Assembly: GCA_964461265.1 (NCBI GenBank) | Contig: CAYWTS010000001.1 | Coordinates: 2,199-66,198, forward strand | Source: an uncultured Ignavibacteriales bacterium | GTDB taxonomy: Bacteria; Bacteroidota; Ignavibacteria; Tepidaquicellales; OLB5 | DNA: 64,000 bases | Reading direction: 5' to 3' | Shown: in pieces, positions 1-64,000 of the stretch | Layout: each line of letters opens with the position of its first letter | Position numbering within the stretch: the first letter of the stretch is position 1 | Made by a program: the position numbers and the translations under genes | Notes under the pieces: model-generated | The model's database searches: none | What the model was told of the DNA's origin: nothing | The model's input: the letters and a program-made list of their open reading frames with translations, nothing else

Positions 1-407
1 TCAGAAAAACCGAGCGTTGTTATAGCCAGGTAATCTCCTTTTAAACGAAGTGAAGGCACGCCAACTATTAAACCTGCTATAGCAGCAAAAATGCCGCCGA
101 TAATTAATACTGCAAGGAACCAAATACTGTTTCCGAAAGTATTATTACCGAGAGTATTTATAAAAAAGGGTGCAAAATATGTACTGAAAATTGCTGACAT
201 ATATCCGCCGATTGCCATGAAACCGGCGTGTCCGAGTGAGAACTGCCCCGTGTAACCATTTATAAGGTTTAGGCTTGTGGCAAGAATAATATTAATCCCA
301 GCATAGATGATTATCTGGTAATAGTAAGGATTAATTTGATTACTTATTAAGTTTATTCCAAATATTACAGCAATTGCTATAAGGAATAAGATTTTTGAGT
401 TCCGCAC
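1..407 (-). CDS. livM: Branched-chain amino acid ABC transporter permease (LivM type). Only the 5' part is present; the gene runs off the left edge of the window.
   Basis: Not in the ORF track. Reverse-strand translation from GTG at 407 reads MRNSKILFLIAIAVIFGINLISNQINPYYYQIIIYAGINIILATSLNLINGYTGQFSLGHAGFMAIGGY...PSLRLKGDYLAITTLGFSE with no stop before position 1. An in-frame TAA lies just upstream of the GTG. GQ.SLGHA.F..IGGY and L.GDYLAI.TLGF.E are LivM hallmarks. Confidence 0.7.
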   Translation of the reverse strand, partial: MRNSKILFLIAIAVIFGINLISNQINPYYYQIIIYAGINIILATSLNLINGYTGQFSLGHAGFMAIGGYMSAIFSTYFAPFFINTLGNNTFGNSIWFLAVLIIGGIFAAIAGLIVGVPSLRLKGDYLAITTLGFS

Positions 408-439
408 CGGATAGCTTTAGGATGTGTTTACTTTTTTAG

Positions 440-514
440 TGGGCAGTACTGGGATCGAACCAGTGACCTCATGCTTGTAAGGCATGCGCTCTGAACCAGC
501 TGAGCTAACCGCCC
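440..514 (-). tRNA. tRNA-Val (anticodon TAC)
   Basis: Reverse strand reads GGGCGGTTAGCTCAGCTGGTTCAGAGCGCATGCCTTACAAGCATGAGGTCACTGGTTCGATCCCAGTACTGCCCA. It has a 7-bp acceptor stem, a GCTC/GAGC D stem, and a CATGC/GCATG anticodon stem with loop CTTACAA. The T stem is ACTGG/CCAGT with loop TTCGATC. CCA is not encoded. Confidence 0.93.
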
Positions 515-521
515 ATATTCA

Positions 522-550
522 ATTATCAGTGTTCAATTATCATTGTTCAA
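522..550 (-). promoter_or_regulatory. Sigma-70-like promoter candidate for tRNA-Val: TTGAAC, 17 nt spacer, GATAAT
   Basis: Reverse strand has TTGAAC (550-545), a 17-nt spacer, then GATAAT (527-522) preceded by TG. The mature tRNA 5' G at 514 lies 8 nt downstream. The site is embedded in short TTGAAC / TGATAAT direct repeats (517-560). Confidence 0.35.
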
Positions 551-671
551 TGTTCAATTAAAAGAACCAGTGATTTTCCCGACGTTACGCCGGGACGCTC
601 TGAAACGCACAAAATTATATAATTCAAGAACTTATTTGCACAAAATACGCTAATTTATGACTTTTCTCAAG

Positions 672-1970
672 TCAGAGGTTATTCACCTGTTTATCTTTTT
701 TAATATCAGTCAGCATCATTACACCACTAAACAAAAACAAGCAACCTGAAATAATAAATACCAATTCGATATTAAATAATTTCATTATTAGGTAACCAAG
801 GAAAGGCATAAATAAACCCCGCACACCGGTTAATGTAATATGTGCTGATTGATAGTTTGCTACCTGTGCAGGTGGTGCAAAATAAATTGAGCTTAATGAC
901 CATGCTATAGCAACACCGCTCATAGCCACTCCGAAAAGAAAATATGAAATATAAACCGAATATGAGTTATCAAAAGATAACCCGGTTGCATTAATATAAT
1001 TAGCAGCCCAGAGTGTAAAAGGGTAGAGGGCTAAAAGCAAAAATATGTAGCCGCAAAACTTTGAGGGATTTCCTGTACCGTGATGCTTGCCCATCAGTGG
1101 TGTAAATAGAATCAAGGCACCATGGAAAACAAAACCTTTTGCAATAGAAATAGGAGTGTAGGATAGATGGAGATAATCGACAAGATATATAGGTACAACG
1201 GGAATAGTTATCATAAACGCCATTCCGTAAACAAAAAAATTTATTTCGAATTTTAAAAATTTTCTGTTTTCTTGAAAAAGCCTGAGCATATCCCTTACGG
1301 GCAGAATGATAATATCCTTTAACAGTTTAAGATTCATCCTGCCTGTGTAAATGGGTTCTTTGGGTTCGGTTTCATCAAGGCTGAACTTTATCATTTTTGC
1401 TAAGCTTAGGTAAACTGCAATTCCAAATACTCCTGAAACAGGAAAGAAAAGCTTGTAAAGTGAATTGTTTAAATCAAGCAGTCTGCCGATTAAGGTTGTA
1501 GATATTAAAATAAAAACTGTTTGAACAGATGCAGCATAAGAATATAATTTGCTTCTTCTTTCTTCTGTATAATTATGCTTAAAGACAATGTTCCATGAAG
1601 AGAGCAAAAACGAATCGAAATATGCGCTTGCGGAAATACAAAAGATATAAAATACGGGGTTATTGAATAGGGGAATCAGTATTAAGAATGATTTGCATAT
1701 AAATCCAATCCTGAAAATTGTCTTAGACCTTTTAGCCGAACGGTTTACTATTTCAGTACCGTAAACCGAAAACATAAAAGCTGAACTGACAAGAAGAGAC
1801 AGAAGCATTATCTGGAAGTCGTTCCCTCCGAGTGATTTTTTCAAAATCACATCCTGAAGTTGTATTGTTCCTATAGCTAAGCCGTTAAATACCTGTGATA
1901 TCAGGTGGAGCGTAAAAGTTTTTTTCTCGGTTTGCCTTAAATGTTCAGAGGTACTGAGGTCGTATTTCAA
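672..1970 (-). CDS. MFS-type transporter (about 12 predicted hydrophobic segments), substrate unknown
   Basis: 432-aa ORF that is almost entirely hydrophobic helices, with a central charged loop (LDETEPKEPIYTGRMNLK). This is the typical 6+6 MFS layout. Assignment is by architecture only. Confidence 0.6.
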   Translation of the reverse strand: MKYDLSTSEHLRQTEKKTFTLHLISQVFNGLAIGTIQLQDVILKKSLGGNDFQIMLLSLLVSSAFMFSVYGTEIVNRSAKRSKTIFRIGFICKSFLILIPLFNNPVFYIFCISASAYFDSFLLSSWNIVFKHNYTEERRSKLYSYAASVQTVFILISTTLIGRLLDLNNSLYKLFFPVSGVFGIAVYLSLAKMIKFSLDETEPKEPIYTGRMNLKLLKDIIILPVRDMLRLFQENRKFLKFEINFFVYGMAFMITIPVVPIYLVDYLHLSYTPISIAKGFVFHGALILFTPLMGKHHGTGNPSKFCGYIFLLLALYPFTLWAANYINATGLSFDNSYSVYISYFLFGVAMSGVAIAWSLSSIYFAPPAQVANYQSAHITLTGVRGLFMPFLGYLIMKLFNIELVFIISGCLFLFSGVMMLTDIKKDKQVNNL

Positions 1971-1999
1971 ATTCTAAATTTACGGGATTTCCCAAAGAG

Positions 2000-2392
2000 T
2001 TAAATATCGTTATGAAGTATTTCTGTTATTATTTTTGAATTGTATTTTCTTTTTAAGTGTTCATTCAGCTTTTCTGCTGCATAGACCGAGCGGTGCTGTC
2101 CGCCTGTGCATCCGAAATTAACCATTAAATCCGTAAAGTTTCTTTCAATATAGTCTTCAATTGCCATTTCAATAATATCAAATGTGTTCATCAAAAAACT
2201 TTTCATTACTTTATCATTATCTAAGAAATTAATAACTTTCTCATCAAGTCCTGTTAAATCCTTGAATTCAGGTTTTCTGCCCGGATTGTAAATGAATCTG
2301 CAGTCAAAAACGAAGCCGCCGCCATTTTCGGATTTATCGACAGGAATACCTGATTTTTTATAGCTGAAAGAATTAATTTTAACAGTAAGCAT
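2000..2392 (-). CDS. RapZ/YvcJ C-terminal-domain-only protein; lacks the N-terminal P-loop ATPase domain
   Basis: The likely start is ATG at 2392 (MLTVKINSFSYKKSGIPVD..). The longer track ORF (to 2449) only extends by reading through tRNA-Gly. Motifs FVFDCRFIYNPGR and NFGCTGGQHRSV match the RapZ C-terminal domain (DxRFLPNP, GCTGGxHRSV). About 130 aa versus about 285 aa for full-length RapZ. Confidence 0.7.
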   Translation of the reverse strand: MLTVKINSFSYKKSGIPVDKSENGGGFVFDCRFIYNPGRKPEFKDLTGLDEKVINFLDNDKVMKSFLMNTFDIIEMAIEDYIERNFTDLMVNFGCTGGQHRSVYAAEKLNEHLKRKYNSKIITEILHNDI

Positions 2393-2399
2393 ATTTTTG

Positions 2400-2471
<72 letters not shown>

Positions 2472-2661
2472 ATAATCACTAATTTATTTCAAAAATACCG
2501 ACTGGCTATTACATTTTCAATTAAGCTTTTTTTGCTAAAAAATATCATATTATACATTTTTCGATGCATTAAGATCATAATTTATTATTCAGGGGGATTA
2601 AAATTAAGTATTTAATTATGTGATATTTAATATTATTTTCGAACTTTCATTTATAATATTA

Positions 2662-3021
2662 ATGAAGAAAAAAATAGCCATAGTTGAGGATGAAGGTATT
2701 GTTGCAATGGATATTAAGAAGAGCTTACTTGCTGAAGGATACGATGTTCCTTTTGTAGTAGATGCAGCGGAAAAAATTATCAGTATACTTGAAAAAAATA
2801 GAGTAGATGTAATAATAATGGATATTGTATTAAACGGTAAAATGAACGGGATTGAAGCAGCAATTCAAATAAAAAGGAATTATAATATCCCGGTAATCTT
2901 TGTCACTGCATTAAATGATGAAGCATTAAAAGAAAGAAGCGCACAATATTACTCATATGGGTATTTTGTTAAACCCTTCGATAACGATTTATTAAACGAG
3001 GCAATTAAGAAAATATTTTAA
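2662..3021 (+). CDS. Single-domain response regulator (CheY-like receiver)
   Basis: The likely start is ATG at 2662 (MKKKIAIVEDEG..). Acidic pocket VEDE, phospho-acceptor context VIIMDIVL, then IFVTA and VKPF. No output domain. Confidence 0.8.
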   Translation: MKKKIAIVEDEGIVAMDIKKSLLAEGYDVPFVVDAAEKIISILEKNRVDVIIMDIVLNGKMNGIEAAIQIKRNYNIPVIFVTALNDEALKERSAQYYSYGYFVKPFDNDLLNEAIKKIF

Positions 3022-3047
3022 TTTACCTTCCATTTTTATGATTTGTT

Positions 3048-4031
3048 TTAATTATTTCCGTTAAATGTATAAATCAGTGTCCCGCTTTCACCAGCTGCCC
3101 AGCCTGAAAATTCATTTATAAACATAATACTCCTCAAAAATTTATTTGTATTAGTATTTTGTTTAATCCAGCTTGTGCCGCCATCTGATGATTTTAATAT
3201 TGTACCCTCTTCACCTGCAGTATATAGCGTATTATCGGAAGAATAACATACAGAGTTAAGCCATGCATTGCTATTTGAAACCATTTGTGACCAGCTTAAA
3301 CCTCCATCGGTCGTTTTTAAAATAATTCCGTTTTGCCCAACACATACACCTGTCTGCTCATTTTTAAAACATATAGAATTCAGGTTATTTTGTACCTGTG
3401 AGTTTAAGATAAACCAATTGCTGCCCCTATTTGTGGTTTTTAAAATTTTACCGTTACTGCCGCAGCTGAAAGCTGCATCACTGCTAATAATATTTATTGA
3501 AAACAGGTCATATGTGGAATCTATATTAACTATGTTCCATGAATTACCCGCGTTACTTGTCATTAAAACCATACCAAAATAACCGCATATCATTCCTAGA
3601 TAGTTTCCATAATAATTAATACTTGTAAGAAAATTATCTGTGCCGCTTGATTGTAGCGACCAGTTTTCACCGCAATCATTAGTCATTAAAATAGTGCCGT
3701 TTGTACCGGTAACATAACCTGTTAAAGAATTAATAAAGTAACAGGAATTAATATTTATGTTTGGAATGTTTATTGGCTTACTTAATAAGTTAAATCCCGA
3801 ATTGGTTGTTTTAAGAACTTGGTTTGAATCGTTTGGATATGTATTGCCCGTTATAAATCCTGTAGTGGTATTTATAAAAAATACCGATTTAAAATTGTTA
3901 GCAGCGTTAGTAGTAATATTATGCCAGATAGGATTATTTACGGGAAGATTAACCGAAGGGTTTTCATCGCGTACACAGGATGAAAAAGCAAATGATAAAA
4001 AAATTATTAATGAAGGGACTCTTAATTTCAT
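3048..4031 (-). CDS. Lipoprotein with Ycf48/BNR-like beta-propeller repeats
   Basis: Signal peptide plus lipobox (LSFAFSSC). Repeated motifs are TNDCGENWS, SNAGNSWN, TTNRGSNWF, TTDGGLSWS and SSDGGTSWI, spaced about 40 aa apart. Confidence 0.7.
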   Translation of the reverse strand: MKLRVPSLIIFLSFAFSSCVRDENPSVNLPVNNPIWHNITTNAANNFKSVFFINTTTGFITGNTYPNDSNQVLKTTNSGFNLLSKPINIPNININSCYFINSLTGYVTGTNGTILMTNDCGENWSLQSSGTDNFLTSINYYGNYLGMICGYFGMVLMTSNAGNSWNIVNIDSTYDLFSINIISSDAAFSCGSNGKILKTTNRGSNWFILNSQVQNNLNSICFKNEQTGVCVGQNGIILKTTDGGLSWSQMVSNSNAWLNSVCYSSDNTLYTAGEEGTILKSSDGGTSWIKQNTNTNKFLRSIMFINEFSGWAAGESGTLIYTFNGNN

Positions 4032-4081
4032 TTAATGTTTTAAATTAATATTAAATTAGAACTTAGAAGTATGAACTTCAA

Positions 4082-4114
4082 TAAAAAACCCTGTCCGTAT
4101 AAAAACAGGGTTTT
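4082..4114 (-). terminator. Intrinsic terminator downstream of the 4140-5180 gene
   Basis: Reverse strand has ACCCTGT ttttatacgg ACAGGGT followed by TTTTTT. The plus strand also has a T-run after the stem. Confidence 0.6.
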
Positions 4115-4139
4115 AAGTATCTGTTATTAATAAATAATG

Positions 4140-5180
4140 TTACTTTAACAGCATCATCTTTTTTGTTATAGTATAATCTTCCGATATTAATTTATAGAAA
4201 TAAGTCCCGCTGGTATAGTGACTGCCATCCCAATCGACCTGATACTTGCCTGGCTGGAGATGTTCATTAACCAGAACCGCTATTTCTTTACCGAGCATAT
4301 CATAAATAATTAATTTAGTATCGGAAGATTTGGCAATATTAAAATCAATCTTTGTAGCCGGATTAAAAGGATTCGGAAAATTTTGATACAGAATATAGTT
4401 TTGAGGTATATTATTATTTATTTGCTTAATACCTGTCGTAAAATGGCTTAACCTGTAAAGTATATTCTGCATTAAAGGTATACTGGTTGACTGATTAACC
4501 CAATCCTGATCTGTATCTGAAATAATGATGCCGTAGTTGGCATTTGGAGGAGTAAATACAAAGCCAAAGTAATTGCTTTGGTACCTCATAAAGTTTTCTA
4601 TGGTGCTATTACCCGTACCATACACACCATACCAGAAATAAGAAATGCTGGGAACGTTATTTGGTGTTGTTGCTAATGTACCAAGAATTTCCATAGGTGC
4701 TAATGTACCGCTTACTGTTGAACCCCAGGTGAATACTCCGCCTAAGCTGTTTACAAGAGAAGCAAATGCCTGATTAGATTGATAAGTGCTTAAGTATTCG
4801 CACTGCAGGTAAACCGGTTTTCCTCTCATTAAGAAAAGTTTGATGTTATCTATTCTGTTTTGAGGGATATCAATGACTCCTGACGAGATAATCAGTACAT
4901 TGGTAGTTGCAAAAAAACTTGTATCGTTAAGTGCTGACTGCGGGGCTATAGCTGCAGTCATACTCATTCCTTCAGCTGTAGTTTTCCAGCGTGCATCCAT
5001 TGTATGTTGCGAGTTATAGCTCGTGCTTTCGATTATCAGTACGTTTGTCAGCACATTTTCATTCTTACAGTTGTGTGAATATAAATTGAATGAGGTATAT
5101 AAAAAACAAAATGAAGTTATAAAAGTAATTTTAAGTAGTGACATTAAAACCTCCTTTAAGTTTTTGTTAAACAGCAGCAA
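4140..5180 (-). CDS. Secreted protein of unknown function with a T9SS C-terminal sorting domain
   Basis: N-terminal signal-like segment (the start may be the internal MSLLKITFITSF..). The C-terminus is QNFPNPFNPATKIDFNIAKSSDTKLIIYDMLGKEIAVLVNEHLQPGKYQVDWDGSHYTSGTYFYKLISEDYTITKKMMLLK, a type-A T9SS CTD. Confidence 0.75.
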   Translation of the reverse strand: MLLFNKNLKEVLMSLLKITFITSFCFLYTSFNLYSHNCKNENVLTNVLIIESTSYNSQHTMDARWKTTAEGMSMTAAIAPQSALNDTSFFATTNVLIISSGVIDIPQNRIDNIKLFLMRGKPVYLQCEYLSTYQSNQAFASLVNSLGGVFTWGSTVSGTLAPMEILGTLATTPNNVPSISYFWYGVYGTGNSTIENFMRYQSNYFGFVFTPPNANYGIIISDTDQDWVNQSTSIPLMQNILYRLSHFTTGIKQINNNIPQNYILYQNFPNPFNPATKIDFNIAKSSDTKLIIYDMLGKEIAVLVNEHLQPGKYQVDWDGSHYTSGTYFYKLISEDYTITKKMMLLK

Positions 5181-5340
5181 GCTTCCCGTAAAATATTCAG
5201 ATTTTTAATCAGGAAGCAAGAGATAACACTATGTTATGAAATATAAATAATAAATCTTTAAAGAAAAATAAAAAACCCCATCCAAAGGTGAGTTGAACGG
5301 GGTTTAAGTCCTCGTGAAGGACTGATTTTATAACTGTACT

Positions 5341-6315
5341 TTATTCACCAATCTTTACCAGTTTTGGCTGGTATTTCAGTTTATTCAGTTTAGCAATGTC
5401 GTGTTTGGCAGTTTTTTGAAATACGTATAATCCAACGAGGACTTTATACGTTTTCACTTCCAGTTGTGTAGACGGATCTGTAGTAATTATTTCTTCAGTA
5501 TAGATCTTAGTAAATCCGTCACGCTCTAGTCTTCCTATTTTTCGGTCAGCAAAAGATTTATCGCTGTATGTCCCTACTTCTAATGAGTAGCCTTCTACAA
5601 CAGCAAGCTGATTTGAAAGATCATAGAACCTGATTATTGTATCGATGTTATTAATTGACTGATACAGGTTCGAGTTCGTCTCTTCTTCGCCGGTTTTCGG
5701 AGTAATAACCTTAATTTTGAGCTTTCCGTTTGTTTTCAGGTTTTTATTAAGCTCGAAATCGCCGTTTGTTCCTTCCTCCGAACTGAATTCAAGGAAGATC
5801 TTAGAATCTGCCGGTACATTTTCATCCAAAAGATCGGTCGTTTTGTAATTTAATGAATCAATTTCCGACCAGTTAATAATTTCTTTTGGATCAATACCCT
5901 GCCGCAGCATCTCTGCTTCATCCTGAGTAACCATCTCAATTCTAACCTGGGCAGTTCCGCCCATTTTGATCTCTTCTTTTGCTGCTTTGGAGAGATCTAT
6001 GATTCGTCCCCGTATATACGGGCCCCGGTCATTTATACGTACCACCGTATAGAGATTGTTCTCAAGATTTGTTACCTTCAGAAGAGTTCCGAAGGGTAAG
6101 GTTTTGTGAGCAGCTGTTAAGTCGTAGGTATCAAAACGTTCGCCTGAGGCGGTTTTTCTACCATGAAATCCCGGGCCATACCACGAAGCCTCACCAATCT
6201 CAACGAATCCTGAGACGGAAGGATCTTCTTCAGACAGTACGCGCACAGCGGTGCTGCTGGTTAGAATAAGTTGTACAGTTATAAAAAAGAGTAACGACAA
6301 GAGCTTTGTTTTCAA
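5341..6315 (-). CDS. rlpA: RlpA-like lipoprotein (DPBB domain) with a C-terminal SPOR-like domain
   Basis: TTG start preceded by AAAGGAG 7 nt upstream. [60 protein letters not shown] is the RlpA double-psi beta-barrel signature. The C-terminal [26 protein letters not shown] resembles SPOR. Confidence 0.85.
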
Positions 6316-6553
6316 GTATCTTCTCCTTTCTTTCCCGTATCAAGCGGGTTTTTTTCATTGTCCACAGATTTTAGAACATTAGTGGGCAGCATTGCCTGCT
6401 TCTTAAGCAGACTAAAGGACAATGGTGTCTTTTTTGCTCAATGTAGAGAAAACTACACTGCTTGGAGCGTTATCTTTTTTAAATTACACGCCATAATTTA
6501 TTATATTGGCGTGCATACTCTATATTAAAGAACTATAACTTTTATTAAAAATC

Positions 6554-7516
6554 TCAGCTCAATTCAGAAGATGAAATTGAATATATTTTTTTACCGCCAT
6601 CTATGAATGTGAGCCAGTTGTGTTTATCATTTCCGTTATTGACTATATCGAAAAATGCATTTTGTAATTCTTTCGTAATTTTTCCGGCTGTTCCTTTACC
6701 GACAAGTATTTTATCGACTGAACGAATTGGTGTAATTTCAGCAGCTGTTCCCGTAAAAAATATTTCATCAGCAAGGTATAACATTTCTCTGGGTATATTT
6801 GTTTCTTTTACTTCATATCCTAAATCTTTAGCAAGGTGAATAACAGTATTCCTGGTTACACCTGCTAATATTGCATTAGCTAAGGTTGGTGTATAAAGAA
6901 CATTTTCGTGTATTAGGAAGATATTTTCACCGCTTCCTTCGCTTATGTGCCCGGTTGCATCGAGTGCAATGCCTTCCGAATAGCCGTTTAATAAAGCTTC
7001 CATTTTCATAAGTTGGCTGTTCATATAACCACCGCCTATTTTAGCAAGAGCAGGTGTAGTGTTGGAAGCATGCCTTCTCCATGAAGATACACATACATCG
7101 ATACCTGTTTCGACCGCCCCTTTACCAAGATATGAACCCCACTCGTATGCTGCAATCGAGAGTTCAACTGGATTGTTAAGCGGGTTTACCCCTATATCAT
7201 CATAACCTCTGTATGCAATAGGGCGAATATAACATGCGTCTAAATTATTAATCTTTATAGTGTCTTTTATAGCTTCACATATTTCTTCATGTGAATACGG
7301 AAGTTCCGCACGAAATATTTTCGCGGAGTTTATTAATCTTCTAACATGATTATCAAGCCTGAATATAGCAGAACCTTGTTTTGTAAAATAACAACGAATA
7401 CCTTCGAAAAAAGAAGAACCATAATGAATAACGTGTGAAAGCACGTGAATTTTAGCATCAGCCCAGTTCACGAACTTTCCATTCATCCATATTTTTTCAA
7501 CTGTTTTTATCGGCAT
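6554..7516 (-). CDS. ilvE: Branched-chain amino acid aminotransferase
   Basis: The N-terminus is KIWMNGKFVNWADAKIHVLSHVIHYGSSFFEGIRCY. GSGENIFL and TPTLANAILAGVTR are typical class IV aminotransferase (IlvE) motifs. Confidence 0.9.
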   Translation of the reverse strand: MPIKTVEKIWMNGKFVNWADAKIHVLSHVIHYGSSFFEGIRCYFTKQGSAIFRLDNHVRRLINSAKIFRAELPYSHEEICEAIKDTIKINNLDACYIRPIAYRGYDDIGVNPLNNPVELSIAAYEWGSYLGKGAVETGIDVCVSSWRRHASNTTPALAKIGGGYMNSQLMKMEALLNGYSEGIALDATGHISEGSGENIFLIHENVLYTPTLANAILAGVTRNTVIHLAKDLGYEVKETNIPREMLYLADEIFFTGTAAEITPIRSVDKILVGKGTAGKITKELQNAFFDIVNNGNDKHNWLTFIDGGKKIYSISSSELS

Positions 7517-7524
7517 GTTAGTTT

Positions 7525-8652
7525 TTAAATAAGTGATTTACTGTATATTCTGTATGTTTTGTAAATTTGTCCGCCAAGTTTTTCGACTGTTTGACGCATC
7601 ACAATGTTATCTTCCAATACCCATGAAATTTCAGCACCTTTAACACCTTTTTTGTTTCCGTTTATAATAGTTTCTAAATAGAATACTGAGTCAAGGGCTT
7701 TCTTTTGAAATTCACGTTTAACACCCATTACAATGACACGAATAAGATCTATTTTATTTTTCCAGTATAACAGCTTAAAAATTCCAAACGGGAATAATCT
7801 TCCATTTAATCTTTTTAAGACTTGATTAAAATCCGGTAACGATAAAGAAAAACCAGCCGGAATTCCATTTACTTCTGCAAATATTACATATTCTGGATCT
7901 ACAATCATTTTAAGCATTTTTGCCAGATGGTCAAATTCCTCGGTTGTCATTGGAACAAATCCCCAGTTCAGTTCCCAAGCATTATTATATATTTCTTCAA
8001 TCTTACGGACTTCGCTGGTTAAGTCTTTCATGCTAAGATATCTTGTCGTAACATCATTTCTTTTCTTAATAAGCTCTGCCATTCGGTTTAGCTTGCTCAT
8101 AGCTTGCTGATTATTAATCACTTTAGCCGAGACATAATAAGCATATAAATCTTTTTCCTTTTCAAAACCAAAATTCTCTATTTTATCTGAATAATGCTTC
8201 GGGTTATAGGTCATAAGAATAACCGGAGAAGAATCAAACCCATCAATAAGCAAACCACATTCATCATTTGTTGAAGGATTTACAGGGCCGACTATTTTAT
8301 CCAGTTTTTTATCTTTACACCATGCACAAGCATTATCGAGTAATAGATCTGCAACATCCTGGTCGTCTAAAGTTTCAAAGAACCCAAAAAAGCCGGTTTT
8401 ATCATTATGAAATTTATTATGATTATCATTTTTGATTGCAGCTATTCTGCCAACCAGCTCCCCATCTTTTTCCGCAAGAAATAATTCGACTTCCGAGTGT
8501 TTAAAAAAAGGATTCTTTACCGGATTAAGATTATTTCTTGCATCGAAAATTAAAGGTGGGACCCAATACTTATCTTTTCTGTATATCTTCCAAGGTAATT
8601 TGATAAAATTTAAACGGTCTGTTTCGGTTTCTACCCGCTTTATTTTAATCAA
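7525..8652 (-). CDS. Putative GNAT-fold acyltransferase (about 375-aa family), substrate unknown
   Basis: 375-aa soluble ORF. The N-terminal FIKLPWKIYRKDKYWVPPL and C-terminal VMGVKREFQKKALDSVFY segments resemble an uncharacterized GNAT-like family. Assignment is from memory of that family only. Confidence 0.45.
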   Translation of the reverse strand: MIKIKRVETETDRLNFIKLPWKIYRKDKYWVPPLIFDARNNLNPVKNPFFKHSEVELFLAEKDGELVGRIAAIKNDNHNKFHNDKTGFFGFFETLDDQDVADLLLDNACAWCKDKKLDKIVGPVNPSTNDECGLLIDGFDSSPVILMTYNPKHYSDKIENFGFEKEKDLYAYYVSAKVINNQQAMSKLNRMAELIKKRNDVTTRYLSMKDLTSEVRKIEEIYNNAWELNWGFVPMTTEEFDHLAKMLKMIVDPEYVIFAEVNGIPAGFSLSLPDFNQVLKRLNGRLFPFGIFKLLYWKNKIDLIRVIVMGVKREFQKKALDSVFYLETIINGNKKGVKGAEISWVLEDNIVMRQTVEKLGGQIYKTYRIYSKSLI

Positions 8653-8838
8653 AATTCAGTTTTTTCCGATAAATATTGATTTTAATTAATTAATTTAATT
8701 AACTTTTTAATAATATACAATTTAAATTTTAATCTTTTTTTAAATTACTAAAACCTTTGTTTACGAAAGGCATTGATACTCATAATGATATTGATATTTT
8801 TTTTAATTATTATTGTCCTGAAGAAATATTTTTGTTAA

Positions 8839-9303
8839 ATGAATAAATACAGAATTTTTATTTTTTTAGTATTAACATTTTTGTTATGCGATTCATTATT
8901 TTCACAGGATGGCTGGTGGAAAGATAAAAAATATAAAAGTGAGGCACAGAAACAAAAATATTTAAACTGTAAAAGAACTTTTATAGCCTTATCGGAGGCA
9001 ATAAACTATTCGAATGCAAATATTATTCAAGGCTACTCTCAGGAAGAAATATATATAAACCTGCTTGATGTTGACAGAGGTTATTATAAATATGATCAAA
9101 TTAAATACATATTAGAAAGCTTTTTTAACACTTATCCTGTAAATAACTTTAAATGGATTTCATCTACAAAATCGGAAAAGCAAGCATTTGCGCTCGGTAA
9201 ATATAAGTACAGCAGCTTCGGTTTTGTAAATACTTACAACTTCTCAGTTTCCCTGAAATACACTAATAATTTATGGTTAATTGAGCAGATCATAGTCAAT
9301 TAA
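8839..9303 (+). CDS. Small secreted protein of unknown function (DUF4783-like)
   Basis: Signal peptide IFIFLVLTFLLCDSLFSQ. The pattern FF..YP...F....S.....A.G.Y......Y..S..L......W.I..I resembles DUF4783. Weak assignment. Confidence 0.45.
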   Translation: MNKYRIFIFLVLTFLLCDSLFSQDGWWKDKKYKSEAQKQKYLNCKRTFIALSEAINYSNANIIQGYSQEEIYINLLDVDRGYYKYDQIKYILESFFNTYPVNNFKWISSTKSEKQAFALGKYKYSSFGFVNTYNFSVSLKYTNNLWLIEQIIVN

Positions 9304-9323
9304 CTATCAAACTATTAAATTTA

Positions 9324-12300
9324 TTGAAACTCATTTCACCTAAAATAAAGGTTCTCATTATTGCCTTAACTGCATTTATAGTAATAATAGTTATCACTAA
9401 GATACTTTTATTACTTACACTTAATGGAATTGAGAGTAATTGGGAAATTATTAAGAAAGATAAGTATGACAACATTCAAAACACTGCCGAAAATTTATTT
9501 ATTGAATACGAGGATAGAATAAAAAATTTTTCAGCTGAATTTTTTGCAAACAAAAAGCTGATTTCATCTATTAATTCCCAAAATATCAAGAAAGCTTATG
9601 AAAGCATTAATGAACTGGAAGACATTTCAAAGTATAATATTGAGGTTTACAATCAGAGATTAGAACTAATTTTATTTTCAGGCAGGCAAATACATCCCGA
9701 GGTTTCAAGCCTTCAAAAAGCTATCTCGGGAAATAGTTTTGAGAGGATTGAACATTCAGGTACAATGAGTTATTTAGTGCTTTATGTTCCTTTTTCCTCC
9801 GGTGATTCAGAAAAACAACAGGAGAATGTCTCGGTTCTCGTTATTTCCCGATTACTCGACATTAAATACATTATTAATGAGGAATTGTATTCCGAACCTG
9901 GTATTTCGAATACTTATAAAAAAAATTACGGTGTAAATGTAAGCTTTTTTTTCAGGAATAAGGAATTTTTCACTACCGGTGAGCAAAGTAATAATAATCC
10001 CGATTATCAAAGCTTTGATCTTATATGCAGGGATAAAAATATTCAATGCAGAATAGATGTACCGGTGTTAAACGTAAATTCTTATCAAAGAGAAATAAGT
10101 GAACGTTACGAATTTGTACTTTCAATAATAATTTTTACTGCATCGGTACTCTTTATTATTATTGTTTTTATTATTTCACAAAACATTAAGATTGCTTTAT
10201 TAAAATTATTCGTTAAAATTTTTAGCTTAATTTTATTAAGATATATTATATTATGGATAAATTTTCCTTCGAAGTTATTTACTGTAATAAATATAGATAT
10301 TTTTTCACCTGTATTTTTTGCTTCAGATTTTGGTTTCGGTATTGCAAAATCATTGGGCGAGCTTATGATCACATCACTTTTTCTTGTTATCTGTACTTAT
10401 TTAATATCGTTGTATTTTCTTAATCATGTAAAGCACACTTTTCAGCATACAAATAAAAATCTTTCTAATTTAATTCCGGTCATAGCCGGAATTATTATTT
10501 TATTAGCAATAAACATTTATAATTATATAATACAATCTATAGTATATAATTCGAACATTAATTTTTTTGAACGGACTTCAATTTTAACATCTGACAAACC
10601 TGAATTTGCTGTATTCATTATTGTAATTATTACATTTACTCTAATGGTTTTATTATTATGTTCGGTTTTTGCACTTCGCAGTATACTTTTGCTGAGACAA
10701 AATTTTAAGTTAAAAAAATTATTTAAACGTTATTCATTCTTCATATATTTTACTATTATTTTTATTATAAATTATTTTACGCTCATTTTTAATATTTCCT
10801 TATTTGATACAGGTCCTGGATTTGTTAATTCTTCATTGATAATTCTATTATTAGCTGTTTTTACATATATTCTTTTCAGGAAAATACTAATATTACCAAG
10901 CGTCAGAATTATCTCATTTCCTGTTATTTCTATATTAATACTAATGTCTCTGGTTATTTCTCCTTTGATGTTAATAAATGAGATTACTTCACAGGAGAGC
11001 AAATACCTGGAACAGGAGACTAAAAGACTTGCAACGTCTTCAGGTGAAGAATTGCCCTTTTTAATTATTACAGTACTAGATGATATTATAGAAAAAGACT
11101 TCATCGTTAGCAACTGGAAAGACAAGAATATGATACCAAAACTTGCTTTTAATTTGTGGTCATCCAGCAGGCTTTATTCTGAAAATTTAAATTCTTCAAT
11201 TATCCTTCTTGATACGAATTATCGGATAATAAGCGACTTTAGTATCAGTCCGCTAAATATTAATTCAGATTCCGTTACTAATTACATTATTAAAAATAAA
11301 GCAATTTTTATAAGAGGAGGAGAAGATACTTTACAGTTTGAAGAAGATGAAGACGCTGAAAGCAATATGATAGCTGAAGGTGTGATACAAAATTCCGACT
11401 TAAAATTTTATGCCGGTTTAAGACCAGTGTATTTCCAGCCGGGAGGTAATCCGGACTTTAAGGAATTACTTGGGTATTTAATAGCAGCTATACAATATGA
11501 TACAAAAAGTTACTATTCCGCTAAACATTTTGAGTTTTTCAAAGGCACCAAACCAGACAGATTGACAAATAAATTAACTTCACAGCCTATTTATTCGGAG
11601 TTTTCAGACGGAGAAATGGCAGGAACATCAAATTATGACGTATCAAAATCGCTCATTAAAACACTGGATATGCTTAGAAGCAGTCTTGAGGGAAAAATCG
11701 ATAAATCTACGCTTCGTTTTGACCAGATAGAGAATAATTTATATAAAACATACTTTGTAATAGTTGAACCTGTTAAAAACCAGCCGGAGAAAATTTATGC
11801 AGTAAGCATAAAGGTAAACGACATAAACGGATTTGTATTTTTCTTTTTAAAGTGTCTGCTTGTTTCAACCTTGATTTACCTGATTTTTCTTATCCTTTAT
11901 ACAATTTATATAACCATCAAGCATTTTATAAAATCCAGACGTTTATTACTGTTTGCTTTTGGTTTCAGGGAGAAATTGTTTGTATCTTTTTTTGTTGTTT
12001 CGGTCATACCTGTTCTCATTCTGGCTTTGTACTCCAGGGAATATGTAGAATCCAAGAATAACAAGACAGCTGTAAATGAGATTATTTCGGATCTCAAGCT
12101 TGTGGAACAGTATATAAAAAGCAAACTAGATTGGACAGATATTAAATTAAGAAACAAGGGGGTTGATGACAAACTTATTTTACAATCGAACATATTCGGA
12201 AAAAGTTTCGCTGAATCGGATAAAATATTTAACTTTTTTGTAAAAAATAAATTAACATCTACTACTAACGAAGAACTGTATAAGTCAGATTTACTCGAAA

Positions 12301-13427
12301 CCAGGATAAGCGGAAATGCATATTACAATTTAGTACTTTTAAAGCGTGACTTTTTCATTGAAAATCAGGAAATCGGTGTATTTAGATTTGTGTCAGGTTA
12401 TAAACCTGTTTATGACAGGTATTTTAACCTTATTGGAATTGTTTCAACCCTTACTTTATTCAGACAGTATGAAATTGATACCGAGATCACAGAATCGCTT
12501 GTATATATATTCGGAACATATTTAATAGCTATTGTATTTTTAATTGTAGTTGTAAATATACTTGCATCAAGAATTTCGAATCCCATAATAAAGCTTATGC
12601 AAGCGACTGAAGATCTTTCCAGGGGCAAAACCGATATTCAGTTGCCAGTCACTACGCGTGATGAAATCGGTGAACTTGTTAAATCATTCAACAGGATGAC
12701 GATAGAGTTAAAAAGGTCGCGTGAGGAACTTAAAAAAGCAGAACGAGAAAGTGCCTGGAGGGATATTGCAAGACAGGTTGCACATGAGATTAAAAATCCC
12801 TTAACCCCTATGAAACTTGCAATCCAGCACCTTTATTATGCATATATTCACAGTTCAAAAGATTTTAAAACAATAATCCATAATACAAACAAACTTATTA
12901 TCGATCAGATCGAAACTTTGAACCGTATTGCAACCGAATTCTCAGATTTTGCAAAATTGCCGAGACGTAACTATGTACCCATAAACATGAATGAGATAAT
13001 TAAGGATACTGTGAAACTTTTAAAATCGCAATCCAACATTATAATCGATATCGGGAAATCAGCTATTAATACTTTAATTTTAGGAGATAAAGATGAACTA
13101 AAGCGTGTTTTAATCAATATTATAAGAAATTCGACTCAGGCAATTGAACAAAAAACATATTTCGAAGGGGAAGGCAGAATATTAATATCAACTTATTCAA
13201 AAGGACAAACGTATTTTCTTAAGATCCAAGATAATGGTATTGGTATGGATGAACAAACGCAGCAAAAACTATTTGAACCTTATTTTTCAACAAAATCAAC
13301 GGGAATGGGCTTAGGGTTAGTTATTACAAAAAAAATTCTTGATGATATGGGTTCTAAAATCACATTAAACAGTAAGTTAAATGAAGGTACAGAGGTTTTG
13401 ATTTCTTTTCCTATAAAAAAATTGTAA
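9324..13427 (+). CDS. Very large multi-pass membrane sensor histidine kinase (NtrY-type H-box, HAMP, HisKA, HATPase_c)
   Basis: TTG start, 1367 aa. Many hydrophobic segments lie between about aa 260-560 and 835-1065. HAMP-like IIKLMQATEDLSRGK..DEIGELVKSFNRM, H-box ARQVAHEIKNPLTPM, N-box IIRNSTQA, and G-boxes QDNGIGM and GMGLGL. Confidence 0.85.
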   Translation: MKLISPKIKVLIIALTAFIVIIVITKILLLLTLNGIESNWEIIKKDKYDNIQNTAENLFIEYEDRIKNFSAEFFANKKLISSINSQNIKKAYESINELEDISKYNIEVYNQRLELILFSGRQIHPEVSSLQKAISGNSFERIEHSGTMSYLVLYVPFSSGDSEKQQENVSVLVISRLLDIKYIINEELYSEPGISNTYKKNYGVNVSFFFRNKEFFTTGEQSNNNPDYQSFDLICRDKNIQCRIDVPVLNVNSYQREISERYEFVLSIIIFTASVLFIIIVFIISQNIKIALLKLFVKIFSLILLRYIILWINFPSKLFTVINIDIFSPVFFASDFGFGIAKSLGELMITSLFLVICTYLISLYFLNHVKHTFQHTNKNLSNLIPVIAGIIILLAINIYNYIIQSIVYNSNINFFERTSILTSDKPEFAVFIIVIITFTLMVLLLCSVFALRSILLLRQNFKLKKLFKRYSFFIYFTIIFIINYFTLIFNISLFDTGPGFVNSSLIILLLAVFTYILFRKILILPSVRIISFPVISILILMSLVISPLMLINEITSQESKYLEQETKRLATSSGEELPFLIITVLDDIIEKDFIVSNWKDKNMIPKLAFNLWSSSRLYSENLNSSIILLDTNYRIISDFSISPLNINSDSVTNYIIKNKAIFIRGGEDTLQFEEDEDAESNMIAEGVIQNSDLKFYAGLRPVYFQPGGNPDFKELLGYLIAAIQYDTKSYYSAKHFEFFKGTKPDRLTNKLTSQPIYSEFSDGEMAGTSNYDVSKSLIKTLDMLRSSLEGKIDKSTLRFDQIENNLYKTYFVIVEPVKNQPEKIYAVSIKVNDINGFVFFFLKCLLVSTLIYLIFLILYTIYITIKHFIKSRRLLLFAFGFREKLFVSFFVVSVIPVLILALYSREYVESKNNKTAVNEIISDLKLVEQYIKSKLDWTDIKLRNKGVDDKLILQSNIFGKSFAESDKIFNFFVKNKLTSTTNEELYKSDLLETRISGNAYYNLVLLKRDFFIENQEIGVFRFVSGYKPVYDRYFNLIGIVSTLTLFRQYEIDTEITESLVYIFGTYLIAIVFLIVVVNILASRISNPIIKLMQATEDLSRGKTDIQLPVTTRDEIGELVKSFNRMTIELKRSREELKKAERESAWRDIARQVAHEIKNPLTPMKLAIQHLYYAYIHSSKDFKTIIHNTNKLIIDQIETLNRIATEFSDFAKLPRRNYVPINMNEIIKDTVKLLKSQSNIIIDIGKSAINTLILGDKDELKRVLINIIRNSTQAIEQKTYFEGEGRILISTYSKGQTYFLKIQDNGIGMDEQTQQKLFEPYFSTKSTGMGLGLVITKKILDDMGSKITLNSKLNEGTEVLISFPIKKL

Positions 13428-13515
13428 GAATAAAAAATGCATTATTTTTTCTTTTCAAATTTATTATAATGTAATTAACCAATAAAATTTCACATAACTA
13501 TAAATAAACGGAGGA

Positions 13516-15900
13516 ATGGTAATGAACTTATTTACTATTTGTTTAAACTCATTTCTTTCTACTTTATTTCTTTTTGTTTTCTCATTTTCTTTATTAGCTC
13601 AGGATAGATCTGATATTTCATCATCTCTTAATAAGGATTTATTTAAGGCTGCTTTAAACCATAAAGATAATAATGAAATTAATTATTCAAAGAAACCGAT
13701 TAACTGCTATACAACCGATGAATATGGTTCCCTTACTTACAATGCCGTTTTATCAGGTCTGGGTTCATCGGGCAGTTGTGCTAATATTGCTCACAGTTCT
13801 CTTTTTAACCAAGATATAGATGGTTCATTTGAATTATGGGTTTATCCAACAACTATAAATGTGAATGCTATTCTGGTTTCTAAAGGAAATTCCAGCAGCC
13901 AGTCATTTTTATGGGGGATTTCATCAAGCACTAAGCAAATGTTTTTCAGGATCGGAACTACGGTTTTTAACAATTCGGATGGTACTGTAATACCTTTAAG
14001 TACCTGGACACATCTTGCTGTTACATGGACAGGTGGTCCTAATTTTAGCGTGATTTTCTATGTTAATGGTGCTCAGAGCGGTTCTACTGTTATCAATAAT
14101 GCTGCATTTAATTTGAATAGTGACCCATTAAGGATCGGTGCCAGCCAGTATTTTACTTCAGAATATTTTGCGGGGCAAATTGATGAAGTCAGATTCTGGG
14201 CAGATGTGAGAACAGTTCAGGAAATCAGAGATAACCGCTTCGTGGGTCTTGGTGATGGCAGTGGTGCAAATGCATCTTCAGCTTTAACTTCTAGTGCTCA
14301 TTACGATAATTTAATAGCATCATGGACTTTTAACAGAACCGGAACTGTATATGATGACATTAACGGTTTGAATGGAAATTATTATGGAAGTGCTGTATCG
14401 TCTTTAAATGATCTTGGTGTTCCCGTTCCGTATAACCTTGCATTAAGATGTTTTGGAGGAGTAAACGACAAAGTTGTAATTGCACATAACAGTACTGTAT
14501 TTGACCAGACAGGTGATGGTTCTTTAGAAATGTGGTTTAAACCCGTAACACTTAGCATTGACCAAATTTTGATGTCAAAGGGTTCTACTATATCCACTAT
14601 TTCATTTTTATTTGGAGTTAATAATACAGGCAGACTTTATTTTAGACTTGGCGGAAATCCCATTGCCAGTAACGGAGCTTCACTTACTAATAATATGTGG
14701 CAGCACGTTGCGGTCACTTGGTTGCTCGTTAGCGGAAATTATGAGATTAAATTTTATTTAAACGGAGTGCAAAACGGCACAACACTTACATTACCCGGTG
14801 TATGGCCAACAAATACTGCCCGAGCATATATTGGAGGTTCTGAAGTGTTTGTAAGCAACACCGTGCAAGGGTATATAGACGAGGTCAGAATATGGAATCC
14901 TACTCTTACCCAGGCACAAATTCAGAAATATATGTTTGTTTCCGGACGCGCATTATTACCAAATTCTGAAATTAGGGGTATATGGAATTTCGATGGCAAT
15001 CTACTGAATTTTTCAGCTTTTTCAGGAGTTAATGGCAGTTTTAATTTAGGTGCTGTTAATAATGCAAGACTTAGTGCCTATAATAATGAAGGTTCACCAG
15101 GTTCATATTCTACCAGTTTTATAGCACACAGTACAGTTATTAACAGAGGTGGTACACCTAATTCTTTCCCTAATGGTTTTTATATAAGCACACCTTTTCT
15201 CAGTATACCTGATAATAATACAACAGGTGTTACAAATACAATAAGTGTTACAAATAATCCGGGAAATCTTAGCAACATTGAGCTATTTCTTTCTGTTCAG
15301 CACACATGGGTTGGAGACCTTGTAGTTACATTAACTGCACCTAACGGACAGTCTAGGCAAGTTATAGCCAATAATGGTGGTGCGGGTGATAACATCCTTT
15401 CTTTCTTTGGGGATGCGTTTAATTACTTACCTAATAGCTCTATTTATCTGCCACCTTGGGCTTTTATCAAGCCTATTGTAACGTTTGGTAATATAGGTAA
15501 TACGTTTTTAAATGGCACATGGTCTTTAAAGGTTGTGGATAATGCCGCTTCAGATGTAGGTCTGCTGCAGGGCTGGGGGTTAAGATTCAATAACCAGACT
15601 ATGGTTGGTATTGAGATTGTAAATAGCAATATTCCACAGAAGTTTGCTCTCTATCAAAATTATCCTAATCCATTCAACCCGAATACTTCGATTAATTTTG
15701 ATGTTGCAAAAAATGGGAATGTGAAAATTATTTTATTCGATGTACTAGGAAGGGAAGTTAAAACACTGGTTAATGAATATTTTAAAGCAGGGAATTATAA
15801 ATATAATTTCGATGGTTTCTCACTTGCATCGGGAGTATATTTCTATAAGATTGTTGCAGGGGATTTTACAGATACCAAAAAGATGACACTTCTGAAATAA
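13516..15900 (+). CDS. Secreted protein with two LamG/concanavalin-like modules, a proprotein-convertase P-domain and a T9SS C-terminal domain
   Basis: Signal peptide. Two repeats have W.H.AVTW....... F.Y.NG and IDEVR.W (LamG_3-like). The P-domain-like segment is IELFLSVQHTWVGDLVVTLTAPNGQSRQV..GTWSLKVVDNAASDVGLLQGWGLRF. The CTD is QNYPNPFNPNTSINF..YFYKIVAGDFTDTKKMTLLK. Confidence 0.75.
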   Translation: MVMNLFTICLNSFLSTLFLFVFSFSLLAQDRSDISSSLNKDLFKAALNHKDNNEINYSKKPINCYTTDEYGSLTYNAVLSGLGSSGSCANIAHSSLFNQDIDGSFELWVYPTTINVNAILVSKGNSSSQSFLWGISSSTKQMFFRIGTTVFNNSDGTVIPLSTWTHLAVTWTGGPNFSVIFYVNGAQSGSTVINNAAFNLNSDPLRIGASQYFTSEYFAGQIDEVRFWADVRTVQEIRDNRFVGLGDGSGANASSALTSSAHYDNLIASWTFNRTGTVYDDINGLNGNYYGSAVSSLNDLGVPVPYNLALRCFGGVNDKVVIAHNSTVFDQTGDGSLEMWFKPVTLSIDQILMSKGSTISTISFLFGVNNTGRLYFRLGGNPIASNGASLTNNMWQHVAVTWLLVSGNYEIKFYLNGVQNGTTLTLPGVWPTNTARAYIGGSEVFVSNTVQGYIDEVRIWNPTLTQAQIQKYMFVSGRALLPNSEIRGIWNFDGNLLNFSAFSGVNGSFNLGAVNNARLSAYNNEGSPGSYSTSFIAHSTVINRGGTPNSFPNGFYISTPFLSIPDNNTTGVTNTISVTNNPGNLSNIELFLSVQHTWVGDLVVTLTAPNGQSRQVIANNGGAGDNILSFFGDAFNYLPNSSIYLPPWAFIKPIVTFGNIGNTFLNGTWSLKVVDNAASDVGLLQGWGLRFNNQTMVGIEIVNSNIPQKFALYQNYPNPFNPNTSINFDVAKNGNVKIILFDVLGREVKTLVNEYFKAGNYKYNFDGFSLASGVYFYKIVAGDFTDTKKMTLLK

Positions 15901-15937
15901 AAACTCTTTTATTGATCGATCTGCAGCTATTAGTAAC

Positions 15938-15970
15938 AAAAAAGCCCCTAGACGTTACGGGGCTTTTTTA
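15938..15970. terminator. Bidirectional intrinsic terminator between convergent genes
   Basis: AAAAAAGCCCC tagacgttac GGGGCTTTTTT. The stem is AGCCCC (15943-15948) with GGGGCT (15959-15964), flanked by an A-run and a T-run. Confidence 0.75.
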
Positions 15971-15992
15971 ATTTACACATTTATGATACATA

Positions 15993-16526
15993 CTATTTAT
16001 TTTTTGATACACCGTAGGCGTGGAATTTAAAATTTTTTAAGATTTCTTTAACCGATTCAACTTCTGATTTCATTACAAATAGCCTTGCTGGTTGAATTAA
16101 AGGATCAACACTTAGGAAATTCTCGCCTGCAAAGTAAAAGTCTATTCCTGCATCGGAAAGTATAGATTTTATTAATACTACGTCCGAAATATTCATACAT
16201 GATAACATAAATACGTATTCTCCTGCTTTTTCTATTAAAGGAGGTGTGACATTAAAATCTATTTTTGAATCGCATTGTTCGCAGTGGACAATACCTGTTT
16301 CCTGCTCGTGGGATTCAAGCTGCAGCCTGCATAAACAATTAGGGCAATCTATAAATTCGGGTAATAATATTTTTGTGAAGTCAGCCTTAAGTTTGTTTTG
16401 GCATTCGTAACTTTTACAATAAAGGTATTCTCCGTATTCAGTTAAACATTGTTCACAGAAAGGTTTACCGCAGCTGCAGCAATGTAAATTAGTTTTAATA
16501 TCCGGATGATTTGTACAGTGTTCCAT
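15993..16526 (-). CDS. Cysteine-rich zinc-ribbon protein with a C-terminal DUF2007-like domain
   Basis: The N-terminus CTNHPDIKTNLHCCSCGKPFCEQC is B-box-like, with further CPNC..C and CEQC pairs. The C-terminal VLIKSILSDAGIDFYFAGENF...FVMKSEVESVKEIL resembles DUF2007. Confidence 0.5.
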   Translation of the reverse strand: MEHCTNHPDIKTNLHCCSCGKPFCEQCLTEYGEYLYCKSYECQNKLKADFTKILLPEFIDCPNCLCRLQLESHEQETGIVHCEQCDSKIDFNVTPPLIEKAGEYVFMLSCMNISDVVLIKSILSDAGIDFYFAGENFLSVDPLIQPARLFVMKSEVESVKEILKNFKFHAYGVSKNK

Positions 16527-16720
16527 AGGTCTTTTTTTACATTTTTATATTTTTTAAAATATTATACGAATATAGTGTGGTTTAATAATATATTACATAT
16601 TTAAGAAATGAGTAAAAACTTTAGATTTCAGTAGAAAAATTGATTTTTCACGCTTAAATCGTTATTTTTGTTAAATTCATTAGAAAACATACATTTTTAT
16701 CTAAAGGAAGAGGTAAATAA

Positions 16721-18037
16721 ATGTTAGTCGATATAATAATGCCTAAAATGGGTGAATCTATTATGGATGGCAGAATCCTCAAATGGTATAAGCAATTAGG
16801 GGATACTATTGCAAAAGATGAAACTTTATTCGAAATTTCAACTGATAAAGTAGATACTGAGGTTCCTTCAGCTGAGGGTGGAATCTTAGTTGAAATTTTA
16901 TTTAATGAGGGTGATACCGCAAATGTGGGTGATGTGGTTGCCCGTATCGAAACAGAACCCTTGAAGGCAAAAGTTAAAAAAGGAACACCAGTGCAACCGA
17001 CTGCTAAAGATTCCATAATAACTGAGTCTTCTGTTGATAAAGCGGTTTCAGAAACTATGGTCGGTGTAAAAAAAGCGCTGGAAATGAAAGTTGAAACCGG
17101 ATTTTACTCACCGCTAGTTATGAATATTGCACAAAAAGAAGGTATTTCGATGGATGAATTGGCAAATGTCAAGGGAACAGGTGCTGGCGGGAGAATTCGT
17201 AAACAGGATATATTGGCATATGTTGAATTAAGAAAAACAAAACAACAGCTTGGGAAAACAACGCCAGATGTAACCCAAGAGAAAAAAATTACATTAGCTG
17301 AAATAAAAGCTCCCGACTTGTCGGGTATGTATGGTAAACCCGGAATAGAGGTTATTGCTATGGATACGATACAGGAAAGAATGGCTGAACATATGCTGAT
17401 AAGTATTCACACATCTCCGCATGTATCTGCTGTTGCAGAATGCGATATGAGTGCTGTTGATAAAGCACGCAAACAGCTCGCAGATGAATTTATGAAAAAT
17501 GAAGGATTCAAACTTACTTACATGCCATTTATCTGTGATGCTGTAGTGAAAGCATTAAGAGATTTTCCGCTTATTAATTCTTCGATTGACGGAACGAAGA
17601 TATTAAAAAAGAATTATATTAATCTTGGGATTGCTGTAGCTATGGATGAAGGCGGTTTAATTGTACCTGTTATTAAGAATGCAGACTCCATGAGCCTTAC
17701 CGGTTTTGCACGGGCAATTAATGATCTTGCTAAAAGAGCAAGAATCAAAAAGCTGAAGCTTGATGAAATCCAGGACGGGACATTTTCTATAACTAATTAT
17801 GGTTTATTCGGGAATGATATAGGTACTCCATTAATCAACCAGCCGCAAATTGCAATATTGGGAATAGGTACAGTAAAGAAAAGAGCAGTTGTTATTGCAA
17901 ACGAACAAGGAGATTCGATTGCAATTAAACCAACTGTGTTTTTAACCTTATCATTTGATCACCGTTTGATTGATGGTGCATTAGGAGGTAAATTCCTGAT
18001 GAAGATTGTAGAATATCTCGAAACATATTCGTTATAG
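16721..18037 (+). CDS. Dihydrolipoamide acyltransferase (E2 component of a 2-oxoacid dehydrogenase complex)
   Basis: One lipoyl domain (EISTDKVDTEVPS). The peripheral subunit-binding domain is SPLVMNIAQKEGISMDELANVKGTGAGGRIRKQDI. The catalytic domain carries SFDHRLIDGA. Confidence 0.9.
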   Translation: MLVDIIMPKMGESIMDGRILKWYKQLGDTIAKDETLFEISTDKVDTEVPSAEGGILVEILFNEGDTANVGDVVARIETEPLKAKVKKGTPVQPTAKDSIITESSVDKAVSETMVGVKKALEMKVETGFYSPLVMNIAQKEGISMDELANVKGTGAGGRIRKQDILAYVELRKTKQQLGKTTPDVTQEKKITLAEIKAPDLSGMYGKPGIEVIAMDTIQERMAEHMLISIHTSPHVSAVAECDMSAVDKARKQLADEFMKNEGFKLTYMPFICDAVVKALRDFPLINSSIDGTKILKKNYINLGIAVAMDEGGLIVPVIKNADSMSLTGFARAINDLAKRARIKKLKLDEIQDGTFSITNYGLFGNDIGTPLINQPQIAILGIGTVKKRAVVIANEQGDSIAIKPTVFLTLSFDHRLIDGALGGKFLMKIVEYLETYSL

Positions 18038-18038
18038 A

Positions 18039-18497
18039 ATGGATTCCGGATCCGGTATAACTGATTCACCTGTAAGTGTAAATAATGACGAAAAAATGTT
18101 CGCTTTATTTGCCCATCTTTCTATTCTGTTAGGGGGTATTGTTATTCCTATAGTATTTTGGCTTACTAATAAAGAAAAATCTAAATTTGTTACATATCAT
18201 TCTTTACAAGCTCTTTGGTTTCACATTGCATTAATAATTTTTGCTGTTATTTTGGCTTTACTTATAATTTCTCTTTCTTTCGGTTTCATATTTACTTTAC
18301 CTGCAATTTCATATAAAGGTTCTCAACCTCCCTTTATTCTCATAATTTTAATTATTGTTATATATGGTTTAATTTATCTCACATTAATTTCATTTATAAT
18401 ATACGGAATATATGCAGCTGTAAAATCTTATGAAGGTAAATTAGTCAGGTATCCGGTAATCGGTAAAATTATTTACAGAAAAGTTTATGGAGAATAA
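18039..18497 (+). CDS. Small integral membrane protein (DUF4870-like)
   Basis: FALFAHLSILLGGIVIPIVFWLTNKEKSKFVTYHSLQALWFH matches the DUF4870 pattern (HLS...PLI.WL..K..S.FV..H..EAL.F). Four hydrophobic helices. Confidence 0.55.
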   Translation: MDSGSGITDSPVSVNNDEKMFALFAHLSILLGGIVIPIVFWLTNKEKSKFVTYHSLQALWFHIALIIFAVILALLIISLSFGFIFTLPAISYKGSQPPFILIILIIVIYGLIYLTLISFIIYGIYAAVKSYEGKLVRYPVIGKIIYRKVYGE

Positions 18498-19469
18498 TTG
18501 TCTGAGTTAGTAAAAATAAAAATACCTCCGGTATTAAATACACATCAACGCAAGTATTCCGAATTAAATCACGAGATTGAAAATTCCAGACGGCCAGAAT
18601 GGCTTAAGGTAAAGCTCCCATCAGGTAAAAATTACACAGAACTGAAAGAACTGGTTCGTAGAAATAAACTTCATACTGTTTGCGAAGATGCACGCTGCCC
18701 GAATATATCGGAGTGCTGGTCCAGAAAGACTGCTACTTTTATGATTCTTGGTGATATTTGCACCAGGTCATGCGGTTTTTGTTCGGTTTCTCTGGGTAAA
18801 CCCGGTAAACTGGATTATGATGAGCCGCGAAGAGTTGCCCTTAGCGTAAAAGAACTTGGTTTAAAACACGCAGTTATTACCTCTGTAAACCGTGATGATC
18901 AAATTCTTGGTGGTGCAGATATTTTTGCTTTGACAATTGAAAATATACGCCGTTTAGTACCTGACTGTATTGTGGAGGTTCTTATCCCCGACTTCAAAGG
19001 TAATTGGGATGCTCTGAAAATTGTGATTAATGCTAGACCTGATATCTTAAACCATAACATCGAGACTGTTAACAGATTATATCATTTCGTTCGGCCTCAG
19101 GCAGATTATCATCGGACACTTGAACTTTTAAGAATATCAAAAACTAACCAAGAACAGGCTCAAATGGGTGTTACAAAAAGCGGTTTTATGTGCGGACTCG
19201 GAGAAACCGATTCTGAAATATATGAACTGCTTGATAATTTGAGAGAAGTCGAATGTGATATTGTAACCATTGGGCAATATTTAAGACCCACAAAGAATCA
19301 TCTGCCTGTGCAAAGATACGTACATCCTGATGTTTTCGAAAAGTTTAGGGAATATGCTTATAAAATCGGATTTAAACATGCAGAATCCGGTCCGCTCGTA
19401 CGAAGTTCATATCATGCTGACCTCACTGCCAAAGTTATAACGCAAGTAGTTAAACAAACAACTATCTAA
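18498..19469 (+). CDS. lipA: Lipoyl synthase
   Basis: TTG start. RPEWLKVKLP, the auxiliary-cluster motif CEDARCPNISECW, and the radical-SAM motif CTRSCGFC. Confidence 0.92.
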   Translation: MSELVKIKIPPVLNTHQRKYSELNHEIENSRRPEWLKVKLPSGKNYTELKELVRRNKLHTVCEDARCPNISECWSRKTATFMILGDICTRSCGFCSVSLGKPGKLDYDEPRRVALSVKELGLKHAVITSVNRDDQILGGADIFALTIENIRRLVPDCIVEVLIPDFKGNWDALKIVINARPDILNHNIETVNRLYHFVRPQADYHRTLELLRISKTNQEQAQMGVTKSGFMCGLGETDSEIYELLDNLREVECDIVTIGQYLRPTKNHLPVQRYVHPDVFEKFREYAYKIGFKHAESGPLVRSSYHADLTAKVITQVVKQTTI

Positions 19470-19480
19470 ATAATAACTGA

Positions 19481-21316
19481 ATGCTATTAAAATATACCTT
19501 TTATCTTCGATATCTGCAAATAATCATTCTTATTACAATTTCAAGCATTTCTTTTTCCCAGTCAATAAAACCTGACAGCATTGCTTATAGGTATTGGCTG
19601 TATTTTAAGGATAAAGGTGAATACAAACCTGACGTAAAGCTCATACCTGGAAGTGAAGGCTGGAATCTAGCAAAATCTGAACTTACTGAAAAAGCTCTAT
19701 GGAGACGTTCAAAAGTTTTAGCAGATGACGAGCTTGTAAGCTATCATGATATTCCGGTATTTAAGGATTATGTTTATGCAGTAAGGCAGCTTGGATTAAC
19801 ACCAAATGCGGTTTCTAAATGGATGAATGCAGTGAGTGTTTTTGCTACAAAAAGTCAGCTTGATGAGGTTAAAAAGCTTGGCATAATAACTAAGATAGAA
19901 GGCGTGAGATATCATGAAAATGCTATTATATATCCGGTAAGAAAGGAAATCGTTTATTACTCTACGCAAACGGAAGGAAATAAATATGACTATGGTATCT
20001 CATACTGGCAAAACGAACAAATAAAAGTGCCGCAACTGCATAATTATGGTATTACAGGTTTTGGAGTTAGAATCGGGATGTGTGATGATGGATTCAACTG
20101 GAGGAAACATGAAGCACTTAGAACAAGAAGAGTAATGGGTGAATATGATTGGATATTCAAGGACGATAGTGTACAAAATCAGAGACCTCCTAACCAATAC
20201 CCTGAAGATGGATGGGACCAGGATGGGCATGGTACCTCTACATTTTCGACGATAGGCGGTTTTTTCAATGGGAAAATGATTGGGCCTGCATTCGATTCTG
20301 AATTCTTTCTTAGTAAAACCGAAGATAACAGGAGCGAAACACCGGTTGAAGAAGATTACTGGGTTGAGGCTGTTGAATGGATGGAAGCAATGGGTGTTGA
20401 GGTTATTTCGTGTTCATTAATTTATAAACCTTATGATGAACCGAATAATGATTATACCTATGAGGATATGGATGGCAATACAACTGTTATCGTCAGGGCT
20501 GCCGATTTTGCTGCATATCTTGGTATTGTAGTATGTAATTCAATGGGGAATGAAATGCAAACCACTCCGCCAAGTATTGTGTCACCACCTGATGGTGACT
20601 CGGTTATTGCTTGCGGAGCTGTTGATAGTGCAGGTGTTATAACCTATTTTAGTTCAAATGGTCCAACTAGCGATGGAAAGATTAAACCCGACGTTGTAGC
20701 TTTGGGTTTAGATGTATGGGCTGCTGTAAGTTACACTTTCTCTCGAGACGATTCGTCTTATTCTTTTACCAGCGGGACTTCATTTTCTTGTCCTCTGACA
20801 GCCGGTGTATGTGCTTTAATTCTTTCGGTTCATCCTGAACTGACACCTATTCAGGTCAGGGAAGCCTTAAGAATGACTGCCGATAGACATGAGAAACCTG
20901 ATAATATTTACGGATGGGGGCTTATTAATGCCTTTAATGCAGCATTATATTACGGTATGATAATGAGTAATAAGCCTGAACTTATATTTGATAATGGAAA
21001 GTTGATACTCAGTACATATATTATTTCGAAAAACGAAGTGAATACGAAAGAAATTAGATTATTTTATTCACTTGATGGCACCGATAATTATTTTGAAACC
21101 AAGCTTGAACTTTCGGAACAAATTGATACTGCTTTAACAGGCAGGCAAACCGGTTCAGGTAAATACACAGCTGTAATAAGCAACATTAAGGAAGATAGTA
21201 ACCTGAGATTTTATATAACCGCTTCCGACTCAGTTGGGGAAATAACTTCTCCCTACAAAGCACCTGAACATTACTTTTATTTTAATTATGATTCAAAACA
21301 ATTAGAAATATTCTGA
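19481..21316 (+). CDS. Subtilisin-family (S8) serine peptidase, secreted
   Basis: Signal peptide. The catalytic triad contexts are GMCDDGF (Asp), DGHGTSTFS (His) and TSGTSFSCPLTAG (Ser). Confidence 0.85.
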   Translation: MLLKYTFYLRYLQIIILITISSISFSQSIKPDSIAYRYWLYFKDKGEYKPDVKLIPGSEGWNLAKSELTEKALWRRSKVLADDELVSYHDIPVFKDYVYAVRQLGLTPNAVSKWMNAVSVFATKSQLDEVKKLGIITKIEGVRYHENAIIYPVRKEIVYYSTQTEGNKYDYGISYWQNEQIKVPQLHNYGITGFGVRIGMCDDGFNWRKHEALRTRRVMGEYDWIFKDDSVQNQRPPNQYPEDGWDQDGHGTSTFSTIGGFFNGKMIGPAFDSEFFLSKTEDNRSETPVEEDYWVEAVEWMEAMGVEVISCSLIYKPYDEPNNDYTYEDMDGNTTVIVRAADFAAYLGIVVCNSMGNEMQTTPPSIVSPPDGDSVIACGAVDSAGVITYFSSNGPTSDGKIKPDVVALGLDVWAAVSYTFSRDDSSYSFTSGTSFSCPLTAGVCALILSVHPELTPIQVREALRMTADRHEKPDNIYGWGLINAFNAALYYGMIMSNKPELIFDNGKLILSTYIISKNEVNTKEIRLFYSLDGTDNYFETKLELSEQIDTALTGRQTGSGKYTAVISNIKEDSNLRFYITASDSVGEITSPYKAPEHYFYFNYDSKQLEIF

Positions 21317-21317
21317 A

Positions 21318-22673
21318 TTGATTGACACAGGTGACCAAATAGAAAAATCATTTTTAGTTTGCACTACTATACCCCGTTCTGCCTCTTCTAAATCAGTCAA
21401 GCAAAAAGCATACCGTGAACATCTTGATGAACTTGAATTCCTGGCTCAAACAGCAGGTGCTGAAGTTACTGAAAAGTTTTATCAGGAACGCGATAAGATT
21501 GATGCAGCTTTTTTTATCGGTAAAGGTAAAGCAGAAGAGATTGCACTAAGAGCGGAAGAGGAAAACATCGACCTTGTAATTTTTGAAAACCAGCTCTCTC
21601 CCACACAGATACGGAATTTGGAAAAGATTTTCAAATGCAAAGTAATAGATAAGCCTGCTTTGATATTGGATATATTTGCTAAAAACGCAAAGACAGCAGA
21701 AGCTAAAACACAGGTTGAACTTGCACAGTTAACATATTTGCTGTCAAGGCTGACCCGACAATGGACACATTTATCTAAACAATATGGAGGCATTGGCACA
21801 AAAGGACCGGGCGAAACACAAATAGAAACAGATCGGCGTCTTGTGAAAACCAGGATTTCTGTTTTAAAAGAAAAACTCAAGAAAATTGAGGAACAGCGTA
21901 AAACACAACGCCAGCAAAGATCTGGTTTTATCAGGATAGCATTAGTGGGATATACAAATGTTGGTAAATCAACTCTATTAAATATTCTGACAGATGCAGG
22001 GGTGTTTGTGGAAGACAAACTGTTTGCAACTCTTGATACTTCAACGAAACAGCTGAAAAAAATTAATGAAAGAAAGTTTCCGGTTCCTGTATTGATATCC
22101 GATACCGTGGGTTTTATCAGGAATCTGCCTCACGATCTGATTGAATCATTTAAAAGTACACTTGCTGAAGTTATTGAAGCAGACATACTTATTCATATTA
22201 TCGATATTTCCTCAGAAGCATTCGAAGACCAGATCAAAGTTGTTAACGATACTTTGAATGATTTAAATGTTTACGATAAGAAAATAATAATGGTTTTTAA
22301 TAAAGTAGATAAATTAATAAATTCAGAGGAACAGCATATAATACATAACCTGATACTCCAATATCCGGATTCTGTTTTTATTTCGGCTTTAAAAGGAATA
22401 AATTTAAAGAAACTGGAAGAAAAACTTATTTCCGTTATTAATGAGGAGCTTAATACCGGGGAAGTTCAGATACCTAATGATTATCCGGATGCTTATAAAC
22501 TTATTAACCGGCTTCATAAGCAGGTTGAAATTCTTGAGACAAGATATTTAAGTCGTGTAATTAAGCTGACAATTAGAACTCATAAAAATTTTATAGAAAA
22601 AATTAATAAAATGATAAAAAACGGTTATCGGAATGAACGGAGGAACAAATTAAATAGAAAGGAATTAGCCTGA
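21318..22673 (+). CDS. hflX: GTPase HflX
   Basis: TTG start. HflX N-domain motif GPGETQIETDRR, G1 GYTNVGKST, G3 DTVGF and G4 NKVD. Confidence 0.9.
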   Translation: MIDTGDQIEKSFLVCTTIPRSASSKSVKQKAYREHLDELEFLAQTAGAEVTEKFYQERDKIDAAFFIGKGKAEEIALRAEEENIDLVIFENQLSPTQIRNLEKIFKCKVIDKPALILDIFAKNAKTAEAKTQVELAQLTYLLSRLTRQWTHLSKQYGGIGTKGPGETQIETDRRLVKTRISVLKEKLKKIEEQRKTQRQQRSGFIRIALVGYTNVGKSTLLNILTDAGVFVEDKLFATLDTSTKQLKKINERKFPVPVLISDTVGFIRNLPHDLIESFKSTLAEVIEADILIHIIDISSEAFEDQIKVVNDTLNDLNVYDKKIIMVFNKVDKLINSEEQHIIHNLILQYPDSVFISALKGINLKKLEEKLISVINEELNTGEVQIPNDYPDAYKLINRLHKQVEILETRYLSRVIKLTIRTHKNFIEKINKMIKNGYRNERRNKLNRKELA

Positions 22674-22696
22674 CTTCACCAGGCAGGTGATTTAAC

Positions 22697-23878
22697 ATGA
22701 CTGCAAATTATAAAGCTGTTGATTATTATAATATAGAAGCTTTACTTACGGAAGAAGAAAAGATGGTTCGGGATACTGCAAGAGATTTTGTGATTAAAGA
22801 GGTGATGCCTGTTATTGAACAGCATAACCAAGCAATGACTTTCCCGATGCATCTAATACCTATGATGGCTGAACTTGGTTTTTTCGGTCCCACACTTCCA
22901 GAAAGATATGGCGGTATGGGTTTAAGCAATGTTGCTTATGGTTTGATGATGACCGAGCTTGAAAGGGGAGATAGCGGTTTAAGAAGTTTTGCATCGGTAC
23001 AGTCGTCACTTGTAATGTACCCAATCTACACCTTCGGAAGTGAAGAACAAAAAGATAAATGGCTTCCCTCTCTTGCAAAAGCAGATAAGATTGGCTGTTT
23101 CGGTCTAACCGAGCCTGATTACGGTTCTAATCCAGCAGGTATGATTACCAATGCAAAAAAAACTGATGGTGGTTTTATTCTAAATGGAGCTAAAATGTGG
23201 ATTACTAACTCTCCCATAGCCGATGTTGCTGTTGTTTGGGCTAAGCTTGATGGTGAAGTGCATGGCTTTCTTTTAGAAAGGGGATTTAAAGGTTTTGAAA
23301 CACCTGAAATGAAAGGCAAGCTTTCTTTAAGGGCTTCGGTTACAGGGGAAATAATTTTGCAGGATTGTTTTGTACCTGAGGAAAACTTTTTACCAAATTC
23401 AAAAGGTTTGAAATGTCCTTTGATGTGTCTGAACCAGGCACGTTACAGCATTGCGTGGGGAGTGCTGGGTGCAGCAATGGAATGTTATACTACAGCACTT
23501 AATTATTCGCTTTCGCGAGTACAGTTTGATAATCCAATTGCTGCTTACCAGATAACTCAAGAAAAACTTGCAATTATGCTTACAGAAATAACAAAAGCTC
23601 AGCTGCTGGTTTATCATCTTGGCCGAATGAAGGATAATGGAACTGCTAAACATACACACGTTTCTATGGCTAAACGGAATAACTGTGAAATTTCTTTAAA
23701 TATTTGCCGTATGGCTCGCGAAATACTTGGTGCTAACGGGATATTGGATGAATACCCCGTGATGAGGCATGCTAATAATCTTGAAAGCGTTAAAACATAT
23801 GAAGGAACTCATGAGATGCATACTCTTATTCTTGGTGAAGATATAACCGGTATACCTGCATTCAAAAGAAGTATATAA
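22697..23878 (+). CDS. gcdH: Glutaryl-CoA dehydrogenase (acyl-CoA dehydrogenase family)
   Basis: Close collinear resemblance to GCDH throughout. Examples: SVQSSLVMYPIYTFGSEEQKDKWLP, GCFGLTEPDYGSNP, WITNSPIADV, GKLSLRASVTGEIIL, RYSIAWGVLGAA, KRNNC, YEGTHEMHTLILGEDITG. Confidence 0.88.
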   Translation: MTANYKAVDYYNIEALLTEEEKMVRDTARDFVIKEVMPVIEQHNQAMTFPMHLIPMMAELGFFGPTLPERYGGMGLSNVAYGLMMTELERGDSGLRSFASVQSSLVMYPIYTFGSEEQKDKWLPSLAKADKIGCFGLTEPDYGSNPAGMITNAKKTDGGFILNGAKMWITNSPIADVAVVWAKLDGEVHGFLLERGFKGFETPEMKGKLSLRASVTGEIILQDCFVPEENFLPNSKGLKCPLMCLNQARYSIAWGVLGAAMECYTTALNYSLSRVQFDNPIAAYQITQEKLAIMLTEITKAQLLVYHLGRMKDNGTAKHTHVSMAKRNNCEISLNICRMAREILGANGILDEYPVMRHANNLESVKTYEGTHEMHTLILGEDITGIPAFKRSI

Positions 23879-23965
23879 ATTTTTTTCAAATTTAAGTAAA
23901 ATATCGGGTTTAATACTTTTTAGAAATATTATTTTCCTTATTTTTGAGTTCATTAAGGAGGAAAC

Positions 23966-24274
23966 ATGCAAACTTTTCTAAAGATACTTGGTTTCATAAC
24001 TATTATTATCGGTATAATTCTGGGAATTTATGTAATTGCGGATGCTTTACAGACTTTTAGTCTGGCAAAATCAACTTCGAATCCGTATCTGGAACAAGTT
24101 TACCTGATTAAACTAATTGCGGGAGGAGCTATTATACTTTCCTCAATTGTATCAGGGATGCTCTATCTGAGTTTTGGAATTGTAATTGAAATTCTGGATA
24201 ATTTAAATCAAAAAGTTTCGGCATACATAGATAGCCTTCCAAAGTCAGAGAAAAACGAGGAGTTCGAAATATAA
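23966..24274 (+). CDS. Small membrane protein, unknown function
   Basis: 102-aa ORF with two clear hydrophobic helices and an acidic tail (SEKNEEFEI). No recognisable family. Confidence 0.45.
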   Translation: MQTFLKILGFITIIIGIILGIYVIADALQTFSLAKSTSNPYLEQVYLIKLIAGGAIILSSIVSGMLYLSFGIVIEILDNLNQKVSAYIDSLPKSEKNEEFEI

Positions 24275-24419
24275 CAATTTCAAAATAAACATGAATTTTA
24301 GCTTAGTCTGGGTAAGAATTGCTTCGTATTTGAATTTATTATTCTAAATTACTATTTTAAACAAATATTCTGCTGATAATTTTCAATTACTCAAATTAAT
24401 TTATTAACAAGAAACAAAA

Positions 24420-26300
24420 TTGGAGAATAAAATGAGAAAAACTTATCTTTTACTAACAACTATTTTATTCCTTTCTTTTTTGTCTAACATTGTATTGTTC
24501 GCAGGGAATAAACAGGGTAAAGACAAAATGGACAGGAATATTCCATTATGTGATGCAGAGCAGGTTTTATATTATGCACCCTACAACACGAATATTATTC
24601 CTGTTCCTTTTATTTTTCCGTTAGATCCGGGTTATACTTCAGATAGTATTTCTTTGGGTCCGGAAATACTTACGGGACTGCAAGGCTGGTATGATTATAA
24701 AACGAATGGTGAAGTTAATAAATTTGTACAAGTCGATAAATCATCACCTAATTACATTCATGTTGTTGATTATCAAACTGATTCACTTGAACCAGGAGGC
24801 GCAACGCGCAGATGGACATTATATGCTAATTCTACTGATGCAGGCTCAACTTGGACCGTTTTTCCTAATACACCTCTTTTAGAAACCACAAGATCAGGTT
24901 TTTGTGTGTTAGCATTAAGTTCTGATGGCGGTTGTTTTATTGCCAATCATACAACTGATGGAAGTACGAGACTTGACGCAGTGTTATATAACGAGATTGT
25001 TCCGCATACTGCTAATTTTATACTTAACCGGCATCCTAATGAAAATTCCAGACCTTATGGGATATGGCCGCAAATATGTGTTTATGGAAATGGCAATGTT
25101 GGTTTAATTTCAAGAAGGAATGTTTCGACAAATCAGCCTGCTGAGACTTTATATTATTCGTATTGGAATGGCAACCAGTTAAGTGACAGAGTACCAATTT
25201 TCATCACAGGACCTGATTATATAGGATCGGTTGGCAGTAATATGAGATTTAATTTAGCTTCGGATGGCGGTAGTATTGCAACAGCTGTTGCAGCACCGGT
25301 ATTGTTAAATGATACACTTGGAGCTAGCAGAATTTATTTTATGACTACAACGAACTCCGGTACAAACTGGAGTGCACCGAAGGTATTATTTGCCCCGTAT
25401 ACAGAAAATAACGGAGAAGATACGATAGTTGCTTCGGGGGGTTCAGGATTTATATATAAACCTGGAACTAACCATTGGTTCTATGCTTTCCCAATTAGTG
25501 CTGATGGATATTACTCTACCGGTAAAATTGTTATGACCAGATCAACCGATGGCGGTAATACTTTATCCACTTATACAATTTGTACAGCCGCTCAGGTTGG
25601 GGCAGCTACTACTTATTATAAACCTATGGCTTTTGTCTTTAACGTTGATTTTCCTGCTCTGGGGTGGTCTAACGATAATTCAACTTTATATTGTGTTTAC
25701 TCGGTGGTTGTTCCCGATACAGGTGCTTCAGGATGGAATTCCAGAGACATTTTCATTCAATATTCACTTGATGAAGGTGCTACCTGGTCAAATCCTTTTA
25801 GGGTAACAAATACTCCGGATATAGATGAAACATATCCTTCGATTTCAAACTGGAATAAAGGCAGTGTTGGAAATCCATATGAGATTAATATCATTTACAT
25901 GAAAGATCCTGGTGTTGGTCCGGCTTCATTTAATGGTAACAGCGGAACAGCGCCCCCATCCTTAAACAAGCAAATTTACAGAAAGCTTACCGGTTTACCA
26001 CCCATTGGCATAAAAAATATTTCCGGAAATGTTCCCGGAGTATTTTCACTTGGGCAGAATTATCCCAATCCGTTTAATCCGAAAACCCAGTTCACCATAA
26101 ACATCGCAAAATCGGGATTAGTGACTGTTAAGGTTTTCGACATTATTGGACGTGAAATTGCTGTATTAGTTAACGAGGAATTACAGCCTGGTATTTATAA
26201 TGTTGATTGGAATGCAATTAATTCCCCCAGTGGTGTGTACTTCTATAAAATTGAAGCTAATGGCTTCACTGACACTAAGAAAATGATGCTCGTTAAATAA
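24420..26300 (+). CDS. Secreted BNR/sialidase-like repeat protein with a T9SS C-terminal domain (tandem paralog A)
   Basis: The likely start is ATG at 24432 (MRKTYLLL..). BNR-type motifs are STDAGSTWT, TNSGTNWS, STDGGNTLS and SLDEGATWS. The CTD is QNYPNPFNPKTQFTINIAKSGLVTVKVFDIIGREIAVLVNE..GVYFYKIEANGFTDTKKMMLVK. Confidence 0.8.
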   Translation: MENKMRKTYLLLTTILFLSFLSNIVLFAGNKQGKDKMDRNIPLCDAEQVLYYAPYNTNIIPVPFIFPLDPGYTSDSISLGPEILTGLQGWYDYKTNGEVNKFVQVDKSSPNYIHVVDYQTDSLEPGGATRRWTLYANSTDAGSTWTVFPNTPLLETTRSGFCVLALSSDGGCFIANHTTDGSTRLDAVLYNEIVPHTANFILNRHPNENSRPYGIWPQICVYGNGNVGLISRRNVSTNQPAETLYYSYWNGNQLSDRVPIFITGPDYIGSVGSNMRFNLASDGGSIATAVAAPVLLNDTLGASRIYFMTTTNSGTNWSAPKVLFAPYTENNGEDTIVASGGSGFIYKPGTNHWFYAFPISADGYYSTGKIVMTRSTDGGNTLSTYTICTAAQVGAATTYYKPMAFVFNVDFPALGWSNDNSTLYCVYSVVVPDTGASGWNSRDIFIQYSLDEGATWSNPFRVTNTPDIDETYPSISNWNKGSVGNPYEINIIYMKDPGVGPASFNGNSGTAPPSLNKQIYRKLTGLPPIGIKNISGNVPGVFSLGQNYPNPFNPKTQFTINIAKSGLVTVKVFDIIGREIAVLVNEELQPGIYNVDWNAINSPSGVYFYKIEANGFTDTKKMMLVK

Positions 26301-26324
26301 GAGAGCAATTAATTTATTATTTTA

Positions 26325-26353
26325 AAGGCTGGCAGAAACCAGCCTTCATTTTA
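26325..26353 (+). terminator. Intrinsic terminator between the tandem paralogs
   Basis: AAGGCTGG cagaaa CCAGCCTT (26325-26346) followed by CATTTTAT. Confidence 0.55.
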
Positions 26354-26362
26354 TATAAAATT

Positions 26363-28255
26363 ATGAAAATAATGAAGGTTAATACTTTTAGTTTAGTGGC
26401 AATTTATATTTTTACAAACCTCATTGTCCTAGGTTTAATTGCAGGACATAAACCGGGAATTGTCAGTTCGGATAGAAATTTTCCTATAGATAAGGAAGGA
26501 CAAATTATTAATTTGATACCTTATAACACGGATGTTCCGCCTGTTCCCTTTTTATTTCCTCTGGATCCTGGCTTTGCAACCGATAGTATTGTACTGGGTC
26601 CCGAAATACTAACAGGATTACAGGGGTGGTATGATTATAAGACAAAAGGTGAGGTGAACAAATATATACAAGTCGACAAATCCGATCCGAATTATATACA
26701 CGTTATTGATTGTCAGACAGATTCAGCGGATCCGTTCGGAACGATACGCAGATGGACAATGTACGCAAATTCGGACAATGGAGGATTAACCTGGTCGGTT
26801 TATCCTAACACACCGCTGCCGGAGGATATTAAGTCCGGGTTTAGTGTACTTGAATTAAGTTCCGATGGTGCTGGTTTTATTGCAACCCATACAACACATG
26901 GCGGAACAAGGCTTGACGCGGTTTTATATAACGAAATAGCACCTCATACTCAGAATTTTGTACGTAATCGCCATCCGAACGAAAGTTCAAGACCATATGG
27001 AGTCTATCCGCAGATTTGCGTTTTCGGGAACGGAAATGTTGGACTACTTTCAAGGAAAATTATTACAACGTCAAATCCGCCCGAAACTTTATATTACTCT
27101 TTCTGGAACGGTACTGAGTTGAGTGATAGAAGTCCTGTATTCATAACTGGATTAAACTTTAACGGCAATTCAGGCAGTAATATGCTTTTCAATATTGCTT
27201 CAAACGGTGGCAGCATCGGAACCGCCGTTGCTGCCCCTATAAATGAGAATGATACATTGGGTTCAAGTAAGGTATTTTTTATGACTACAACTAATTCAGG
27301 TATTAACTGGAGCTCACCTAGAACTTTATTTGCTCCCTACACCGAAAATAACGGAGAAGATACAATTATTATTTCAGGCGGTACAGGATTAATATATAAA
27401 CAGGGAACCAATCATTGGTTTTTTGCATATCCGGTAAGTGCCAATGGTGCTTACTCGACAGCTAAGCTGGTAATAACTAAAACTACCGATGGTGGTAATA
27501 CTTTATCAACTTCCACAATTTGTACAGCAACCCAGGTTGGAGCTGCTACTACCTATGCACAACCGATAGTATTTGTATTCAACATAGATTTCCCTGCATT
27601 AGGCTGGTCTGATGACGGATCAACTCTTTATTGCGTTTATAGCGTTGTGAAGCCTGATGTAGCTTCATCCGGTTGGAACCAGAGAGATATTTATATACAA
27701 TATTCAATTAACGAGGGCAGTACATGGTCCAATCCGATAAGAATAACCAATACTGCGGATATTGACGAATCTTATCCATCAATTTCAAATTGGAACAGGG
27801 GAAGTGTTGGTAACATTTATGAAGTTAATATTATTTATATGAAAGATCCTGGAGTAGGTCCGGGTGCTTTTAACGGTACGTATAATAATGCTACACCATC
27901 ATTAAATAAACAAATTTACAGAAAACTTATCGGATTACCCCCCATTGGAATTAAAACTATTTCAAATGAAGTTCCGTATAATTTTTCACTTGAACAAAAT
28001 TACCCTAATCCGTTTAATCCTAAAACAAAGATTAAATTCAGCCTTCCATCCGCAGGACAAAGCCATTCCCTGAACGTACAATTAGTTGTATATGATATCC
28101 TTGGCAAAGAAGTTACTACACTTGTGAATGAACAGTTACAGCCGGGTATATATAATGTTGAATGGGATGCTTCGAATATACCGAGCGGTGTATACTTCTA
28201 TCAAATTAAAACTCTTGGATTTACAGATACAAAAAAGGCAATATTAATTAAATAA
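26363..28255 (+). CDS. Secreted BNR/sialidase-like repeat protein with a T9SS C-terminal domain (tandem paralog B)
   Basis: Collinear with paralog A over the whole length, with most positions identical by eye. BNR motifs are SDNGGLTWS, TNSGINWS, TTDGGNTLS and SINEGSTWS. The CTD has a short insertion (PSAGQSHSLNVQ). Confidence 0.8.
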   Translation: MKIMKVNTFSLVAIYIFTNLIVLGLIAGHKPGIVSSDRNFPIDKEGQIINLIPYNTDVPPVPFLFPLDPGFATDSIVLGPEILTGLQGWYDYKTKGEVNKYIQVDKSDPNYIHVIDCQTDSADPFGTIRRWTMYANSDNGGLTWSVYPNTPLPEDIKSGFSVLELSSDGAGFIATHTTHGGTRLDAVLYNEIAPHTQNFVRNRHPNESSRPYGVYPQICVFGNGNVGLLSRKIITTSNPPETLYYSFWNGTELSDRSPVFITGLNFNGNSGSNMLFNIASNGGSIGTAVAAPINENDTLGSSKVFFMTTTNSGINWSSPRTLFAPYTENNGEDTIIISGGTGLIYKQGTNHWFFAYPVSANGAYSTAKLVITKTTDGGNTLSTSTICTATQVGAATTYAQPIVFVFNIDFPALGWSDDGSTLYCVYSVVKPDVASSGWNQRDIYIQYSINEGSTWSNPIRITNTADIDESYPSISNWNRGSVGNIYEVNIIYMKDPGVGPGAFNGTYNNATPSLNKQIYRKLIGLPPIGIKTISNEVPYNFSLEQNYPNPFNPKTKIKFSLPSAGQSHSLNVQLVVYDILGKEVTTLVNEQLQPGIYNVEWDASNIPSGVYFYQIKTLGFTDTKKAILIK

Positions 28256-28542
28256 TTTCTAAAATATCTAGTAAGCTGGTGTCTCAAAAGGCAATCTTTG
28301 TTAAAGATGTTGTCATCCGGCTATTACGGGACGAAAATGTAAGAAAATTGAATCACAGATCTGCCTGCAGCTCCAAGAGTCAACCACTTGAATAAGTATT
28401 GGACAAGCAGGTATGAAGTTTGCTGCTACGTAAATATTTTTGGGATAAACTCTTTTTATAGTATTACTTGTTTAATATGAATTAATTATTTTTGTTGACT
28501 AACAGAGAAAACCATTAATTTTATAGTAATTTATATTTCTTT

Positions 28543-28616
<74 letters not shown>

Positions 28617-28672
28617 CGTCGAAAAAAATAAATATCATTATAATTAAAAAAACTGCAATAATAACAGGCGGA

Positions 28673-29368
28673 GTGCGAAGATTGGGCAGGCAGATTGCCT
28701 ATTATCTGGCAGATGAAGGATATAAACTTGCCTTAATTTATCATTCCAGTACATTAAATGAGATAAAAAAAACAAAGACAGAACTTAACAAAAGAAAATG
28801 TGAGTATAAGTTATATAAATGTGATTTAAGAGATTTAGAAAAACTAAAAAGCACAATTCAAAAAATTGGCAGAGAGTTTAAACAAATTGATTTAGTAGTT
28901 AATAATGCCGGGATAATAAAGAAATCAGAATTGGAAAATATTTCAGAAGAAGATTTTGATGATGCAATCGATATCAATTTACGTTCCCAGTTGTTTACTT
29001 CAATATATTGTCTCAAATACTTACAAAAATCATCAGATTCTGTTATTATAAATATTGCTTCACTGGGAGGATTGCAGAATTGGACTGGATATATACCATA
29101 TTGCATCTCGAAATCAGGTGTTATAAAGCTTACACAACTTCTTGCAAAAAAATTGTCACCCGGAATCAGAGTTAATGCTATAGCTCCCGGTACAATCATA
29201 ATAAAGGATGAAAAAGCCGGGACACCCTTTATACCCGATAGAAACAAAATTCCTTTACGAAAGTATGGAAAACCCGAAGATGTTATTGAAGCCATTAGGT
29301 TTATTTTAACTAACAAGTATATAACCGGACAGGTAATAAGTGTGGATGGTGGCAGAAGCATTAACTGA
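28673..29368 (+). CDS. Short-chain dehydrogenase/reductase (pteridine reductase/FolM-like). The real N-terminus probably lies upstream of the track start.
   Basis: YHSS, NNAGI and the YCISKSGV catalytic Y..K motif, then PGTI. The in-frame upstream sequence (28646-28672) encodes KKTAIITGG, which completes the TGG....G dinucleotide-binding motif, but no ATG/GTG/TTG is available there. Confidence 0.75.
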   Translation: MRRLGRQIAYYLADEGYKLALIYHSSTLNEIKKTKTELNKRKCEYKLYKCDLRDLEKLKSTIQKIGREFKQIDLVVNNAGIIKKSELENISEEDFDDAIDINLRSQLFTSIYCLKYLQKSSDSVIINIASLGGLQNWTGYIPYCISKSGVIKLTQLLAKKLSPGIRVNAIAPGTIIIKDEKAGTPFIPDRNKIPLRKYGKPEDVIEAIRFILTNKYITGQVISVDGGRSIN

Positions 29369-29438
29369 TATGGAAATTAAGAATTATCAAATCGCGAAAT
29401 AAATAAAGCAGATAAAAAATAACATTAGTTCATGCAGT

Positions 29439-30296
29439 TTGATGAAACAAAAAAACAATAAAGTAAAGCACGAAGTTACAAAAGCATATAAAAACGTTGA
29501 GTTCCTGTCGAGCAGGGATGCACGTATAATTAGAATCCTTTCGGAATTTCTTGAACCTGAAAGACGGTTCAGGCAGGAAAAAGTGAAAGATACGATTGTT
29601 TTTTTCGGTTCTGCAAGAATTAAGCCCCGTAAAGAAACATTCAAGACACTTGAGCATCTAAAGAGAATTAAAGCTTCAAACCGAGAAGTCGAGAATGCAG
29701 TAATGGATCTTGAAATGTCAAAATACTACGAAGATACAGTAGACCTTGCTTACAGGATTACTAAATGGTCGATGCGGCAGGTTCCTAAAAACCGTTTTGT
29801 AATTTGTTCGGGTGGGGGACCCGGTGTAATGGAAGCTGCTAATTATGGTGCTGTTAAAGCAGGAGGTAAATCTATTGGACTTAATATCAGCCTGCCAGCT
29901 GAGCAGGAACCCAACCCGCATATTAGTGATGAATTAAATTTCGAATTTCATTATTTTTTCATGCGTAAGTTCTGGTTTGCATACCTCGCTAAGGCATTGG
30001 TTATTATGCCTGGAGGATTTGGGACACTCGATGAATTATTTGAGATGTTAACACTGGTTCAGACTTTTAAGATCAGGAAAAAGATGCCTATCGTAGTATA
30101 TGATAAAAATTTCTGGGAAGATGTTTTAGACTTTAATGAAATGAGAAAAAAAGGCATGATAAGCGAGGAAGACTTAAAACTGTTCAGAGTTGTGTCAACG
30201 GTAGAGGAAGCCTATACTTTTTTAAGAAACGAACTTTCGAAAAATTATCTGGATATAAAAACAAGTTTATTTAATAAAAGAGCTACAAAGCTATGA
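29439..30296 (+). CDS. LOG-family / TIGR00730-type Rossmann-fold nucleotide-binding protein
   Basis: GGGPGVMEAAN and PGGFGTLDELFE are the LOG family signatures. TTG at 29439 or ATG at 29442 is the start. Confidence 0.8.
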   Translation: MMKQKNNKVKHEVTKAYKNVEFLSSRDARIIRILSEFLEPERRFRQEKVKDTIVFFGSARIKPRKETFKTLEHLKRIKASNREVENAVMDLEMSKYYEDTVDLAYRITKWSMRQVPKNRFVICSGGGPGVMEAANYGAVKAGGKSIGLNISLPAEQEPNPHISDELNFEFHYFFMRKFWFAYLAKALVIMPGGFGTLDELFEMLTLVQTFKIRKKMPIVVYDKNFWEDVLDFNEMRKKGMISEEDLKLFRVVSTVEEAYTFLRNELSKNYLDIKTSLFNKRATKL

Positions 30297-31171
30297 TAGT
30301 AAGCATGACTGGCTTCGGTAAATTGACCGGTAAGCTTAAAAAAAGACAGGTTACAATAGAAATCAGAAGCGTTAATGGAAAGTTTCTTGACATATCAACA
30401 CGTTTGCCACTGGCGTTCATAGATAAAGAGAATGAAATTAAAGAATTGGTTTCCAGCTCGATCAACAGGGGTAAGATTAGTCTTGTTGTAAGTTTAGATA
30501 AGGATTATGAAAATGGATTCCTTTTAAAAATTCAGCTCGAGAACATTAGGTCTTTATATAATTTACTTATACAGATAAGGGATGCTATCAATTCAAAGGA
30601 AGAAATTAAGTTGGAGCATTTACTTAATTTCTCTGAAATATTTACAACTGACCAGAACAGCGAATTGAGCGGTGAATGGGAAAATCTAAAAAAAATGATT
30701 TCACGTGCTGTTAATGACCTTTATAAAATGAAACTTGCTGAAGGCAAAGTTCTAGAAAAAGACATTTTGAAGAGATTAGTTGCTATAGAATCGAAATTAA
30801 ATAAAATAAATTTAATTTCCGGAAAAAATATTAAAGATTCCAAAGATAAACTTTCCAAAAAAGTTTATGATCAGCTTAACGGAAATTTACAAATAGATAA
30901 AAACAGGCTTGAGTATGAAATAATATTACTGGCAGATAAGCTCGATATAAGTGAAGAAATTGTTAGGGCTAAATCGCATGTTGATTATTTCAGGAAAAAC
31001 GTCAGGAGCAGGGAACTTTCGGGACGCAGGCTTGGCTTTCTGACACAGGAATTAAACAGAGAAATTAATACAATCGCATCTAAATCTAATAATTCAAAAA
31101 TATCGCAGTATGTTGTTGAAATGAAAGAAGAGCTTGAGAGAATCAGAGAACAATTGCAAAACGTGGAATAA
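30293..31171 (+). CDS. yicC: YicC-family protein
   Basis: MIVSMTGFGK...VTIEIRSVNGKFLDISTRLP at the N-terminus and LGFLTQELNREINTIASKS near the C-terminus. The start overlaps the upstream stop (ATGA). Confidence 0.88.
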   Translation: MIVSMTGFGKLTGKLKKRQVTIEIRSVNGKFLDISTRLPLAFIDKENEIKELVSSSINRGKISLVVSLDKDYENGFLLKIQLENIRSLYNLLIQIRDAINSKEEIKLEHLLNFSEIFTTDQNSELSGEWENLKKMISRAVNDLYKMKLAEGKVLEKDILKRLVAIESKLNKINLISGKNIKDSKDKLSKKVYDQLNGNLQIDKNRLEYEIILLADKLDISEEIVRAKSHVDYFRKNVRSRELSGRRLGFLTQELNREINTIASKSNNSKISQYVVEMKEELERIREQLQNVE

Positions 31172-31176
31172 TTGAA

Positions 31177-31752
31177 ATGCTGATAGTTGTTACAGCACCA
31201 AGCGGTGCGGGCAAAACTACAATAGTTAAAGAATTAATGAATCGGATAAATGATTTAAAGTTTTCTGTTTCAGCAACTACAAGGCATAAGAGAAATGGTG
31301 AGATTGACGGAAAGGACTATTACTTTATAAGCAAAGATGAATTTGAACAAAAAGTGAAACAAGGTGAATTTGTAGAATATGAAGAAGTTCATGGTAATTA
31401 TTACGGTACATTAAAAAAGGAAATCGAAAAATTTATTAATCTTGGCAAAGATGTTATTTTTGATGTTGATGTTAAGGGGGCATTATCTATAAAGAAAACT
31501 TTTTCGGAAGCGCTAACGTTTTTTATTTATGCACCGGAAGATGTGATAATCAGTAGACTGAAGAATCGTAAGACAGAGAGTGAACAGCAAATTAAAAAAC
31601 GTATAGAACGTATGAAATATGAATTAAATTTAAAAGATAAGTTCGATTATGGCATCAGTAATCTTGAAGGATTAAACGGTTTAAACAACGCAGTTAATGA
31701 AATTATTAAAATAATAAATAATAATAAAAAAAGGAGAAATAATGCCAATTAA
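31177..31752 (+). CDS. gmk: Guanylate kinase
   Basis: P-loop APSGAGKTT, SATTRHKRNGEIDGKDYYF and YGT. Confidence 0.9.
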   Translation: MLIVVTAPSGAGKTTIVKELMNRINDLKFSVSATTRHKRNGEIDGKDYYFISKDEFEQKVKQGEFVEYEEVHGNYYGTLKKEIEKFINLGKDVIFDVDVKGALSIKKTFSEALTFFIYAPEDVIISRLKNRKTESEQQIKKRIERMKYELNLKDKFDYGISNLEGLNGLNNAVNEIIKIINNNKKRRNNAN

Positions 31753-32050
31753 ACCATTGGAAATTGAAGATATTGAATCAAAAGCAGGCAATATCTATGA
31801 AGCTGTTGTAATAGCTGCAAAGCGGGCAAGGCAGATTAATGATGAAGAAAAGCTCGAATACAGCCAGAGGATTCAGCCTATTATAGAACAGGAAGTGGAA
31901 GATGAATCAGTAGTAAGCAAAGATAAACAGAATGTAAGCCTTGACTTTGAAGTAAGAAAAAAGAATACCGAACGCGGACTTGAAGAATTAATGTCAGAAA
32001 AGCTGGAGTTCAGACTACGGAGTGATGAAGTTGAAGAAGAAGAAGAGTAA
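31742..32050 (+). CDS. rpoZ: DNA-directed RNA polymerase subunit omega
   Basis: NIYEAVVIAAKRARQIN core. Position after gmk. Acidic C-terminal tail. Confidence 0.85.
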   Translation: MPIKPLEIEDIESKAGNIYEAVVIAAKRARQINDEEKLEYSQRIQPIIEQEVEDESVVSKDKQNVSLDFEVRKKNTERGLEELMSEKLEFRLRSDEVEEEEE

Positions 32051-32058
32051 ATTTAAAA

Positions 32059-33273
32059 ATGCCTCTCAAAGGTAAGAAAATACTGCTTGGTATAAGTGCA
32101 GGAATTGCTGCTTACAAATGCTGCGATCTGACCAGACTGTTTGTAAGAGCAGGTGCTGAAGTAAGGGTAGTTATGACACCCTCAGCTGTGAAGTTTGTTT
32201 CACCTATTACGCTTTCTGCACTTTCCGGGAATGAGGTTTTGATAAATATGTTTCCGGAAGGTAATATTGCGGAAAAGGAAAAAATTGATATTAAAACATG
32301 GCATATTTTTAACGGATTATGGGCAGATATATTTATAATTGCTCCTGCTACTGCCAACACAGTTGCAAAAATAACTTATGGACTATGTGATAATTTTTTA
32401 ACTTCGGTTGTTTTAGCTTCACGCTGCCCGGTAATAGTTTGTCCTTCGATGGATGAAGATATGTATAATAACAAAGCAACGGACTTTAACCTTGCAAAGC
32501 TAAAAGAAAGAGGGTATTATATAATTGAACCGGAAAGCGGTGAACTTGCCAGCGGACTCATAGGTAAAGGCCGTCTTCCGGAACCATCAAGTATTTATAC
32601 TTATGTTGCAGATTTTCTTCAAGGCATGAAGAAAGATTATAATGGTAAAAAGATACTTGTAACAGCCGGTCCTACTTATGAACCTATAGATGATGTAAGA
32701 TATATCGGTAATTATTCATCAGGTAAAATGGGTTTCCAGATAGCAAGGGCAGCTGCGCAGCGCGGAGCCGATGTAACGCTTATTTCAGGTCCTTCAAACC
32801 TTGAAACACCCGCAGGAGTTAAACGGCTTGATGTTATTACATCCGATGAAATGTTTGAAAAAGTTAAGGTATCTATGGCAAAGTGCGATTTTATTATTAT
32901 GTCTGCTGCAGTTTCAGATTATCAGCCAATAACCCGTTTTTCAGGAAAGCTTAAAAAAGATGAGCCTGAGTTCGAACTAAGATTAAAAAAAACAAATGAT
33001 ATTCTGGATTATCTTGGAAAAAATAAAACGAATTTTAAATTAATTGGCTTCGCTTTAGAAACTGTTAACGAGTCAGAGAATGCTAAAAAGAAACTTATTT
33101 CAAAGAACCTCGATTTGATTGTGTTGAATAATCCTAACGTGGAGGGGGCTGGGTTTGGCAGTGATACTAACGTTGTTACATTTATTGATAAAGAATTAAA
33201 TATTACCATTTTGGAGAAAATGCATAAAATTGCTATTGCTGAAAAACTTTTAGACAAAATATTAACCATTTAA
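32059..33273 (+). CDS. coaBC: Bifunctional phosphopantothenoylcysteine decarboxylase / phosphopantothenate-cysteine ligase
   Basis: N-terminal flavoprotein domain (KKILLGISAGIAAYK, APATANTVAK). C-terminal ligase domain (ILVTAGPTYEPIDDVRYIGNYSSGKMG, AAVSDY). Confidence 0.92.
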   Translation: MPLKGKKILLGISAGIAAYKCCDLTRLFVRAGAEVRVVMTPSAVKFVSPITLSALSGNEVLINMFPEGNIAEKEKIDIKTWHIFNGLWADIFIIAPATANTVAKITYGLCDNFLTSVVLASRCPVIVCPSMDEDMYNNKATDFNLAKLKERGYYIIEPESGELASGLIGKGRLPEPSSIYTYVADFLQGMKKDYNGKKILVTAGPTYEPIDDVRYIGNYSSGKMGFQIARAAAQRGADVTLISGPSNLETPAGVKRLDVITSDEMFEKVKVSMAKCDFIIMSAAVSDYQPITRFSGKLKKDEPEFELRLKKTNDILDYLGKNKTNFKLIGFALETVNESENAKKKLISKNLDLIVLNNPNVEGAGFGSDTNVVTFIDKELNITILEKMHKIAIAEKLLDKILTI

Positions 33274-33274
33274 A

Positions 33275-34075
33275 TTGCAGAATGAACTCGATGAAATATT
33301 AAAGAGTACAATAAATTATCTAGAAAATGTCCCGGTAAATCTCAGGATACAGCATTCATTTCCCGTGAAAAAAGAACCCGAATCAAAACCCGTTAAGAAA
33401 ACTCTTTCTTTGAATACTGATGAGCAAAAAGTGGTTTATAAGGACCGGGAAGAATTAAAACCCGATAAAATTGTTGATTTGTTTGGTAACGTTGTATACG
33501 AAAAAGAGAACTGGGAATATACTTCAAATATAGATGAATTATATTCATTAATTTGCACTTGCCAGAAATGCCGGCTTTGTTCGACCAGAACAAATTTCGT
33601 ATTTGGTGTGGGAAATCCAAATGCAGATGTTGTACTAATAGGTGAGGCTCCGGGAGCCGATGAAGATGCTAAAGGAGAACCTTTTGTAGGCCGTGCAGGA
33701 CAATTACTGAATAAAATTTTGAGTTCAATAGGATTTGAACGCGAGGAAGTATATATCTGCAATATACTTAAATGTAGGCCTCCCGGTAACAGGAACCCGA
33801 TGCCCGATGAGATTGAAAACTGTGAACCATATTTAAAGCAGCAGCTTAAAATACTTAAACCTAAGTTAATTTTATGTCTAGGTAAATTTGCTGCTGAAAC
33901 TCTCTTGAAAACTAAACTACCATTAAATAAGTTTAGGGGGAAAGTGCATTATTATAACGGTATCAAAACTATGGTAACCTTTCATCCTGCAGCTCTTTTG
34001 CGAAATCCCCAGTGGAAAAGACCTACATGGGAAGATATGCAGGCATTTAAAGAATTGTATGATGAATTGAAATAA
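33275..34075 (+). CDS. Uracil-DNA glycosylase, family 4
   Basis: CQKCRLCSTRTNFVFGVGNPNADVVLIGEAPGADEDAKGEPFVGRAGQLL and FHPAALLRNP. Family 4 UDG motifs follow an N-terminal extension of about 90 aa. Confidence 0.88.
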   Translation: MQNELDEILKSTINYLENVPVNLRIQHSFPVKKEPESKPVKKTLSLNTDEQKVVYKDREELKPDKIVDLFGNVVYEKENWEYTSNIDELYSLICTCQKCRLCSTRTNFVFGVGNPNADVVLIGEAPGADEDAKGEPFVGRAGQLLNKILSSIGFEREEVYICNILKCRPPGNRNPMPDEIENCEPYLKQQLKILKPKLILCLGKFAAETLLKTKLPLNKFRGKVHYYNGIKTMVTFHPAALLRNPQWKRPTWEDMQAFKELYDELK

Positions 34076-34089
34076 TAAAAACATAAACA

Positions 34090-35589
34090 TTGGCTCGTAA
34101 AAGAAATAATAACGGACTTAATAAAGATATTTTACTTAATGAAGATGAAGTTAATAAGTCATTAAGTGAAATTAGAGTTCCTCCTTATTCAAAAGAACTT
34201 GAATTAAATGTTTTAGGCGGAATGATAATAGATAATTCATTAATAGATATTGTAATGACTTATCTAAAACCGGAAGACTTTTATATAAATAAAAATCAGA
34301 TTATTTATAAGACAATTTGTGATTTAAAAAACTTAGGTGAACCAGTCGATTTGGTAATTTTAACTGAAGAATTGCGTATGAGAAATCTGCTGGATGAAGT
34401 TGGTGGACCAAGTTATTTAGTGGAAATAACAAATTATTACGTTTCATTAGAGAGTTTAAAAAGTGTTTGCGATAGAATTCTGGGATACTCAGTAAAAAGA
34501 GATTTAATTAAAATTTTGTATAAAATACAAGAACAATCATATGATCTTAACTCAGAAACTGAGAAAGTTTTAGATAACGCTCAACATGAAATATTAGATA
34601 TTACCAATTATCTTCAGAAGAAAAATTATATACATATTAGCAAAGAAGCTATGGATACGATGAAGTATGTAGAAAGTATACATGAAAAAACAATTAAAGA
34701 GGGTTCAACAATATTTGGTGTCCCTTCCGGATTCGAGCAACTAGACAAATATACAGGTGGTTTCCAAAATTCTGAACTTATAGTAATTGCTGGTAGACCA
34801 TCCCATGGTAAAACCGCATTTGCATTAAATATTGCTAGAAATGCTGCTTTAGATTACAATAAAAACATTGGTATTTTCTCTATAGAAATGTCAGTTCGTG
34901 AACTTGCGTTAAGATTTATATGTTTAGAAGCAAAAGTTGATATATCAGATTTAAAAACAGGTCGTTTAAAACCTAAAGAGTGGGGTACTATAGGGATTAG
35001 AACATCTAAATTAATGAATTATGGTTTAAATATAGTTATTGATGACTCATCACCATTAAGTTTAATAGAACTGAGAGCAAAAGCTCGAAGGATGAAAACA
35101 ATTGATAAAATTGATATGATTATTGTTGATTATTTACAACTGATGGATGTATCTCATTTAAAAAGATATGATAATCGCTATTTGGAAATTGGGATTATTA
35201 CGAGAAGTTTAAAACATTTAGCTAAAGAATTAGATATTCCTATATTGGCTCTTTCACAATTAAGTAGAAAGGTAGAAGATAGACCGACTAAGGAAAAAAG
35301 ACCACAATTAGCAGATTTAAGAGAATCGGGGTCGATAGAACAAGATGCTGATGTTGTTATATTTGTTAATAGGCCCGAACTATATTTAAGTAAAAGCCAA
35401 AAAGATGAAGAAGCTAAAAAACTGAATACAGATGAAAGATGTCTTTTGGGTTTAGCTGAAATAATTATTGGAAAACAAAGAAATGGACCTATTGGAGAGG
35501 TTGATTTAGCATTTATTAAAAATTACGCTGGATTTTCTAAAATAGCAAAAGAAACGCCATCTTATCACGCTCTTTCAGAACCATTTTAA
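34090..35589 (+). CDS. dnaB: Replicative DNA helicase DnaB
   Basis: TTG start. PPYSKELELNVLGGMI, Walker A GRPSHGKTAFALN, IVDYLQLM, LSQLSR and RESGSIEQDADVV. Confidence 0.92.
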   Translation: MARKRNNNGLNKDILLNEDEVNKSLSEIRVPPYSKELELNVLGGMIIDNSLIDIVMTYLKPEDFYINKNQIIYKTICDLKNLGEPVDLVILTEELRMRNLLDEVGGPSYLVEITNYYVSLESLKSVCDRILGYSVKRDLIKILYKIQEQSYDLNSETEKVLDNAQHEILDITNYLQKKNYIHISKEAMDTMKYVESIHEKTIKEGSTIFGVPSGFEQLDKYTGGFQNSELIVIAGRPSHGKTAFALNIARNAALDYNKNIGIFSIEMSVRELALRFICLEAKVDISDLKTGRLKPKEWGTIGIRTSKLMNYGLNIVIDDSSPLSLIELRAKARRMKTIDKIDMIIVDYLQLMDVSHLKRYDNRYLEIGIITRSLKHLAKELDIPILALSQLSRKVEDRPTKEKRPQLADLRESGSIEQDADVVIFVNRPELYLSKSQKDEEAKKLNTDERCLLGLAEIIIGKQRNGPIGEVDLAFIKNYAGFSKIAKETPSYHALSEPF

Positions 35590-35602
35590 GCTAATTTCTT
35601 AT

Positions 35603-36493
35603 TTGAATATGAAACGAAGAGATTTCTTTAAATCCTTAATGCTAACTGCCTTAATTATAGGCGGATTACCATCAAGATTAAAAGCATTAATTAGATGTTT
35701 TATATGGGATGATTATGATGAAGTGATTTATAAGAAAAAGTTGAAAATATTTACTGAGGCGAATCTCAAAGATTTCAAAATAGGGGATGCAATAGTGGAA
35801 ATTGGCAGGTCATTTTTAGGGACTGAGTACGTTGGAGGAACTCTTGATAAAGATATAGAAGAAAAGCTTGTTATTAACCTCCAGGGACTTGATTGTGTGA
35901 CTTTCGTTGAAAATTGCATTACTTTTGCAAGATGTCTTCAAAAATCAAAAACAACATTCGAAAATTTTAAAACGGAACTTGAATATATCCGTTATCGCAA
36001 CGGATATATAGATGGATATGCCAGCAGGCTGCATTATTTTACTGATTGGATATATGATAATGAGAATAAAGGTGTTGTAAAAGACATAACATATGATTTA
36101 GGAGGTATAAAATACAGTAAAACCATAAATTTCATGTCTACTCACCCTAAATCATATAAACAACTATCCGATAAATCAAATCTTTCCAGTATTATAGCGG
36201 TTGAGCATGACATAAATTCGCGTATATATTATTTTATACCCACAAAAAACATTTCAAAAGTATACGAACAGCTTCAAAACGGTGATATTGTAGCAACTAC
36301 AACAAGCATTTCAGGGTTAGATGTAACGCATACTGGTTATGTTATAAAAGGGGATGACGGAGGAACTTACTTTCTGCATGCCTCGCTGAAAAGCAAACAA
36401 GTAATTATTTCTTCTACACAGCTAGAGGATTATATTACAGAGGATAGTAAAAAAACGGGCATTATGGTCGCCAGGCCTCAGGAAATTACTTAA
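35603..36493 (+). CDS. Exported DUF1460-like protein (amidase-like fold family), unknown function
   Basis: Tat-like N-terminus MKRRDFFKSL (ATG at 35609). LQGLDCVTFVENCITFARC and YASRLHYFTDWIYDNENKG resemble DUF1460. Confidence 0.55.
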   Translation: MNMKRRDFFKSLMLTALIIGGLPSRLKALIRCFIWDDYDEVIYKKKLKIFTEANLKDFKIGDAIVEIGRSFLGTEYVGGTLDKDIEEKLVINLQGLDCVTFVENCITFARCLQKSKTTFENFKTELEYIRYRNGYIDGYASRLHYFTDWIYDNENKGVVKDITYDLGGIKYSKTINFMSTHPKSYKQLSDKSNLSSIIAVEHDINSRIYYFIPTKNISKVYEQLQNGDIVATTTSISGLDVTHTGYVIKGDDGGTYFLHASLKSKQVIISSTQLEDYITEDSKKTGIMVARPQEIT

Positions 36494-36990
36494 TTTTTAT
36501 TTCATTCAGGAAATCATTCATATTTTTTTTGCTTTTGATAATAACCACATTCCTTCCTTCACTGTATTTTTCAATTAAAGCAATCACAAGCGGCCTGTAT
36601 TTCTTTGGATAAATCCATATCCATTATATAAAATCCCAATCGAAACTTTCTTTACACCCTGGAGCCATATCAGCCCTGTGTTTTCCGTAATATTTAATTA
36701 ATCTTTTAAATATGTTGAAGTAACAAATAAAACGGGGTCTATCTATAAAAACAATTGTATCACATGCTTTCATTCTTAACTGCATAGTGATTTTATAATT
36801 ACCATCCAATATCCATTGTTTATTATTGATTAGCTCGGTATTGATTTTTGTAAATTCATCGATCGGGATACCCTGCCAGTTAGGATTGTAATAATAAACG
36901 TTGAGGTGATAGACCGGGATACCGAGGATTTTGCCCAGTTTTAAAAGAAATATATGTTTTGCCTGCTCCAACCGGTCCGATAACAATTAT
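36486..36990 (-). pseudogene. Decayed P-loop NTPase gene (adenylate-kinase-like 'topology modulation protein' family)
   Basis: The P-loop IVIGPVGAGKT lies in one frame with no canonical start (TAA AAA ATA ATT GTT..). The rest (FLLKLGKILGIPVYHLN...ILDGNY...VFIDRPRFICYFNIFKRLIKYYGKHRADMAPGCKESFDWDFI) is in another frame, entered near the TATAT run at 36951-36955. An in-frame TAA at 36624-36626 is followed by WIWIYPKKYRPLVIALIEKYSEGRNVVIIKSKKNMNDFL, running to the stop at 36486-36488. Confidence 0.75.
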
Positions 36991-36998
36991 TTTTTAAT

Positions 36999-37358
36999 TT
37001 AAAATCTTAAAACCACAGCGCAGGCATATCCTTTAGTATGTGATATGCTAACTTCGTATTTATCTTTAGAAAAACTATTAACTGCTGTGTGCCTGATATA
37101 AGGTTTACCCTTCTTATCATTTAGGATTTCAATGTCTTTCCATTTAAAATCACGCGATATACCGGTTCCTATTGCTTTACTATATGCTTCCTTAGAAGCG
37201 AATCTGCCTGCAAAATGCAATTCTGCATTTACAAATGATTTACAATAAGCTATTTCCGAATCGGTAAGAATACGTTTAAAGAACTTTTCTCCGTATTTTT
37301 CCATCATTTGTTTAATACGATCAACTTCAATTATGTCTATTCCAATTCCTTTATACAT
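36999..37358 (-). CDS. acpS: Holo-[acyl-carrier-protein] synthase
   Basis: MYKGIGIDIIEVDRI, FAGRFASKEAYSKA and ISISHTKGYACAVV. Confidence 0.9.
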   Translation of the reverse strand: MYKGIGIDIIEVDRIKQMMEKYGEKFFKRILTDSEIAYCKSFVNAELHFAGRFASKEAYSKAIGTGISRDFKWKDIEILNDKKGKPYIRHTAVNSFSKDKYEVSISHTKGYACAVVLRF

Positions 37359-37366
37359 TTAATGAT

Positions 37367-38047
37367 TTATTTGTTCTCTTTTTTAATTATCCCGATTAAT
37401 TCGGAAATATCCGTTAGCTCATAATCTGCACCGTGTTCTTTTGTATTAAAAGTATCTCCATAACGTGCAAATGCAGTTTTCATACCAACACTTTTTGCAC
37501 CTACTACATCACGTTCAGCCCAGTCTCCGATCATCAAGCTTTCTTCGGGCTTAACATATAATTTATCAAGTATCATGTTAAAAGGCACAGGAGAAGGTTT
37601 ACGCTCATTGCTGTCGTCAAGCGTTACCACTGCGTCAAAAGTATGGTGAAGTCCGATATAAACAAGTCTAAGCCAGGCTTCACGTGAAGGTGCATCGGAA
37701 ACTACTCCAAGCTTTATGCCCATTTTAGCCAATAAGTTCAATGTTGGAATAACTTTTGGATAAGTATTAAGTTCTGCTTCCCTGGCAACCCGGTATGCAA
37801 CAATACCTGATGCAAGGATCTTATTATTAATTTTACCCTGTAAAGAGGTCAGCAGATGGTCAAAAACCTGCTGGTACTCGATACCTTTTTCATCATAAAT
37901 TTCGTCAATTTTAGCTTTAATTGTCTTATATGGATAATTTAATCCTGCATCTATCATTGCCATAATAGCAGCATCAACAGCACGGGATTTCATCCTGACA
38001 AAATCAACAAGTGTGTTATCAAGGTCAAAAATAATGGCTTTTATCAT
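37367..38047 (-). CDS. HAD-superfamily hydrolase (subfamily IA, phosphatase-like)
   Basis: Motif I IIFDLDNTLVD, motif II VVSDA, K..P, and motif IV MIGDWAERDVVGA. Confidence 0.75.
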   Translation of the reverse strand: MIKAIIFDLDNTLVDFVRMKSRAVDAAIMAMIDAGLNYPYKTIKAKIDEIYDEKGIEYQQVFDHLLTSLQGKINNKILASGIVAYRVAREAELNTYPKVIPTLNLLAKMGIKLGVVSDAPSREAWLRLVYIGLHHTFDAVVTLDDSNERKPSPVPFNMILDKLYVKPEESLMIGDWAERDVVGAKSVGMKTAFARYGDTFNTKEHGADYELTDISELIGIIKKENK

Positions 38048-38151
38048 AATTTGTAAAATTAATTATTTAAATTCAGAATTTAAAGGTGAATATAAGTCAA
38101 TTTATATATAGAATTTACTCCTGTTAAAAAGTATATTGTCTTACAATTTTT

Positions 38152-39411
38152 ATGAAATACAGAAGACCCAAAGGGACAAAAGACATACTTCCATCTGAAA
38201 TTCACAAGTGGCATTACCTCGAGAGTGTTATTCGTGAAGTAACAGCTTTATTTAATTTCAGGGAAATCAGGACGCCCACATTCGAGTTAACGGAATTGTT
38301 CACACGCGGGATAGGCTCTGAAACCGATATAGTAGGTAAGGAAATGTATACTTTCCCCGATAAAAGCGGAAATTCACTAACACTCAAACCTGAAGGGACT
38401 GCAAACGTTGTGCGCGCATATCTTGAGAATGGGTTAGAGGTTGAATCACCTTTTCAAAAGCTGTATTATATCACAAATATGTTTCGTTACGAAAAACCGC
38501 AGGAAGGCAGATACAGGGAGCATACACAATTTGGTGCCGAAATTATCGGTAGCGATAATATTAGTACTGATGTTGAATTGATTATGCTTGCTAATGAAGT
38601 ATTTAACCGAGTCGGTATAAATGACTATACTTTAAAAATTAATTCGATTGGTAAAATTGCCGAAAGAAAAAATTATATTGAAAAATTAAGAGCATATTTA
38701 AAGGATAATATAGAAGTTTTATCGGATGATAGTAAAAGAAGATTTGAAACTAATCCATTACGTATATTAGACAGCAAGGAAAAAAATGATATTGCAATTA
38801 CCACGGAAGCTCCCAAAATTCTGGATAGTCTATCAAAATCGTCAAGAGAAAGATTCGACAATGTAATAAATATGCTTACCAAATTTGGTGTAAGGTATGA
38901 GATAGATTTCAGGCTTGTAAGAGGATTGGATTATTATACCGATACTACGTTCGAATTTATATCGAAAAAACTTGGTTCACAGGATGCGATTGGCGGAGGC
39001 GGGAGATATGACGGTCTGATAGAAAGTCTTGGCGGTAAGCCTGCGCCGGGAGCTGGCTTCGGCTGCGGAATGGAAAGAATTATTATTATTGCAGATAAAA
39101 ATGGTTTTGATTTCCCCGTTTTTTCAAAACTGAAAGTGTTTTTTATCGGTTTAACTGAAGAAGCAAGAAACTTATGTTATAAACTGGTTATTGAACTCCG
39201 CAGGAAAAAAATTTCCTGTGATTTCGATAGTCTAAACCGCAGCTTTAAAGCACAAATGAGAGAAGCTAATAAACTAAATTCTGAATTTGTTTATATAATC
39301 GGTGAAAATGAAATGATAAACGGAACCGGTCAACTGAAAAGAATGTCAGATGGAACGCAGACACCTGTAGAATTTTCTAAGTTATCGGATTATTTTACTG
39401 ATATAATATGA
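38152..39411 (+). CDS. hisS: Histidine--tRNA ligase
   Basis: PKGTKDILP, class II motif 2 context RYEKPQEGRYREHTQFGAE, and motif 3 AIGGGGRYDGL..GFGCGMERI. Confidence 0.92.
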   Translation: MKYRRPKGTKDILPSEIHKWHYLESVIREVTALFNFREIRTPTFELTELFTRGIGSETDIVGKEMYTFPDKSGNSLTLKPEGTANVVRAYLENGLEVESPFQKLYYITNMFRYEKPQEGRYREHTQFGAEIIGSDNISTDVELIMLANEVFNRVGINDYTLKINSIGKIAERKNYIEKLRAYLKDNIEVLSDDSKRRFETNPLRILDSKEKNDIAITTEAPKILDSLSKSSRERFDNVINMLTKFGVRYEIDFRLVRGLDYYTDTTFEFISKKLGSQDAIGGGGRYDGLIESLGGKPAPGAGFGCGMERIIIIADKNGFDFPVFSKLKVFFIGLTEEARNLCYKLVIELRRKKISCDFDSLNRSFKAQMREANKLNSEFVYIIGENEMINGTGQLKRMSDGTQTPVEFSKLSDYFTDII

Positions 39412-39836
39412 GAACTAAAAAAGTTAAACCTCCTAAAAAGAAATATGAGTATGTTCTTGAAATAAGCAGAAAATTCGATGAAATTAAACAGAAAGATTAC
39501 ATAAATTTCAGGTTTCAGACTACTAAGCCATTTGTAACTTACCAGTATATCTTGAAAGTTAATACCGAAGTTACAGATAGTAAGATTGCATTTAATATAG
39601 TTGGATTTACTGCCCCTGTGGGAGAATTATCTAATTTCGGTTTTGCAGGACATGAGTTCAGGTTATATGACCCTCATTACAAGCTATACAATGTTACAGT
39701 AACCAGAAAAGATGATAAGCTTACAAAGTTTAAAATGAATATTACAAAGTCAACGAAAACCCCCATTAAATTACTTAGAATACCAAAAGAAACATTTATT
39801 CAAATAACAACAGAAATTGATACCCAAACTTTTTGA
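39408..39836 (+). CDS. Hypothetical protein wedged between hisS and lgt
   Basis: 142-aa ORF with a basic N-terminus (MRTKKVKPPKKK). The start overlaps the hisS stop (ATGA) and the end overlaps the lgt start by 20 nt. No recognisable family. Confidence 0.45.
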   Translation: MRTKKVKPPKKKYEYVLEISRKFDEIKQKDYINFRFQTTKPFVTYQYILKVNTEVTDSKIAFNIVGFTAPVGELSNFGFAGHEFRLYDPHYKLYNVTVTRKDDKLTKFKMNITKSTKTPIKLLRIPKETFIQITTEIDTQTF

Positions 39837-40668
39837 AATAGGACCCATTCCCGTTTACAGTTACGGACTTATGCTTGGTTTGAGCTTTATTACTGCAAGC
39901 TGGCTGTTTGCAAAAGAATTCAAGCGTAAAAAGCTAAAAGAAAATGATGCTGTAAACATCACCTTTATAGCATTAATAGGCGGTGTGGCTGGAGCGAAGC
40001 TTCTTTATGTAATCGAAGAATGGTCGAGCATTATGTCACAGCCGACTGACATTATTTTATCAACTGATGGAATTTTTTCACCTGCAGGCTTAACCTGGTA
40101 CGGCGGATTTATACTTGCTACCGGTCTTATTTATATTTACGTCAGACGTAAGCGGATAGGATTTTTAAAAGTCTGTGATTCGGCTTCACCAAGCCTTGCA
40201 ATAGGTTATGGCATAGCCCGTATTGGCTGCCATCTTTCCGGTGACGGTGACTACGGTATACCCGTTTCAGAATTTGCATCATGGGTACCGTGGGGAACAA
40301 ATTATTCTAAGGGTGTGATACCCCCTTCTGTTGCTTTTAAAGGTACCGATATAGCTCAGAAATTTGGTGGTATTGTACCCGATAACACACTTTGTCATCC
40401 AACACCTATTTATGAATTAATATTAGCAATTATTTTATTCGCTATTCTCTGGAAGAAAAGAAAAGTTTATACACAAGATGGTAAATTGTTCTTTGTATAT
40501 TTAATTTATACAGGGATTTTCAGATTAATGATTGAGTTTATCAGGATTAATCCAAGACTTATACTTGGTTTATCAGAGGCTCAGCTGATTTCGATATTTC
40601 TAATTATTTTGGGTTTTATTTTTTACTTTACAAAATACAGAATTCCAGCTAAAGTTACAAAAAAATAA
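39817..40668 (+). CDS. lgt: Prolipoprotein diacylglyceryl transferase
   Basis: TTG start. IGPIPVYSYGLMLGLSF, ARIGCHLSGDGDYG and HPTPIYE. Multi-pass membrane protein. Confidence 0.85.
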   Translation: MIPKLFEIGPIPVYSYGLMLGLSFITASWLFAKEFKRKKLKENDAVNITFIALIGGVAGAKLLYVIEEWSSIMSQPTDIILSTDGIFSPAGLTWYGGFILATGLIYIYVRRKRIGFLKVCDSASPSLAIGYGIARIGCHLSGDGDYGIPVSEFASWVPWGTNYSKGVIPPSVAFKGTDIAQKFGGIVPDNTLCHPTPIYELILAIILFAILWKKRKVYTQDGKLFFVYLIYTGIFRLMIEFIRINPRLILGLSEAQLISIFLIILGFIFYFTKYRIPAKVTKK

Positions 40669-40814
40669 TATTATACTCTTACTGAAGGATTTTACTATAA
40701 AAATGGATTTAATAAAACACATGTGCCTCGGAAAAACTTTATTTCTTGAAACAGACACTGAAATTGGCTATTTTTGTCAAATTCGTTGAAATATTATAGA
40801 AAGTGGAGTAGAAA

Positions 40815-40970
40815 TTGAAGAGAACTTATCAACCCAGTACCAGGAAAAGGAAAAACAAACATGGATTCAGAGAAAGAATGAAGTCGAAAGATGGCAGGAA
40901 AGTCCTTTCCAGACGCAGAGCAAAAGGCAGGAAAAAATTAACAGTAAGTGACGAATTTAACAAGAGATAA
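40815..40970 (+). CDS. rpmH: 50S ribosomal protein L34
   Basis: Below the ORF-track size cutoff. From TTG at 40815 it reads [51 protein letters not shown], with the stop at 40968-40970. It sits in the canonical position before rnpA. Confidence 0.92.
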
Positions 40971-41371
40971 TTGAGTAGGAAAATCTTTTCATTAAATAGG
41001 GAAGAAATAGTTAAAGGTTATAAAACTTTTGAGACGATATTAAATACCGGTTTTAAAACCGATTCAGAATTTTTAACGTCATATTCGCTAATTTCAGGGG
41101 AACAAACCGGAATTAATGTTAAAGCCGGTTTTTTTATTTCAAAAAAAAAATTAAAAAAGCTCACGAAAGAAACCGCTTAAAAAGATTACTGCGTGAAGCT
41201 TACCGTCTTAATAAGATTGATCTGATTAACCACATTAATAAAGGCCGGGGTCATATTAGTATTCTGTTTACACTTACAAATCGGGGTTATAATCAACCTG
41301 AAGATCTTAATTTCCAAATACTATTAAAAGATATGTCTGAATTATTGAATCTAACTATTAAAAAATGTTGA
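40971..41371 (+). CDS. rnpA: Ribonuclease P protein component, interrupted by a frameshift in an A10 run
   Basis: Frame 1 (TTG 40971) gives ..VKAGFFISKKK and then stops at 41178-41180. The conserved KKAHERNRLKRLLREAYRLNKIDL.. continues in the neighbouring frame from 41150 to TGA at 41369-41371. The switch point is A10 at 41141-41150. Confidence 0.8.
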
Positions 41372-41646
41372 TAAACATTATTTACATTCCACGTTATATT
41401 TTGATGTTAATTATCAGATTGTACAGGATGTTAATTTCACCGATTTTACCGGCTTCATGCAGGCATTACCCAACTTGTTCTGAATATGCCATGGTATCGG
41501 TTAAGAGATTTGGTGTTATTAAAGGCGGTTATCTTGCTTTAATAAGGTTGATAAAATGCAACCCGTTTTTCGAAGGGGGTTTAGACCCGGTACCCGATGA
41601 ATTTCCGAAAACAAAATTGAAGAAGACATATAAATTATATGGATAA
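41365..41646 (+). CDS. yidD: Membrane protein insertion efficiency factor YidD
   Basis: ISPILPASCRHYPTCSEYA...GGYLALIRLIKCNPF..GGLDPVP. Confidence 0.9.
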   Translation: MLINIIYIPRYILMLIIRLYRMLISPILPASCRHYPTCSEYAMVSVKRFGVIKGGYLALIRLIKCNPFFEGGLDPVPDEFPKTKLKKTYKLYG

Positions 41647-43429
41647 AAAGTCAATATTAGGATTTGTTGTAATAGGTTTAATACTGGTTGTATGGCTTTT
41701 TTATATGAACCGCCAGCAGCAAACTGACCTGCAGAATAAACAGAAACAAATTCAGCAAACAGATACTCTTTATAAAAAACAGGATACTAGTAAGGAAATA
41801 AGGAAAGATACTGTAATTTATACCGAGCAATCTATTCCGGACAGCCTGAGATACGGAATCTATTTTTCCAGGTTCACTAAAGGTGAGGAAAAAATAATAA
41901 TGGTTGAAACAGATAAATATTATGCAGAGTTTTCGACCAAAGGTGGTACACTCATCAAGTATGAACTAAAGGGTTTTAATACATGGGATGGCTACCCTGT
42001 TCAGCTGTTATATCTCAAAAAAGGCGGTGAACTGAATATGATATTTACATCTCCTGACGGGAAAATGATAAACACTAAAGATATTTATTTTAATGCATCA
42101 TATAAACCATGGGAAAAACTCATACTCAAGGACGATAATCGGGTTAAAGTTACTTTTGAACTGCCTGTTAATGATACAATCGGTTCTAAGATTGTAAAAA
42201 CCTACACATTCAGAAACGGGGAATACCTTTTTGACCTTGAGATCGATCTCCAAAATCCCAATAGTTACATTTCAAATTTTGAGTATCAGCTGGTTTGGGA
42301 AAACTCTCTGATGCTTACTGAATACCGAAGTGATGTTGAAGGAAATCATGCTGAAGCATTTACATCGATGGGCGATGAAGTCGAGGTAGTTGATGCCACC
42401 AGTATAGAAGAACCCGTTGAATCTGACCTTAATGGAACCACAGACTGGGTTTCATCACGTATTAAATATTTTTGTGTAGCTCTTATACCTTCCAATCCAA
42501 AAGGTACGGGTTCGTATATAACAGGCACACGTTCAACATTGCCTAATGAAGGATTTGAAGAAAATTATTCCATTGCCCTGAAGATGCAGGTTAAGAACGA
42601 TAAAATTGAAAAATATTTTTACCGCGTATATTTAGGTCCGGTTGACTACAGCATTTTAAAGAGTGTAGGGGTTGGTCTGGAGAAGACGATGAGATTCTCA
42701 CTTGATTTTATAGTAAGACCCATTGCTCAATATGCTATACTACCTTTTTTCCTTTTCCTGCATACTTTTATTTCGAACTGGGGACTTGTGATAATAATTT
42801 TTTCATTGGTAATGAAATTGGTGCTCACACCTTTCACACGTTACCAGATGAAATCGATGAAAAAGATGTCTGATATGCAGCCAAGAATGAACGCTATAAA
42901 AGAAAAGTATAAAGATGATCCCCAAAAACAGCAGCAGGCTTTGATGAAATTTTACCGTGAGGAGAAAATTAATCCTATGGGCGGCTGTCTGCCATTGCTT
43001 CTTCAGCTTCCTATTCTGTATGCACTATTTGGTGTTTTTAATTCTACGATTGAACTTAGGCAATCATCGTTTATTCTTTGGATTAAAGATCTGTCAATTC
43101 CCGATGTCATAGTTACACTGCCGTTTAAAATACCGCTTTTTGGAATCAATGAAATATCGGGACTGGCATTGCTGATGGGTATAACAATGTTCATTCAGCA
43201 GAAAATGACAGTAAAAGATCCTAAGCAGAAAGCAATGATTTACCTGATGCCTGTAATGATGACTCTGCTATTCACTACTTTACCGTCGGGATTAAACCTT
43301 TATTATTTTACATTTAACCTTATTTCGATTGTTGAACAATATTTTGTAACCCACCGTAAAAAAGGCACAACCGAAAGTATACCTGAAACGAAACCACAAT
43401 TACGATTTAAAGGCAAGAAGGGTTTATAA
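41639..43429 (+). CDS. yidC: Membrane protein insertase YidC
   Basis: Long periplasmic N-domain. The C-terminal core is NWGLVIIIFSLVMKLVLTPFT..MKKM..MQP..YKDDPQKQQQALMKFYREEKINPMGGCLPLLLQLPILYALF. Confidence 0.92.
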   Translation: MDKKSILGFVVIGLILVVWLFYMNRQQQTDLQNKQKQIQQTDTLYKKQDTSKEIRKDTVIYTEQSIPDSLRYGIYFSRFTKGEEKIIMVETDKYYAEFSTKGGTLIKYELKGFNTWDGYPVQLLYLKKGGELNMIFTSPDGKMINTKDIYFNASYKPWEKLILKDDNRVKVTFELPVNDTIGSKIVKTYTFRNGEYLFDLEIDLQNPNSYISNFEYQLVWENSLMLTEYRSDVEGNHAEAFTSMGDEVEVVDATSIEEPVESDLNGTTDWVSSRIKYFCVALIPSNPKGTGSYITGTRSTLPNEGFEENYSIALKMQVKNDKIEKYFYRVYLGPVDYSILKSVGVGLEKTMRFSLDFIVRPIAQYAILPFFLFLHTFISNWGLVIIIFSLVMKLVLTPFTRYQMKSMKKMSDMQPRMNAIKEKYKDDPQKQQQALMKFYREEKINPMGGCLPLLLQLPILYALFGVFNSTIELRQSSFILWIKDLSIPDVIVTLPFKIPLFGINEISGLALLMGITMFIQQKMTVKDPKQKAMIYLMPVMMTLLFTTLPSGLNLYYFTFNLISIVEQYFVTHRKKGTTESIPETKPQLRFKGKKGL

Positions 43430-43474
43430 AAAAACTACAATAGTCTTGAGACTAAAGTAGTTTTACTATTTAAG

Positions 43475-43849
43475 TGGAGATGCCGGGAGTTGAACCCGGG
43501 TCCGGAAAGAAGACCACCGAAACGCCTACATTCTTAGCTTACATTTTAATTTCACTTCCGGAACGCCTGGTAAGCTTAGCTTTCCGGAAGCTACGCCCGT
43601 AATTTCTCACTCATAGTACCGGGTAATACTACCAGCCAGCTCATCATTCTGACGCCTTGCTGCCATCCGGATAAGCATCGGAAGCGGCAGAAGACGGGCT
43701 GCTTTATTTATTAAGCAGCCAGTGCGTAGTTATAGTTGTCGTTTATTTAAAACGCGCAGCTATTCTCAGGATTAAACCTGACCTGCATACTGCGAGCAGG
43801 GAATGCAGTTTCAGCCATCTATACATCCCGTCGAAACCAAATCATCCCC
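43475..43849 (-). ncRNA. ssrA: tmRNA (SsrA)
   Basis: The reverse strand begins GGGGATGATTTGGTTTCGACGGG and ends ..GGACCCGGGTTCAACTCCCGGCATCTCCA. The acceptor stem GGGGATG/CATCTCC includes the G3:U pair. The T arm is CCGGG TTCAACT CCCGG. The internal tag frame is AAC GAC AAC TAT AAC TAC GCA CTG GCT GCT (43743-43714, ..NDNYNYALAA), followed by TAA TAA. The resume codon is not determined. Confidence 0.9.
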
Positions 43850-43945
43850 ATCTGATACTGTATAAATTTAAACCATTTATTTAGCTAAAACAATTCCAAA
43901 ACATAGGTTTCTTTTACGTGCAAAATTGATTAATTTTGGATAATT

Positions 43946-44374
43946 ATGAAAATATCAAAAGAATTCCACTGGGAAATGGGTCACCGTTTACCTGAACACG
44001 AAGGATTATGCCGAAATGTTCACGGGCATTCGTATAAAATGGTGCTTGAAATCGAAGGTAAAGTACAGAAAAACGGGATGGTAATTGATTTTTATGACCT
44101 TAATAAAATCGTTATGCCGATTATAAATAAATACGACCATGCTTTTATGTGCAATAACTACGATAAAACTATGCTGGATTTTCTAAAAAAAAATAAAATG
44201 AAATATGTTGCTGTGAATTTTCATACCACAGTTGAAAATATTTGTGAGCATTTAGCTAATGAAATAGTCAAACATTTTAAGAAGTTAAAAATGAGGAATA
44301 TTGATTGTTTTACTGTAAATATATTTGAAACTCCAAACGATTATGCATCAGTTACTAAAAGAGTGGCAAAATGA
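43946..44374 (+). CDS. queD: 6-carboxy-5,6,7,8-tetrahydropterin synthase
   Basis: FHWEMGHRLPEHEGLCRNVHGHSYKMVLEIEG, with the zinc-ligand histidines and catalytic Cys context of QueD/PTPS. Confidence 0.88.
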   Translation: MKISKEFHWEMGHRLPEHEGLCRNVHGHSYKMVLEIEGKVQKNGMVIDFYDLNKIVMPIINKYDHAFMCNNYDKTMLDFLKKNKMKYVAVNFHTTVENICEHLANEIVKHFKKLKMRNIDCFTVNIFETPNDYASVTKRVAK

Positions 44375-44500
44375 TTAGTACATAATACTGTAGTGAACGT
44401 AACGTAGCAGTTTGATGAATTAAATAATAATTTTATCTGATGTAATTATTTTTGAGAAAATAATGTTTGTTACTTTAACTGCAATTAAATTCATGTTGTC

Positions 44501-45148
44501 TTGTCTGGTATTTTAAAAGTCAATGAAATATTTTACTCCATCCAGGGCGAAGGAACATCCAGCGGCTTACCGTGTGTGTTTATTCGATTGACTTTTTGCA
44601 ACCTGCGATGCACTTACTGTGATACAGAATATGCTTTTTATGAAGGTATTAATATGTCGCTTAACGAGATAATTGATAAAGTGAAAAGTTTTGACTGCAA
44701 GACTGTTGAGATTACCGGGGGTGAACCATTAGTACAACAGGAAGTTCATGATTTAATGAAAGAATTGTGTGATATGGAATATAATGTAATGATAGAGACA
44801 GGCGGTTCCTTACCAATAGATAAAATAGATAAGCGTGTTAATATTATTATGGATTTAAAATGTCCTTCCAGCCAAATGTCGGATAAAAATAATTATGACA
44901 ATATTTCTTTACTTAAAAACACTGATGAGATAAAATTTGTTATAGGTAACAGGGAAGATTACCTGTGGGCAAGGGAAATAATTACAAAATATGATTTAAC
45001 CAATAAAGTTAATGTTTTAATGTCGCCTGTATTTGAGAAGATTGAAAATAACGATATCGCTTCATGGATACTGGAAGATAAATTAAATATCCGGTTTCAG
45101 ATACAGCTTCATAAATTTATATGGGATCCTCAGACAAGGGGAGTATAA
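44501..45148 (+). CDS. queE: 7-carboxy-7-deazaguanine synthase (radical SAM)
   Basis: TTG start. EIFYSIQGEGTSSGLPCVFIRLTFCNLRCTYCDT and EITGGEP. Confidence 0.88.
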   Translation: MSGILKVNEIFYSIQGEGTSSGLPCVFIRLTFCNLRCTYCDTEYAFYEGINMSLNEIIDKVKSFDCKTVEITGGEPLVQQEVHDLMKELCDMEYNVMIETGGSLPIDKIDKRVNIIMDLKCPSSQMSDKNNYDNISLLKNTDEIKFVIGNREDYLWAREIITKYDLTNKVNVLMSPVFEKIENNDIASWILEDKLNIRFQIQLHKFIWDPQTRGV

Positions 45149-45151
45149 TAA

Positions 45152-45841
45152 GTGAAGGGGAATTCTAATTTTGCTGTCGTTCTGCTAAGCGGAGGTATGG
45201 ATTCTCTGGTTACTGCAGCAATTGCTTTAAAAGATTACTTACCTGCTTTTTTACATGTAAATTACGGACAAAGAACCGAGAAACGCGAACTTGCAGCATT
45301 TAATGATATAGCAGATTATTATAACGTGACAAATAGATTAGTAGTAGATGTTTCTCATTTAGCTAAAATAGGAGGTTCTTCACTGACCGATAAAAATATT
45401 GAAGTTACAAAAGCAATTTTGAGTAATAGGGATATTCCTGCATCATACGTTCCATTCCGTAATGCTAATATTTTGTCGGCTGCTGTTAGTTGGGCTGAGG
45501 TTTTAGGGGCTGCCAAAATATTCATTGGAGCGGTTGAGGAAGATTCTAGCGGCTACCCTGATTGCAGAAAAGAATTTTATAATGTTTTTAACGAAGTGAT
45601 TAAGATTGGTACAAAATCTAAAAATATTTCGATTGAAACACCTATAATTCACTTAAAAAAGCATGAAATAGTGAAAAAAGGTTCTGAACTGGGAGTACCA
45701 TTTCATTTAAGCTGGTCGTGTTATAAAAATGAGGATGTTGCATGCGGAGAGTGTGATTCATGCGCACTCAGATTGCGTGGATTTCAGCTTGCAGGTGTCG
45801 AAGACCCCATAGATTATATTACTAAGCCGAGTTATATTTAA
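45152..45841 (+). CDS. queC: 7-cyano-7-deazaguanine synthase
   Basis: GTG start. PP-loop [14 protein letters not shown], and the zinc cluster [19 protein letters not shown]. Confidence 0.9.
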
Positions 45842-45885
45842 CAAAAATAAACAAACTATTTATTAATTTAATCCAAAATCATAAC

Positions 45886-46641
45886 ATGTATAAAAACAAA
45901 TCACTTAAGACCTTAGGTCTTTATTTCTTTTTACCATTGTTTTCGTTTCTGATTATTTCATCGTGCGGAAAGAAAGATGATACTGGAACAACAGGAAAAG
46001 AAACAGATAAATTGGATAAGAATGAGAACATTACCTTGAATGCAGAAACACCTATTTATGTTGAATTTAAGGTTGAAGGAACAATGGAAGGTACTATAAA
46101 GGGTTGGTATGCCGGGAAGAAGAATAAATCAGAAACAGAACTGAAATCCAAGGGTATGGTAATTAAAGGTTCATTTTATTCGGATGGACAAATGGTTTAT
46201 ATTATTACAGAAGAAGCTTCAGGTGTGAAGATGGGTTTTAAAATGGATGTTAAAGAATGGTCAGAAGGTGAATCTAAAGAAGGACAGGTGGATATAACTT
46301 CATGGCGGGATAAGCTGAAAGAATATACGAAAATCGGTACTGCCGAAGTACTTGGCAAAACCTGTGACATTATGGAAGCTAAAGACAAGCAAACTAAGCT
46401 GTATATTTATAAAGATTTTCTTCCGCTTAAAATGGAAATGAAAAATATGACTATGACCGCCACAAAATATGAAATAGATGTAAAAATCACCGACGAAATG
46501 TTCACCCCTCCAAAAGATGTTGAATTTATTGATTTTGGGGAAATGACAAAAGGTTTAAAGGATTTGAAAAACATGAAACAGGATGACTTAAAAGATAAGA
46601 TGAAGGAACTTGAGGATGTAATGAAGAATTATAAAAAGTAA
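45886..46641 (+). CDS. Lipoprotein of unknown function
   Basis: Signal peptide plus lipobox (LIISSCGKKDD). Lys/Glu-rich mature part. No confident family assignment. Confidence 0.5.
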   Translation: MYKNKSLKTLGLYFFLPLFSFLIISSCGKKDDTGTTGKETDKLDKNENITLNAETPIYVEFKVEGTMEGTIKGWYAGKKNKSETELKSKGMVIKGSFYSDGQMVYIITEEASGVKMGFKMDVKEWSEGESKEGQVDITSWRDKLKEYTKIGTAEVLGKTCDIMEAKDKQTKLYIYKDFLPLKMEMKNMTMTATKYEIDVKITDEMFTPPKDVEFIDFGEMTKGLKDLKNMKQDDLKDKMKELEDVMKNYKK

Positions 46642-46662
46642 GTTCTTAAATATGTTATATAT

Positions 46663-46694
46663 AATCCTCCTCAGTAATTGGGGAGGATTTTTTA
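46663..46694 (+). terminator. Intrinsic terminator after the lipoprotein gene
   Basis: AATCCTCC (46663-46670), an 11-nt loop, then GGAGGATT (46682-46689) running into TTTTTT. Confidence 0.75.
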
Positions 46695-46707
46695 TCTTAT
46701 TTTCGGA

Positions 46708-46730
46708 CATTCCTGCGAAAGCAGGAATCT
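46708..46730. repeat. Left copy of a 23-bp hairpin repeat flanking the GIY-YIG gene
   Basis: CATTCCTGCGAAAGCAGGAATCT. It has an internal 8-bp stem ATTCCTGC/GCAGGAAT with a GAAA loop, and is the exact reverse complement of 47285-47307. Confidence 0.9.
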
Positions 46731-46921
46731 ACAATATTAAATAAATCTGGTTGATTTTCTGTTTACAAACTGGAGGCAATTGGAACGTTAATATTCGATA
46801 ACTTTATATTTGTCAAAATCAGAAAAATATCAATAAATGATATTGTTTTTAAAATTACATTGGTTATGTTATTAACCACAATTTGCAGATATAGGATCTT
46901 TAATATAACTATCATAATTAA

Positions 46922-47266
46922 ATGAAGAATTATTTTGTTTATATTTTAGCTAACAAGAAAGACGGAATACTCTATATGGGATTTACAGATAATATTGTAA
47001 GAAGAGTAGGTGAGCATAAAAATAAAAAATATTCAGGTTTTACTGAAAAATATAATATTAAGAAATTAATTTATTTCGAGAAATATTCAACAGCTGAAGA
47101 AGCTAAAACGAGAGAAAAGCAGATTAAAAGATGGAAACGAGAGTGGAAAATTGAGTTGATTGAAAAAGAAAATCCTGATTGGATAGATTTATCTCAAAAC
47201 TTTCAGAAATATTTAAGTTCTATGGAGTTTTTAGAATTTATACATAAAAATCCAGAATCAATATAA
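46922..47266 (+). CDS. Small GIY-YIG nuclease-family protein (URI domain, COG2827-like)
   Basis: 114 aa: YFVYILANKKDGILYMGFTDNIVRRVGEHKN...KLIYFEKYSTAEEAKTREKQIKRWKREWKIELIEKENPDW. It carries the GIY-YIG beta-hairpin (YVY..YMG), the conserved R and E, and the C-terminal K.W.R.WK..LIE..NP.W tail typical of this small family. Confidence 0.85.
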   Translation: MKNYFVYILANKKDGILYMGFTDNIVRRVGEHKNKKYSGFTEKYNIKKLIYFEKYSTAEEAKTREKQIKRWKREWKIELIEKENPDWIDLSQNFQKYLSSMEFLEFIHKNPESI

Positions 47267-47284
47267 TTTAAAAATGTAATGTGC

Positions 47285-47307
47285 AGATTCCTGCTTTCGC
47301 AGGAATG
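47285..47307. repeat. Right copy (inverted) of the 23-bp hairpin repeat
   Basis: AGATTCCTGCTTTCGCAGGAATG, the exact reverse complement of 46708-46730. It ends 10 nt before the probable ATG of the polymerase gene. Confidence 0.9.
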
Positions 47308-47316
47308 CTTTGTAAT

Positions 47317-48654
47317 ATGTACACCACCGGCAAAATAGAATTCGACAGGAACACGCTTGATTCTAAAAAAGGCTCATGGGTGCTTTTTGCCGATATGAAC
47401 AGTTATTTCGCAACCGTTGAGCAGCAATATAACTACTGGCTTAGAGGCAGGCCTGTTGGTGTATGTGTTTATACTGGTAAATACGGTTGTGTAATAGCAG
47501 CCTCAATCGAAGCTAAGCAAAAGGGCATAAAAACCGGGATGAGGCTGAATGATGCCATGAAAATATGTCCCGACCTTGTTCCTGTAGAAACCCATCCCCA
47601 GCGTTACAGGGAAGTTCATAAGAAATTCGTCGCAGTTCTTGAAAAGTATTCGGATTCGGTTATACCCAAAAGTATCGATGAAGCGGTAGTAGATATTTCC
47701 GGATGTGAGCTTTATTTCAAAGACCCTGTTAAAGTTGCACGGCAGATAAAACTGGATATTAAAAATGAAATCGGCGATTGGATTAAATGTTCAATCGGTA
47801 TAGCTCCAAATGCCTTTCTTGCCAAGTTTGCCTCAGAGATTCAGAAACCGGACGGGCTGGTTCTTATTACACATGAAAATATTGACGAAATACTTTCAAA
47901 AGTGAAATTAACCGACCTGCCAGGTATAAAAGCCGGTATGGCAAAACGTTTGTTCTGGGGAGGGATAAAAACACCTGTCCAGTTACGCCACGCCGACCCA
48001 TACAAAATAAAAGACTCATGCCACAGCATTGTTGGACTTTACTGGCATTACCGACTAAACTTTAAGGAAGTTGACCAGATAGGGCACAGGTATAAATCTA
48101 TGCAATCAATGAGGCAGGTATCACGTGAACAGAGGAAATCGATAGAAACGCTTAACCAGGTTTTTCTGCGGCTCTGTATGACGCTTGAGAAGCGTATGGT
48201 GAAGGAAGATGTGTTCTGTAATGAAATCACATGTTATATTACTTATGATGGAGGTTACTCGTGGAGCGACCATGTAATTACACGAAAGCCAATACAGGAT
48301 GGAATTGAGTTAATGAAGCTTATTCAGCTTCACATGGCTAAATACCGTGAAATACATAAATGCGAACCGATTATAAATAATAACATAACAAGCATGGGTG
48401 TAACGGTCGATAGACTTACTCACAGGGAAGTTGTCCAGTATGAAATGTTCAGTAAAGATGTATCAAAAGATTATTTGCGTAAAATAGTATATAAAATAAA
48501 AGATAAATATGGTTCGGATATAATTATGCGTGCTATTGAATTAAAAGACGAAGACGTGCTTAAAGATGTTATAGGCTTCGGCTCGGTAAAAGATCTGCAT
48601 AACGTGCCCGGTGCCGAAAGGGAAGAAAAGATTACATATGAGATGGAGAGGTGA
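47317..48654 (+). CDS. Y-family DNA polymerase (DinB/ImpB-UmuC-like translesion polymerase)
   Basis: The probable start is ATG at 47317 (MYTTGKIEF..). VLFADMNSYFATVEQ (catalytic Asp), SIDEAVVDISG (catalytic Asp/Glu), IGIAPNAFLAKFASEIQKPDGL and LTDLPGIKAGMAKRL (HhH). The track start at 47281 reads through the hairpin repeat. Confidence 0.85.
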   Translation: MYTTGKIEFDRNTLDSKKGSWVLFADMNSYFATVEQQYNYWLRGRPVGVCVYTGKYGCVIAASIEAKQKGIKTGMRLNDAMKICPDLVPVETHPQRYREVHKKFVAVLEKYSDSVIPKSIDEAVVDISGCELYFKDPVKVARQIKLDIKNEIGDWIKCSIGIAPNAFLAKFASEIQKPDGLVLITHENIDEILSKVKLTDLPGIKAGMAKRLFWGGIKTPVQLRHADPYKIKDSCHSIVGLYWHYRLNFKEVDQIGHRYKSMQSMRQVSREQRKSIETLNQVFLRLCMTLEKRMVKEDVFCNEITCYITYDGGYSWSDHVITRKPIQDGIELMKLIQLHMAKYREIHKCEPIINNNITSMGVTVDRLTHREVVQYEMFSKDVSKDYLRKIVYKIKDKYGSDIIMRAIELKDEDVLKDVIGFGSVKDLHNVPGAEREEKITYEMER

Positions 48655-48688
48655 GATATATAAGACTTAACATTATTCTACCAAGTAA

Positions 48689-48814
48689 TCATTTTTTAAG
48701 TTCTTTAATCAAATGCGGGATATTAATTTTAACAGTATCCCATACAACTTTAAATTCAATTTCCTCATATGCGGTAAAGTTACTTAAACAGGCTAAAAAT
48801 AATAGGTAAACTAA
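48689..48814 (-). pseudogene. 3'-terminal remnant of a HepT/DUF86-type toxin gene
   Basis: A 41-codon open frame bounded upstream by TAG (48815-48817). It ends ..SNFTAYEEIEFKVVWDTVKINIPHLIKELKK*. This resembles the C-terminus of DUF86/HepT proteins (..H.Y..vd.eivW..v..dlP.L...i..il). There is no start, no N-terminal part and no MNT partner. Confidence 0.4.
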
Positions 48815-48902
48815 CTATTTATCTCATTTTCTCTTCTAAATTGAACTAAACCTGAATACCCCTTAATTTTGTTAAATTTCTAAATAATTTCAATATATTC
48901 GT

Positions 48903-49649
48903 ATGAAAATAGCAGTATGTGTTTCACAAGTTCCTGATACAACTACCAAAGTTAAAATAGGCTCTGATGGTAAAACCATTGACCCATCAGGAGTAACATA
49001 CGTAATTAATCCCTATGATGAATATGCCATAGAAGAAGCCCTTAAGCTGAAAGAAAAGTTTGGTGGTGAGACAATTGCCGTTATGGTTGGTAAAGATTCG
49101 GTTAAAGAAACCATGCGTAAATCATTTGCAATGGGTCTGGAAAAAGGTATTCTTATTAAAACGGAAACTGATTTAGATTCATATTGTGTGGCAAGAAATC
49201 TTGCTGATGTTTTGAAAGATTTGAATGCAGATATTATACTGTTTGGGAAGCAATCGGTTGATTATGATAACTCGCAAGTTGGTGTTCTTGTAGCCGAGAT
49301 GCTTGGGTTTCCTTCGGTAAGTGTGGTAGTAGATTTACAGATCAACGATAAAGCAGTCATAGCAGAGCGTGAAATTGAAGGCGGCAAAGAGATAGTTGAA
49401 GCATCGCTGCCGGTAATTATTACTGCACAAAAAGGGCTGAACAATCCCCGTTACCCCACATTAAAAGGTATAATGCAGGCAAAATCGAAACCTATTGAAG
49501 AAAGACAACCAACTTATACCGATAATCTGACAGAGGTTCTTAGTATGCGGCTCCCTCCTATGAAACAGAAAGGAAAAGTGCTTGGAACTGATTCCTCGGC
49601 TGTTCCGGAACTTGTCAAGCTTCTCCGTGAAGAGGCAAAGGTAATTTAA
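48903..49649 (+). CDS. etfB: Electron transfer flavoprotein, beta subunit
   Basis: MKIAVCVSQVPDTTTKVKI...INPYDEYAIEEALKLKE...ILFGKQSVDYDNSQVG. It precedes etfA. Confidence 0.9.
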   Translation: MKIAVCVSQVPDTTTKVKIGSDGKTIDPSGVTYVINPYDEYAIEEALKLKEKFGGETIAVMVGKDSVKETMRKSFAMGLEKGILIKTETDLDSYCVARNLADVLKDLNADIILFGKQSVDYDNSQVGVLVAEMLGFPSVSVVVDLQINDKAVIAEREIEGGKEIVEASLPVIITAQKGLNNPRYPTLKGIMQAKSKPIEERQPTYTDNLTEVLSMRLPPMKQKGKVLGTDSSAVPELVKLLREEAKVI

Positions 49650-49676
49650 AATCATAAAAAGTTAAATCAGGTTATA

Positions 49677-50654
49677 ATGTCAAAAGTTATCGCATTTATT
49701 GAATCAAGAGATAATAAAATTAAAAATGCTGGTTTTGAAACAGCTTATACGGCAAGCCGTATTGCAGGCGAACTTGGTGCTGAATCGGATGCTGTACTAA
49801 TTGGCAGCAATGTATCGGCTCTTGGCAGCGAACTCGCACCGTTTGGTATAAGTAAAGTATTTACTGCGGAAGATGAAAAGCTTGGTAAATATTCGACTAC
49901 AGCATACTCACAAATCGTAGCGGAAACCGCGAAGCAAGCCGGTGCTGATATAATTTTAATTTCTGCAACCTCTATGGGCAAAGACCTTGCACCTCGTGTT
50001 GCAGCCAAGCTTGAAGCAGGACTCGCAACCGATTGTACTGCTCTAAAAGTTGAGAATGGTGAAATAATAGCTACAAGACCAGTTTATGCTGGAAAAGCAT
50101 TTATTGATTTGAAAGTAAAATCACAAGTTAAGATGTATTCTTTAAGACCGAATGTTTTTAAGGCTGAAAAGGCGGATGATAAAAATGTAACCGTTGAAAA
50201 ACTTAATATAACTTTAGATACCACCAGTTTTCAGTCATCTGTTAAAGAAGTTATGGTCAGCACCGAAAAGCTTGATGTAGCAGAAGCAACAATAATAGTT
50301 TCAGGCGGCAGGGGAATGAAAGGTCCTGAGCATTTTAACTTAATCGAAGATCTTGCTAAAGTTCTGGGAGCTGCTACAGGTGCTTCGCGTGCAGTTGTTG
50401 ACGCAGACTGGAGACCGCACTCTGAACAGGTTGGTCAGACAGGAAAGACCGTTTCACCAAATCTTTATATTGCATGTGGAATAAGCGGAGCTATACAACA
50501 TTTAGCCGGAATGTCATCATCTAAATGTATTGTTGCAATTAATAAAGATAAAGATGCTCCGATTTTCTCGGTTGCAGACTACGGTATAGTAGGAGATGTT
50601 TTTGAGGTACTGCCTGTGCTTACGGAGGAATTTAAAAAGGTCCTTTCGAATTAA
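49677..50654 (+). CDS. etfA: Electron transfer flavoprotein, alpha subunit
   Basis: IVSGGRGM, SRAVVDADWRPHSEQVGQTGKTVSPNLYIACGISGAIQHLAGM and VAINKDKDAPIF. Confidence 0.9.
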   Translation: MSKVIAFIESRDNKIKNAGFETAYTASRIAGELGAESDAVLIGSNVSALGSELAPFGISKVFTAEDEKLGKYSTTAYSQIVAETAKQAGADIILISATSMGKDLAPRVAAKLEAGLATDCTALKVENGEIIATRPVYAGKAFIDLKVKSQVKMYSLRPNVFKAEKADDKNVTVEKLNITLDTTSFQSSVKEVMVSTEKLDVAEATIIVSGGRGMKGPEHFNLIEDLAKVLGAATGASRAVVDADWRPHSEQVGQTGKTVSPNLYIACGISGAIQHLAGMSSSKCIVAINKDKDAPIFSVADYGIVGDVFEVLPVLTEEFKKVLSN

Positions 50655-50678
50655 TATATTTTAGAGTAATTTATTCAC

Positions 50679-51287
50679 ATGAGCAGTGATAAAATACAGG
50701 TCGATATAATGGGTTTATCGCCAACACCTGCACCGGGCGGAGGCGGTTATGCCCTTATTTTGCGTGAATTAAGCGGGGAAAGGAGACTTCCTATTATTAT
50801 CGGAAGTTTTGAAGCACAGCATATAGCTCTTGAGCTTGAAGGTATCAAACCTCCGAGACCACTTACTCACGACTTGCTTAAAAGCGTTATTGAATCGCTT
50901 GGTTTTTCAATATCATACGTATTTATTAATGAGTTGAGAGACGGTACATTTTTTGCAAAGATAAAAGTTGATGTAGGCAGTATTGAAGAAATTGATGCCA
51001 GACCCTCAGATGCTATTGCACTTGCCTTAAAATTTCAGGTGCCTATTTATGTGGCTGAGGAAGTCATGAACGAAGTAAGTTTTATACCTGAAGAAGCAGA
51101 AGAAGAAGCGGAGGAAAAACCAAAAGAAGAAAAATCTGAAGCTGAACTTCCCATAGAACCTAAAGACCCTTATACTAAGAAAATGAATAGTCTCCAGCTG
51201 GAACTTAAAGAAGCTGTATCAAGGGAAGATTATGAAAAAGCTGCTATAATACGGGACGAAATAAAAAAACTGGAATTAAGCAGATAA
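50679..51287 (+). CDS. Bifunctional nuclease (DUF151/BFN) domain protein with a C-terminal UVR motif
   Basis: RLPIIIGSFEAQHIALELEG..PRPLTHDL and ARPSDAIALALKFQVPIYVAEEVM form the BFN domain. An acidic linker follows, then EDYEKAAIIRDEIKKLE (UvrB/C-type UVR). Confidence 0.75.
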   Translation: MSSDKIQVDIMGLSPTPAPGGGGYALILRELSGERRLPIIIGSFEAQHIALELEGIKPPRPLTHDLLKSVIESLGFSISYVFINELRDGTFFAKIKVDVGSIEEIDARPSDAIALALKFQVPIYVAEEVMNEVSFIPEEAEEEAEEKPKEEKSEAELPIEPKDPYTKKMNSLQLELKEAVSREDYEKAAIIRDEIKKLELSR

Positions 51288-51333
51288 AATTTAAATCACT
51301 GAGATCTGGAATTTTAAACAATTTTAAAATTAT

Positions 51334-51357
51334 CCCCGATAGCTTCGGGGTTTTTTA
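51334..51357 (+). terminator. Intrinsic terminator
   Basis: CCCCGA tagct TCGGGG followed by TTTTTT (51351-51356). It lies only a few nt before the coaX start. Confidence 0.7.
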
Positions 51358-51363
51358 TTTAAG

Positions 51364-52116
51364 ATGATACTCACTATTGATATTGGTAATACCTACACAA
51401 AATTAAGAGGCTATAAAGGTAATATAACAGTATATCAGAAAGACTGCATAACTGATGCAGATACTTTAAAACTTATGACTCGTGTAAAATCTCTAAGAAA
51501 CATGCATGTTAATATCTGCGGTATTGCTTCAGTTGTTCCCGCAGTTACGAAAAAATGGAAAAAGATTACTAGTTTGTGGTTTAAAATTAATCCAATAATT
51601 ATAAGTAATAAAATCAGGTTACCGATAAAACTCAAAGTTAAAAATCCTGATACTCTCGGCGCTGATAGGATATGTAATGCTGTTGCCGGATACTTGATGT
51701 TTAAAGGGAAAGAAAATGTAATAGTAGCTGATTTAGGTTCGGCAAATACTTTTGATGTGGTTCTTAAAAACGGGGATTACACAGGGGGTATAATAACTCC
51801 GGGTTTGGATTTACTGGCAGATTCATTATACCGAAAAACAGCTCAACTGCCAAAAATTACCGTTTTAAATAAACCAAAATCTCTAATAGGAAACCGGACT
51901 CCGATTGCAATAAAGTCGGGTGTATATTTTACATTTTTTGAATCAGTTAACGGTATAATTAAACGCATAATAAAGCATTATAAAAAAGACTTTAAGATAA
52001 TTCTTACCGGCGGCAAGGCTGATATTATAAAAGATGAAATTAATGCAGATACTGTTTTTATACCTGCTATGGTTAACAAAGGAATCCTGCAAATTTTTAG
52101 ATACAATGGCTATTAA
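51364..52116 (+). CDS. coaX: Type III pantothenate kinase
   Basis: MILTIDIGNT, LGADRICNAVAG, VADLGSANTFD and ITPG. Confidence 0.88.
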   Translation: MILTIDIGNTYTKLRGYKGNITVYQKDCITDADTLKLMTRVKSLRNMHVNICGIASVVPAVTKKWKKITSLWFKINPIIISNKIRLPIKLKVKNPDTLGADRICNAVAGYLMFKGKENVIVADLGSANTFDVVLKNGDYTGGIITPGLDLLADSLYRKTAQLPKITVLNKPKSLIGNRTPIAIKSGVYFTFFESVNGIIKRIIKHYKKDFKIILTGGKADIIKDEINADTVFIPAMVNKGILQIFRYNGY

Positions 52117-52987
52117 CAGATTTTTCAAAAGTAATAAGATAAAAGAACATTTGGTTTTTCAACAGAATGGTAATATCTGGAGATTTTACTTACATGGAAA
52201 TTTTCTTGTGGGAGAAACGAGGGAGCATAAAACAAGAAACGCTTATTTGTTTTCAATGGATTTTGTAAAAGAGGAAATATTTTTAAAGAACTTTCAAATT
52301 GAGGAAAAATGGTGGTTTTCTATTTCAGGTATTACCGGAGATATAATTTGCATCAGTAAATTCAGAAAACCTGATTTACCGGAACAACAAGGTATAATTG
52401 TATTAGACATAAAATCGGGTAAAAAACTCTGGGAGAATACTATGTTGACACTTTTATTTTCAAATGCAACCGATACATATGCTTATAAAAAGTTGTTCGA
52501 ATCCAAAATTTATTACAGGCTTGATACTTCAAACGGAAATATTATTAGTGAAACGAAAGCGGAAGATGAGGTTGCACATATTTACAGTTTAAAGGAACAA
52601 TTTGAAACTATAAATTACAAAACTTACAGTTATACCGAAAGATATTTACCCGGGATCACACATGCCGGCGATGAAGTAGATTTATATTTTGGTGATTATC
52701 TGAAAGATGTAAAATTAACAGGTCCAATTGAATTTATTATAAAAAATAATTTACTTATTTATAACTATCATAAAGAAATTGGAGCTAATTTAAAAACACT
52801 AAATGAAAATCTTACGGACAACATTTTCAATATTTATGACTTAAAAAAAGGAAAATTACTTTACTCAACAATATTAAACAAAAACACTGCTGGTTATGCA
52901 CCTGATAGTTTTTTTATAAATAATAATTACTTATTTTTTATTAGAAACAAAAAGGAACTTATAATAATAAATTTAGAACAGTGGTAA
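52106..52987 (+). CDS. Hypothetical protein
   Basis: The probable start is ATG at 52106 (MAINRFFKSNKIKEH..); the track start at 52034 lies inside coaX. It is a soluble protein of about 293 aa rich in beta-strand-like segments. No confident family call. Confidence 0.45.
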   Translation: MAINRFFKSNKIKEHLVFQQNGNIWRFYLHGNFLVGETREHKTRNAYLFSMDFVKEEIFLKNFQIEEKWWFSISGITGDIICISKFRKPDLPEQQGIIVLDIKSGKKLWENTMLTLLFSNATDTYAYKKLFESKIYYRLDTSNGNIISETKAEDEVAHIYSLKEQFETINYKTYSYTERYLPGITHAGDEVDLYFGDYLKDVKLTGPIEFIIKNNLLIYNYHKEIGANLKTLNENLTDNIFNIYDLKKGKLLYSTILNKNTAGYAPDSFFINNNYLFFIRNKKELIIINLEQW

Positions 52988-53400
52988 TAAAAACTGATAC
53001 TTTAACAATTAACACAAAGGGAAACTGCGACGTTATTGACCTGACCCCGCATATCACGGGTATGCTCGAAAAGTTAAGATTGAATAATGGTAATGTAACG
53101 GTGTTTGTAACAGGTTCCACAGCTTCGATAAGTACGATAGAATACGAGCCGGGTTTAAAGAAAGACCTCCCCGAGATACTTGAGACACTTATACCTGCGA
53201 AGAGAAGATATTTTCATCACGATACCTGGGGTGATTACAACGGACATGCCCACATCCGTTCAACTTTAATTGGCTGCTCACAGACCATTCCCTTTGTAAA
53301 AGGCAACTTAATGCTTGGTACGTGGCAGCAGGTAATACTGATTGATTTTGATGACAGACCAAGAACAAGAAGAGTTACCATCCAGTATATTGGTGAATGA
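52981..53400 (+). CDS. yjbQ: YjbQ/UPF0047-family protein (secondary thiamine-phosphate synthase-like)
   Basis: GTG start. VTGSTASISTIEYEPGL, HHDTWGDYNGHAHIRSTLIG, and GTWQQVILIDFDDRPRTRRV. Confidence 0.85.
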   Translation: MVIKTDTLTINTKGNCDVIDLTPHITGMLEKLRLNNGNVTVFVTGSTASISTIEYEPGLKKDLPEILETLIPAKRRYFHHDTWGDYNGHAHIRSTLIGCSQTIPFVKGNLMLGTWQQVILIDFDDRPRTRRVTIQYIGE

Positions 53401-54860
53401 GCAGGAACGAAAAATTAATATTTTTTACTCTTATATTATTCACGTTATCTGTTCGTATTGCACTGATAGAACAAAAAAACCTTTGGTTCGATGAGATTTA
53501 TTCCTGGCATATCACACAGGGTTCAATTTCCGAAATAGTTAAGGATACATCCGCCGATATTCACCCGCCGTTTTACTATTTTGTTTTAAAAATATGGAAT
53601 ATGGTATTTGGAGATTCTGTCTTTTCAATGCGTATATTATCTGTATGTTTTTCGGTTATATCTGTAATTGTATTATTTTTTTTATGCCTTAAAATTACCT
53701 CGATTCGGAATGCATTTATTATCATGTTTTTATTTGCAATCTCACCATTAAACTTATTTTACTCACAGGAAGTGAGAATGGCTTCCTTAAACCTGTTATT
53801 GAACATTCTTGCAGTCTATTCTGTAATAAGAATCAAAGACGCATCCTTAACAAAAAACATCATAAAAGAAAAATTTACATATCTGTTTATTGTAAGCAGT
53901 GTTTTAGCTTGTTACACACATTATTTCTCAATCCCGATTCTGGCTGCTAATTCTGTTTGGCTTTTATTTTCACTATATAAAAACATAAAAGCTGTTATAA
54001 TTATAATTGTTAGTGATGTATTGATAATTTTTGCGTTCCTTCCATGGTTCCCTATTATGTTATCACAAGCTTCAAGAGGGCAGCAGTGGAGAGTTGAACA
54101 GGATATATATTTGATTGTAAAGGAAGTATTGAATTTTGTCCGGGATGCAGCTATGGGTTTATATTATTCGAGTACACCATCCTGGATTTTATGGATTATA
54201 ACAATATTGTTATTACTGATGATTTCTGTTTCATTTTTTATAACAATCAGAAATTTTAAACTGCTTGGAAATAATTACAGTTTAATATTACTGGTTTTTG
54301 GTCTTACTTTACTAACAGCAGTGCTGGTTGCTTCAAAACAGAGAATAGAATTTTTCAGATATCTGAGCATTCTTGTACCTTATATTGTGATTATTTTGGT
54401 TTTAGCATTTAGTAGCATTAAAAGAGATAAGCTCTTGATATTTACAATAATTATATTCAGTTTAATTAACTTATACGGTATTTATAAATATTTTAAAGCT
54501 GACTATAAGAATAATGATTACAGGGGAATACTTACCGAGATAAATATTAACATTGCAGAAGGTGAAAAAATATTTACCGAACCCCATTATTGCGGATGGA
54601 TTGTGGATTATTATTCCAAAAAAGGTTTTGAAAATGTACCCGGAACGATAAACTACGGATGGGGCATTAATATGATGGTGGATACCATTACTTTTAAACA
54701 GCCTAAAAGATTTTTTCTTGTTGTGGATTACTGTACGTTAGACACAACAGGATATAAAAAAGCAATCAATCAACTTACAAATAACTATAAGCTGGTTTAT
54801 TTAAAACGGTTCAATATCATACCCCGTGAAGTAGACCTTTACAGATTTGTGAAGTATTAA
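53397..54860 (+). CDS. Polytopic membrane glycosyltransferase (GT39/ArnT-PMT-like, GT-C fold)
   Basis: 487 aa with about 11 hydrophobic helices. N-terminal LWFDEIYSWHI...DIHPPFYYFVLK is typical of ArnT/PMT-like GT-C enzymes. It ends in a soluble C-terminal domain. Confidence 0.6.
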   Translation: MSRNEKLIFFTLILFTLSVRIALIEQKNLWFDEIYSWHITQGSISEIVKDTSADIHPPFYYFVLKIWNMVFGDSVFSMRILSVCFSVISVIVLFFLCLKITSIRNAFIIMFLFAISPLNLFYSQEVRMASLNLLLNILAVYSVIRIKDASLTKNIIKEKFTYLFIVSSVLACYTHYFSIPILAANSVWLLFSLYKNIKAVIIIIVSDVLIIFAFLPWFPIMLSQASRGQQWRVEQDIYLIVKEVLNFVRDAAMGLYYSSTPSWILWIITILLLLMISVSFFITIRNFKLLGNNYSLILLVFGLTLLTAVLVASKQRIEFFRYLSILVPYIVIILVLAFSSIKRDKLLIFTIIIFSLINLYGIYKYFKADYKNNDYRGILTEININIAEGEKIFTEPHYCGWIVDYYSKKGFENVPGTINYGWGINMMVDTITFKQPKRFFLVVDYCTLDTTGYKKAINQLTNNYKLVYLKRFNIIPREVDLYRFVKY

Positions 54861-54991
54861 TTATTTCTCGAAGGTATTGCGTAGGGAACTAATCTTAATA
54901 TTTATTCTGGATAAACTTATTATTTATAAATTTTCATAATACAGTAATCCGGATAATACTTAAAGATACATCTCCTGCATAAATTATATAC

Positions 54992-57900
54992 CTATAAAAC
55001 CAGAACTTTTTCTTCATGTTTTTTCAATTTACTCATATCAATTTCTGTTAACCCACCGTTCATACTTCCATTATTACCATTCTTATAACCATTGAGCTTT
55101 TGCAGATTAGACATTAATTCAAATTGTTTTCTTATTTTTTCTTCAAACTCTTTAAGTTTCTCATCAATTGTAAGCACTTTCTTTTTCTTTGCTATCATAT
55201 CTTCACGGTAACGTTTCAGGAAGTAATGTATAGTTTCGATTCTGATTTTGATAGAACCTGCAGGTTTGTTTTCGTCAATATCCTTAAAAGAAAAATATGG
55301 AGTTCCGCAGCTTGTTATAATTTCTTCGATAACTGTATAAATCGGAGCGTCATGCCCGCATTTGAATGATGAAAGCTCGAGTGCAACTAGGTTTGGATGT
55401 CTTGCTGTGAATTTTGCTGCCCAGATTTTACGACTGGTGTTCTCACTGTATGAATTTTTCCATACATCGCTTATATCCATCGGTGCTTTAATAATGCCAG
55501 CTCTTACTTCATCACCGAATAACTTTTCCAATATATCTTTGTCGGTTGGTAATGAATCCTGGTTAAGTACCGGGTAACCGAGTTTCTGGAATTCTTCAAG
55601 AATTTCATGGTTTAAACCGGGGTCGTTATGGTATGGTCTGGCTAATACAACAATTCCAATCTTATCTTCGCGTTCCATTATTTCAATAGCATCGCGTGCT
55701 TTACGTTTCATTTCAGTATTAAATTTATCCAGTGCTCTGTAGGCTTCTTCAACTGCTAGGTCGTTTTCTTCTTTAGATAACCCAAATTTATCGGACCATT
55801 CGCTGAACATTTGTTTGGCACAAAGTTTTGGTTCAGTCAAACGTAAATATGTATTTACATATATTATATTATTTTCTCTGAAAAGGTCGCTTTCTTTTGT
55901 AAATGCTGCCTTTATCGATTCGGATGTTGCCGTAACTGTTGGACATGCATGATGTGCCTGTGCAAAAGTTAATTCCGAAGGCATAGTATCAACAATAGGG
56001 AGGAAGATATAATCCAGTTTTTTCTTCCTGTGAATTTTATAGACAAGATTATGAATATGAGGTATCCCTACTTTTGAAGGGAAACAAGGGTCAATAGCAC
56101 CGCGTTTTGCACCTTCTTTATACAACTCTTCGCTTGTGTATTCTGAATAAACAATGTTTCCAGGTTTAATACCAAGCGATTCGAAATATGCGGTAAAAAA
56201 CGGTGTATGTTGGTACATATTCAGTACTCGCGGAATGCCAATAACAATTTTTTCTCGCATTTTAGCAAGTTTGATAAATTTGTTGAATTTTTCACCGGCT
56301 TTTTTATCAATTTTAAATTTAATTATTTGAGTTTTCGTGGGTTTAGGTATTTTATCTCTTACAATTCGAGGCTGCTGAGATTTAAAAACTTCTATTGCTG
56401 CCCATTCTACAAGGTTAGGTGTAGCTTCTTTGATTGCATCAAGCCCTTTTTTGATTTGTTTCATCGAGTTAAGGTCTTCAACGGTACCTTTTTCACACGT
56501 TGCAATAATCAGCCTTTGAGTTCCTACTGACATCGGAACCTTAGATTCAGGGTTGGCTACTGACTCTTTAGGAATCTTTAAATCAGGATTTTCAATAAAA
56601 TTTTGTGCTTGTTTATCGGTAGCTACATCAATAAACGTCCTCAAGCACTTATTTTTACAGAAATAACACCTTGTAGACTCATTTCTCGTGGTTTTGTATA
56701 TTATTTTTTCCACCAGGTCTAATCCAATAAAATCGGTTCTCTTGCCATTATCATACAGCCTGGCAGCCTCAATAGCGCATCCAATAGCTCCTGCCTCTCC
56801 TGTGTGCTTGTGGACGTATATATTAGGTTCTACACCACTATCTTTGAATCTATCTGCAATAAAATCTACCTGTGATTTAACAGCAGCCAGGTTATATTGT
56901 GTTCCGCCCTGAAGTACAAAATTTTTACCAAGTTTAGCTAAATTTGGTATTTGTGATACATAAAGCCATATATTCTTAGGCAGTACATTGGCTAATCCAG
57001 CCATGATTTCTTCAGGTTTCCAGCCCTGACGCTGAAAATCAACGATATCTGATTGCATAAAAACGGCGCAGCCATATCCGAACGTGGGATATTGTTTGGC
57101 TGAAAAGGCAATATCTGCAAAATCTTCTACTGCATAGCCAAATCCCTGTGCAGTAGATTGCAAAAAATAACCATTCCCGGCTGAGCACTGAGTATTCAAT
57201 TTGAAATCTTTAACTCTTCCTTTATCAAGTATTATTAACTTAATGTCTTGACCTCCAACATCAACTATTACGTCAGTTTGCGGATAAAAGTGAAGTGCTG
57301 CTTGAGTATGTGCTACGGTTTCTACCAAAGCAACATCTGCGTGAAGAACATCTTTCAGAATATCTTTAGCATAACCTGTGGTACCAATACCTAAGATTTC
57401 GAGTCTTGCGCCTTGTTCCTCTACTTGTTTGCGGATTTTTTGGAGTATTTCGACAGTATCTTCAATAGGATTCCCTTTTGAAAGCTGGTATGCTTTAACC
57501 AGAACCTCTTTATTTTCAGATAATAAAGCAGCTTTAGTTGAGGTTGAACCTCCATCAATACCTATAAATCCGCAGACTACGGAATTTACATCAAATCTAG
57601 CCGGTTTAAATGTACTAATGGTATATTTGTTTTTAAATATGTTCAGTTCTTCCTCAGTTTTGTATAATCCCCCCGATCCGGAAAGGGATAAAAGCTTCTT
57701 TTTTTCTTCATCACGGCCATAATTAATGTAATATTCCAGTTCTTTATAACCTTTATAGATACCAATGTTAAGTTCTTCATCTTTTCCATATTCTACTGCA
57801 CCAATCGCTGCAAAATATTGTGCATTTTCTGGAACAAGTATTAATTGTTCAATCGGTTCCGATTTATCATACTGCACATTTCTTTCTTCCCACATTTTTG

Positions 57901-58639
57901 GAATATTTTGACGCCAGCACTCCTGAATGCCCTTAATATAAGTATTAGGACCGCCGAGCAGGAGCACCTGTGGTCTTAGTGTATGACCCCTTGTAAGCAC
58001 TGAAAGGTTCTGTTGAATAATCGATTCGAAAAGGCTTGCCATAAGCTCATCAGCTGGCACACCCGATTTTTGCAATCCGTTAATATCGGTTTCAGCAAAT
58101 ACACCACACTTACCTGCAACAGGGTGGAGTTTTAATCCTACATAACCCATGTTGCACAATTCGGATGCTGGAATTTTAAGCTTTGCATTAATTTTATCTA
58201 TTACTGCACCCGTACCGCCAGCACATTTATCATTCATTGATGGAATTTTCTTTTTCTTTCCGGATTCAGGGTCTTCCTTGAAGACAATGATTTTTGCATC
58301 CTGTCCGCCTAGCTCAATTACCGATAAACACTTTGGGTAGAATTTTTCGACTGCAAGCGATACAGCATTTACTTCTTGTACGAATTTGGCACCCACAAAA
58401 CGTCCTATGTTCGTGCCTCCTGAACCAGTAATAAAAACACGTGCATCGTTAATTGAGTCTTTGCTTAAACTTGACTCAATATTCTTAAGCAGTTCGAGGA
58501 TTTTTTCAGGTTGTTTGGTTTCATGCCGCTGGTAATCGGACCAGAGAATTTTATCCTCATCGATATTGATAACTACAGCTTTTACTGTAGTTGAACCGAT
58601 ATCGATACCTATGTAGAGCGGTGATTTTAGAATTGACAT
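54992..58639 (-). CDS. Fused double BcrAD/BadFG (HgdC-type) ATPase 'activase' with a C-terminal DUF2229-like region
   Basis: 1215 aa. Module 1 is LYIGIDIGSTTVKAV .. KCAGGTGAVIDK .. GKCGVFAETD. Module 2 is FIGIDGGSTSTKAAL .. TQCSAGNGYFLQ .. YGCAVFMQSD. A CYFCKNKC linker follows, and the C-terminal region contains SSFKCGHDAPIY. Confidence 0.8.
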   Translation of the reverse strand: MSILKSPLYIGIDIGSTTVKAVVINIDEDKILWSDYQRHETKQPEKILELLKNIESSLSKDSINDARVFITGSGGTNIGRFVGAKFVQEVNAVSLAVEKFYPKCLSVIELGGQDAKIIVFKEDPESGKKKKIPSMNDKCAGGTGAVIDKINAKLKIPASELCNMGYVGLKLHPVAGKCGVFAETDINGLQKSGVPADELMASLFESIIQQNLSVLTRGHTLRPQVLLLGGPNTYIKGIQECWRQNIPKMWEERNVQYDKSEPIEQLILVPENAQYFAAIGAVEYGKDEELNIGIYKGYKELEYYINYGRDEEKKKLLSLSGSGGLYKTEEELNIFKNKYTISTFKPARFDVNSVVCGFIGIDGGSTSTKAALLSENKEVLVKAYQLSKGNPIEDTVEILQKIRKQVEEQGARLEILGIGTTGYAKDILKDVLHADVALVETVAHTQAALHFYPQTDVIVDVGGQDIKLIILDKGRVKDFKLNTQCSAGNGYFLQSTAQGFGYAVEDFADIAFSAKQYPTFGYGCAVFMQSDIVDFQRQGWKPEEIMAGLANVLPKNIWLYVSQIPNLAKLGKNFVLQGGTQYNLAAVKSQVDFIADRFKDSGVEPNIYVHKHTGEAGAIGCAIEAARLYDNGKRTDFIGLDLVEKIIYKTTRNESTRCYFCKNKCLRTFIDVATDKQAQNFIENPDLKIPKESVANPESKVPMSVGTQRLIIATCEKGTVEDLNSMKQIKKGLDAIKEATPNLVEWAAIEVFKSQQPRIVRDKIPKPTKTQIIKFKIDKKAGEKFNKFIKLAKMREKIVIGIPRVLNMYQHTPFFTAYFESLGIKPGNIVYSEYTSEELYKEGAKRGAIDPCFPSKVGIPHIHNLVYKIHRKKKLDYIFLPIVDTMPSELTFAQAHHACPTVTATSESIKAAFTKESDLFRENNIIYVNTYLRLTEPKLCAKQMFSEWSDKFGLSKEENDLAVEEAYRALDKFNTEMKRKARDAIEIMEREDKIGIVVLARPYHNDPGLNHEILEEFQKLGYPVLNQDSLPTDKDILEKLFGDEVRAGIIKAPMDISDVWKNSYSENTSRKIWAAKFTARHPNLVALELSSFKCGHDAPIYTVIEEIITSCGTPYFSFKDIDENKPAGSIKIRIETIHYFLKRYREDMIAKKKKVLTIDEKLKEFEEKIRKQFELMSNLQKLNGYKNGNNGSMNGGLTEIDMSKLKKHEEKVLVL

Positions 58640-58681
58640 ATGATTTACAACAATTTATTACTTAATTAATGAATGATAATC

Positions 58682-60496
58682 TTAAACTGCTGATTCTTTT
58701 TTCCGGGTATTTGCGATAGGTCTGATTCCTTCATCTTTCATTCTATCAGCAACATGCATAATGAAATTTGCTGCAACACTTACTACACCTTTTGTATGCG
58801 GAATTTGGTAAAAAGGCTTTCTTAGCTCATCATGCGATTCAATATAAGTTTTAATTTCTTCCAGTGTGTAACCCGTATTTTCAAGACATTCTCTGAATTC
58901 GCTTTTTGCTTTAGACTTTGCTTCACCCAGTGCCATTTGAACACGAGAATAAGCATTAATGTCACCTTCACCCGAGGTTTCGACAGGAAGATAAATCATA
59001 TCTTTATATTGTGATGTAACCACAGACTGAACGCCATCCGATTGTGTTGAAGGCATACATCCAAACGGTTTTAACGAAAGAACCATATGGCATAAGGCTT
59101 TATTTGAATAATAAATGTTTTTAGCTACTTCAAGATGACCTTCGCCTCCTTCTACACGGGAATTATAGAAAGGATGCCCGACTCTCTGCAACTCGAGCTG
59201 GTTCACTAATGCGTGAGGTAAGTTTTTGAATACTTTACGTATTCTGTTATATTCTCTCTCGAATACACGCTCAGCAATGGATATAACCAAAATAGTTTTT
59301 TTATAATCTGTGTAATTTTTAAATTTTTTAAAAATCTGGTATCGTTTCGGGTTAGGTTCATTTTCTTTGATACCTTTCCTGTCACTGTACATATTCTTTG
59401 CCTGGTGAAGCATATATAAAATCCAGGTTGCAATAGGTTCAACAAGAACCTGGGCACCTTCTCTTTCGAGGAATGGGAACATGTTGAAATTACCGTCGCC
59501 TTCGGTTGTCTGCGCCCAGAATTCGCCTGTAACTTTTACAATCGGCTTAATGCGGGTTCTATCGATTTTTATTTCATTAAATTTATTTTTTATTTCCTTA
59601 ATAGTTTCTATATAAAAATCACTCATTAACTGGTCAACAAACCGCTGGATGTAATTTGAGGCAGGCAATTTCCTTAATAATGCACCAATTTTAGTATTAA
59701 ATTGGAAATATCTTTTTTGTTTCATACGTTCATACATAATATCCATACATTCTTTAAGAACTTTATCAGTCTCACCTGGATTTTTTTCATAAGGCCTTAT
59801 TTGGTAAGCTACATCATTAATAATGTCACCAATATTCATTGCATTCAATATGCCAAGGAAAAAATCGAGGTTCATTTCAAGACCTGCTTCAACTTCTTCC
59901 TGTTCGAGCCCGCCTGTTTGCTGGAATATCAGTATTCTGAAACCATCGTATCCTGAATTACGAAGAGCAAGCCTGTATTCAGCTTCATACATTCCAAAGC
60001 GGCAGGGTCCGCAAGCCCCTGCTGTGAAGAATACATATTTATCGATTATCTCTTGTTTTGTCAGACCCTGTGCTTCCAAACCCTGTAAATACTGTATAAG
60101 ATTTCCGACTGTAAAATAGGTTGGGTTACACTGTCCGTTATTGCCGTATTCACGTCCAAGCTGGAAAGCTTTTTTATCGGGTGTTGGGATTTCTGATACT
60201 TTATAACCTAAACCTTCAAGCACACCGCGTATAAGCTTTTCATGTTTCCATGTTAGTCCGCCGAAAAGGATTGTAGTAGTATCCCTCTGGCTTTTTGTAA
60301 AAGCACTTTCAAGCGGTTTTTTGAAATGGTCGATGGGTTTAGAGTCAATTCCATATTCTTTCTCAAGTCTTATTTTTTCTTCAAGAATAAGACGCTGGAT
60401 TTCAGATTCATGAGCGATATTATTTAGAGAACTGTTTTGAGGGAACTGTATAGTGATTGGTTTTCCGCTTACGGCGGTTTGATGTGTAGTTTCCAT
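58682..60496 (-). CDS. DUF2229-type (acyl-CoA dehydratase activase-related) protein, unknown substrate
   Basis: 604 aa. FTAGACGPCRFGMYEAEYRLALRNSGYDGFRILIF and SLKPFGCMPSTQSDG are the motifs I associate with the 'CoA enzyme activase uncharacterised domain' family. Confidence 0.65.
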   Translation of the reverse strand: METTHQTAVSGKPITIQFPQNSSLNNIAHESEIQRLILEEKIRLEKEYGIDSKPIDHFKKPLESAFTKSQRDTTTILFGGLTWKHEKLIRGVLEGLGYKVSEIPTPDKKAFQLGREYGNNGQCNPTYFTVGNLIQYLQGLEAQGLTKQEIIDKYVFFTAGACGPCRFGMYEAEYRLALRNSGYDGFRILIFQQTGGLEQEEVEAGLEMNLDFFLGILNAMNIGDIINDVAYQIRPYEKNPGETDKVLKECMDIMYERMKQKRYFQFNTKIGALLRKLPASNYIQRFVDQLMSDFYIETIKEIKNKFNEIKIDRTRIKPIVKVTGEFWAQTTEGDGNFNMFPFLEREGAQVLVEPIATWILYMLHQAKNMYSDRKGIKENEPNPKRYQIFKKFKNYTDYKKTILVISIAERVFEREYNRIRKVFKNLPHALVNQLELQRVGHPFYNSRVEGGEGHLEVAKNIYYSNKALCHMVLSLKPFGCMPSTQSDGVQSVVTSQYKDMIYLPVETSGEGDINAYSRVQMALGEAKSKAKSEFRECLENTGYTLEEIKTYIESHDELRKPFYQIPHTKGVVSVAANFIMHVADRMKDEGIRPIANTRKKESAV

Positions 60497-60538
60497 AATT
60501 CCTTCCTTTAGTTATGGTTTAAACTTTATTAAAGAATT

Positions 60539-61888
60539 CTATTTTACTATTTTTTTTAATATTTCATTAACACATATTTTGCTGCTTTTCACAGCACTCT
60601 CAATTGTAGCAGGAAGCCCGGTATCCGTCCAGTCTCCTGCTATGTAAAAGTTACTTAATTTAGTTATTTGTCCCGGTCTTGAATTAAGTGAATCATTATC
60701 CGGTATAAACGTAGCCCGCTTTTCCTTTAATACTCTTGCAGATTTTATTTTTACATTCATCAAAGCCGGATAACAATGAAACAATTCGCGTTTTGTAAAC
60801 TGAATTATATCTTCCTTGTTAAATTTTGCGACTTCACCTGCTCTGCTGATAACCAGACATAAATGGTCATTTTTTATCCTGAATATCCATTGTATTGTTG
60901 AATCCAATACACCTGTAAAATTATTTTTAATAATGTTATCAATCTCTGATTCGAATTTAAAATAAATATTGACTATTTCCGAATTTTTTAATTCATCAAC
61001 AAATTTAAATGAAGAATCATAAATATTTTCTCCTATTAAGCTTTTAAATTCCCAAAAGGGGACTGCTGAAATAAAATAATCAGTATTAATAAATGAGCTA
61101 TCCTGTAATTCAGCTGATTCAACTTTATCATTTTTAATGTGAAGTTTTTTAACTCTGGTATTAAGCTTTATTTCTGTTCCTTTAAGATTTAAATATTCAG
61201 TTGCTGGTTCTATGTATAATCTGCCTAAAGTTGATAAGGGCAAAACAAGTCTTGAATTTCCTCTTTTTAAAAGTCCGGTTTTGAGCAAATTAACAAACAA
61301 TTTTGCGGATGTTTCATGTGACTTTGCATTAAACACAGCAATTATTAACGGATTCCAGAAAAAATGAATTATCCCCGTAGTTTGACCCGATAATTTTAAA
61401 TATTCTTCGGCAGTCAAATTAACTAAACTTTCATTAAATTTGTTTAACCCAATTGCTGTAATTAATCTAAAGATTGATAGTTTATCGTTAAAGCTTAATG
61501 CATTATATCTCAGTATCCCGAAAAACAGATTTAATAATGGAAATAGTGCTGTACATTTAAAATAAGCACAGCTGGAATCTTGTTTTATAAAACGAACCGA
61601 AAGTTGTTTTTGAAAATACAGCTTATTAGAGCTGCCGATAATTTCAAGGAACTCGAATGTATTTTTATACCATCCTGCTAGAATATGCTGTCCATTATCT
61701 ACGGTATCTTCTAAAATATCATCAAAATAACTATATGCCCTGCCCCCGAGTTTACCGGAGGCTTCTATTAATATAACTTTAAAATTTTTACGAGCTAAAA
61801 ATACCGCTGCCGATAAACCCGCTGCTCCGCCTCCGATAATAGTTACACTGGGATGTGATAATTTTTTATCCATTTTATCTGTAAGCAA
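60539..61888 (-). CDS. hpnE: Hydroxysqualene dehydroxylase (FAD-dependent amine-oxidase fold)
   Basis: FAD-binding N-terminus VTIIGGGAAGLSAAVFLARKNFKVILIEASGKLGGRAYS, then DNGQHIL and C-terminal FYIAGDWTDTGLPATIESAVKSS. It sits after hpnC and hpnD. Confidence 0.8.
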   Translation of the reverse strand: MLTDKMDKKLSHPSVTIIGGGAAGLSAAVFLARKNFKVILIEASGKLGGRAYSYFDDILEDTVDNGQHILAGWYKNTFEFLEIIGSSNKLYFQKQLSVRFIKQDSSCAYFKCTALFPLLNLFFGILRYNALSFNDKLSIFRLITAIGLNKFNESLVNLTAEEYLKLSGQTTGIIHFFWNPLIIAVFNAKSHETSAKLFVNLLKTGLLKRGNSRLVLPLSTLGRLYIEPATEYLNLKGTEIKLNTRVKKLHIKNDKVESAELQDSSFINTDYFISAVPFWEFKSLIGENIYDSSFKFVDELKNSEIVNIYFKFESEIDNIIKNNFTGVLDSTIQWIFRIKNDHLCLVISRAGEVAKFNKEDIIQFTKRELFHCYPALMNVKIKSARVLKEKRATFIPDNDSLNSRPGQITKLSNFYIAGDWTDTGLPATIESAVKSSKICVNEILKKIVK

Positions 61889-62726
61889 GCCGATATTTTA
61901 AAAATACACCAACTGTATAAAAAAGCTTCTTGATACCCGATACTTTAATCTTTTTTCTGAAAACATTATAATTCATTCGTTCAATCTTTTTAAGTATATC
62001 GAAATAAACTTTTTGCATAATACGAGCTGGGAAAAGTAATCTTCTGTCAACTTCTGTAAAGCAATTATTCGCTTTTTCAAAATATTCACGTGCTCTTTTA
62101 CATTCAAATTCCATTAATTCAACGAATGAATGGTTATACCTGGAATTATTCAGGTCGTCTTCTGAGTAACCGAATTTTTTTAAGTCCTCTTCCGGGATAT
62201 ATATTCTGCCGTTATAAGCGTCGTATTGGATATCCCTGAGTATATTGGTTAGCTGCAGTGCTATTCCGAGGTTAACAGCATATTCTCTTGCACAAGTTGT
62301 CTTATTTCCGAAAATTTCTATTGATATTAAACCTACAGTAGCCGCTACACGGTAACAATACTGATATAGTGTTTCAAAGTCTTTATATCTTGATGTTTGC
62401 AGGTCCTGTTCAACACCTTTTATAAGTTCAAAAAAAGGTTCTACAGGTATATTAAATTTTTTAATTATATGATTCAAATAGTTTAACAGGGGGTAGGAGG
62501 ATTTACCCTGCAACGCTTTTTCGAATTCTTTTCTCCACTCCCTTAGCTTTTTAAATTTTATCTCCTTAGAATCGGTATCGTTATCGGCAATATCATCGGT
62601 TGTTCTGCAAAATGCATATAGGGCATTCATTGCGTCACTTTTTTCTTTTGAAAGCAAACGAACCGAATAAATAAAATTGGATTTACTGCGTTCAGTAATT
62701 TCAATATGTTCCCTGGTACCAGTCAA
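61875..62726 (-). CDS. hpnD: Presqualene diphosphate synthase (squalene/phytoene synthase family)
   Basis: SNFIYSVRLLSKEKSDAMNALYAFCRTTDDIADN (first Asp-rich motif), LQLTNILRDIQYDAYNGRIYIP (second motif), and paralogy plus order relative to hpnC. Confidence 0.8.
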   Translation of the reverse strand: MTGTREHIEITERSKSNFIYSVRLLSKEKSDAMNALYAFCRTTDDIADNDTDSKEIKFKKLREWRKEFEKALQGKSSYPLLNYLNHIIKKFNIPVEPFFELIKGVEQDLQTSRYKDFETLYQYCYRVAATVGLISIEIFGNKTTCAREYAVNLGIALQLTNILRDIQYDAYNGRIYIPEEDLKKFGYSEDDLNNSRYNHSFVELMEFECKRAREYFEKANNCFTEVDRRLLFPARIMQKVYFDILKKIERMNYNVFRKKIKVSGIKKLFYTVGVFLKYRLAYR

Positions 62727-63589
62727 ACAGTTTGAAAAAATAATTTAATAAAATCAGTTTTCTTTAACTTTAGTCTTTTCCCGAATATATTATAATTAAC
62801 AGTCTTTATTTTTTTTAATATTTCTCTGCCGCCGAGCCATGTAAGACGCAATTCATGGTAAAGACGCTTTGATGAGCCATAATCTTTAATAATACCTATT
62901 AGCTCCTTGCCTTCGTCAAATAATTTATATGTTCTGGCAACTTCAAATTTCATTAACTCAATAAAACAATTATCATATTCACGGGCAAGTAATTTCTGCT
63001 CATTATAGCCAAATCTTAACATATCATCTTCAGGCAAGTAAATTCTGTCTTTTTCTAAATCAATTGCTACATCCTGCAAGAAATTTGTAAGCTGAAGTGC
63101 TGTGCATATTTTATCAGACAATTTAAACCATTCTTCATTCTTTTCACCGAAAATCATCAGCACCAGACGTCCTACCGGGTTAGCAGAGTATTGACAGTAC
63201 CCAAGCACCTCATCGAATGATTTATACCTGTGTACCGTAACATCTTCTTTGAATGCTTTTAAAAGATTACGAAGCGGTTCTACAGGTAAATTACAATCTT
63301 TTAAAGTTTTGTTTAATGCAATAAATATCGGGTCGTATGTTTTATCATTTAAACAGTCATCAAGTTTTTTTTCCCACTCATCTAATAAAGCTAATCTTTT
63401 ATAAATACCGCCTTCGATACCGGGTTCATCAGCGAAATCATCTGCTGCACGTGCAAAAGCATATATTGCGTGTATATATTTGCGTTTCTCATGCGGGATA
63501 AAAAATGATGCAACAGGAAAATTTTCATAATGTTTACGTGTAATTTCTTCACAATATTTGAAAGAGCTATTTATGAGATTATTGTTCAT
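62723..63589 (-). CDS. hpnC: Hydroxysqualene synthase (squalene/phytoene synthase family)
   Basis: HYENFPVASFFIPHEKRKYIHAIYAFARAADDFADE and LQLTNFLQDVAIDLEKDRIYLP. The ENFPVAS N-terminal motif distinguishes HpnC from HpnD. Confidence 0.8.
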   Translation of the reverse strand: MNNNLINSSFKYCEEITRKHYENFPVASFFIPHEKRKYIHAIYAFARAADDFADEPGIEGGIYKRLALLDEWEKKLDDCLNDKTYDPIFIALNKTLKDCNLPVEPLRNLLKAFKEDVTVHRYKSFDEVLGYCQYSANPVGRLVLMIFGEKNEEWFKLSDKICTALQLTNFLQDVAIDLEKDRIYLPEDDMLRFGYNEQKLLAREYDNCFIELMKFEVARTYKLFDEGKELIGIIKDYGSSKRLYHELRLTWLGGREILKKIKTVNYNIFGKRLKLKKTDFIKLFFQTV

Positions 63590-64000
63590 TTATCAGCAAA
63601 AATGAAACATCTTCAGATAAACACAAAGTCAAAAAATCAAACAATCATAATAGCAGGTTAAAGCCTGAAATAGGCCATTTTACCTTATTAGTTAAAAAAA
63701 TGTTAATTAAATAAGAAAAATGCAGGTTTTCAGATAAGTGTGCTTTGTTAGCATTAGCATATTATTATCTGAATCATTAGATAAATATTTTTGTTTTGCT
63801 CTGGTTGAACAGAGTATACTGTGAAGCTTCGATAATAGGGTATTAAAAGAAAAATTAAAGGATAATATAATAAGACATGTTAATATCAGTATTCCCGCGG
63901 TGGATCTTGAATTTGCGGGATCCGTCGGGTCAAAATAAAATGCGAGAAGCAAAGATGTGATTACTGTAAAAATTATCATCCATAGGTGAGTACGATAGCC

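Follow-up and report, generated by a model that had tools for sequence, protein, structure and literature searches.

A probable Ssn-family cassette, a GIY-YIG nuclease gene between inward-pointing hairpins, inserted upstream of dinB in an uncultured Ignavibacteriales bacterium

The window, that is, the whole 64-kb stretch of DNA that was analysed, carries a 600-bp unit in which a pair of inverted hairpins brackets one small gene (Table 1). The unit lies between a lipoprotein-like gene (45886-46641) and a gene for a Y-family polymerase. As an earlier note on this DNA had reported, the only credible gene between the two hairpin copies encodes a 114-aa GIY-YIG protein; a 50-aa minus-strand open reading frame in the AT-rich spacer upstream of it looks spurious. 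At 26% GC, the cassette lies below both the window (34%) and the two adjacent genes (33% and 40%). The strong terminator that the note had placed directly upstream was recovered as a hairpin at 46663-46689 followed by a T-run, with a 12-pair stem that includes 5 GC pairs. This terminator belongs to the resident sequence; it bounds the insertion site on the left and lies outside the cassette.

Table 1 Features of the cassette and its boundaries in the window
Feature	Position	Strand	Remarks
Intrinsic-terminator-like hairpin and T-run	46663..46694	+	Ends the upstream lipoprotein-like gene
Predicted Ssn cleavage zone, 5' of left motif	46697..46706	+	Predicted by homology only
Left Ssn-related hairpin (NTS/SRM type)	46705..46733	+	Motif sense on + strand, facing into the cassette
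AT-rich 5' spacer, left hairpin to start codon	46731..46921	+	22.5% GC
ssn gene, 114-aa single-domain GIY-YIG endonuclease	46922..47266	+	Pfam GIY-YIG PF01541, E 1.2e-15
Right Ssn-related hairpin	47282..47310	-	Motif sense on - strand, facing into the cassette
Predicted Ssn cleavage zone, 5' of right motif, 9-nt gap before dinB	47309..47318	-	Predicted by homology only
Resident Y-family (DinB-type) polymerase gene	47317..48654	+	Pfam IMS, E 3e-40; right boundary of the insertion site

On the right, the true start of dinB is the ATG at 47317, the position at which the DinB N termini of relatives align. The right hairpin copy ends 9 nt before this codon and not 10 nt, as had been noted. A longer reading frame opens with a GTG at 47281 and begins MQIPAFAGMLCNMYTT; its extension (MQIPAFAGMLCN) is read-through of the hairpin and yields IPAFAGM, the peptide that the note had obtained by translating the right copy. 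Public gene calls conflict at this point, with one using a 457-aa version of DinB and three using a 445-aa version. Our literature search found no paper on the IPAFAGM peptide. The case holds a lesson for annotation, as read-through peptides of this kind falsely lengthen neighbouring genes.

Comparison within the window bore out the earlier description of the two 23-nt hairpin copies as exact reverse complements (46708-46730, CATTCCTGCGAAAGCAGGAATCT, and 47285-47307). The inverted repeat lengthens to 26 nt at 96% identity, with one mismatch (46708-46733 and 47282-47307). Each copy also folds on itself, again as claimed: as single-stranded DNA (ssDNA), it forms an 8-bp stem with a 4-nt loop (-7.6 to -9.1 kcal/mol, z of about -4.3 to -4.6). 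The palindrome of the left hairpin spans 46709-46728 (ATTCCTGC GAAA GCAGGAAT) and is flanked by GAC on its 5' side, where the consensus is GTC, and by CTACA on its 3' side. That of the right hairpin spans 47287-47306, with minus-strand flanks of 5' AGC (consensus GTC) and 3' CTGCA. A search of the 64-kb window for the 20-nt palindrome core gave exactly two hits, even when 3 mismatches were allowed, and none was expected by chance (100 shuffles). Both copies adjoin the ssn gene and no solo copy is found in the window, so a genome-wide role like that in Neisseria is not evident here. One Logan contig has its end exactly within the left hairpin, suggesting that assembly broke off at a repeat.

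The spacer that separates the left hairpin from the start codon is the presumed site of the promoter and 5' untranslated region. At 190 nt it is unusually long, with family-typical spacers measuring 20-60 nt. It showed no conservation with the equivalent spacers of two homologous loci (L143 and L144), its RNA fold was not significant (z = -1.5), Rfam gave only sub-threshold matches to it, and promoter-like sites were not above those in shuffles. Two possible decayed half-hairpins in the spacer (46779-46794 and 46891-46906) were unconvincing. Rfam returned nothing above threshold, either at gathering thresholds or in a permissive run across 46600-47400, and the hairpin and spacer correspond to no known RNA family.

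Pfam detected PF01541 alone in the protein (residues 3-76 of 114), with no further domain and no separate DNA-binding domain. Its place in the GIY-YIG superfamily is indicated by the GIY and YIG motifs, the catalytic Arg, His, Glu and Asn, and an alpha/beta fold; Y7, Y18, R28, H32, E65 and N84 are intact, and are invariant in alignments of 25 and 30 sequences. A structure model (pLDDT 88, pTM 0.80) adopts the GIY-YIG fold, with a single core of three strands and helices followed by two short C-terminal helices, and its Foldseek matches were UPF0213, Slx1 and UvrC-N. The C-terminal tail of around 24 aa is common to a small subclade. Among the best 120 of 1,331 homologues, all had PF01541, a few also had PF10544 and most were about 95 aa long. 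NCBIfam, PADLOC and PHROGs contained no specific family for the protein, with no match to a PADLOC defence family or to a PHROG, and no second ssn copy was found in the 64-kb window.

Single-domain GIY-YIG enzymes of the Ssn family (CDD cd10448, GIY-YIG_unchar_3) bind NTS/SRM hairpins in ssDNA and make their cut on the 5' side, a few nucleotides away (Chenal et al., Nat Commun 2025, PMC11893778); the statement in the earlier note that no GIY-YIG and hairpin-repeat system had been characterized is therefore outdated. In biochemical work on SsnA of N. meningitidis, N. elongata, N. wadsworthii and Wolbachia, the hairpin was bound only as ssDNA and the strand was cut a few nt to its 5' side, with no activity on double-stranded DNA or RNA; Y6, Y17 and E64 of SsnA are residues whose mutation abolished cleavage (PMC11893778). 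The C just 3' of the stem is the most critical position for binding in Neisseria, and a 5' GTC is the main determinant of cleavage, not of binding, in N. meningitidis, in which SsnA reduces transformation by NTS-bearing DNA about five-fold (PMC11893778). Both window hairpins retain the equivalent of this critical C (at 46729 in the left copy).

Our reference for SsnA was the product of the N. gonorrhoeae ssnA locus (L182), taken from two chromosomes filed as plasmids in PLSDB, and not the N. meningitidis protein itself; its numbering reproduces the published 94 aa and Y6, Y17 and E64. The window protein is 46% identical to this product over 85 of about 94 residues without gaps (E 4e-31 pairwise; E 7e-21 by tblastn in 7.3 Gb), and its Y7, Y18 and E65 align with SsnA Y6, Y17 and E64. 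This comparison places it within the loose published definition of a homologue (E < 1e-10 over > 75% of SsnA) and short of the strict one (at least 60% identity) (PMC11893778). Judged by alignment, the window protein is a clear Ssn-family homologue.

By its sequence, the window hairpin is likewise a variant of the NTS, carrying the NTS core (ATTCCCGCGAAAGCGGGAAT) with one compensatory change of the sixth stem pair from C-G to T-A. The NTS consensus matches the window only at 5 and 6 mismatches, and the published SRM pattern, HGTCWYN(0-2)YYVSBRHN(0-5)WNVSBRGN(0-2)RNCYNB, gave 0 matches there. As implemented here, the pattern does match the Neisseria NTS (positive control), and it recovered 0 of 110 GTC-flanked copies of the T-A stem variant. 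It excludes this variant altogether, so the missing match in the window reflects the published pattern, not the absence of the motif, and says nothing on membership.

The 20-nt core, which the earlier note had proposed to look for elsewhere, is not confined to this locus. A genome scan found the exact 20-mer in at least 120 genome stretches of many phyla. Across 130 of these copies, the 5' flank was G in 86%, T in 86% and C in 88%, and the 3' flank was C (92%) followed by Y, A and G, matching the published CGTC...CYRG consensus; such oriented YGTC...CYAG flanks accompany the 20-mer in >15 phyla. Copies in other genomes are dispersed, mostly at gene edges or between genes, and in Rickettsia, Polaribacter and others, convergent hairpin pairs surround 30-89 bp of unrelated sequence.

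Comparison with related loci addresses how the unit came to lie here. In six relatives that share the queC-lipoprotein-dinB-etfB synteny, the cassette is absent and the lipoprotein-dinB site is empty; two relatives (L129 and L142) have an equivalent terminator and then only about 13 nt to the dinB ATG. These empty sites support the view of the earlier note that the unit was inserted into an intergenic spacer, and they indicate that, in this lineage, the cassette is a discrete module inserted downstream of the terminator and ahead of the dinB start codon. Divergence of the relatives' intergenic DNA prevents the insertion from being placed more finely than this interval. One relative (L128) has a different ssn cassette at queE/queC, where the window has none, and two further loci (L163 and L166) show the NTS-to-NTS block turned round between flanks that are conserved. 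A relative with a 94%-identical DinB carries a different solo motif right after dinB. No target-site duplication was found at the window cassette, at the L128 cassette or at the paired elements, and no near-identical cassette copies were found at different sites of one genome.

The association of hairpins with GIY-YIG genes, another point that the note had suggested checking, recurs across loci. Inward-facing hairpins lie on both sides of the gene at 17 of 29 independently found ssn loci from a viral collection; a further 8 show one-sided or directly oriented hairpins. The layout of the window cassette is thus a typical one for the family. Within the set selected by hairpin, the gene and a hairpin lie no more than 62 bp apart in four of five Ssn-bearing stretches. 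Of the long-tailed homologues, the closest (L143, 67% identity) carries the identical 20-mer on both sides, facing inward, and two other homologues (L091 and L087) share the same two-sided layout. In addition, the stem sequence of the hairpin co-varies with the clade of the adjacent protein.

Taken together, the 600-bp unit is very probably an Ssn-family cassette, an inserted module in which a GIY-YIG gene lies between inward-pointing cognate NTS/SRM hairpins. By homology with SsnA, the protein would bind the folded hairpin in single-stranded DNA only, would read the stem sequence together with the C just 3' of the stem, and would cut the motif strand a few nucleotides 5' of the motif, which places the predicted top-strand cut just to the left of 46708 and the bottom-strand cut just to the right of 47307. 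The suggestion in the earlier note that the protein recognizes or nicks beside the hairpin thus has a parallel in the biochemistry of its homologues (PMC11893778). We infer binding and cleavage by the window protein, the cut positions and any cellular role from these homologues. Both window copies lack the 5' GTC, and so may be bound but poorly cut, or the enzyme may prefer another flank. The further idea in the earlier note, of a protein that propagates or maintains its hairpins, stands only as a hypothesis.

The cassette resembles the SsnA/NTS system of Neisseria in its single-domain GIY-YIG protein (about 95-115 aa), which shares the catalytic residues and aligns without gaps, in the design of the hairpin (an 8-bp stem, a 4-nt GAAA loop and the critical 3' C), and in having the motif on both sides of the gene and dispersed in many genomes. 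It differs in the T-A stem pair, which the published search patterns for dRS3, NTS and SRM do not cover, in its GAC and AGC 5' flanks, in its longer 5' spacer and extra C-terminal tail, and in the lack of solo copies in 64 kb; its source is an uncultured low-GC bacterium. The window also has a simple inward pair, whereas the gonococcal gene lies in complex hairpin arrays.

The core is a 20-bp palindrome of the ATTCC...GGAAT type, like dRS3 (ATTCCC-N8-GGGAAT), but with T and A at the sixth pair. Hairpin pairs that enclose short unrelated segments in other genomes recall the Neisseria intergenic mosaic elements (NIMEs). NIMEs are non-coding arrays, whereas the window hairpins enclose a nuclease gene. 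The nearest solved structures are those of UPF0213 (YhbQ-type, PDB 1zg2 and 1ywl) and Slx1, which share the single-domain GIY-YIG architecture (E 3.5e-6 by sequence; Foldseek E 5e-4), but the window protein belongs to a distinct subfamily (about 27% identity) and no association with hairpin repeats has been described for UPF0213 or Slx1; a PDB search found no Ssn structure among the entries.

The cassette shares with IS200/IS605 and REP/RAYT-BIME systems a small nuclease gene, extragenic hairpins recognized as ssDNA, dispersed solo hairpins and the lack of a target-site duplication. The enzyme here is a hydrolytic GIY-YIG nuclease, in contrast to the covalent HUH tyrosine enzymes of those systems, and the hairpins are inverted rather than on the same strand, leaving one cleavable end per strand. 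With GIY-YIG as the sole cassette gene, no Y1_Tnp present and the hairpins inverted, we rejected membership of either group. The analogy that the earlier note had drawn with these systems is also made in the published discussion (PMC11893778). The inverted orientation is unfit for excision in the manner of IS200/IS605, for which both ends have to be cut on one and the same strand. A classical insertion sequence with terminal inverted repeats was rejected as well; inverted repeats are present, but there is no transposase domain and no target-site duplication. GIY-YIG homing endonucleases such as I-TevI have the GIY-YIG core and presence/absence polymorphism in common with the cassette. They differ in that the window gene is not in an intron or intein and that its family acts on ssDNA hairpins, not on double-stranded sites. 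A homing endonuclease was also rejected, as the protein has no extra domain, scores 15.4 bits against TIGR01453 (cut-off 56) and matches no PHROG, and no Rfam intron RNA was found.

The cassette could be an autonomous mobile element in which Ssn serves as a transposase or homing enzyme on ssDNA hairpins, with solo and paired hairpins elsewhere as non-autonomous derivatives, a reading that we regard as possible but doubtful and that extends the Ssn-cassette explanation rather than excluding it. The empty sites in six relatives, the second cassette at another site of the gene cluster, the inverted NTS-to-NTS block, the low GC content of the cassette, the identity of the 20-mer across many phyla and the contig break inside the left hairpin are all consistent with it, as is the resemblance of the convergent pairs in Rickettsia, Polaribacter and others to miniature elements; the published discussion raises the same idea (PMC11893778). 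However, GIY-YIG enzymes are hydrolytic and have no known strand-transfer activity, and the inverted orientation, with one cleavable motif per strand, excludes single-strand excision of the IS200/IS605 type. Neither a target-site duplication nor near-identical cassettes within one genome were seen, the inversion could be ordinary recombination between inverted repeats, and the insertion could be the work of host recombination or transformation. In its fullest form, the proposal is that hairpin-ssn-hairpin units are a new class of autonomous element whose nuclease drives its own insertion, inversion or replacement at intergenic sites, and that the dispersed hairpins of >15 phyla are its non-autonomous offspring; we put this forward tentatively.

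The nuclease may instead belong to a domesticated host system as in Neisseria, restricting incoming motif-bearing ssDNA during transformation, conjugation or infection by ssDNA phage, with the flanking copies as two members of a genome-wide repeat family. The five-fold effect of SsnA on transformation in N. meningitidis (PMC11893778), the dispersed copies at gene edges and between genes elsewhere, and the solo motif after dinB in the 94%-identical DinB relative point in this direction. The 64-kb window without a solo copy and the lack of a PADLOC defence-family match do not, and the absence of the cassette from six relatives implies that a host role would be recent or dispensable; on balance, such a role seems unlikely here. 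Far harder to sustain, and in our view very improbable, is the idea that the hairpins are mere terminators, insulators or operators flanking a gene that was gained by horizontal transfer and whose product is a homing or repair nuclease for double-stranded DNA. In its favour, the right copy is scored as a terminator-like site, if a weak one, mobile genes for GIY-YIG homing endonucleases are common, and UPF0213, Slx1 and UvrC have the nearest solved folds. However, only the right copy is followed by a T-run, and a poor one, and neither oriented YGTC/CYAG flanks across >15 phyla nor co-variation of the stem with the adjacent protein clade is expected of terminators. The protein also lacks the DNA-binding domain that homing enzymes need, its NCBIfam score as a group I intron endonuclease (15 bits) is well below the cut-off of 56, and its homologues act only on ssDNA (PMC11893778).

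The cassette is thus real and inserted, yet it is not a new kind of system. Its discovery was pre-empted by the 2025 characterization of Ssn nucleases, their hairpins and the layout of a gene between two hairpins, and the NTS-ssnA-NTS arrangement, the analogy with IS200/IS605 and REP, and the idea of mobility already appear in that discussion (PMC11893778). Mobility was only hypothesized there, and the loci compared here provide clean comparative evidence for a movable unit, in the form of empty sites, a second insertion site in the same gene cluster and an inverted block with the motifs as its exact bounds. If Ssn cassettes do form a new class of mobile element, the degenerate 5' flanks in the window may mark a copy that is immobilized or protected from self-cleavage. 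An enzyme-site pair with altered 5' flanks may interest developers of Ssn enzymes as ssDNA tools. The T-A stem variant is very widespread, with at least 120 genomes from many phyla carrying it, and is invisible to the published search pattern, so published counts of motifs and of motif-flanked genes are probably underestimates.

The unit at window positions 46708-47307 lies between a lipoprotein-like gene and dinB (see table). Its two 23-mers are exact reverse complements, as an earlier note on this DNA had read them, and the inverted repeat grows to 26 nt if one mismatch is tolerated. Folded as single-stranded DNA, either copy forms the hairpin proposed in that note, with an 8-bp stem and a 4-nt loop (-7.6 to -9.1 kcal/mol, z ~ -4.4). 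Even with up to three mismatches, the 20-nt palindrome core has only these two sites in the 64-kb window, where none is expected by chance. The 114-aa GIY-YIG ORF that the note had placed in the 600 bp is the sole credible gene between the hairpins. The note was also right that the unit follows a terminator, seen here as a terminator-like hairpin; the gap to the polymerase ATG is nine nucleotides, not 10. A GTG ORF at 47281 crosses the right hairpin and reads MQIPAFAGM, which contains the predicted read-through peptide IPAFAGM. One public gene call uses a hairpin-extended polymerase start; we place the real start at ATG 47317 because the N-termini of relatives point there.

Features of the cassette and of the rest of the window
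Feature	Position	Strand	Remark
Left hairpin	46708-46730		23-mer
ssn gene	46922-47266		114 aa; single Pfam GIY-YIG domain
Right hairpin	47285-47307		23-mer
Terminator-like hairpin	upstream of cassette		closes lipoprotein-like gene
Y-family polymerase (dinB)	ATG 47317		
tmRNA gene	43472-43849	(-)	ordinary
tRNA gene	440-514	(-)	
tRNA gene	2400-2471	(-)	
tRNA gene	28543-28616	(+)	

Cassettes of this kind are already described, and the window unit adds one member. The belief that no GIY-YIG and hairpin-repeat system had been characterised is overturned by the publication in 2025 of the Ssn nucleases and their NTS hairpins (Chenal et al., Nat Commun 2025, PMC11893778). SsnA of N. meningitidis, a 94-aa single-domain GIY-YIG protein (CDD family cd10448), binds the NTS, a 28-nt hairpin motif (CGTCATTCCCGCGMAVGCGGGAATCYRG), solely as single-stranded DNA and cuts a few nucleotides 5' of it; it does not act on double-stranded DNA, RNA or the complementary strand. 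Binding needs the palindrome and, above all, the C immediately 3' of it, cleavage is determined mainly by the three nucleotides 5' of it, and the mutations Y6A, Y17A and E64A abolish cutting. At least one Ssn-related motif (SRM) lies near 71% of homologues, with motifs on both sides for 42%. The role of Ssn in Neisseria is restriction of transforming DNA that bears the motif, and the authors likened NTS-ssnA-NTS, as a hypothesis, to an insertion sequence and to IS200/IS605 and REP/BIME (PMC11893778).

Sequence comparison identifies the window protein as a member of the Ssn family. PLSDB holds two N. gonorrhoeae chromosomes entered as plasmids, which served as our source of the ssnA locus; the window protein matched one locus there (L182, E 7e-21), which is surrounded by canonical NTS hairpins and whose product agrees with the published numbering (94 aa, Y6, Y17, E64). 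The two proteins align without gaps over 85 residues at 46% identity (E 4e-31), within the paper's loose homologue definition (E < 1e-10, more than 75% of SsnA) and below its strict one (at least 60% identity). Among 1,331 homologues found, the best 120 all carry PF01541, a few also PF10544, and they are mostly ~95 aa long. Y7, Y18, R28, H32, E65 and N84 (window numbering) are invariant across the family. An AlphaFold model (pLDDT 88, pTM 0.80) has a GIY-YIG core and, at lower confidence, two C-terminal helices. The closest matches of known structure are UPF0213 proteins, Slx1 and the UvrC N-domain; the PDB copy searched contained no structure of an Ssn protein.

A C-terminal tail of ~20-24 aa (residues 91-114; window 47006-47263 region) is common to the window protein, the Ssn proteins of loci L128, L143 and L144, and protein P0006. 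It has the pattern L-x-x-x-E-x-L-x-L-x-F, is predicted with lower confidence to form two short helices, and is missing in the 94-97-aa majority, Neisseria SsnA included. The gonococcal gene (L182:1492-1773, from NZ_CP119142.1, a 2.17-Mb record labelled plasmid in PLSDB) has no in-frame ATG, GTG or TTG ahead of the GIY motif; ATT stands where the 94-aa numbering begins, and a neighbouring ATG is out of frame.

The window hairpin is, by its sequence, an NTS variant, differing from the Neisseria core ATTCCCGCGAAAGCGGGAAT by one compensatory change, C-G to T-A. In a sample of one genome per species, where about one chance match is expected, the exact 20-mer occurred in at least 120 genome stretches (L005-L124; 132 copies), mostly between genes or at gene edges. 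Its hosts include Flavobacteriia, Ignavibacteria, Nitrospirota, Planctomycetota, Chloroflexota, Rickettsia and other Pseudomonadota, Thermodesulfobacteriota, Elusimicrobia, Omnitrophota, Spirochaetia, Myxococcota and a Nanoarchaeota MAG. The flanks of 130 copies (5' G 86%, T 86%, C 88%; 3' C 92%, Y, A 79%, G 55%) reproduce the published CGTC...CYRG. Our implementation of the published SRM pattern matched the Neisseria NTS and 0 of 110 GTC-flanked copies of the T-A variant; the published search motif thus does not cover this variant, and the published counts probably missed it.

Several neighbouring observations concern the motif. In L125, a stretch whose DinB is 94% identical to that of the window, a solo motif whose stem is of another type and whose flanks fit the consensus (ttgtcATTCCGCACTTGATGCGGAATctaatc) directly follows the dinB stop (1160-1192), versus no such hairpin in window 48655-48700; solo-motif presence thus varies among close relatives. 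A Logan contig from an independent assembly of the same strain (SRR12686701_54401, L002) starts at window 46710, inside the left hairpin; further copies of the hairpin in that genome or community would be expected to cause such a break. Stretch L060 carries a more distant GIY-YIG gene (2392-2700; 35% identity, UPF0213/YhbQ-like), and downstream of it, to about 2850, a different palindromic repeat occurs several times (for example TTCGACTACGCTCAACGCTCA and TGAGCGTAGTCGAAA); here a GIY-YIG gene may be associated with repeats independently of the Ssn system. The separate hairpin at window 10473-10492 (ATTCCGGTCATAGCCGGAAT), which runs into a T-rich stretch, lacks the C flanks and so looks more like a plain terminator than an Ssn motif.

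The suspected link between hairpin and GIY-YIG genes held up in two collections. In a genome set selected for the hairpin, 4 of 5 Ssn-bearing stretches have it within 62 bp of ssn (~3e-7 by chance, a simple estimate from about 124/8000 per locus). In an independent collection of viral contigs, the nearest hairpins face inward on both sides at 17 of 29 ssn loci, are one-sided or in direct orientation at 8, and are absent or of other type at 4. Hairpins there lie mostly about 20-60 nt upstream of ssn (up to about 120 nt) and 25-130 nt downstream, and stem sequences vary by protein clade (ATTCCCGC, ATCCCCGC, ACCCCGG, GCCCCGG, TTGCCCGG). L143, the closest long-tailed homologue (67% identity, 114 aa), has the identical 20-mer facing inward on either side with GTC flanks; L144 (60% identity) combines a left NTS-like hairpin with the canonical Neisseria core at its right side. 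The window layout is typical of the family and departs from it only in a 190-nt 5' spacer, without conservation or structure, and in degenerate 5' flanks (GAC and AGC, versus the GTC consensus); the 3' flanks, CTACA and CTGCA, retain the critical C.

In the window, L128, L143 and L144, ssn is co-directional with both neighbours and inserted into very short spacers within tight same-strand arrays, although four long-tailed cassettes are too small a sample to judge. Hairpins also pair without the gene: close pairs with opposite-strand copies are all convergent, and those in Rickettsia, Polaribacter and others enclose unrelated 30-89-bp inserts, resembling miniature cassettes like the Neisseria mosaic elements. 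Examples are L032:854-982, L045:2107-2235, L052:4582-4683, L095:6348-6417 and L087:3420-3515. Unlike these, L112 and L118 carry tandem direct arrays.

That the unit is an insertion into an intergenic spacer was borne out by relatives. A DinB search retrieved six metagenome loci with the order queC-lipoprotein-dinB-etfB (DinB 66-81% identical), and none of the six has a gene in the lipoprotein-dinB spacer (0-100 bp); in L129 and L142 the spacer consists of a terminator and about 13 nt leading to the dinB ATG. One of the six, L128, has another ssn (54.5% identical), with inverted hairpins that also differ, at the queE-queC junction; this junction spans only 3 nt in the window and is an overlap in L141. 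GC content is 26% in the cassette, 34% in the window and 33% and 40% in the adjacent genes. Between viral-contig loci L170 and L163, which share flanking genes, the block from the GTC of one motif to the GAC of its partner is collinear, but the flanks on both sides are in reverse complement, so that the module has the opposite orientation to its surroundings. At this conserved site, L163 and L166 differ from L170, L155, L159 and L161 in that the motif-to-motif block is inverted relative to both flanking genes, and other relatives have different hairpin types (ACCCCGG, GCCCCGG). Such inverted blocks and changed hairpin types at one site point to module inversion and replacement. No target-site duplication was seen at cassettes or paired elements. 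The comparative data show that the unit has been gained, lost and inverted, not what catalyses this; they indicate that NTS-ssn-NTS is a discrete module that can insert and invert, for which this comparative evidence is new relative to the literature.

With the cassette inserted ahead of it, queC of L128 (2446-3174) has a single canonical in-frame start, an ATG that falls within the 3' end of the ssn gene (2118-2459), and the QueC ORF crosses the right hairpin (MVSIENRDPRLRGEILDK, then AVILVSGGMDS). This hairpin-encoded peptide may truly extend the N-terminus of QueC and not be an artefact of annotation.

By homology and anatomy, the cassette comprises an intact Ssn-type nuclease gene and two cognate inward-facing motifs. 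The protein would bind each hairpin once its strand is single-stranded and cut 5' of it; the predicted cuts lie immediately beyond the cassette ends, the left one in the top strand and the right one in the bottom strand. The non-consensus 5' triplets may make these sites bound but poorly cut, or may reflect an enzyme with a different flank preference. The earlier proposal that the flanking hairpin is what the nuclease targets thus gains support from homology to SsnA, and its insertion reading stands; its novelty does not. With one cleavable motif per strand, the other being present there as a non-substrate complement, the inverted motifs preclude single-strand excision of the IS200/IS605 kind. 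A module that was acquired recently and is possibly selfish seems to us more likely than an established host function, because no solo motif copy was found within the 64-kb window and the cassette is missing from close relatives. We regard mobilisation of the unit by Ssn itself as rather doubtful.

To the literature these results add an overlooked stem variant, degenerate flanks and evidence of an insertable and invertible NTS-ssn-NTS module. Were Ssn to mobilise the unit, it would represent a new class of element.

Follow-up and report, generated by a model that had tools for sequence, protein, structure and literature searches.

The window (the whole stretch of 64,000 nucleotides that was analysed) contains a block of five co-oriented, tightly packed minus-strand ORFs, the coordinates of which were exactly as first noted in a sequence-only reading of this DNA (Table 1). 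With longest-ORF starts, overlaps of 4 nt (62723-62726) and 14 nt (61875-61888) and two gaps of 42 nt were reproduced. In the JGI gene calls, HpnD and HpnE have 260 aa and 444 aa, and the overlaps become gaps of 65 nt and 1 nt. The tight packing holds under both sets of starts, the start codons themselves being uncertain; because the TIGR03465 model aligns from residue 11 of HpnD, the longer HpnD ORF is favoured. It had been stated that neither gap contains a stem-loop followed by a T-run, and our scan likewise returned no terminator-like site in either gap, with little power because over 10 kb it gave 6 such sites versus 6.2 expected by chance. Upstream of hpnC, a single sigma-70-like match (TTAACA-18-TAAAAT, 10/12) was observed at 63706-63677; this candidate promoter is weak, since promoter-like matches were not enriched over shuffles. 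The 3' end of hpnE also contained promoter-like hexamers, as often as expected by chance. A further conserved gene on this strand, the sixth, is a small membrane ORF located upstream of hpnC and truncated by the end of the window. Members of its family were found in the same orientation upstream of hpnC at 14 Ignavibacteria loci; judged by their sequences and hydropathy, these relatives (~112 aa) have a conserved MEFYRK start, a PTDPANS motif and a single TM-like segment. Searches of Pfam and NCBIfam with this ORF gave no match.

Table 1. Features of the squalene gene block and of the adjoining two-gene reductase module
Feature	Coordinates	Strand	Evidence or remark
Small conserved membrane ORF, 3' part	63707..64000	(-)	upstream of hpnC; 5' end outside window
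Intergenic region upstream of hpnC, 117 nt	63590..63706	(-)	candidate promoter region of block
hpnC, squalene synthase HpnC, 288 aa	62723..63589	(-)	TIGR03464 equivalog 303 bits (cutoff 250); PF00494 SQS_PSY
hpnD, presqualene diphosphate synthase HpnD, 283 aa (TTG start; JGI 260 aa)	61875..62726	(-)	TIGR03465 equivalog
hpnE, hydroxysqualene dehydroxylase HpnE, 449 aa (TTG start; JGI 444 aa)	60539..61888	(-)	TIGR03467; PF01593 Amino_oxidase
Spacer hpnE / 604-aa gene, 42 nt	60497..60538	(-)	AAGGAAGGA ribosome-binding-like motif 5 nt before ATG; terminator-like site absent
Predicted Fe-S 'Red2' subunit, 604 aa, PlsR-equivalent second reductase/dehydratase-type module	58682..60496	(-)	predicted fold, profile alignment, fusions
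Spacer 604-aa / 1215-aa genes, 42 nt	58640..58681	(-)	terminator-like site absent in scan
1215-aa Act1-Act2-linker-Red1 protein, 'BBD' core of PlsA/Ger-type enzymes	54992..58639	(-)	PF01869 x2 + PF09989
Act1, first HgdC/HadI-type ATPase module, aa 1-330	57650..58639	(-)	phmmer vs 4eht_A/1hux_A, E 5e-18
Act2, second HgdC/HadI-type ATPase module, aa 359-623	56771..57565	(-)	PF01869 best stretch; phmmer vs 1hux_A, E 2e-23
Linker with CX2CX3C...C motif (Cys658, 661, 665, 715)	56495..56668	(-)	probable additional [4Fe-4S] site
DUF2229 / Red1 domain, aa 800-1030	55550..56242	(-)	PF09989, E 1.7e-51

The earlier naming of the first three genes was confirmed, as all three products passed NCBIfam equivalog cutoffs, HpnD with 288 bits (cutoff 279) and HpnE with 344 bits (cutoff 283). 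Together, HpnC, HpnD and HpnE make squalene from farnesyl diphosphate. In agreement with the earlier reading, no squalene-hopene cyclase was found among the cyclase-sized ORFs of the window.

In the 1215-aa protein, two BcrAD_BadFG ATPase modules are followed by a Cys-rich linker and then by DUF2229. The paired cysteines that had been pointed out in both ATPase modules were found: Cys139 and Cys178 of Act1 align with the MNDKC and SSTC motifs of HadI, and Cys485 and Cys524 of Act2 are both aligned in the phmmer match to 1hux_A. All four align with cluster-ligating cysteines of HadI/HgdC and were 100% conserved in 58 relatives. Alignment to the sequences of the HadI/HgdC structures identifies the ATPase part as an electron-injecting module of the HgdC type with a bridging cluster, in keeping with the earlier assignment to ATP-driven electron injectors; its two halves would be expected to make up a pseudo-dimer with a [4Fe-4S] cluster as the bridge. 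The linker cysteines were 100% conserved in 58 family members and also occurred in the Listeria and Brevibacillus enzymes described below; they probably provide an additional [4Fe-4S] site. Three further conserved cysteines, Cys852, Cys899 and Cys1094, lie in the Red1 module, the last of them just past the Pfam match.

DUF2229 had previously been attributed to the 604-aa protein, an attribution that was rejected. The domain (PF09989) sits in the 1215-aa protein instead, Pfam and NCBIfam searches with the 604-aa protein gave no match even at E ≤ 10, and its hhalign comparison with the DUF2229 half of the 1215-aa protein was insignificant. A PDB sequence search also gave no match. When the AF2 model of the 604-aa protein (pLDDT 70.8) was compared with the PDB by Foldseek, the top 11 matches were all catalytic subunits (DCCP, BzdNO, HadBC and MbdON). 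The GACGPCRFGMYEAEY and KPFGCMP motifs noted earlier were present and near-invariant in the family, in which Cys123, Cys165 and Cys480 are invariant and Cys162 is near-invariant. In the fused PlsA/R-type enzyme of Listeria, the family profile aligned to the C-terminal module, residues 983-1403 (prob 99.6%, E 4e-24); three of the four conserved cysteines are common to both, whereas Cys162 is absent from Listeria. In one relative, the 604-aa module occurs as a fusion with an NAD(P)H/FAD/Fe-S oxidoreductase. Its predicted fold and profile alignment identify the 604-aa protein as the second reductase-type subunit that had been missing.

The large fused family had been described as having no assigned substrate, which is out of date. 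Its PlsA/PlsR/Ger members, the anaerobic plasmalogen synthase (PlsA/PlsR) and the glycerol ester reductase (Ger), reduce sn-1 esters of glycerolipids to vinyl or alkyl ethers. PlsA/PlsR was described as Act1-Act2-Red1-Red2 (PMC12838417), the BBD architecture as common to all Ger/PlsA producers of alkyl ethers (PMC13159169), and Listeria was reported to have active plsA/plsR orthologs (PMC9702350). The sole BBD gene in one complete L. monocytogenes chromosome encodes a fused protein of 1475 aa. It is the nearest enzyme with literature support, at just 30% identity for the BBD part (across 87% of the 1215-aa length) and 23% for Red2; all 11 conserved cysteines of the 1215-aa family are common to it. 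Natural fusions were found in both orders, Red2-B-B-D (P0153) and B-B-D-Red2 (P0179). Architecture, cofactor cysteines and profile alignment thus place the pair in the PlsA/PlsR/Ger family, and because of the Listeria C-terminal alignment and the fusions in both orders, the two proteins are, as judged by homology, one enzyme, a split and gene-order-reversed family member. According to the literature, PlsA and Ger are indistinguishable by sequence, so that substrate assignment by homology in this superfamily is weak.

It was observed that hpnCDE lies directly upstream of the pair in 14/14 distinct Ignavibacteria lineages having the pair; the coupling thus extends beyond this genome. The 604-aa and 1215-aa genes were adjacent on one strand in 9/9 Ignavibacteria loci. 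The block persisted in lineages with different flanks and HpnE identities down to 42%, and in some lineages unrelated genes were inserted inside it. In one lineage (L098/L099), a fused enzyme of 1421 aa from the same class takes the place of the pair behind hpnCDE. Its identity to the pair is 19-26%, it aligns collinearly with the Listeria enzyme (E 8e-99), and its flanks are syntenic, SecA being 74% identical. Because this distant enzyme has the same slot, some functional coupling with squalene synthesis is still conceivable. Because other Ignavibacteria have a stand-alone fused PlsA/Ger-type gene (5/5), the hpnCDE-linked split pair could be a specialised paralog.

The pair was present in at least 10 other phyla, which overlap with those reported to carry 'Ger homologues' (PMC11868695). 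At 71 loci surveyed there, the two genes were adjacent and co-oriented in 67, with identities of 52-68% (604-aa) and mostly 56-76% (1215-aa) to those studied here. The linkage with hpnCDE, conserved throughout the Ignavibacteria lineages, was absent from all 71: none had HpnC, HpnD or HpnE within 10 kb, and no lipid-gene context was seen. A census of 142 flanking genes revealed neither isoprenoid genes nor an enriched partner family. Radical SAM and glyoxalase neighbours recurred at the Acidobacteriota loci. Outside Ignavibacteria the pair is thus a self-contained module independent of squalene genes. For the split-pair clade as a whole, squalene synthesis is the one conserved genomic association.

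These patterns bear on the earlier proposal that squalene, hydroxysqualene or another isoprenoid is the substrate of the pair; for all lineages outside Ignavibacteria, they match in essence the pattern that had been named beforehand as speaking against it. In its wider form, the pair might reduce or dehydrate presqualene diphosphate, hydroxysqualene, squalene or one of their derivatives, or make an isoprenoid-containing ether lipid, in each case from substrate provided by hpnCDE. The invariable position behind hpnCDE in Ignavibacteria, a link that outlasts the swap to an enzyme version just 26% identical, speaks for it, and the stand-alone fused genes leave room for a specialised copy; the window also gave no squalene-hopene cyclase to account for the fate of the squalene. 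However, Brevibacillus and the 71 loci have the pair, at the latter without squalene or isoprenoid genes nearby, and its strong conservation between phyla points to a single common substrate. Known BCR, HAD and PlsA chemistry uses a carbonyl or ester group (ketyl-radical mechanisms), which squalene and hydroxysqualene lack, and the only reductive step needed is already done by HpnE. We therefore consider this proposal improbable. Even less credible, and hardly to be expected, is that the flavoenzyme HpnE receives low-potential electrons from the pair, as had also been suggested. The pair does lie directly downstream of hpnE, its ATPase modules are of the electron-injecting kind, and the oxidoreductase fusion places the 604-aa module in an electron-transfer chain; but with Red1 and Red2 it has its own catalytic-type subunits, as expected of a complete enzyme rather than a donor, hpnE is not nearby at the 71 loci, and HpnCDE functions in many bacteria without such a pair.

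It might also be supposed that the pair is an ATP-driven reductase of another substrate, which could be an ester other than a glycerolipid, a CoA thioester or, as in DCCP, a small molecule; its place after the squalene genes would then be synteny inherited within a single class and devoid of functional meaning. The identity of merely 23-30% to PlsA-type enzymes, fold matches to DCCP, BCR and HAD enzymes of diverse substrates, the missing lipid-gene context elsewhere and the tolerance of inserted genes would fit this, and the Acidobacteriota neighbours hint at different chemistry. Nevertheless, the four-module architecture and complete Cys ligand set fit the PlsA/PlsR type rather than DCCP, HAD or BCR, synteny alone leaves the distant fused homolog in the same slot unexplained, and the block persists despite changed flanks and diverged HpnE. 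Such a substrate seems rather unlikely, less so than squalene chemistry.

On balance, we lean towards reading the block as a lineage-specific membrane-lipid operon for squalene and probable ether lipids rather than as novel squalene chemistry, because the pair belongs to an ether-lipid family. By analogy with that family, ATP hydrolysis in Act1/Act2 would deliver an electron of low potential to the Fe-S clusters of a Red1/Red2 heterodimer, where the acyl ester at the sn-1 position of a membrane glycerolipid would be reduced, and possibly dehydrated, to an alkenyl or alkyl ether. In Ignavibacteria, with this module placed directly behind hpnC-hpnD-hpnE, the genes may be co-transcribed as one membrane-lipid unit, probably preceded by the small membrane protein gene. 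Squalene and ether-linked lipids would then be made together, and both would tighten or stabilise the bilayer; apolar polyisoprenoids in the midplane alter the permeability and fluidity of ether-lipid bilayers (PMC8200183). No report of ether lipids in Ignavibacteria was found in the literature searched.

The experimentally characterised PlsA/Ger proteins are C. perfringens CPE1194/1195, T. maritima AGL49404 and D. alkenivorans SHJ90043; the comparison made here used the Listeria and Brevibacillus sequences. The Brevibacillus pair shows 46% (1215-aa) and 40% (604-aa) identity and has the plsA-to-plsR order. Compared with the fused enzyme of Listeria, the pair described here is split into two genes, with the Red2 gene first. 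In T. maritima Ger, PF06050 or PF09989 fragments were reported in the C-terminal part, whereas the 604-aa protein has neither. DCCP, HAD and BCR have separate small activators and PF06050 subunits; the pair instead represents the four-module PlsA/PlsR type.

The five co-oriented minus-strand genes described by the sequence-only reading were recovered at identical coordinates, and with the longest-ORF starts the junctions were also the same (overlaps of 4 nt and 14 nt, then two 42-nt gaps). In JGI gene calls of identical contigs, later starts shortened HpnD to 260 aa and HpnE to 444 aa, which replaces the overlaps by gaps of 65 and 1 nt; the longer hpnD ORF is favoured as the probable one, because the HpnD model alignment begins at its residue 11. 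The names given to the first three products were confirmed by the curated NCBIfam equivalog cutoffs, which were exceeded by HpnC (303 vs 250 bits, TIGR03464), HpnD (288 vs 279 bits, TIGR03465) and HpnE (344 vs 283 bits, TIGR03467). These enzymes convert farnesyl diphosphate through presqualene diphosphate and hydroxysqualene to squalene, and the contiguous, co-oriented hpnC-hpnD-hpnE genes, whose order was kept in 14 related lineages, constitute a predicted squalene-synthesis set. As had been noted, no squalene-hopene cyclase was found among the cyclase-size ORFs of the 64-kb window, and nothing terminator-like was found in either 42-nt gap (6 sites seen in the scan, 6.2 expected by chance). 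Promoter matches were also at chance level, with Bacteroidota-type promoters outside the coverage of the scan, so that these scans neither proved nor disproved the operon status.

Table. Positions of the genes discussed, in the window and in homologous loci (L-numbers)
Feature	Locus	Coordinates	Strand	Remarks
hpnC ORF	window	62723-63589	-	288 aa
hpnD ORF	window	61875-62726	-	283 aa, longest-ORF start
hpnE ORF	window	60539-61888	-	449 aa, longest-ORF start
604-aa gene	window	58682-60496	-	604 aa
1215-aa gene	window	54992-58639	-	1215 aa
Small membrane ORF 5' of hpnC	window	63707-64000	-	copy cut by window end
Small-ORF copy	L010	6010-6453
Small-ORF copy	L004	6352-6768
Small-ORF copy	L099	3853-4287
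Block insertion	L010	8306-8614
Block insertion	L100	12098-12809
Block insertion	L012	4564-7856
Block insertion	L015	9720-10937
Block insertion	L016	12064-13834
Block insertion	L018	6005-7996
Fused 1421-aa gene	L098	10410-14675
Fused 1421-aa gene	L099	7553-11818
Brevibacillus laterosporus pair	L092 (NZ_CP011076.1)	3155-13137		1168-aa BBD protein, then 545-aa Red2
Radical SAM neighbour	L026	7540-8565
Radical SAM neighbour	L050	15742-16848
Radical SAM neighbour	L051	8683-9753
Radical SAM neighbour	L055	15789-16832
Radical SAM neighbour	L082	11497-12531
Radical SAM neighbour	L086	11850-13187
Radical SAM neighbour	L088	15614-16999
Glyoxalase/VOC insertion	L022	12679-13575
Glyoxalase/VOC insertion	L024	12072-12599
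Glyoxalase/VOC insertion	L025	9162-9665
Glyoxalase/VOC insertion	L032	12794-13294
Glyoxalase/VOC insertion	L038	11928-12473
tmRNA gene	window	43474-43849	-	tag DNYNYALAA
tRNA-Val (TAC)	window	439-514
tRNA-Gly (CCC)	window	2399-2471
tRNA-Arg (CCT)	window	28543-28617
Por_Secre_tail gene	window	13516-15900	+	type IX secretion C-terminal sorting domain
Por_Secre_tail gene	window	24420-26300	+	as above
Por_Secre_tail gene	window	26363-28255	+	as above
Convergent genes 3' of block	window	48903-54860	+	PMT_2 glycosyltransferase, YjbQ, DUF4905, type III pantothenate kinase, BFN/UVR, ETF alpha/beta

The 1215-aa protein carries two PF01869 (BcrAD_BadFG) ATPase modules, Act1 and Act2, followed by a PF09989 (DUF2229) module, Red1, at residues 800-1030 (E 1.7e-51); this architecture is abbreviated BBD. 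Cys139/178 and Cys485/524 of the tandem modules aligned with the cluster-ligating positions of HadI/HgdC, as the sequence-only reading had claimed for both modules, and were 100% conserved. The assignment of DUF2229 to the 604-aa protein (Red2) was misplaced, as this protein gave no PF09989 match, and indeed no Pfam or NCBIfam match with the threshold relaxed to E ≤ 10; nor did its sequence match any PDB entry. Paralogy of Red1 and Red2 was not demonstrable from sequence, because neither a BLASTP comparison of the 604-aa protein with the 1215-aa one nor hhalign of the 604-aa family profile against the DUF2229 half (prob 0.8%) gave a significant result.

The 604-aa family comprised 1932 representatives at 50% clustering, with 65-78% identity among its Ignavibacteria members; Cys123, Cys165 and Cys480 were invariant and Cys162 nearly so. 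For the AlphaFold2 model of the 604-aa protein (pLDDT 70.8, pTM 0.71), the top 11 PDB matches were all catalytic Fe-S subunits of the BCR/HAD/DCCP type (DCCP 6ENO/7YZM/7YYL, BzdNO, HadBC and MbdON), at low TM-scores of 0.28-0.40. Natural fusions were found in both orders: in P0153 the 604-like module precedes B-B-D, in P0179 it follows B-B-D, and in P0164 it follows D. On the basis of these fusions, the two window proteins are predicted to be subunits of one enzyme. In another homolog, P0158 (1271 aa), the 604-like module was fused to Fer4_20, Pyr_redox_2 and Fer4, i.e. to a GltD-like NAD(P)H/FAD/Fe-S oxidoreductase, which hints at the physiological electron source of the enzyme family.

It has been reported that the anaerobic plasmalogen synthase PlsA/PlsR is composed of Act1-Act2-Red1-Red2, split or fused (PMC12838417; PMC9702350), with active plsA/plsR orthologs in Listeria (PMC9702350), and that the glycerol ester reductase Ger has a conserved BBD core (2x PF01869 + PF09989) in all alkyl-ether producers (PMC13159169). 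According to the literature, PlsA and Ger are indistinguishable from sequence. The earlier premise that the large fused family has no assigned substrate is outdated. A complete L. monocytogenes chromosome from the plasmid collection was used as proxy for the characterised PlsA/PlsR and Ger sequences, and its sole BBD gene encodes a 1475-aa fused protein. The 1215-aa protein was 30% identical to this enzyme across 87% of its length, and all 11 conserved cysteines of its family were present there: two in Act1, two in Act2, the CX2CX3C...C site of the linker (Cys658/661/665/715) and three in Red1 (Cys852/899/1094). The 604-aa family profile aligned to Listeria residues 983-1403 (prob 99.6%, E 4e-24), where Cys123/165/480 coincided with Listeria cysteines, and also to residues 1015-1391 of an Ignavibacteria fused enzyme (prob 98.9%). 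A Brevibacillus homolog pair in plsA-to-plsR order showed 46% (BBD) and 40% (Red2) identity. At least three deep clades of PlsA/Ger-type enzymes were distinguished, with 25-30% identity between clades.

The BBD architecture, the Listeria alignments, the common cysteine set and the Brevibacillus pair together indicate that the window pair belongs to the PlsA/PlsR/Ger family in a split form with reversed gene order, as far as can be judged from sequence, with the Pfam-invisible 604-aa protein as its predicted second catalytic subunit. The suggestion that the pair supplies electrons to HpnE is very unlikely, because the pair contains two catalytic-type subunits of its own. Brevibacillus laterosporus was the source of the closest homolog pair found in a cultured organism; there the pair is directly preceded by genes resembling lanthipeptide dehydratases (Lant_dehydr_N/C) and by one for a PqqD/M50 protease, on a sequence labelled plasmid yet 1.38 Mb long.

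For the neighbourhood survey, one genome per GTDB species was scanned with the 604-aa family alignment. The best 80 loci of at least 600 matches came from 9 Ignavibacteria species and from 71 members of other lineages (Acidobacteriota, Dadabacteria, Neomarinimicrobiota, Eisenbacteria, Latescibacterota, Krumholzibacteriia, Planctomycetota, Myxococcota and Thermodesulfobacteriota), and were searched by tblastn with the five window proteins over a neighbour range of 10 kb. In 9/9 Ignavibacteria loci the 604-type and 1215-type genes were adjacent on the same strand and HpnC/D/E were within 10 kb. Elsewhere among the best 80, the two genes were adjacent on the same strand in 67 of 71 loci (gap <300 nt in 52), and HpnC/D/E were within 10 kb in none, at least 4 kb of upstream sequence being present in 59 of the 71. 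A metagenome scan seeded with HpnE alone gave only 4 distant loci, and a reverse survey was made through HpnE homologs and contig look-ups. By survey and look-ups, the split pair was found 3' of hpnCDE in 14 of the 14 distinct Ignavibacteria lineages seen; the flanks of these blocks differed, and HpnE identity was as low as 42%. The linkage noticed in the window was common to all 14 of these lineages and was seen at none of the 71 other loci. Co-location of P0499, P0107 and P0298, taken from equal-sized contigs (11,194 bp), was wrong when checked, so the coincidences P0363/P0395 and P0381/P0391 were not counted as evidence.

More than 600 genomic matches with 52-78% identity were distributed over at least 10 phyla, and this high conservation of the pair means either strong constraint or recent horizontal spread. 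Across phyla the identity was 52-78% for the 604-aa protein and mostly 56-87% for the 1215-aa protein; that of the adjacent HpnE was only 42-65% within Ignavibacteria. The proposal, made from the physical coupling, that the pair acts on squalene or hydroxysqualene appears improbable, since the pair is highly conserved and independent of hpnCDE in ten other phyla and since these hydrocarbons and alcohols offer no carbonyl or ester handle. ORF clustering, together with Pfam annotation of 142 genes that flank or separate the pair outside Ignavibacteria, revealed no enriched partner gene, the top families being Radical_SAM and Glyoxalase with 7 each, and no isoprenoid or phospholipid genes were among the 142.

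In seven Acidobacteriota loci a radical SAM gene adjoins the pair upstream, between or downstream; it could encode a lipid-modifying partner. Its identification as HpnH, Tes or Mss was rejected, the generic scores of about 40 bits being far below the cutoffs. In several Acidobacteriota a glyoxalase/VOC-family gene lies between the 604-type and 1215-type genes. Three loci (L067, L079 and L084) had a 604-type gene without a 1215-type partner within 10 kb despite room, and in L073 the nearest BBD gene was 4 kb away and only 34% identical.

In one Ignavibacteria lineage (loci L098 and L099), hpnC-hpnD-hpnE are followed by a single gene for a 1421-aa fused Act1-Act2-Red1-Red2 protein, which replaces the split pair. 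The flanks of these loci were syntenic with the lineage of L005 (SecA 74%, HpnC/D/E 51-60% and small ORFs 35-41% identity). Module by module, the fused enzyme shared only 26%, 19% and 22% identity with the split pair, and it was collinear with the Listeria enzyme (E 8e-99). This pattern is best read as a swap, in situ, of one version of the enzyme class for another, distant one. Such an exchange implies that the split and fused versions are functionally interchangeable and that selection keeps the class next to hpnCDE. Fused-type genes elsewhere in Ignavibacteria (L101-L105) stood alone at unrelated loci in 5/5 cases, showing that the fused type is not generally linked to hpnCDE.

We lean, with modest confidence, to reading the pair as a glycerolipid ester reductase of the ATP-driven Fe-S type (ether-lipid/plasmalogen synthase) that in Ignavibacteria is co-located, and probably co-transcribed, with hpnCDE. 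It is rather unlikely that the pair acts on another, non-glycerolipid substrate and that the hpnCDE linkage is inherited synteny. We give little credence to the idea that Ignavibacteria recruited this ATP-driven Fe-S reductase class into triterpenoid metabolism, as the split pair or the same-slot fused version, to act on a squalene-pathway intermediate or to couple an isoprenoid to glycerol and so to yield, oxygen-free, a new squalene-derived or isoprenoid ether lipid; if the enzyme did act on the squalene pathway, this would be new anaerobic isoprenoid chemistry. With a glycerolipid ester reductase, hpnCDE and the pair would form a membrane-lipid operon for squalene plus probable ether lipids. 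Apolar polyisoprenoids at the bilayer midplane are reported to change how permeable and fluid ether-lipid membranes are (PMC8200183), which may provide a physical rationale for such an operon.

At least 14 Ignavibacteria loci have a small same-strand ORF upstream of hpnC that is a candidate for a sixth block gene. Counted from its conserved MEFYRK start, the product is about 112 aa long; it contains one TM-like segment and a PTDPANS motif that looks invariant, and it gave no match in Pfam or NCBIfam. In five lineages the block is interrupted by same-strand secreted-protein genes or a PIN toxin. In some lineages genes with signal-peptide-like N-termini separate hpnE from the 604-type gene or the pair's two genes from each other; a PIN-domain gene with a 78-aa gene was seen between the pair's genes in some, and an extra 102-aa ORF between hpnD and hpnE in some. 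The three Por_Secre_tail genes of the window are consistent with an Ignavibacteria/FCB-group origin, and in related loci genes of this type are likewise found beside or within the block. The convergent genes 3' of the block showed synteny with the closest relatives only (L001, L010 and L097 compared); other Ignavibacteria lineages have a 141-aa gene and SecA on that side instead.

The kind of enzyme is already known. What is new is the recognition of a Pfam-invisible Red2 partner for 'BBD-only' genes, the reversed split architecture, and the class-wide joining of the pair to the squalene operon in Ignavibacteria, including the in-situ swap. In the literature searched, no paper linking PlsA/PlsR-type enzymes to hpnCDE was found, nor any co-mention of hpnC or hpnD with DUF2229, PF09989, plsA or Ger, or of hpnE with Ignavibacteria. 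The annotation of a widespread gene pair, now labelled 'activator of 2-hydroxyglutaryl-CoA dehydratase' and 'predicted nucleotide-binding protein', is corrected. Pfam-architecture surveys of ether-lipid potential score 'BBD-only' genes as being without a second reduction domain; if these genes belong to the pair's clade, their partner is probably encoded right next to them, which bears on the search for bacterial ether-lipid and brGDGT-type producers in Acidobacteriota and other phyla. The Ignavibacteria block offers a testable case in which squalene would be made in coordination with probable ether lipids, giving a bacterium a way to build a low-permeability membrane of archaeal-like character.

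Compared with the known HpnCDE pathway, the window genes pass all thresholds and have the canonical order, but the 64-kb window contains no shc or other hpn gene, and a PlsA/Ger-class enzyme lies 3' instead. Like HgdCAB, HadIBC, BzdNOPQ/MbdONPQ and DCCP/DCCP-R, the pair would inject electrons at the expense of ATP through paired ATPase modules bridged by a cluster, and its 604-aa model has the fold of their catalytic subunits at the low TM-scores mentioned. Those 2-hydroxyacyl-CoA dehydratase, class I benzoyl-CoA reductase and DCCP systems use a separate stand-alone activator of ~260 aa, whereas the pair has tandem ATPases fused to Red1 and no PF06050 (HGD-D) match. Its assignment to any of them was rejected, the similarity being at fold level only, and there was no evidence for a CoA-ester substrate.

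Ger (T. maritima Tmari_0479/AGL49404; D. alkenivorans SHJ90043), compared by description only, has the same BBD core, and its reported phyla (Marinisomatota, Myxococcota, Desulfobacterota, Planctomycetota, Bacteroidota and acidobacterial MAGs) overlap those of the pair. It is described as one polypeptide chain in which BBD is followed by short PF06050/PF09989 fragments (BBDHDDH in T. maritima), whereas the corresponding module of the pair is a separate upstream gene. Such fragments were absent from the 604-aa protein at E ≤ 10 and from the C-terminal module of P0179 at E ≤ 0.01. 'BBD-only' Ger homologs of sponge-symbiont MAGs ('ger architecture 2'), in which the second reduction domain is treated as absent, agree with the pair in 2x PF01869 + PF09989 and in phyla (Acidobacteriota, Latescibacterota, Proteobacteria); however, in the survey almost every BBD gene of the pair's clade was directly preceded by a Red2 gene that escapes Pfam.

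From PlsA/PlsR (C. perfringens CPE1194/1195; fused in Enterococcus, Listeria, Lactococcus and Bifidobacterium) the pair differs in its reversed order with Red2 first, in its low identity to the Listeria enzyme (only about 30% for BBD and 23% for Red2), in its total length (~1820 aa vs ~1400-1475), and in a larger Red2 (604 aa vs the ~420-490-aa C-terminal region of the Listeria enzyme) that is unrecognised by any Pfam model and has the extra conserved Cys162. Its four modules are those of PlsA/PlsR, namely a tandem of HgdC-type ATPase domains, the DUF2229 reductase domain and another module of reductase type; the conserved cysteines of Act1, Act2, the linker and Red1 and three of Red2 are common to the pair and the Listeria enzyme; both belong to the BCR/HAD superfamily, the pair by its predicted 604-aa fold; and one-gene and two-gene forms occur in both.
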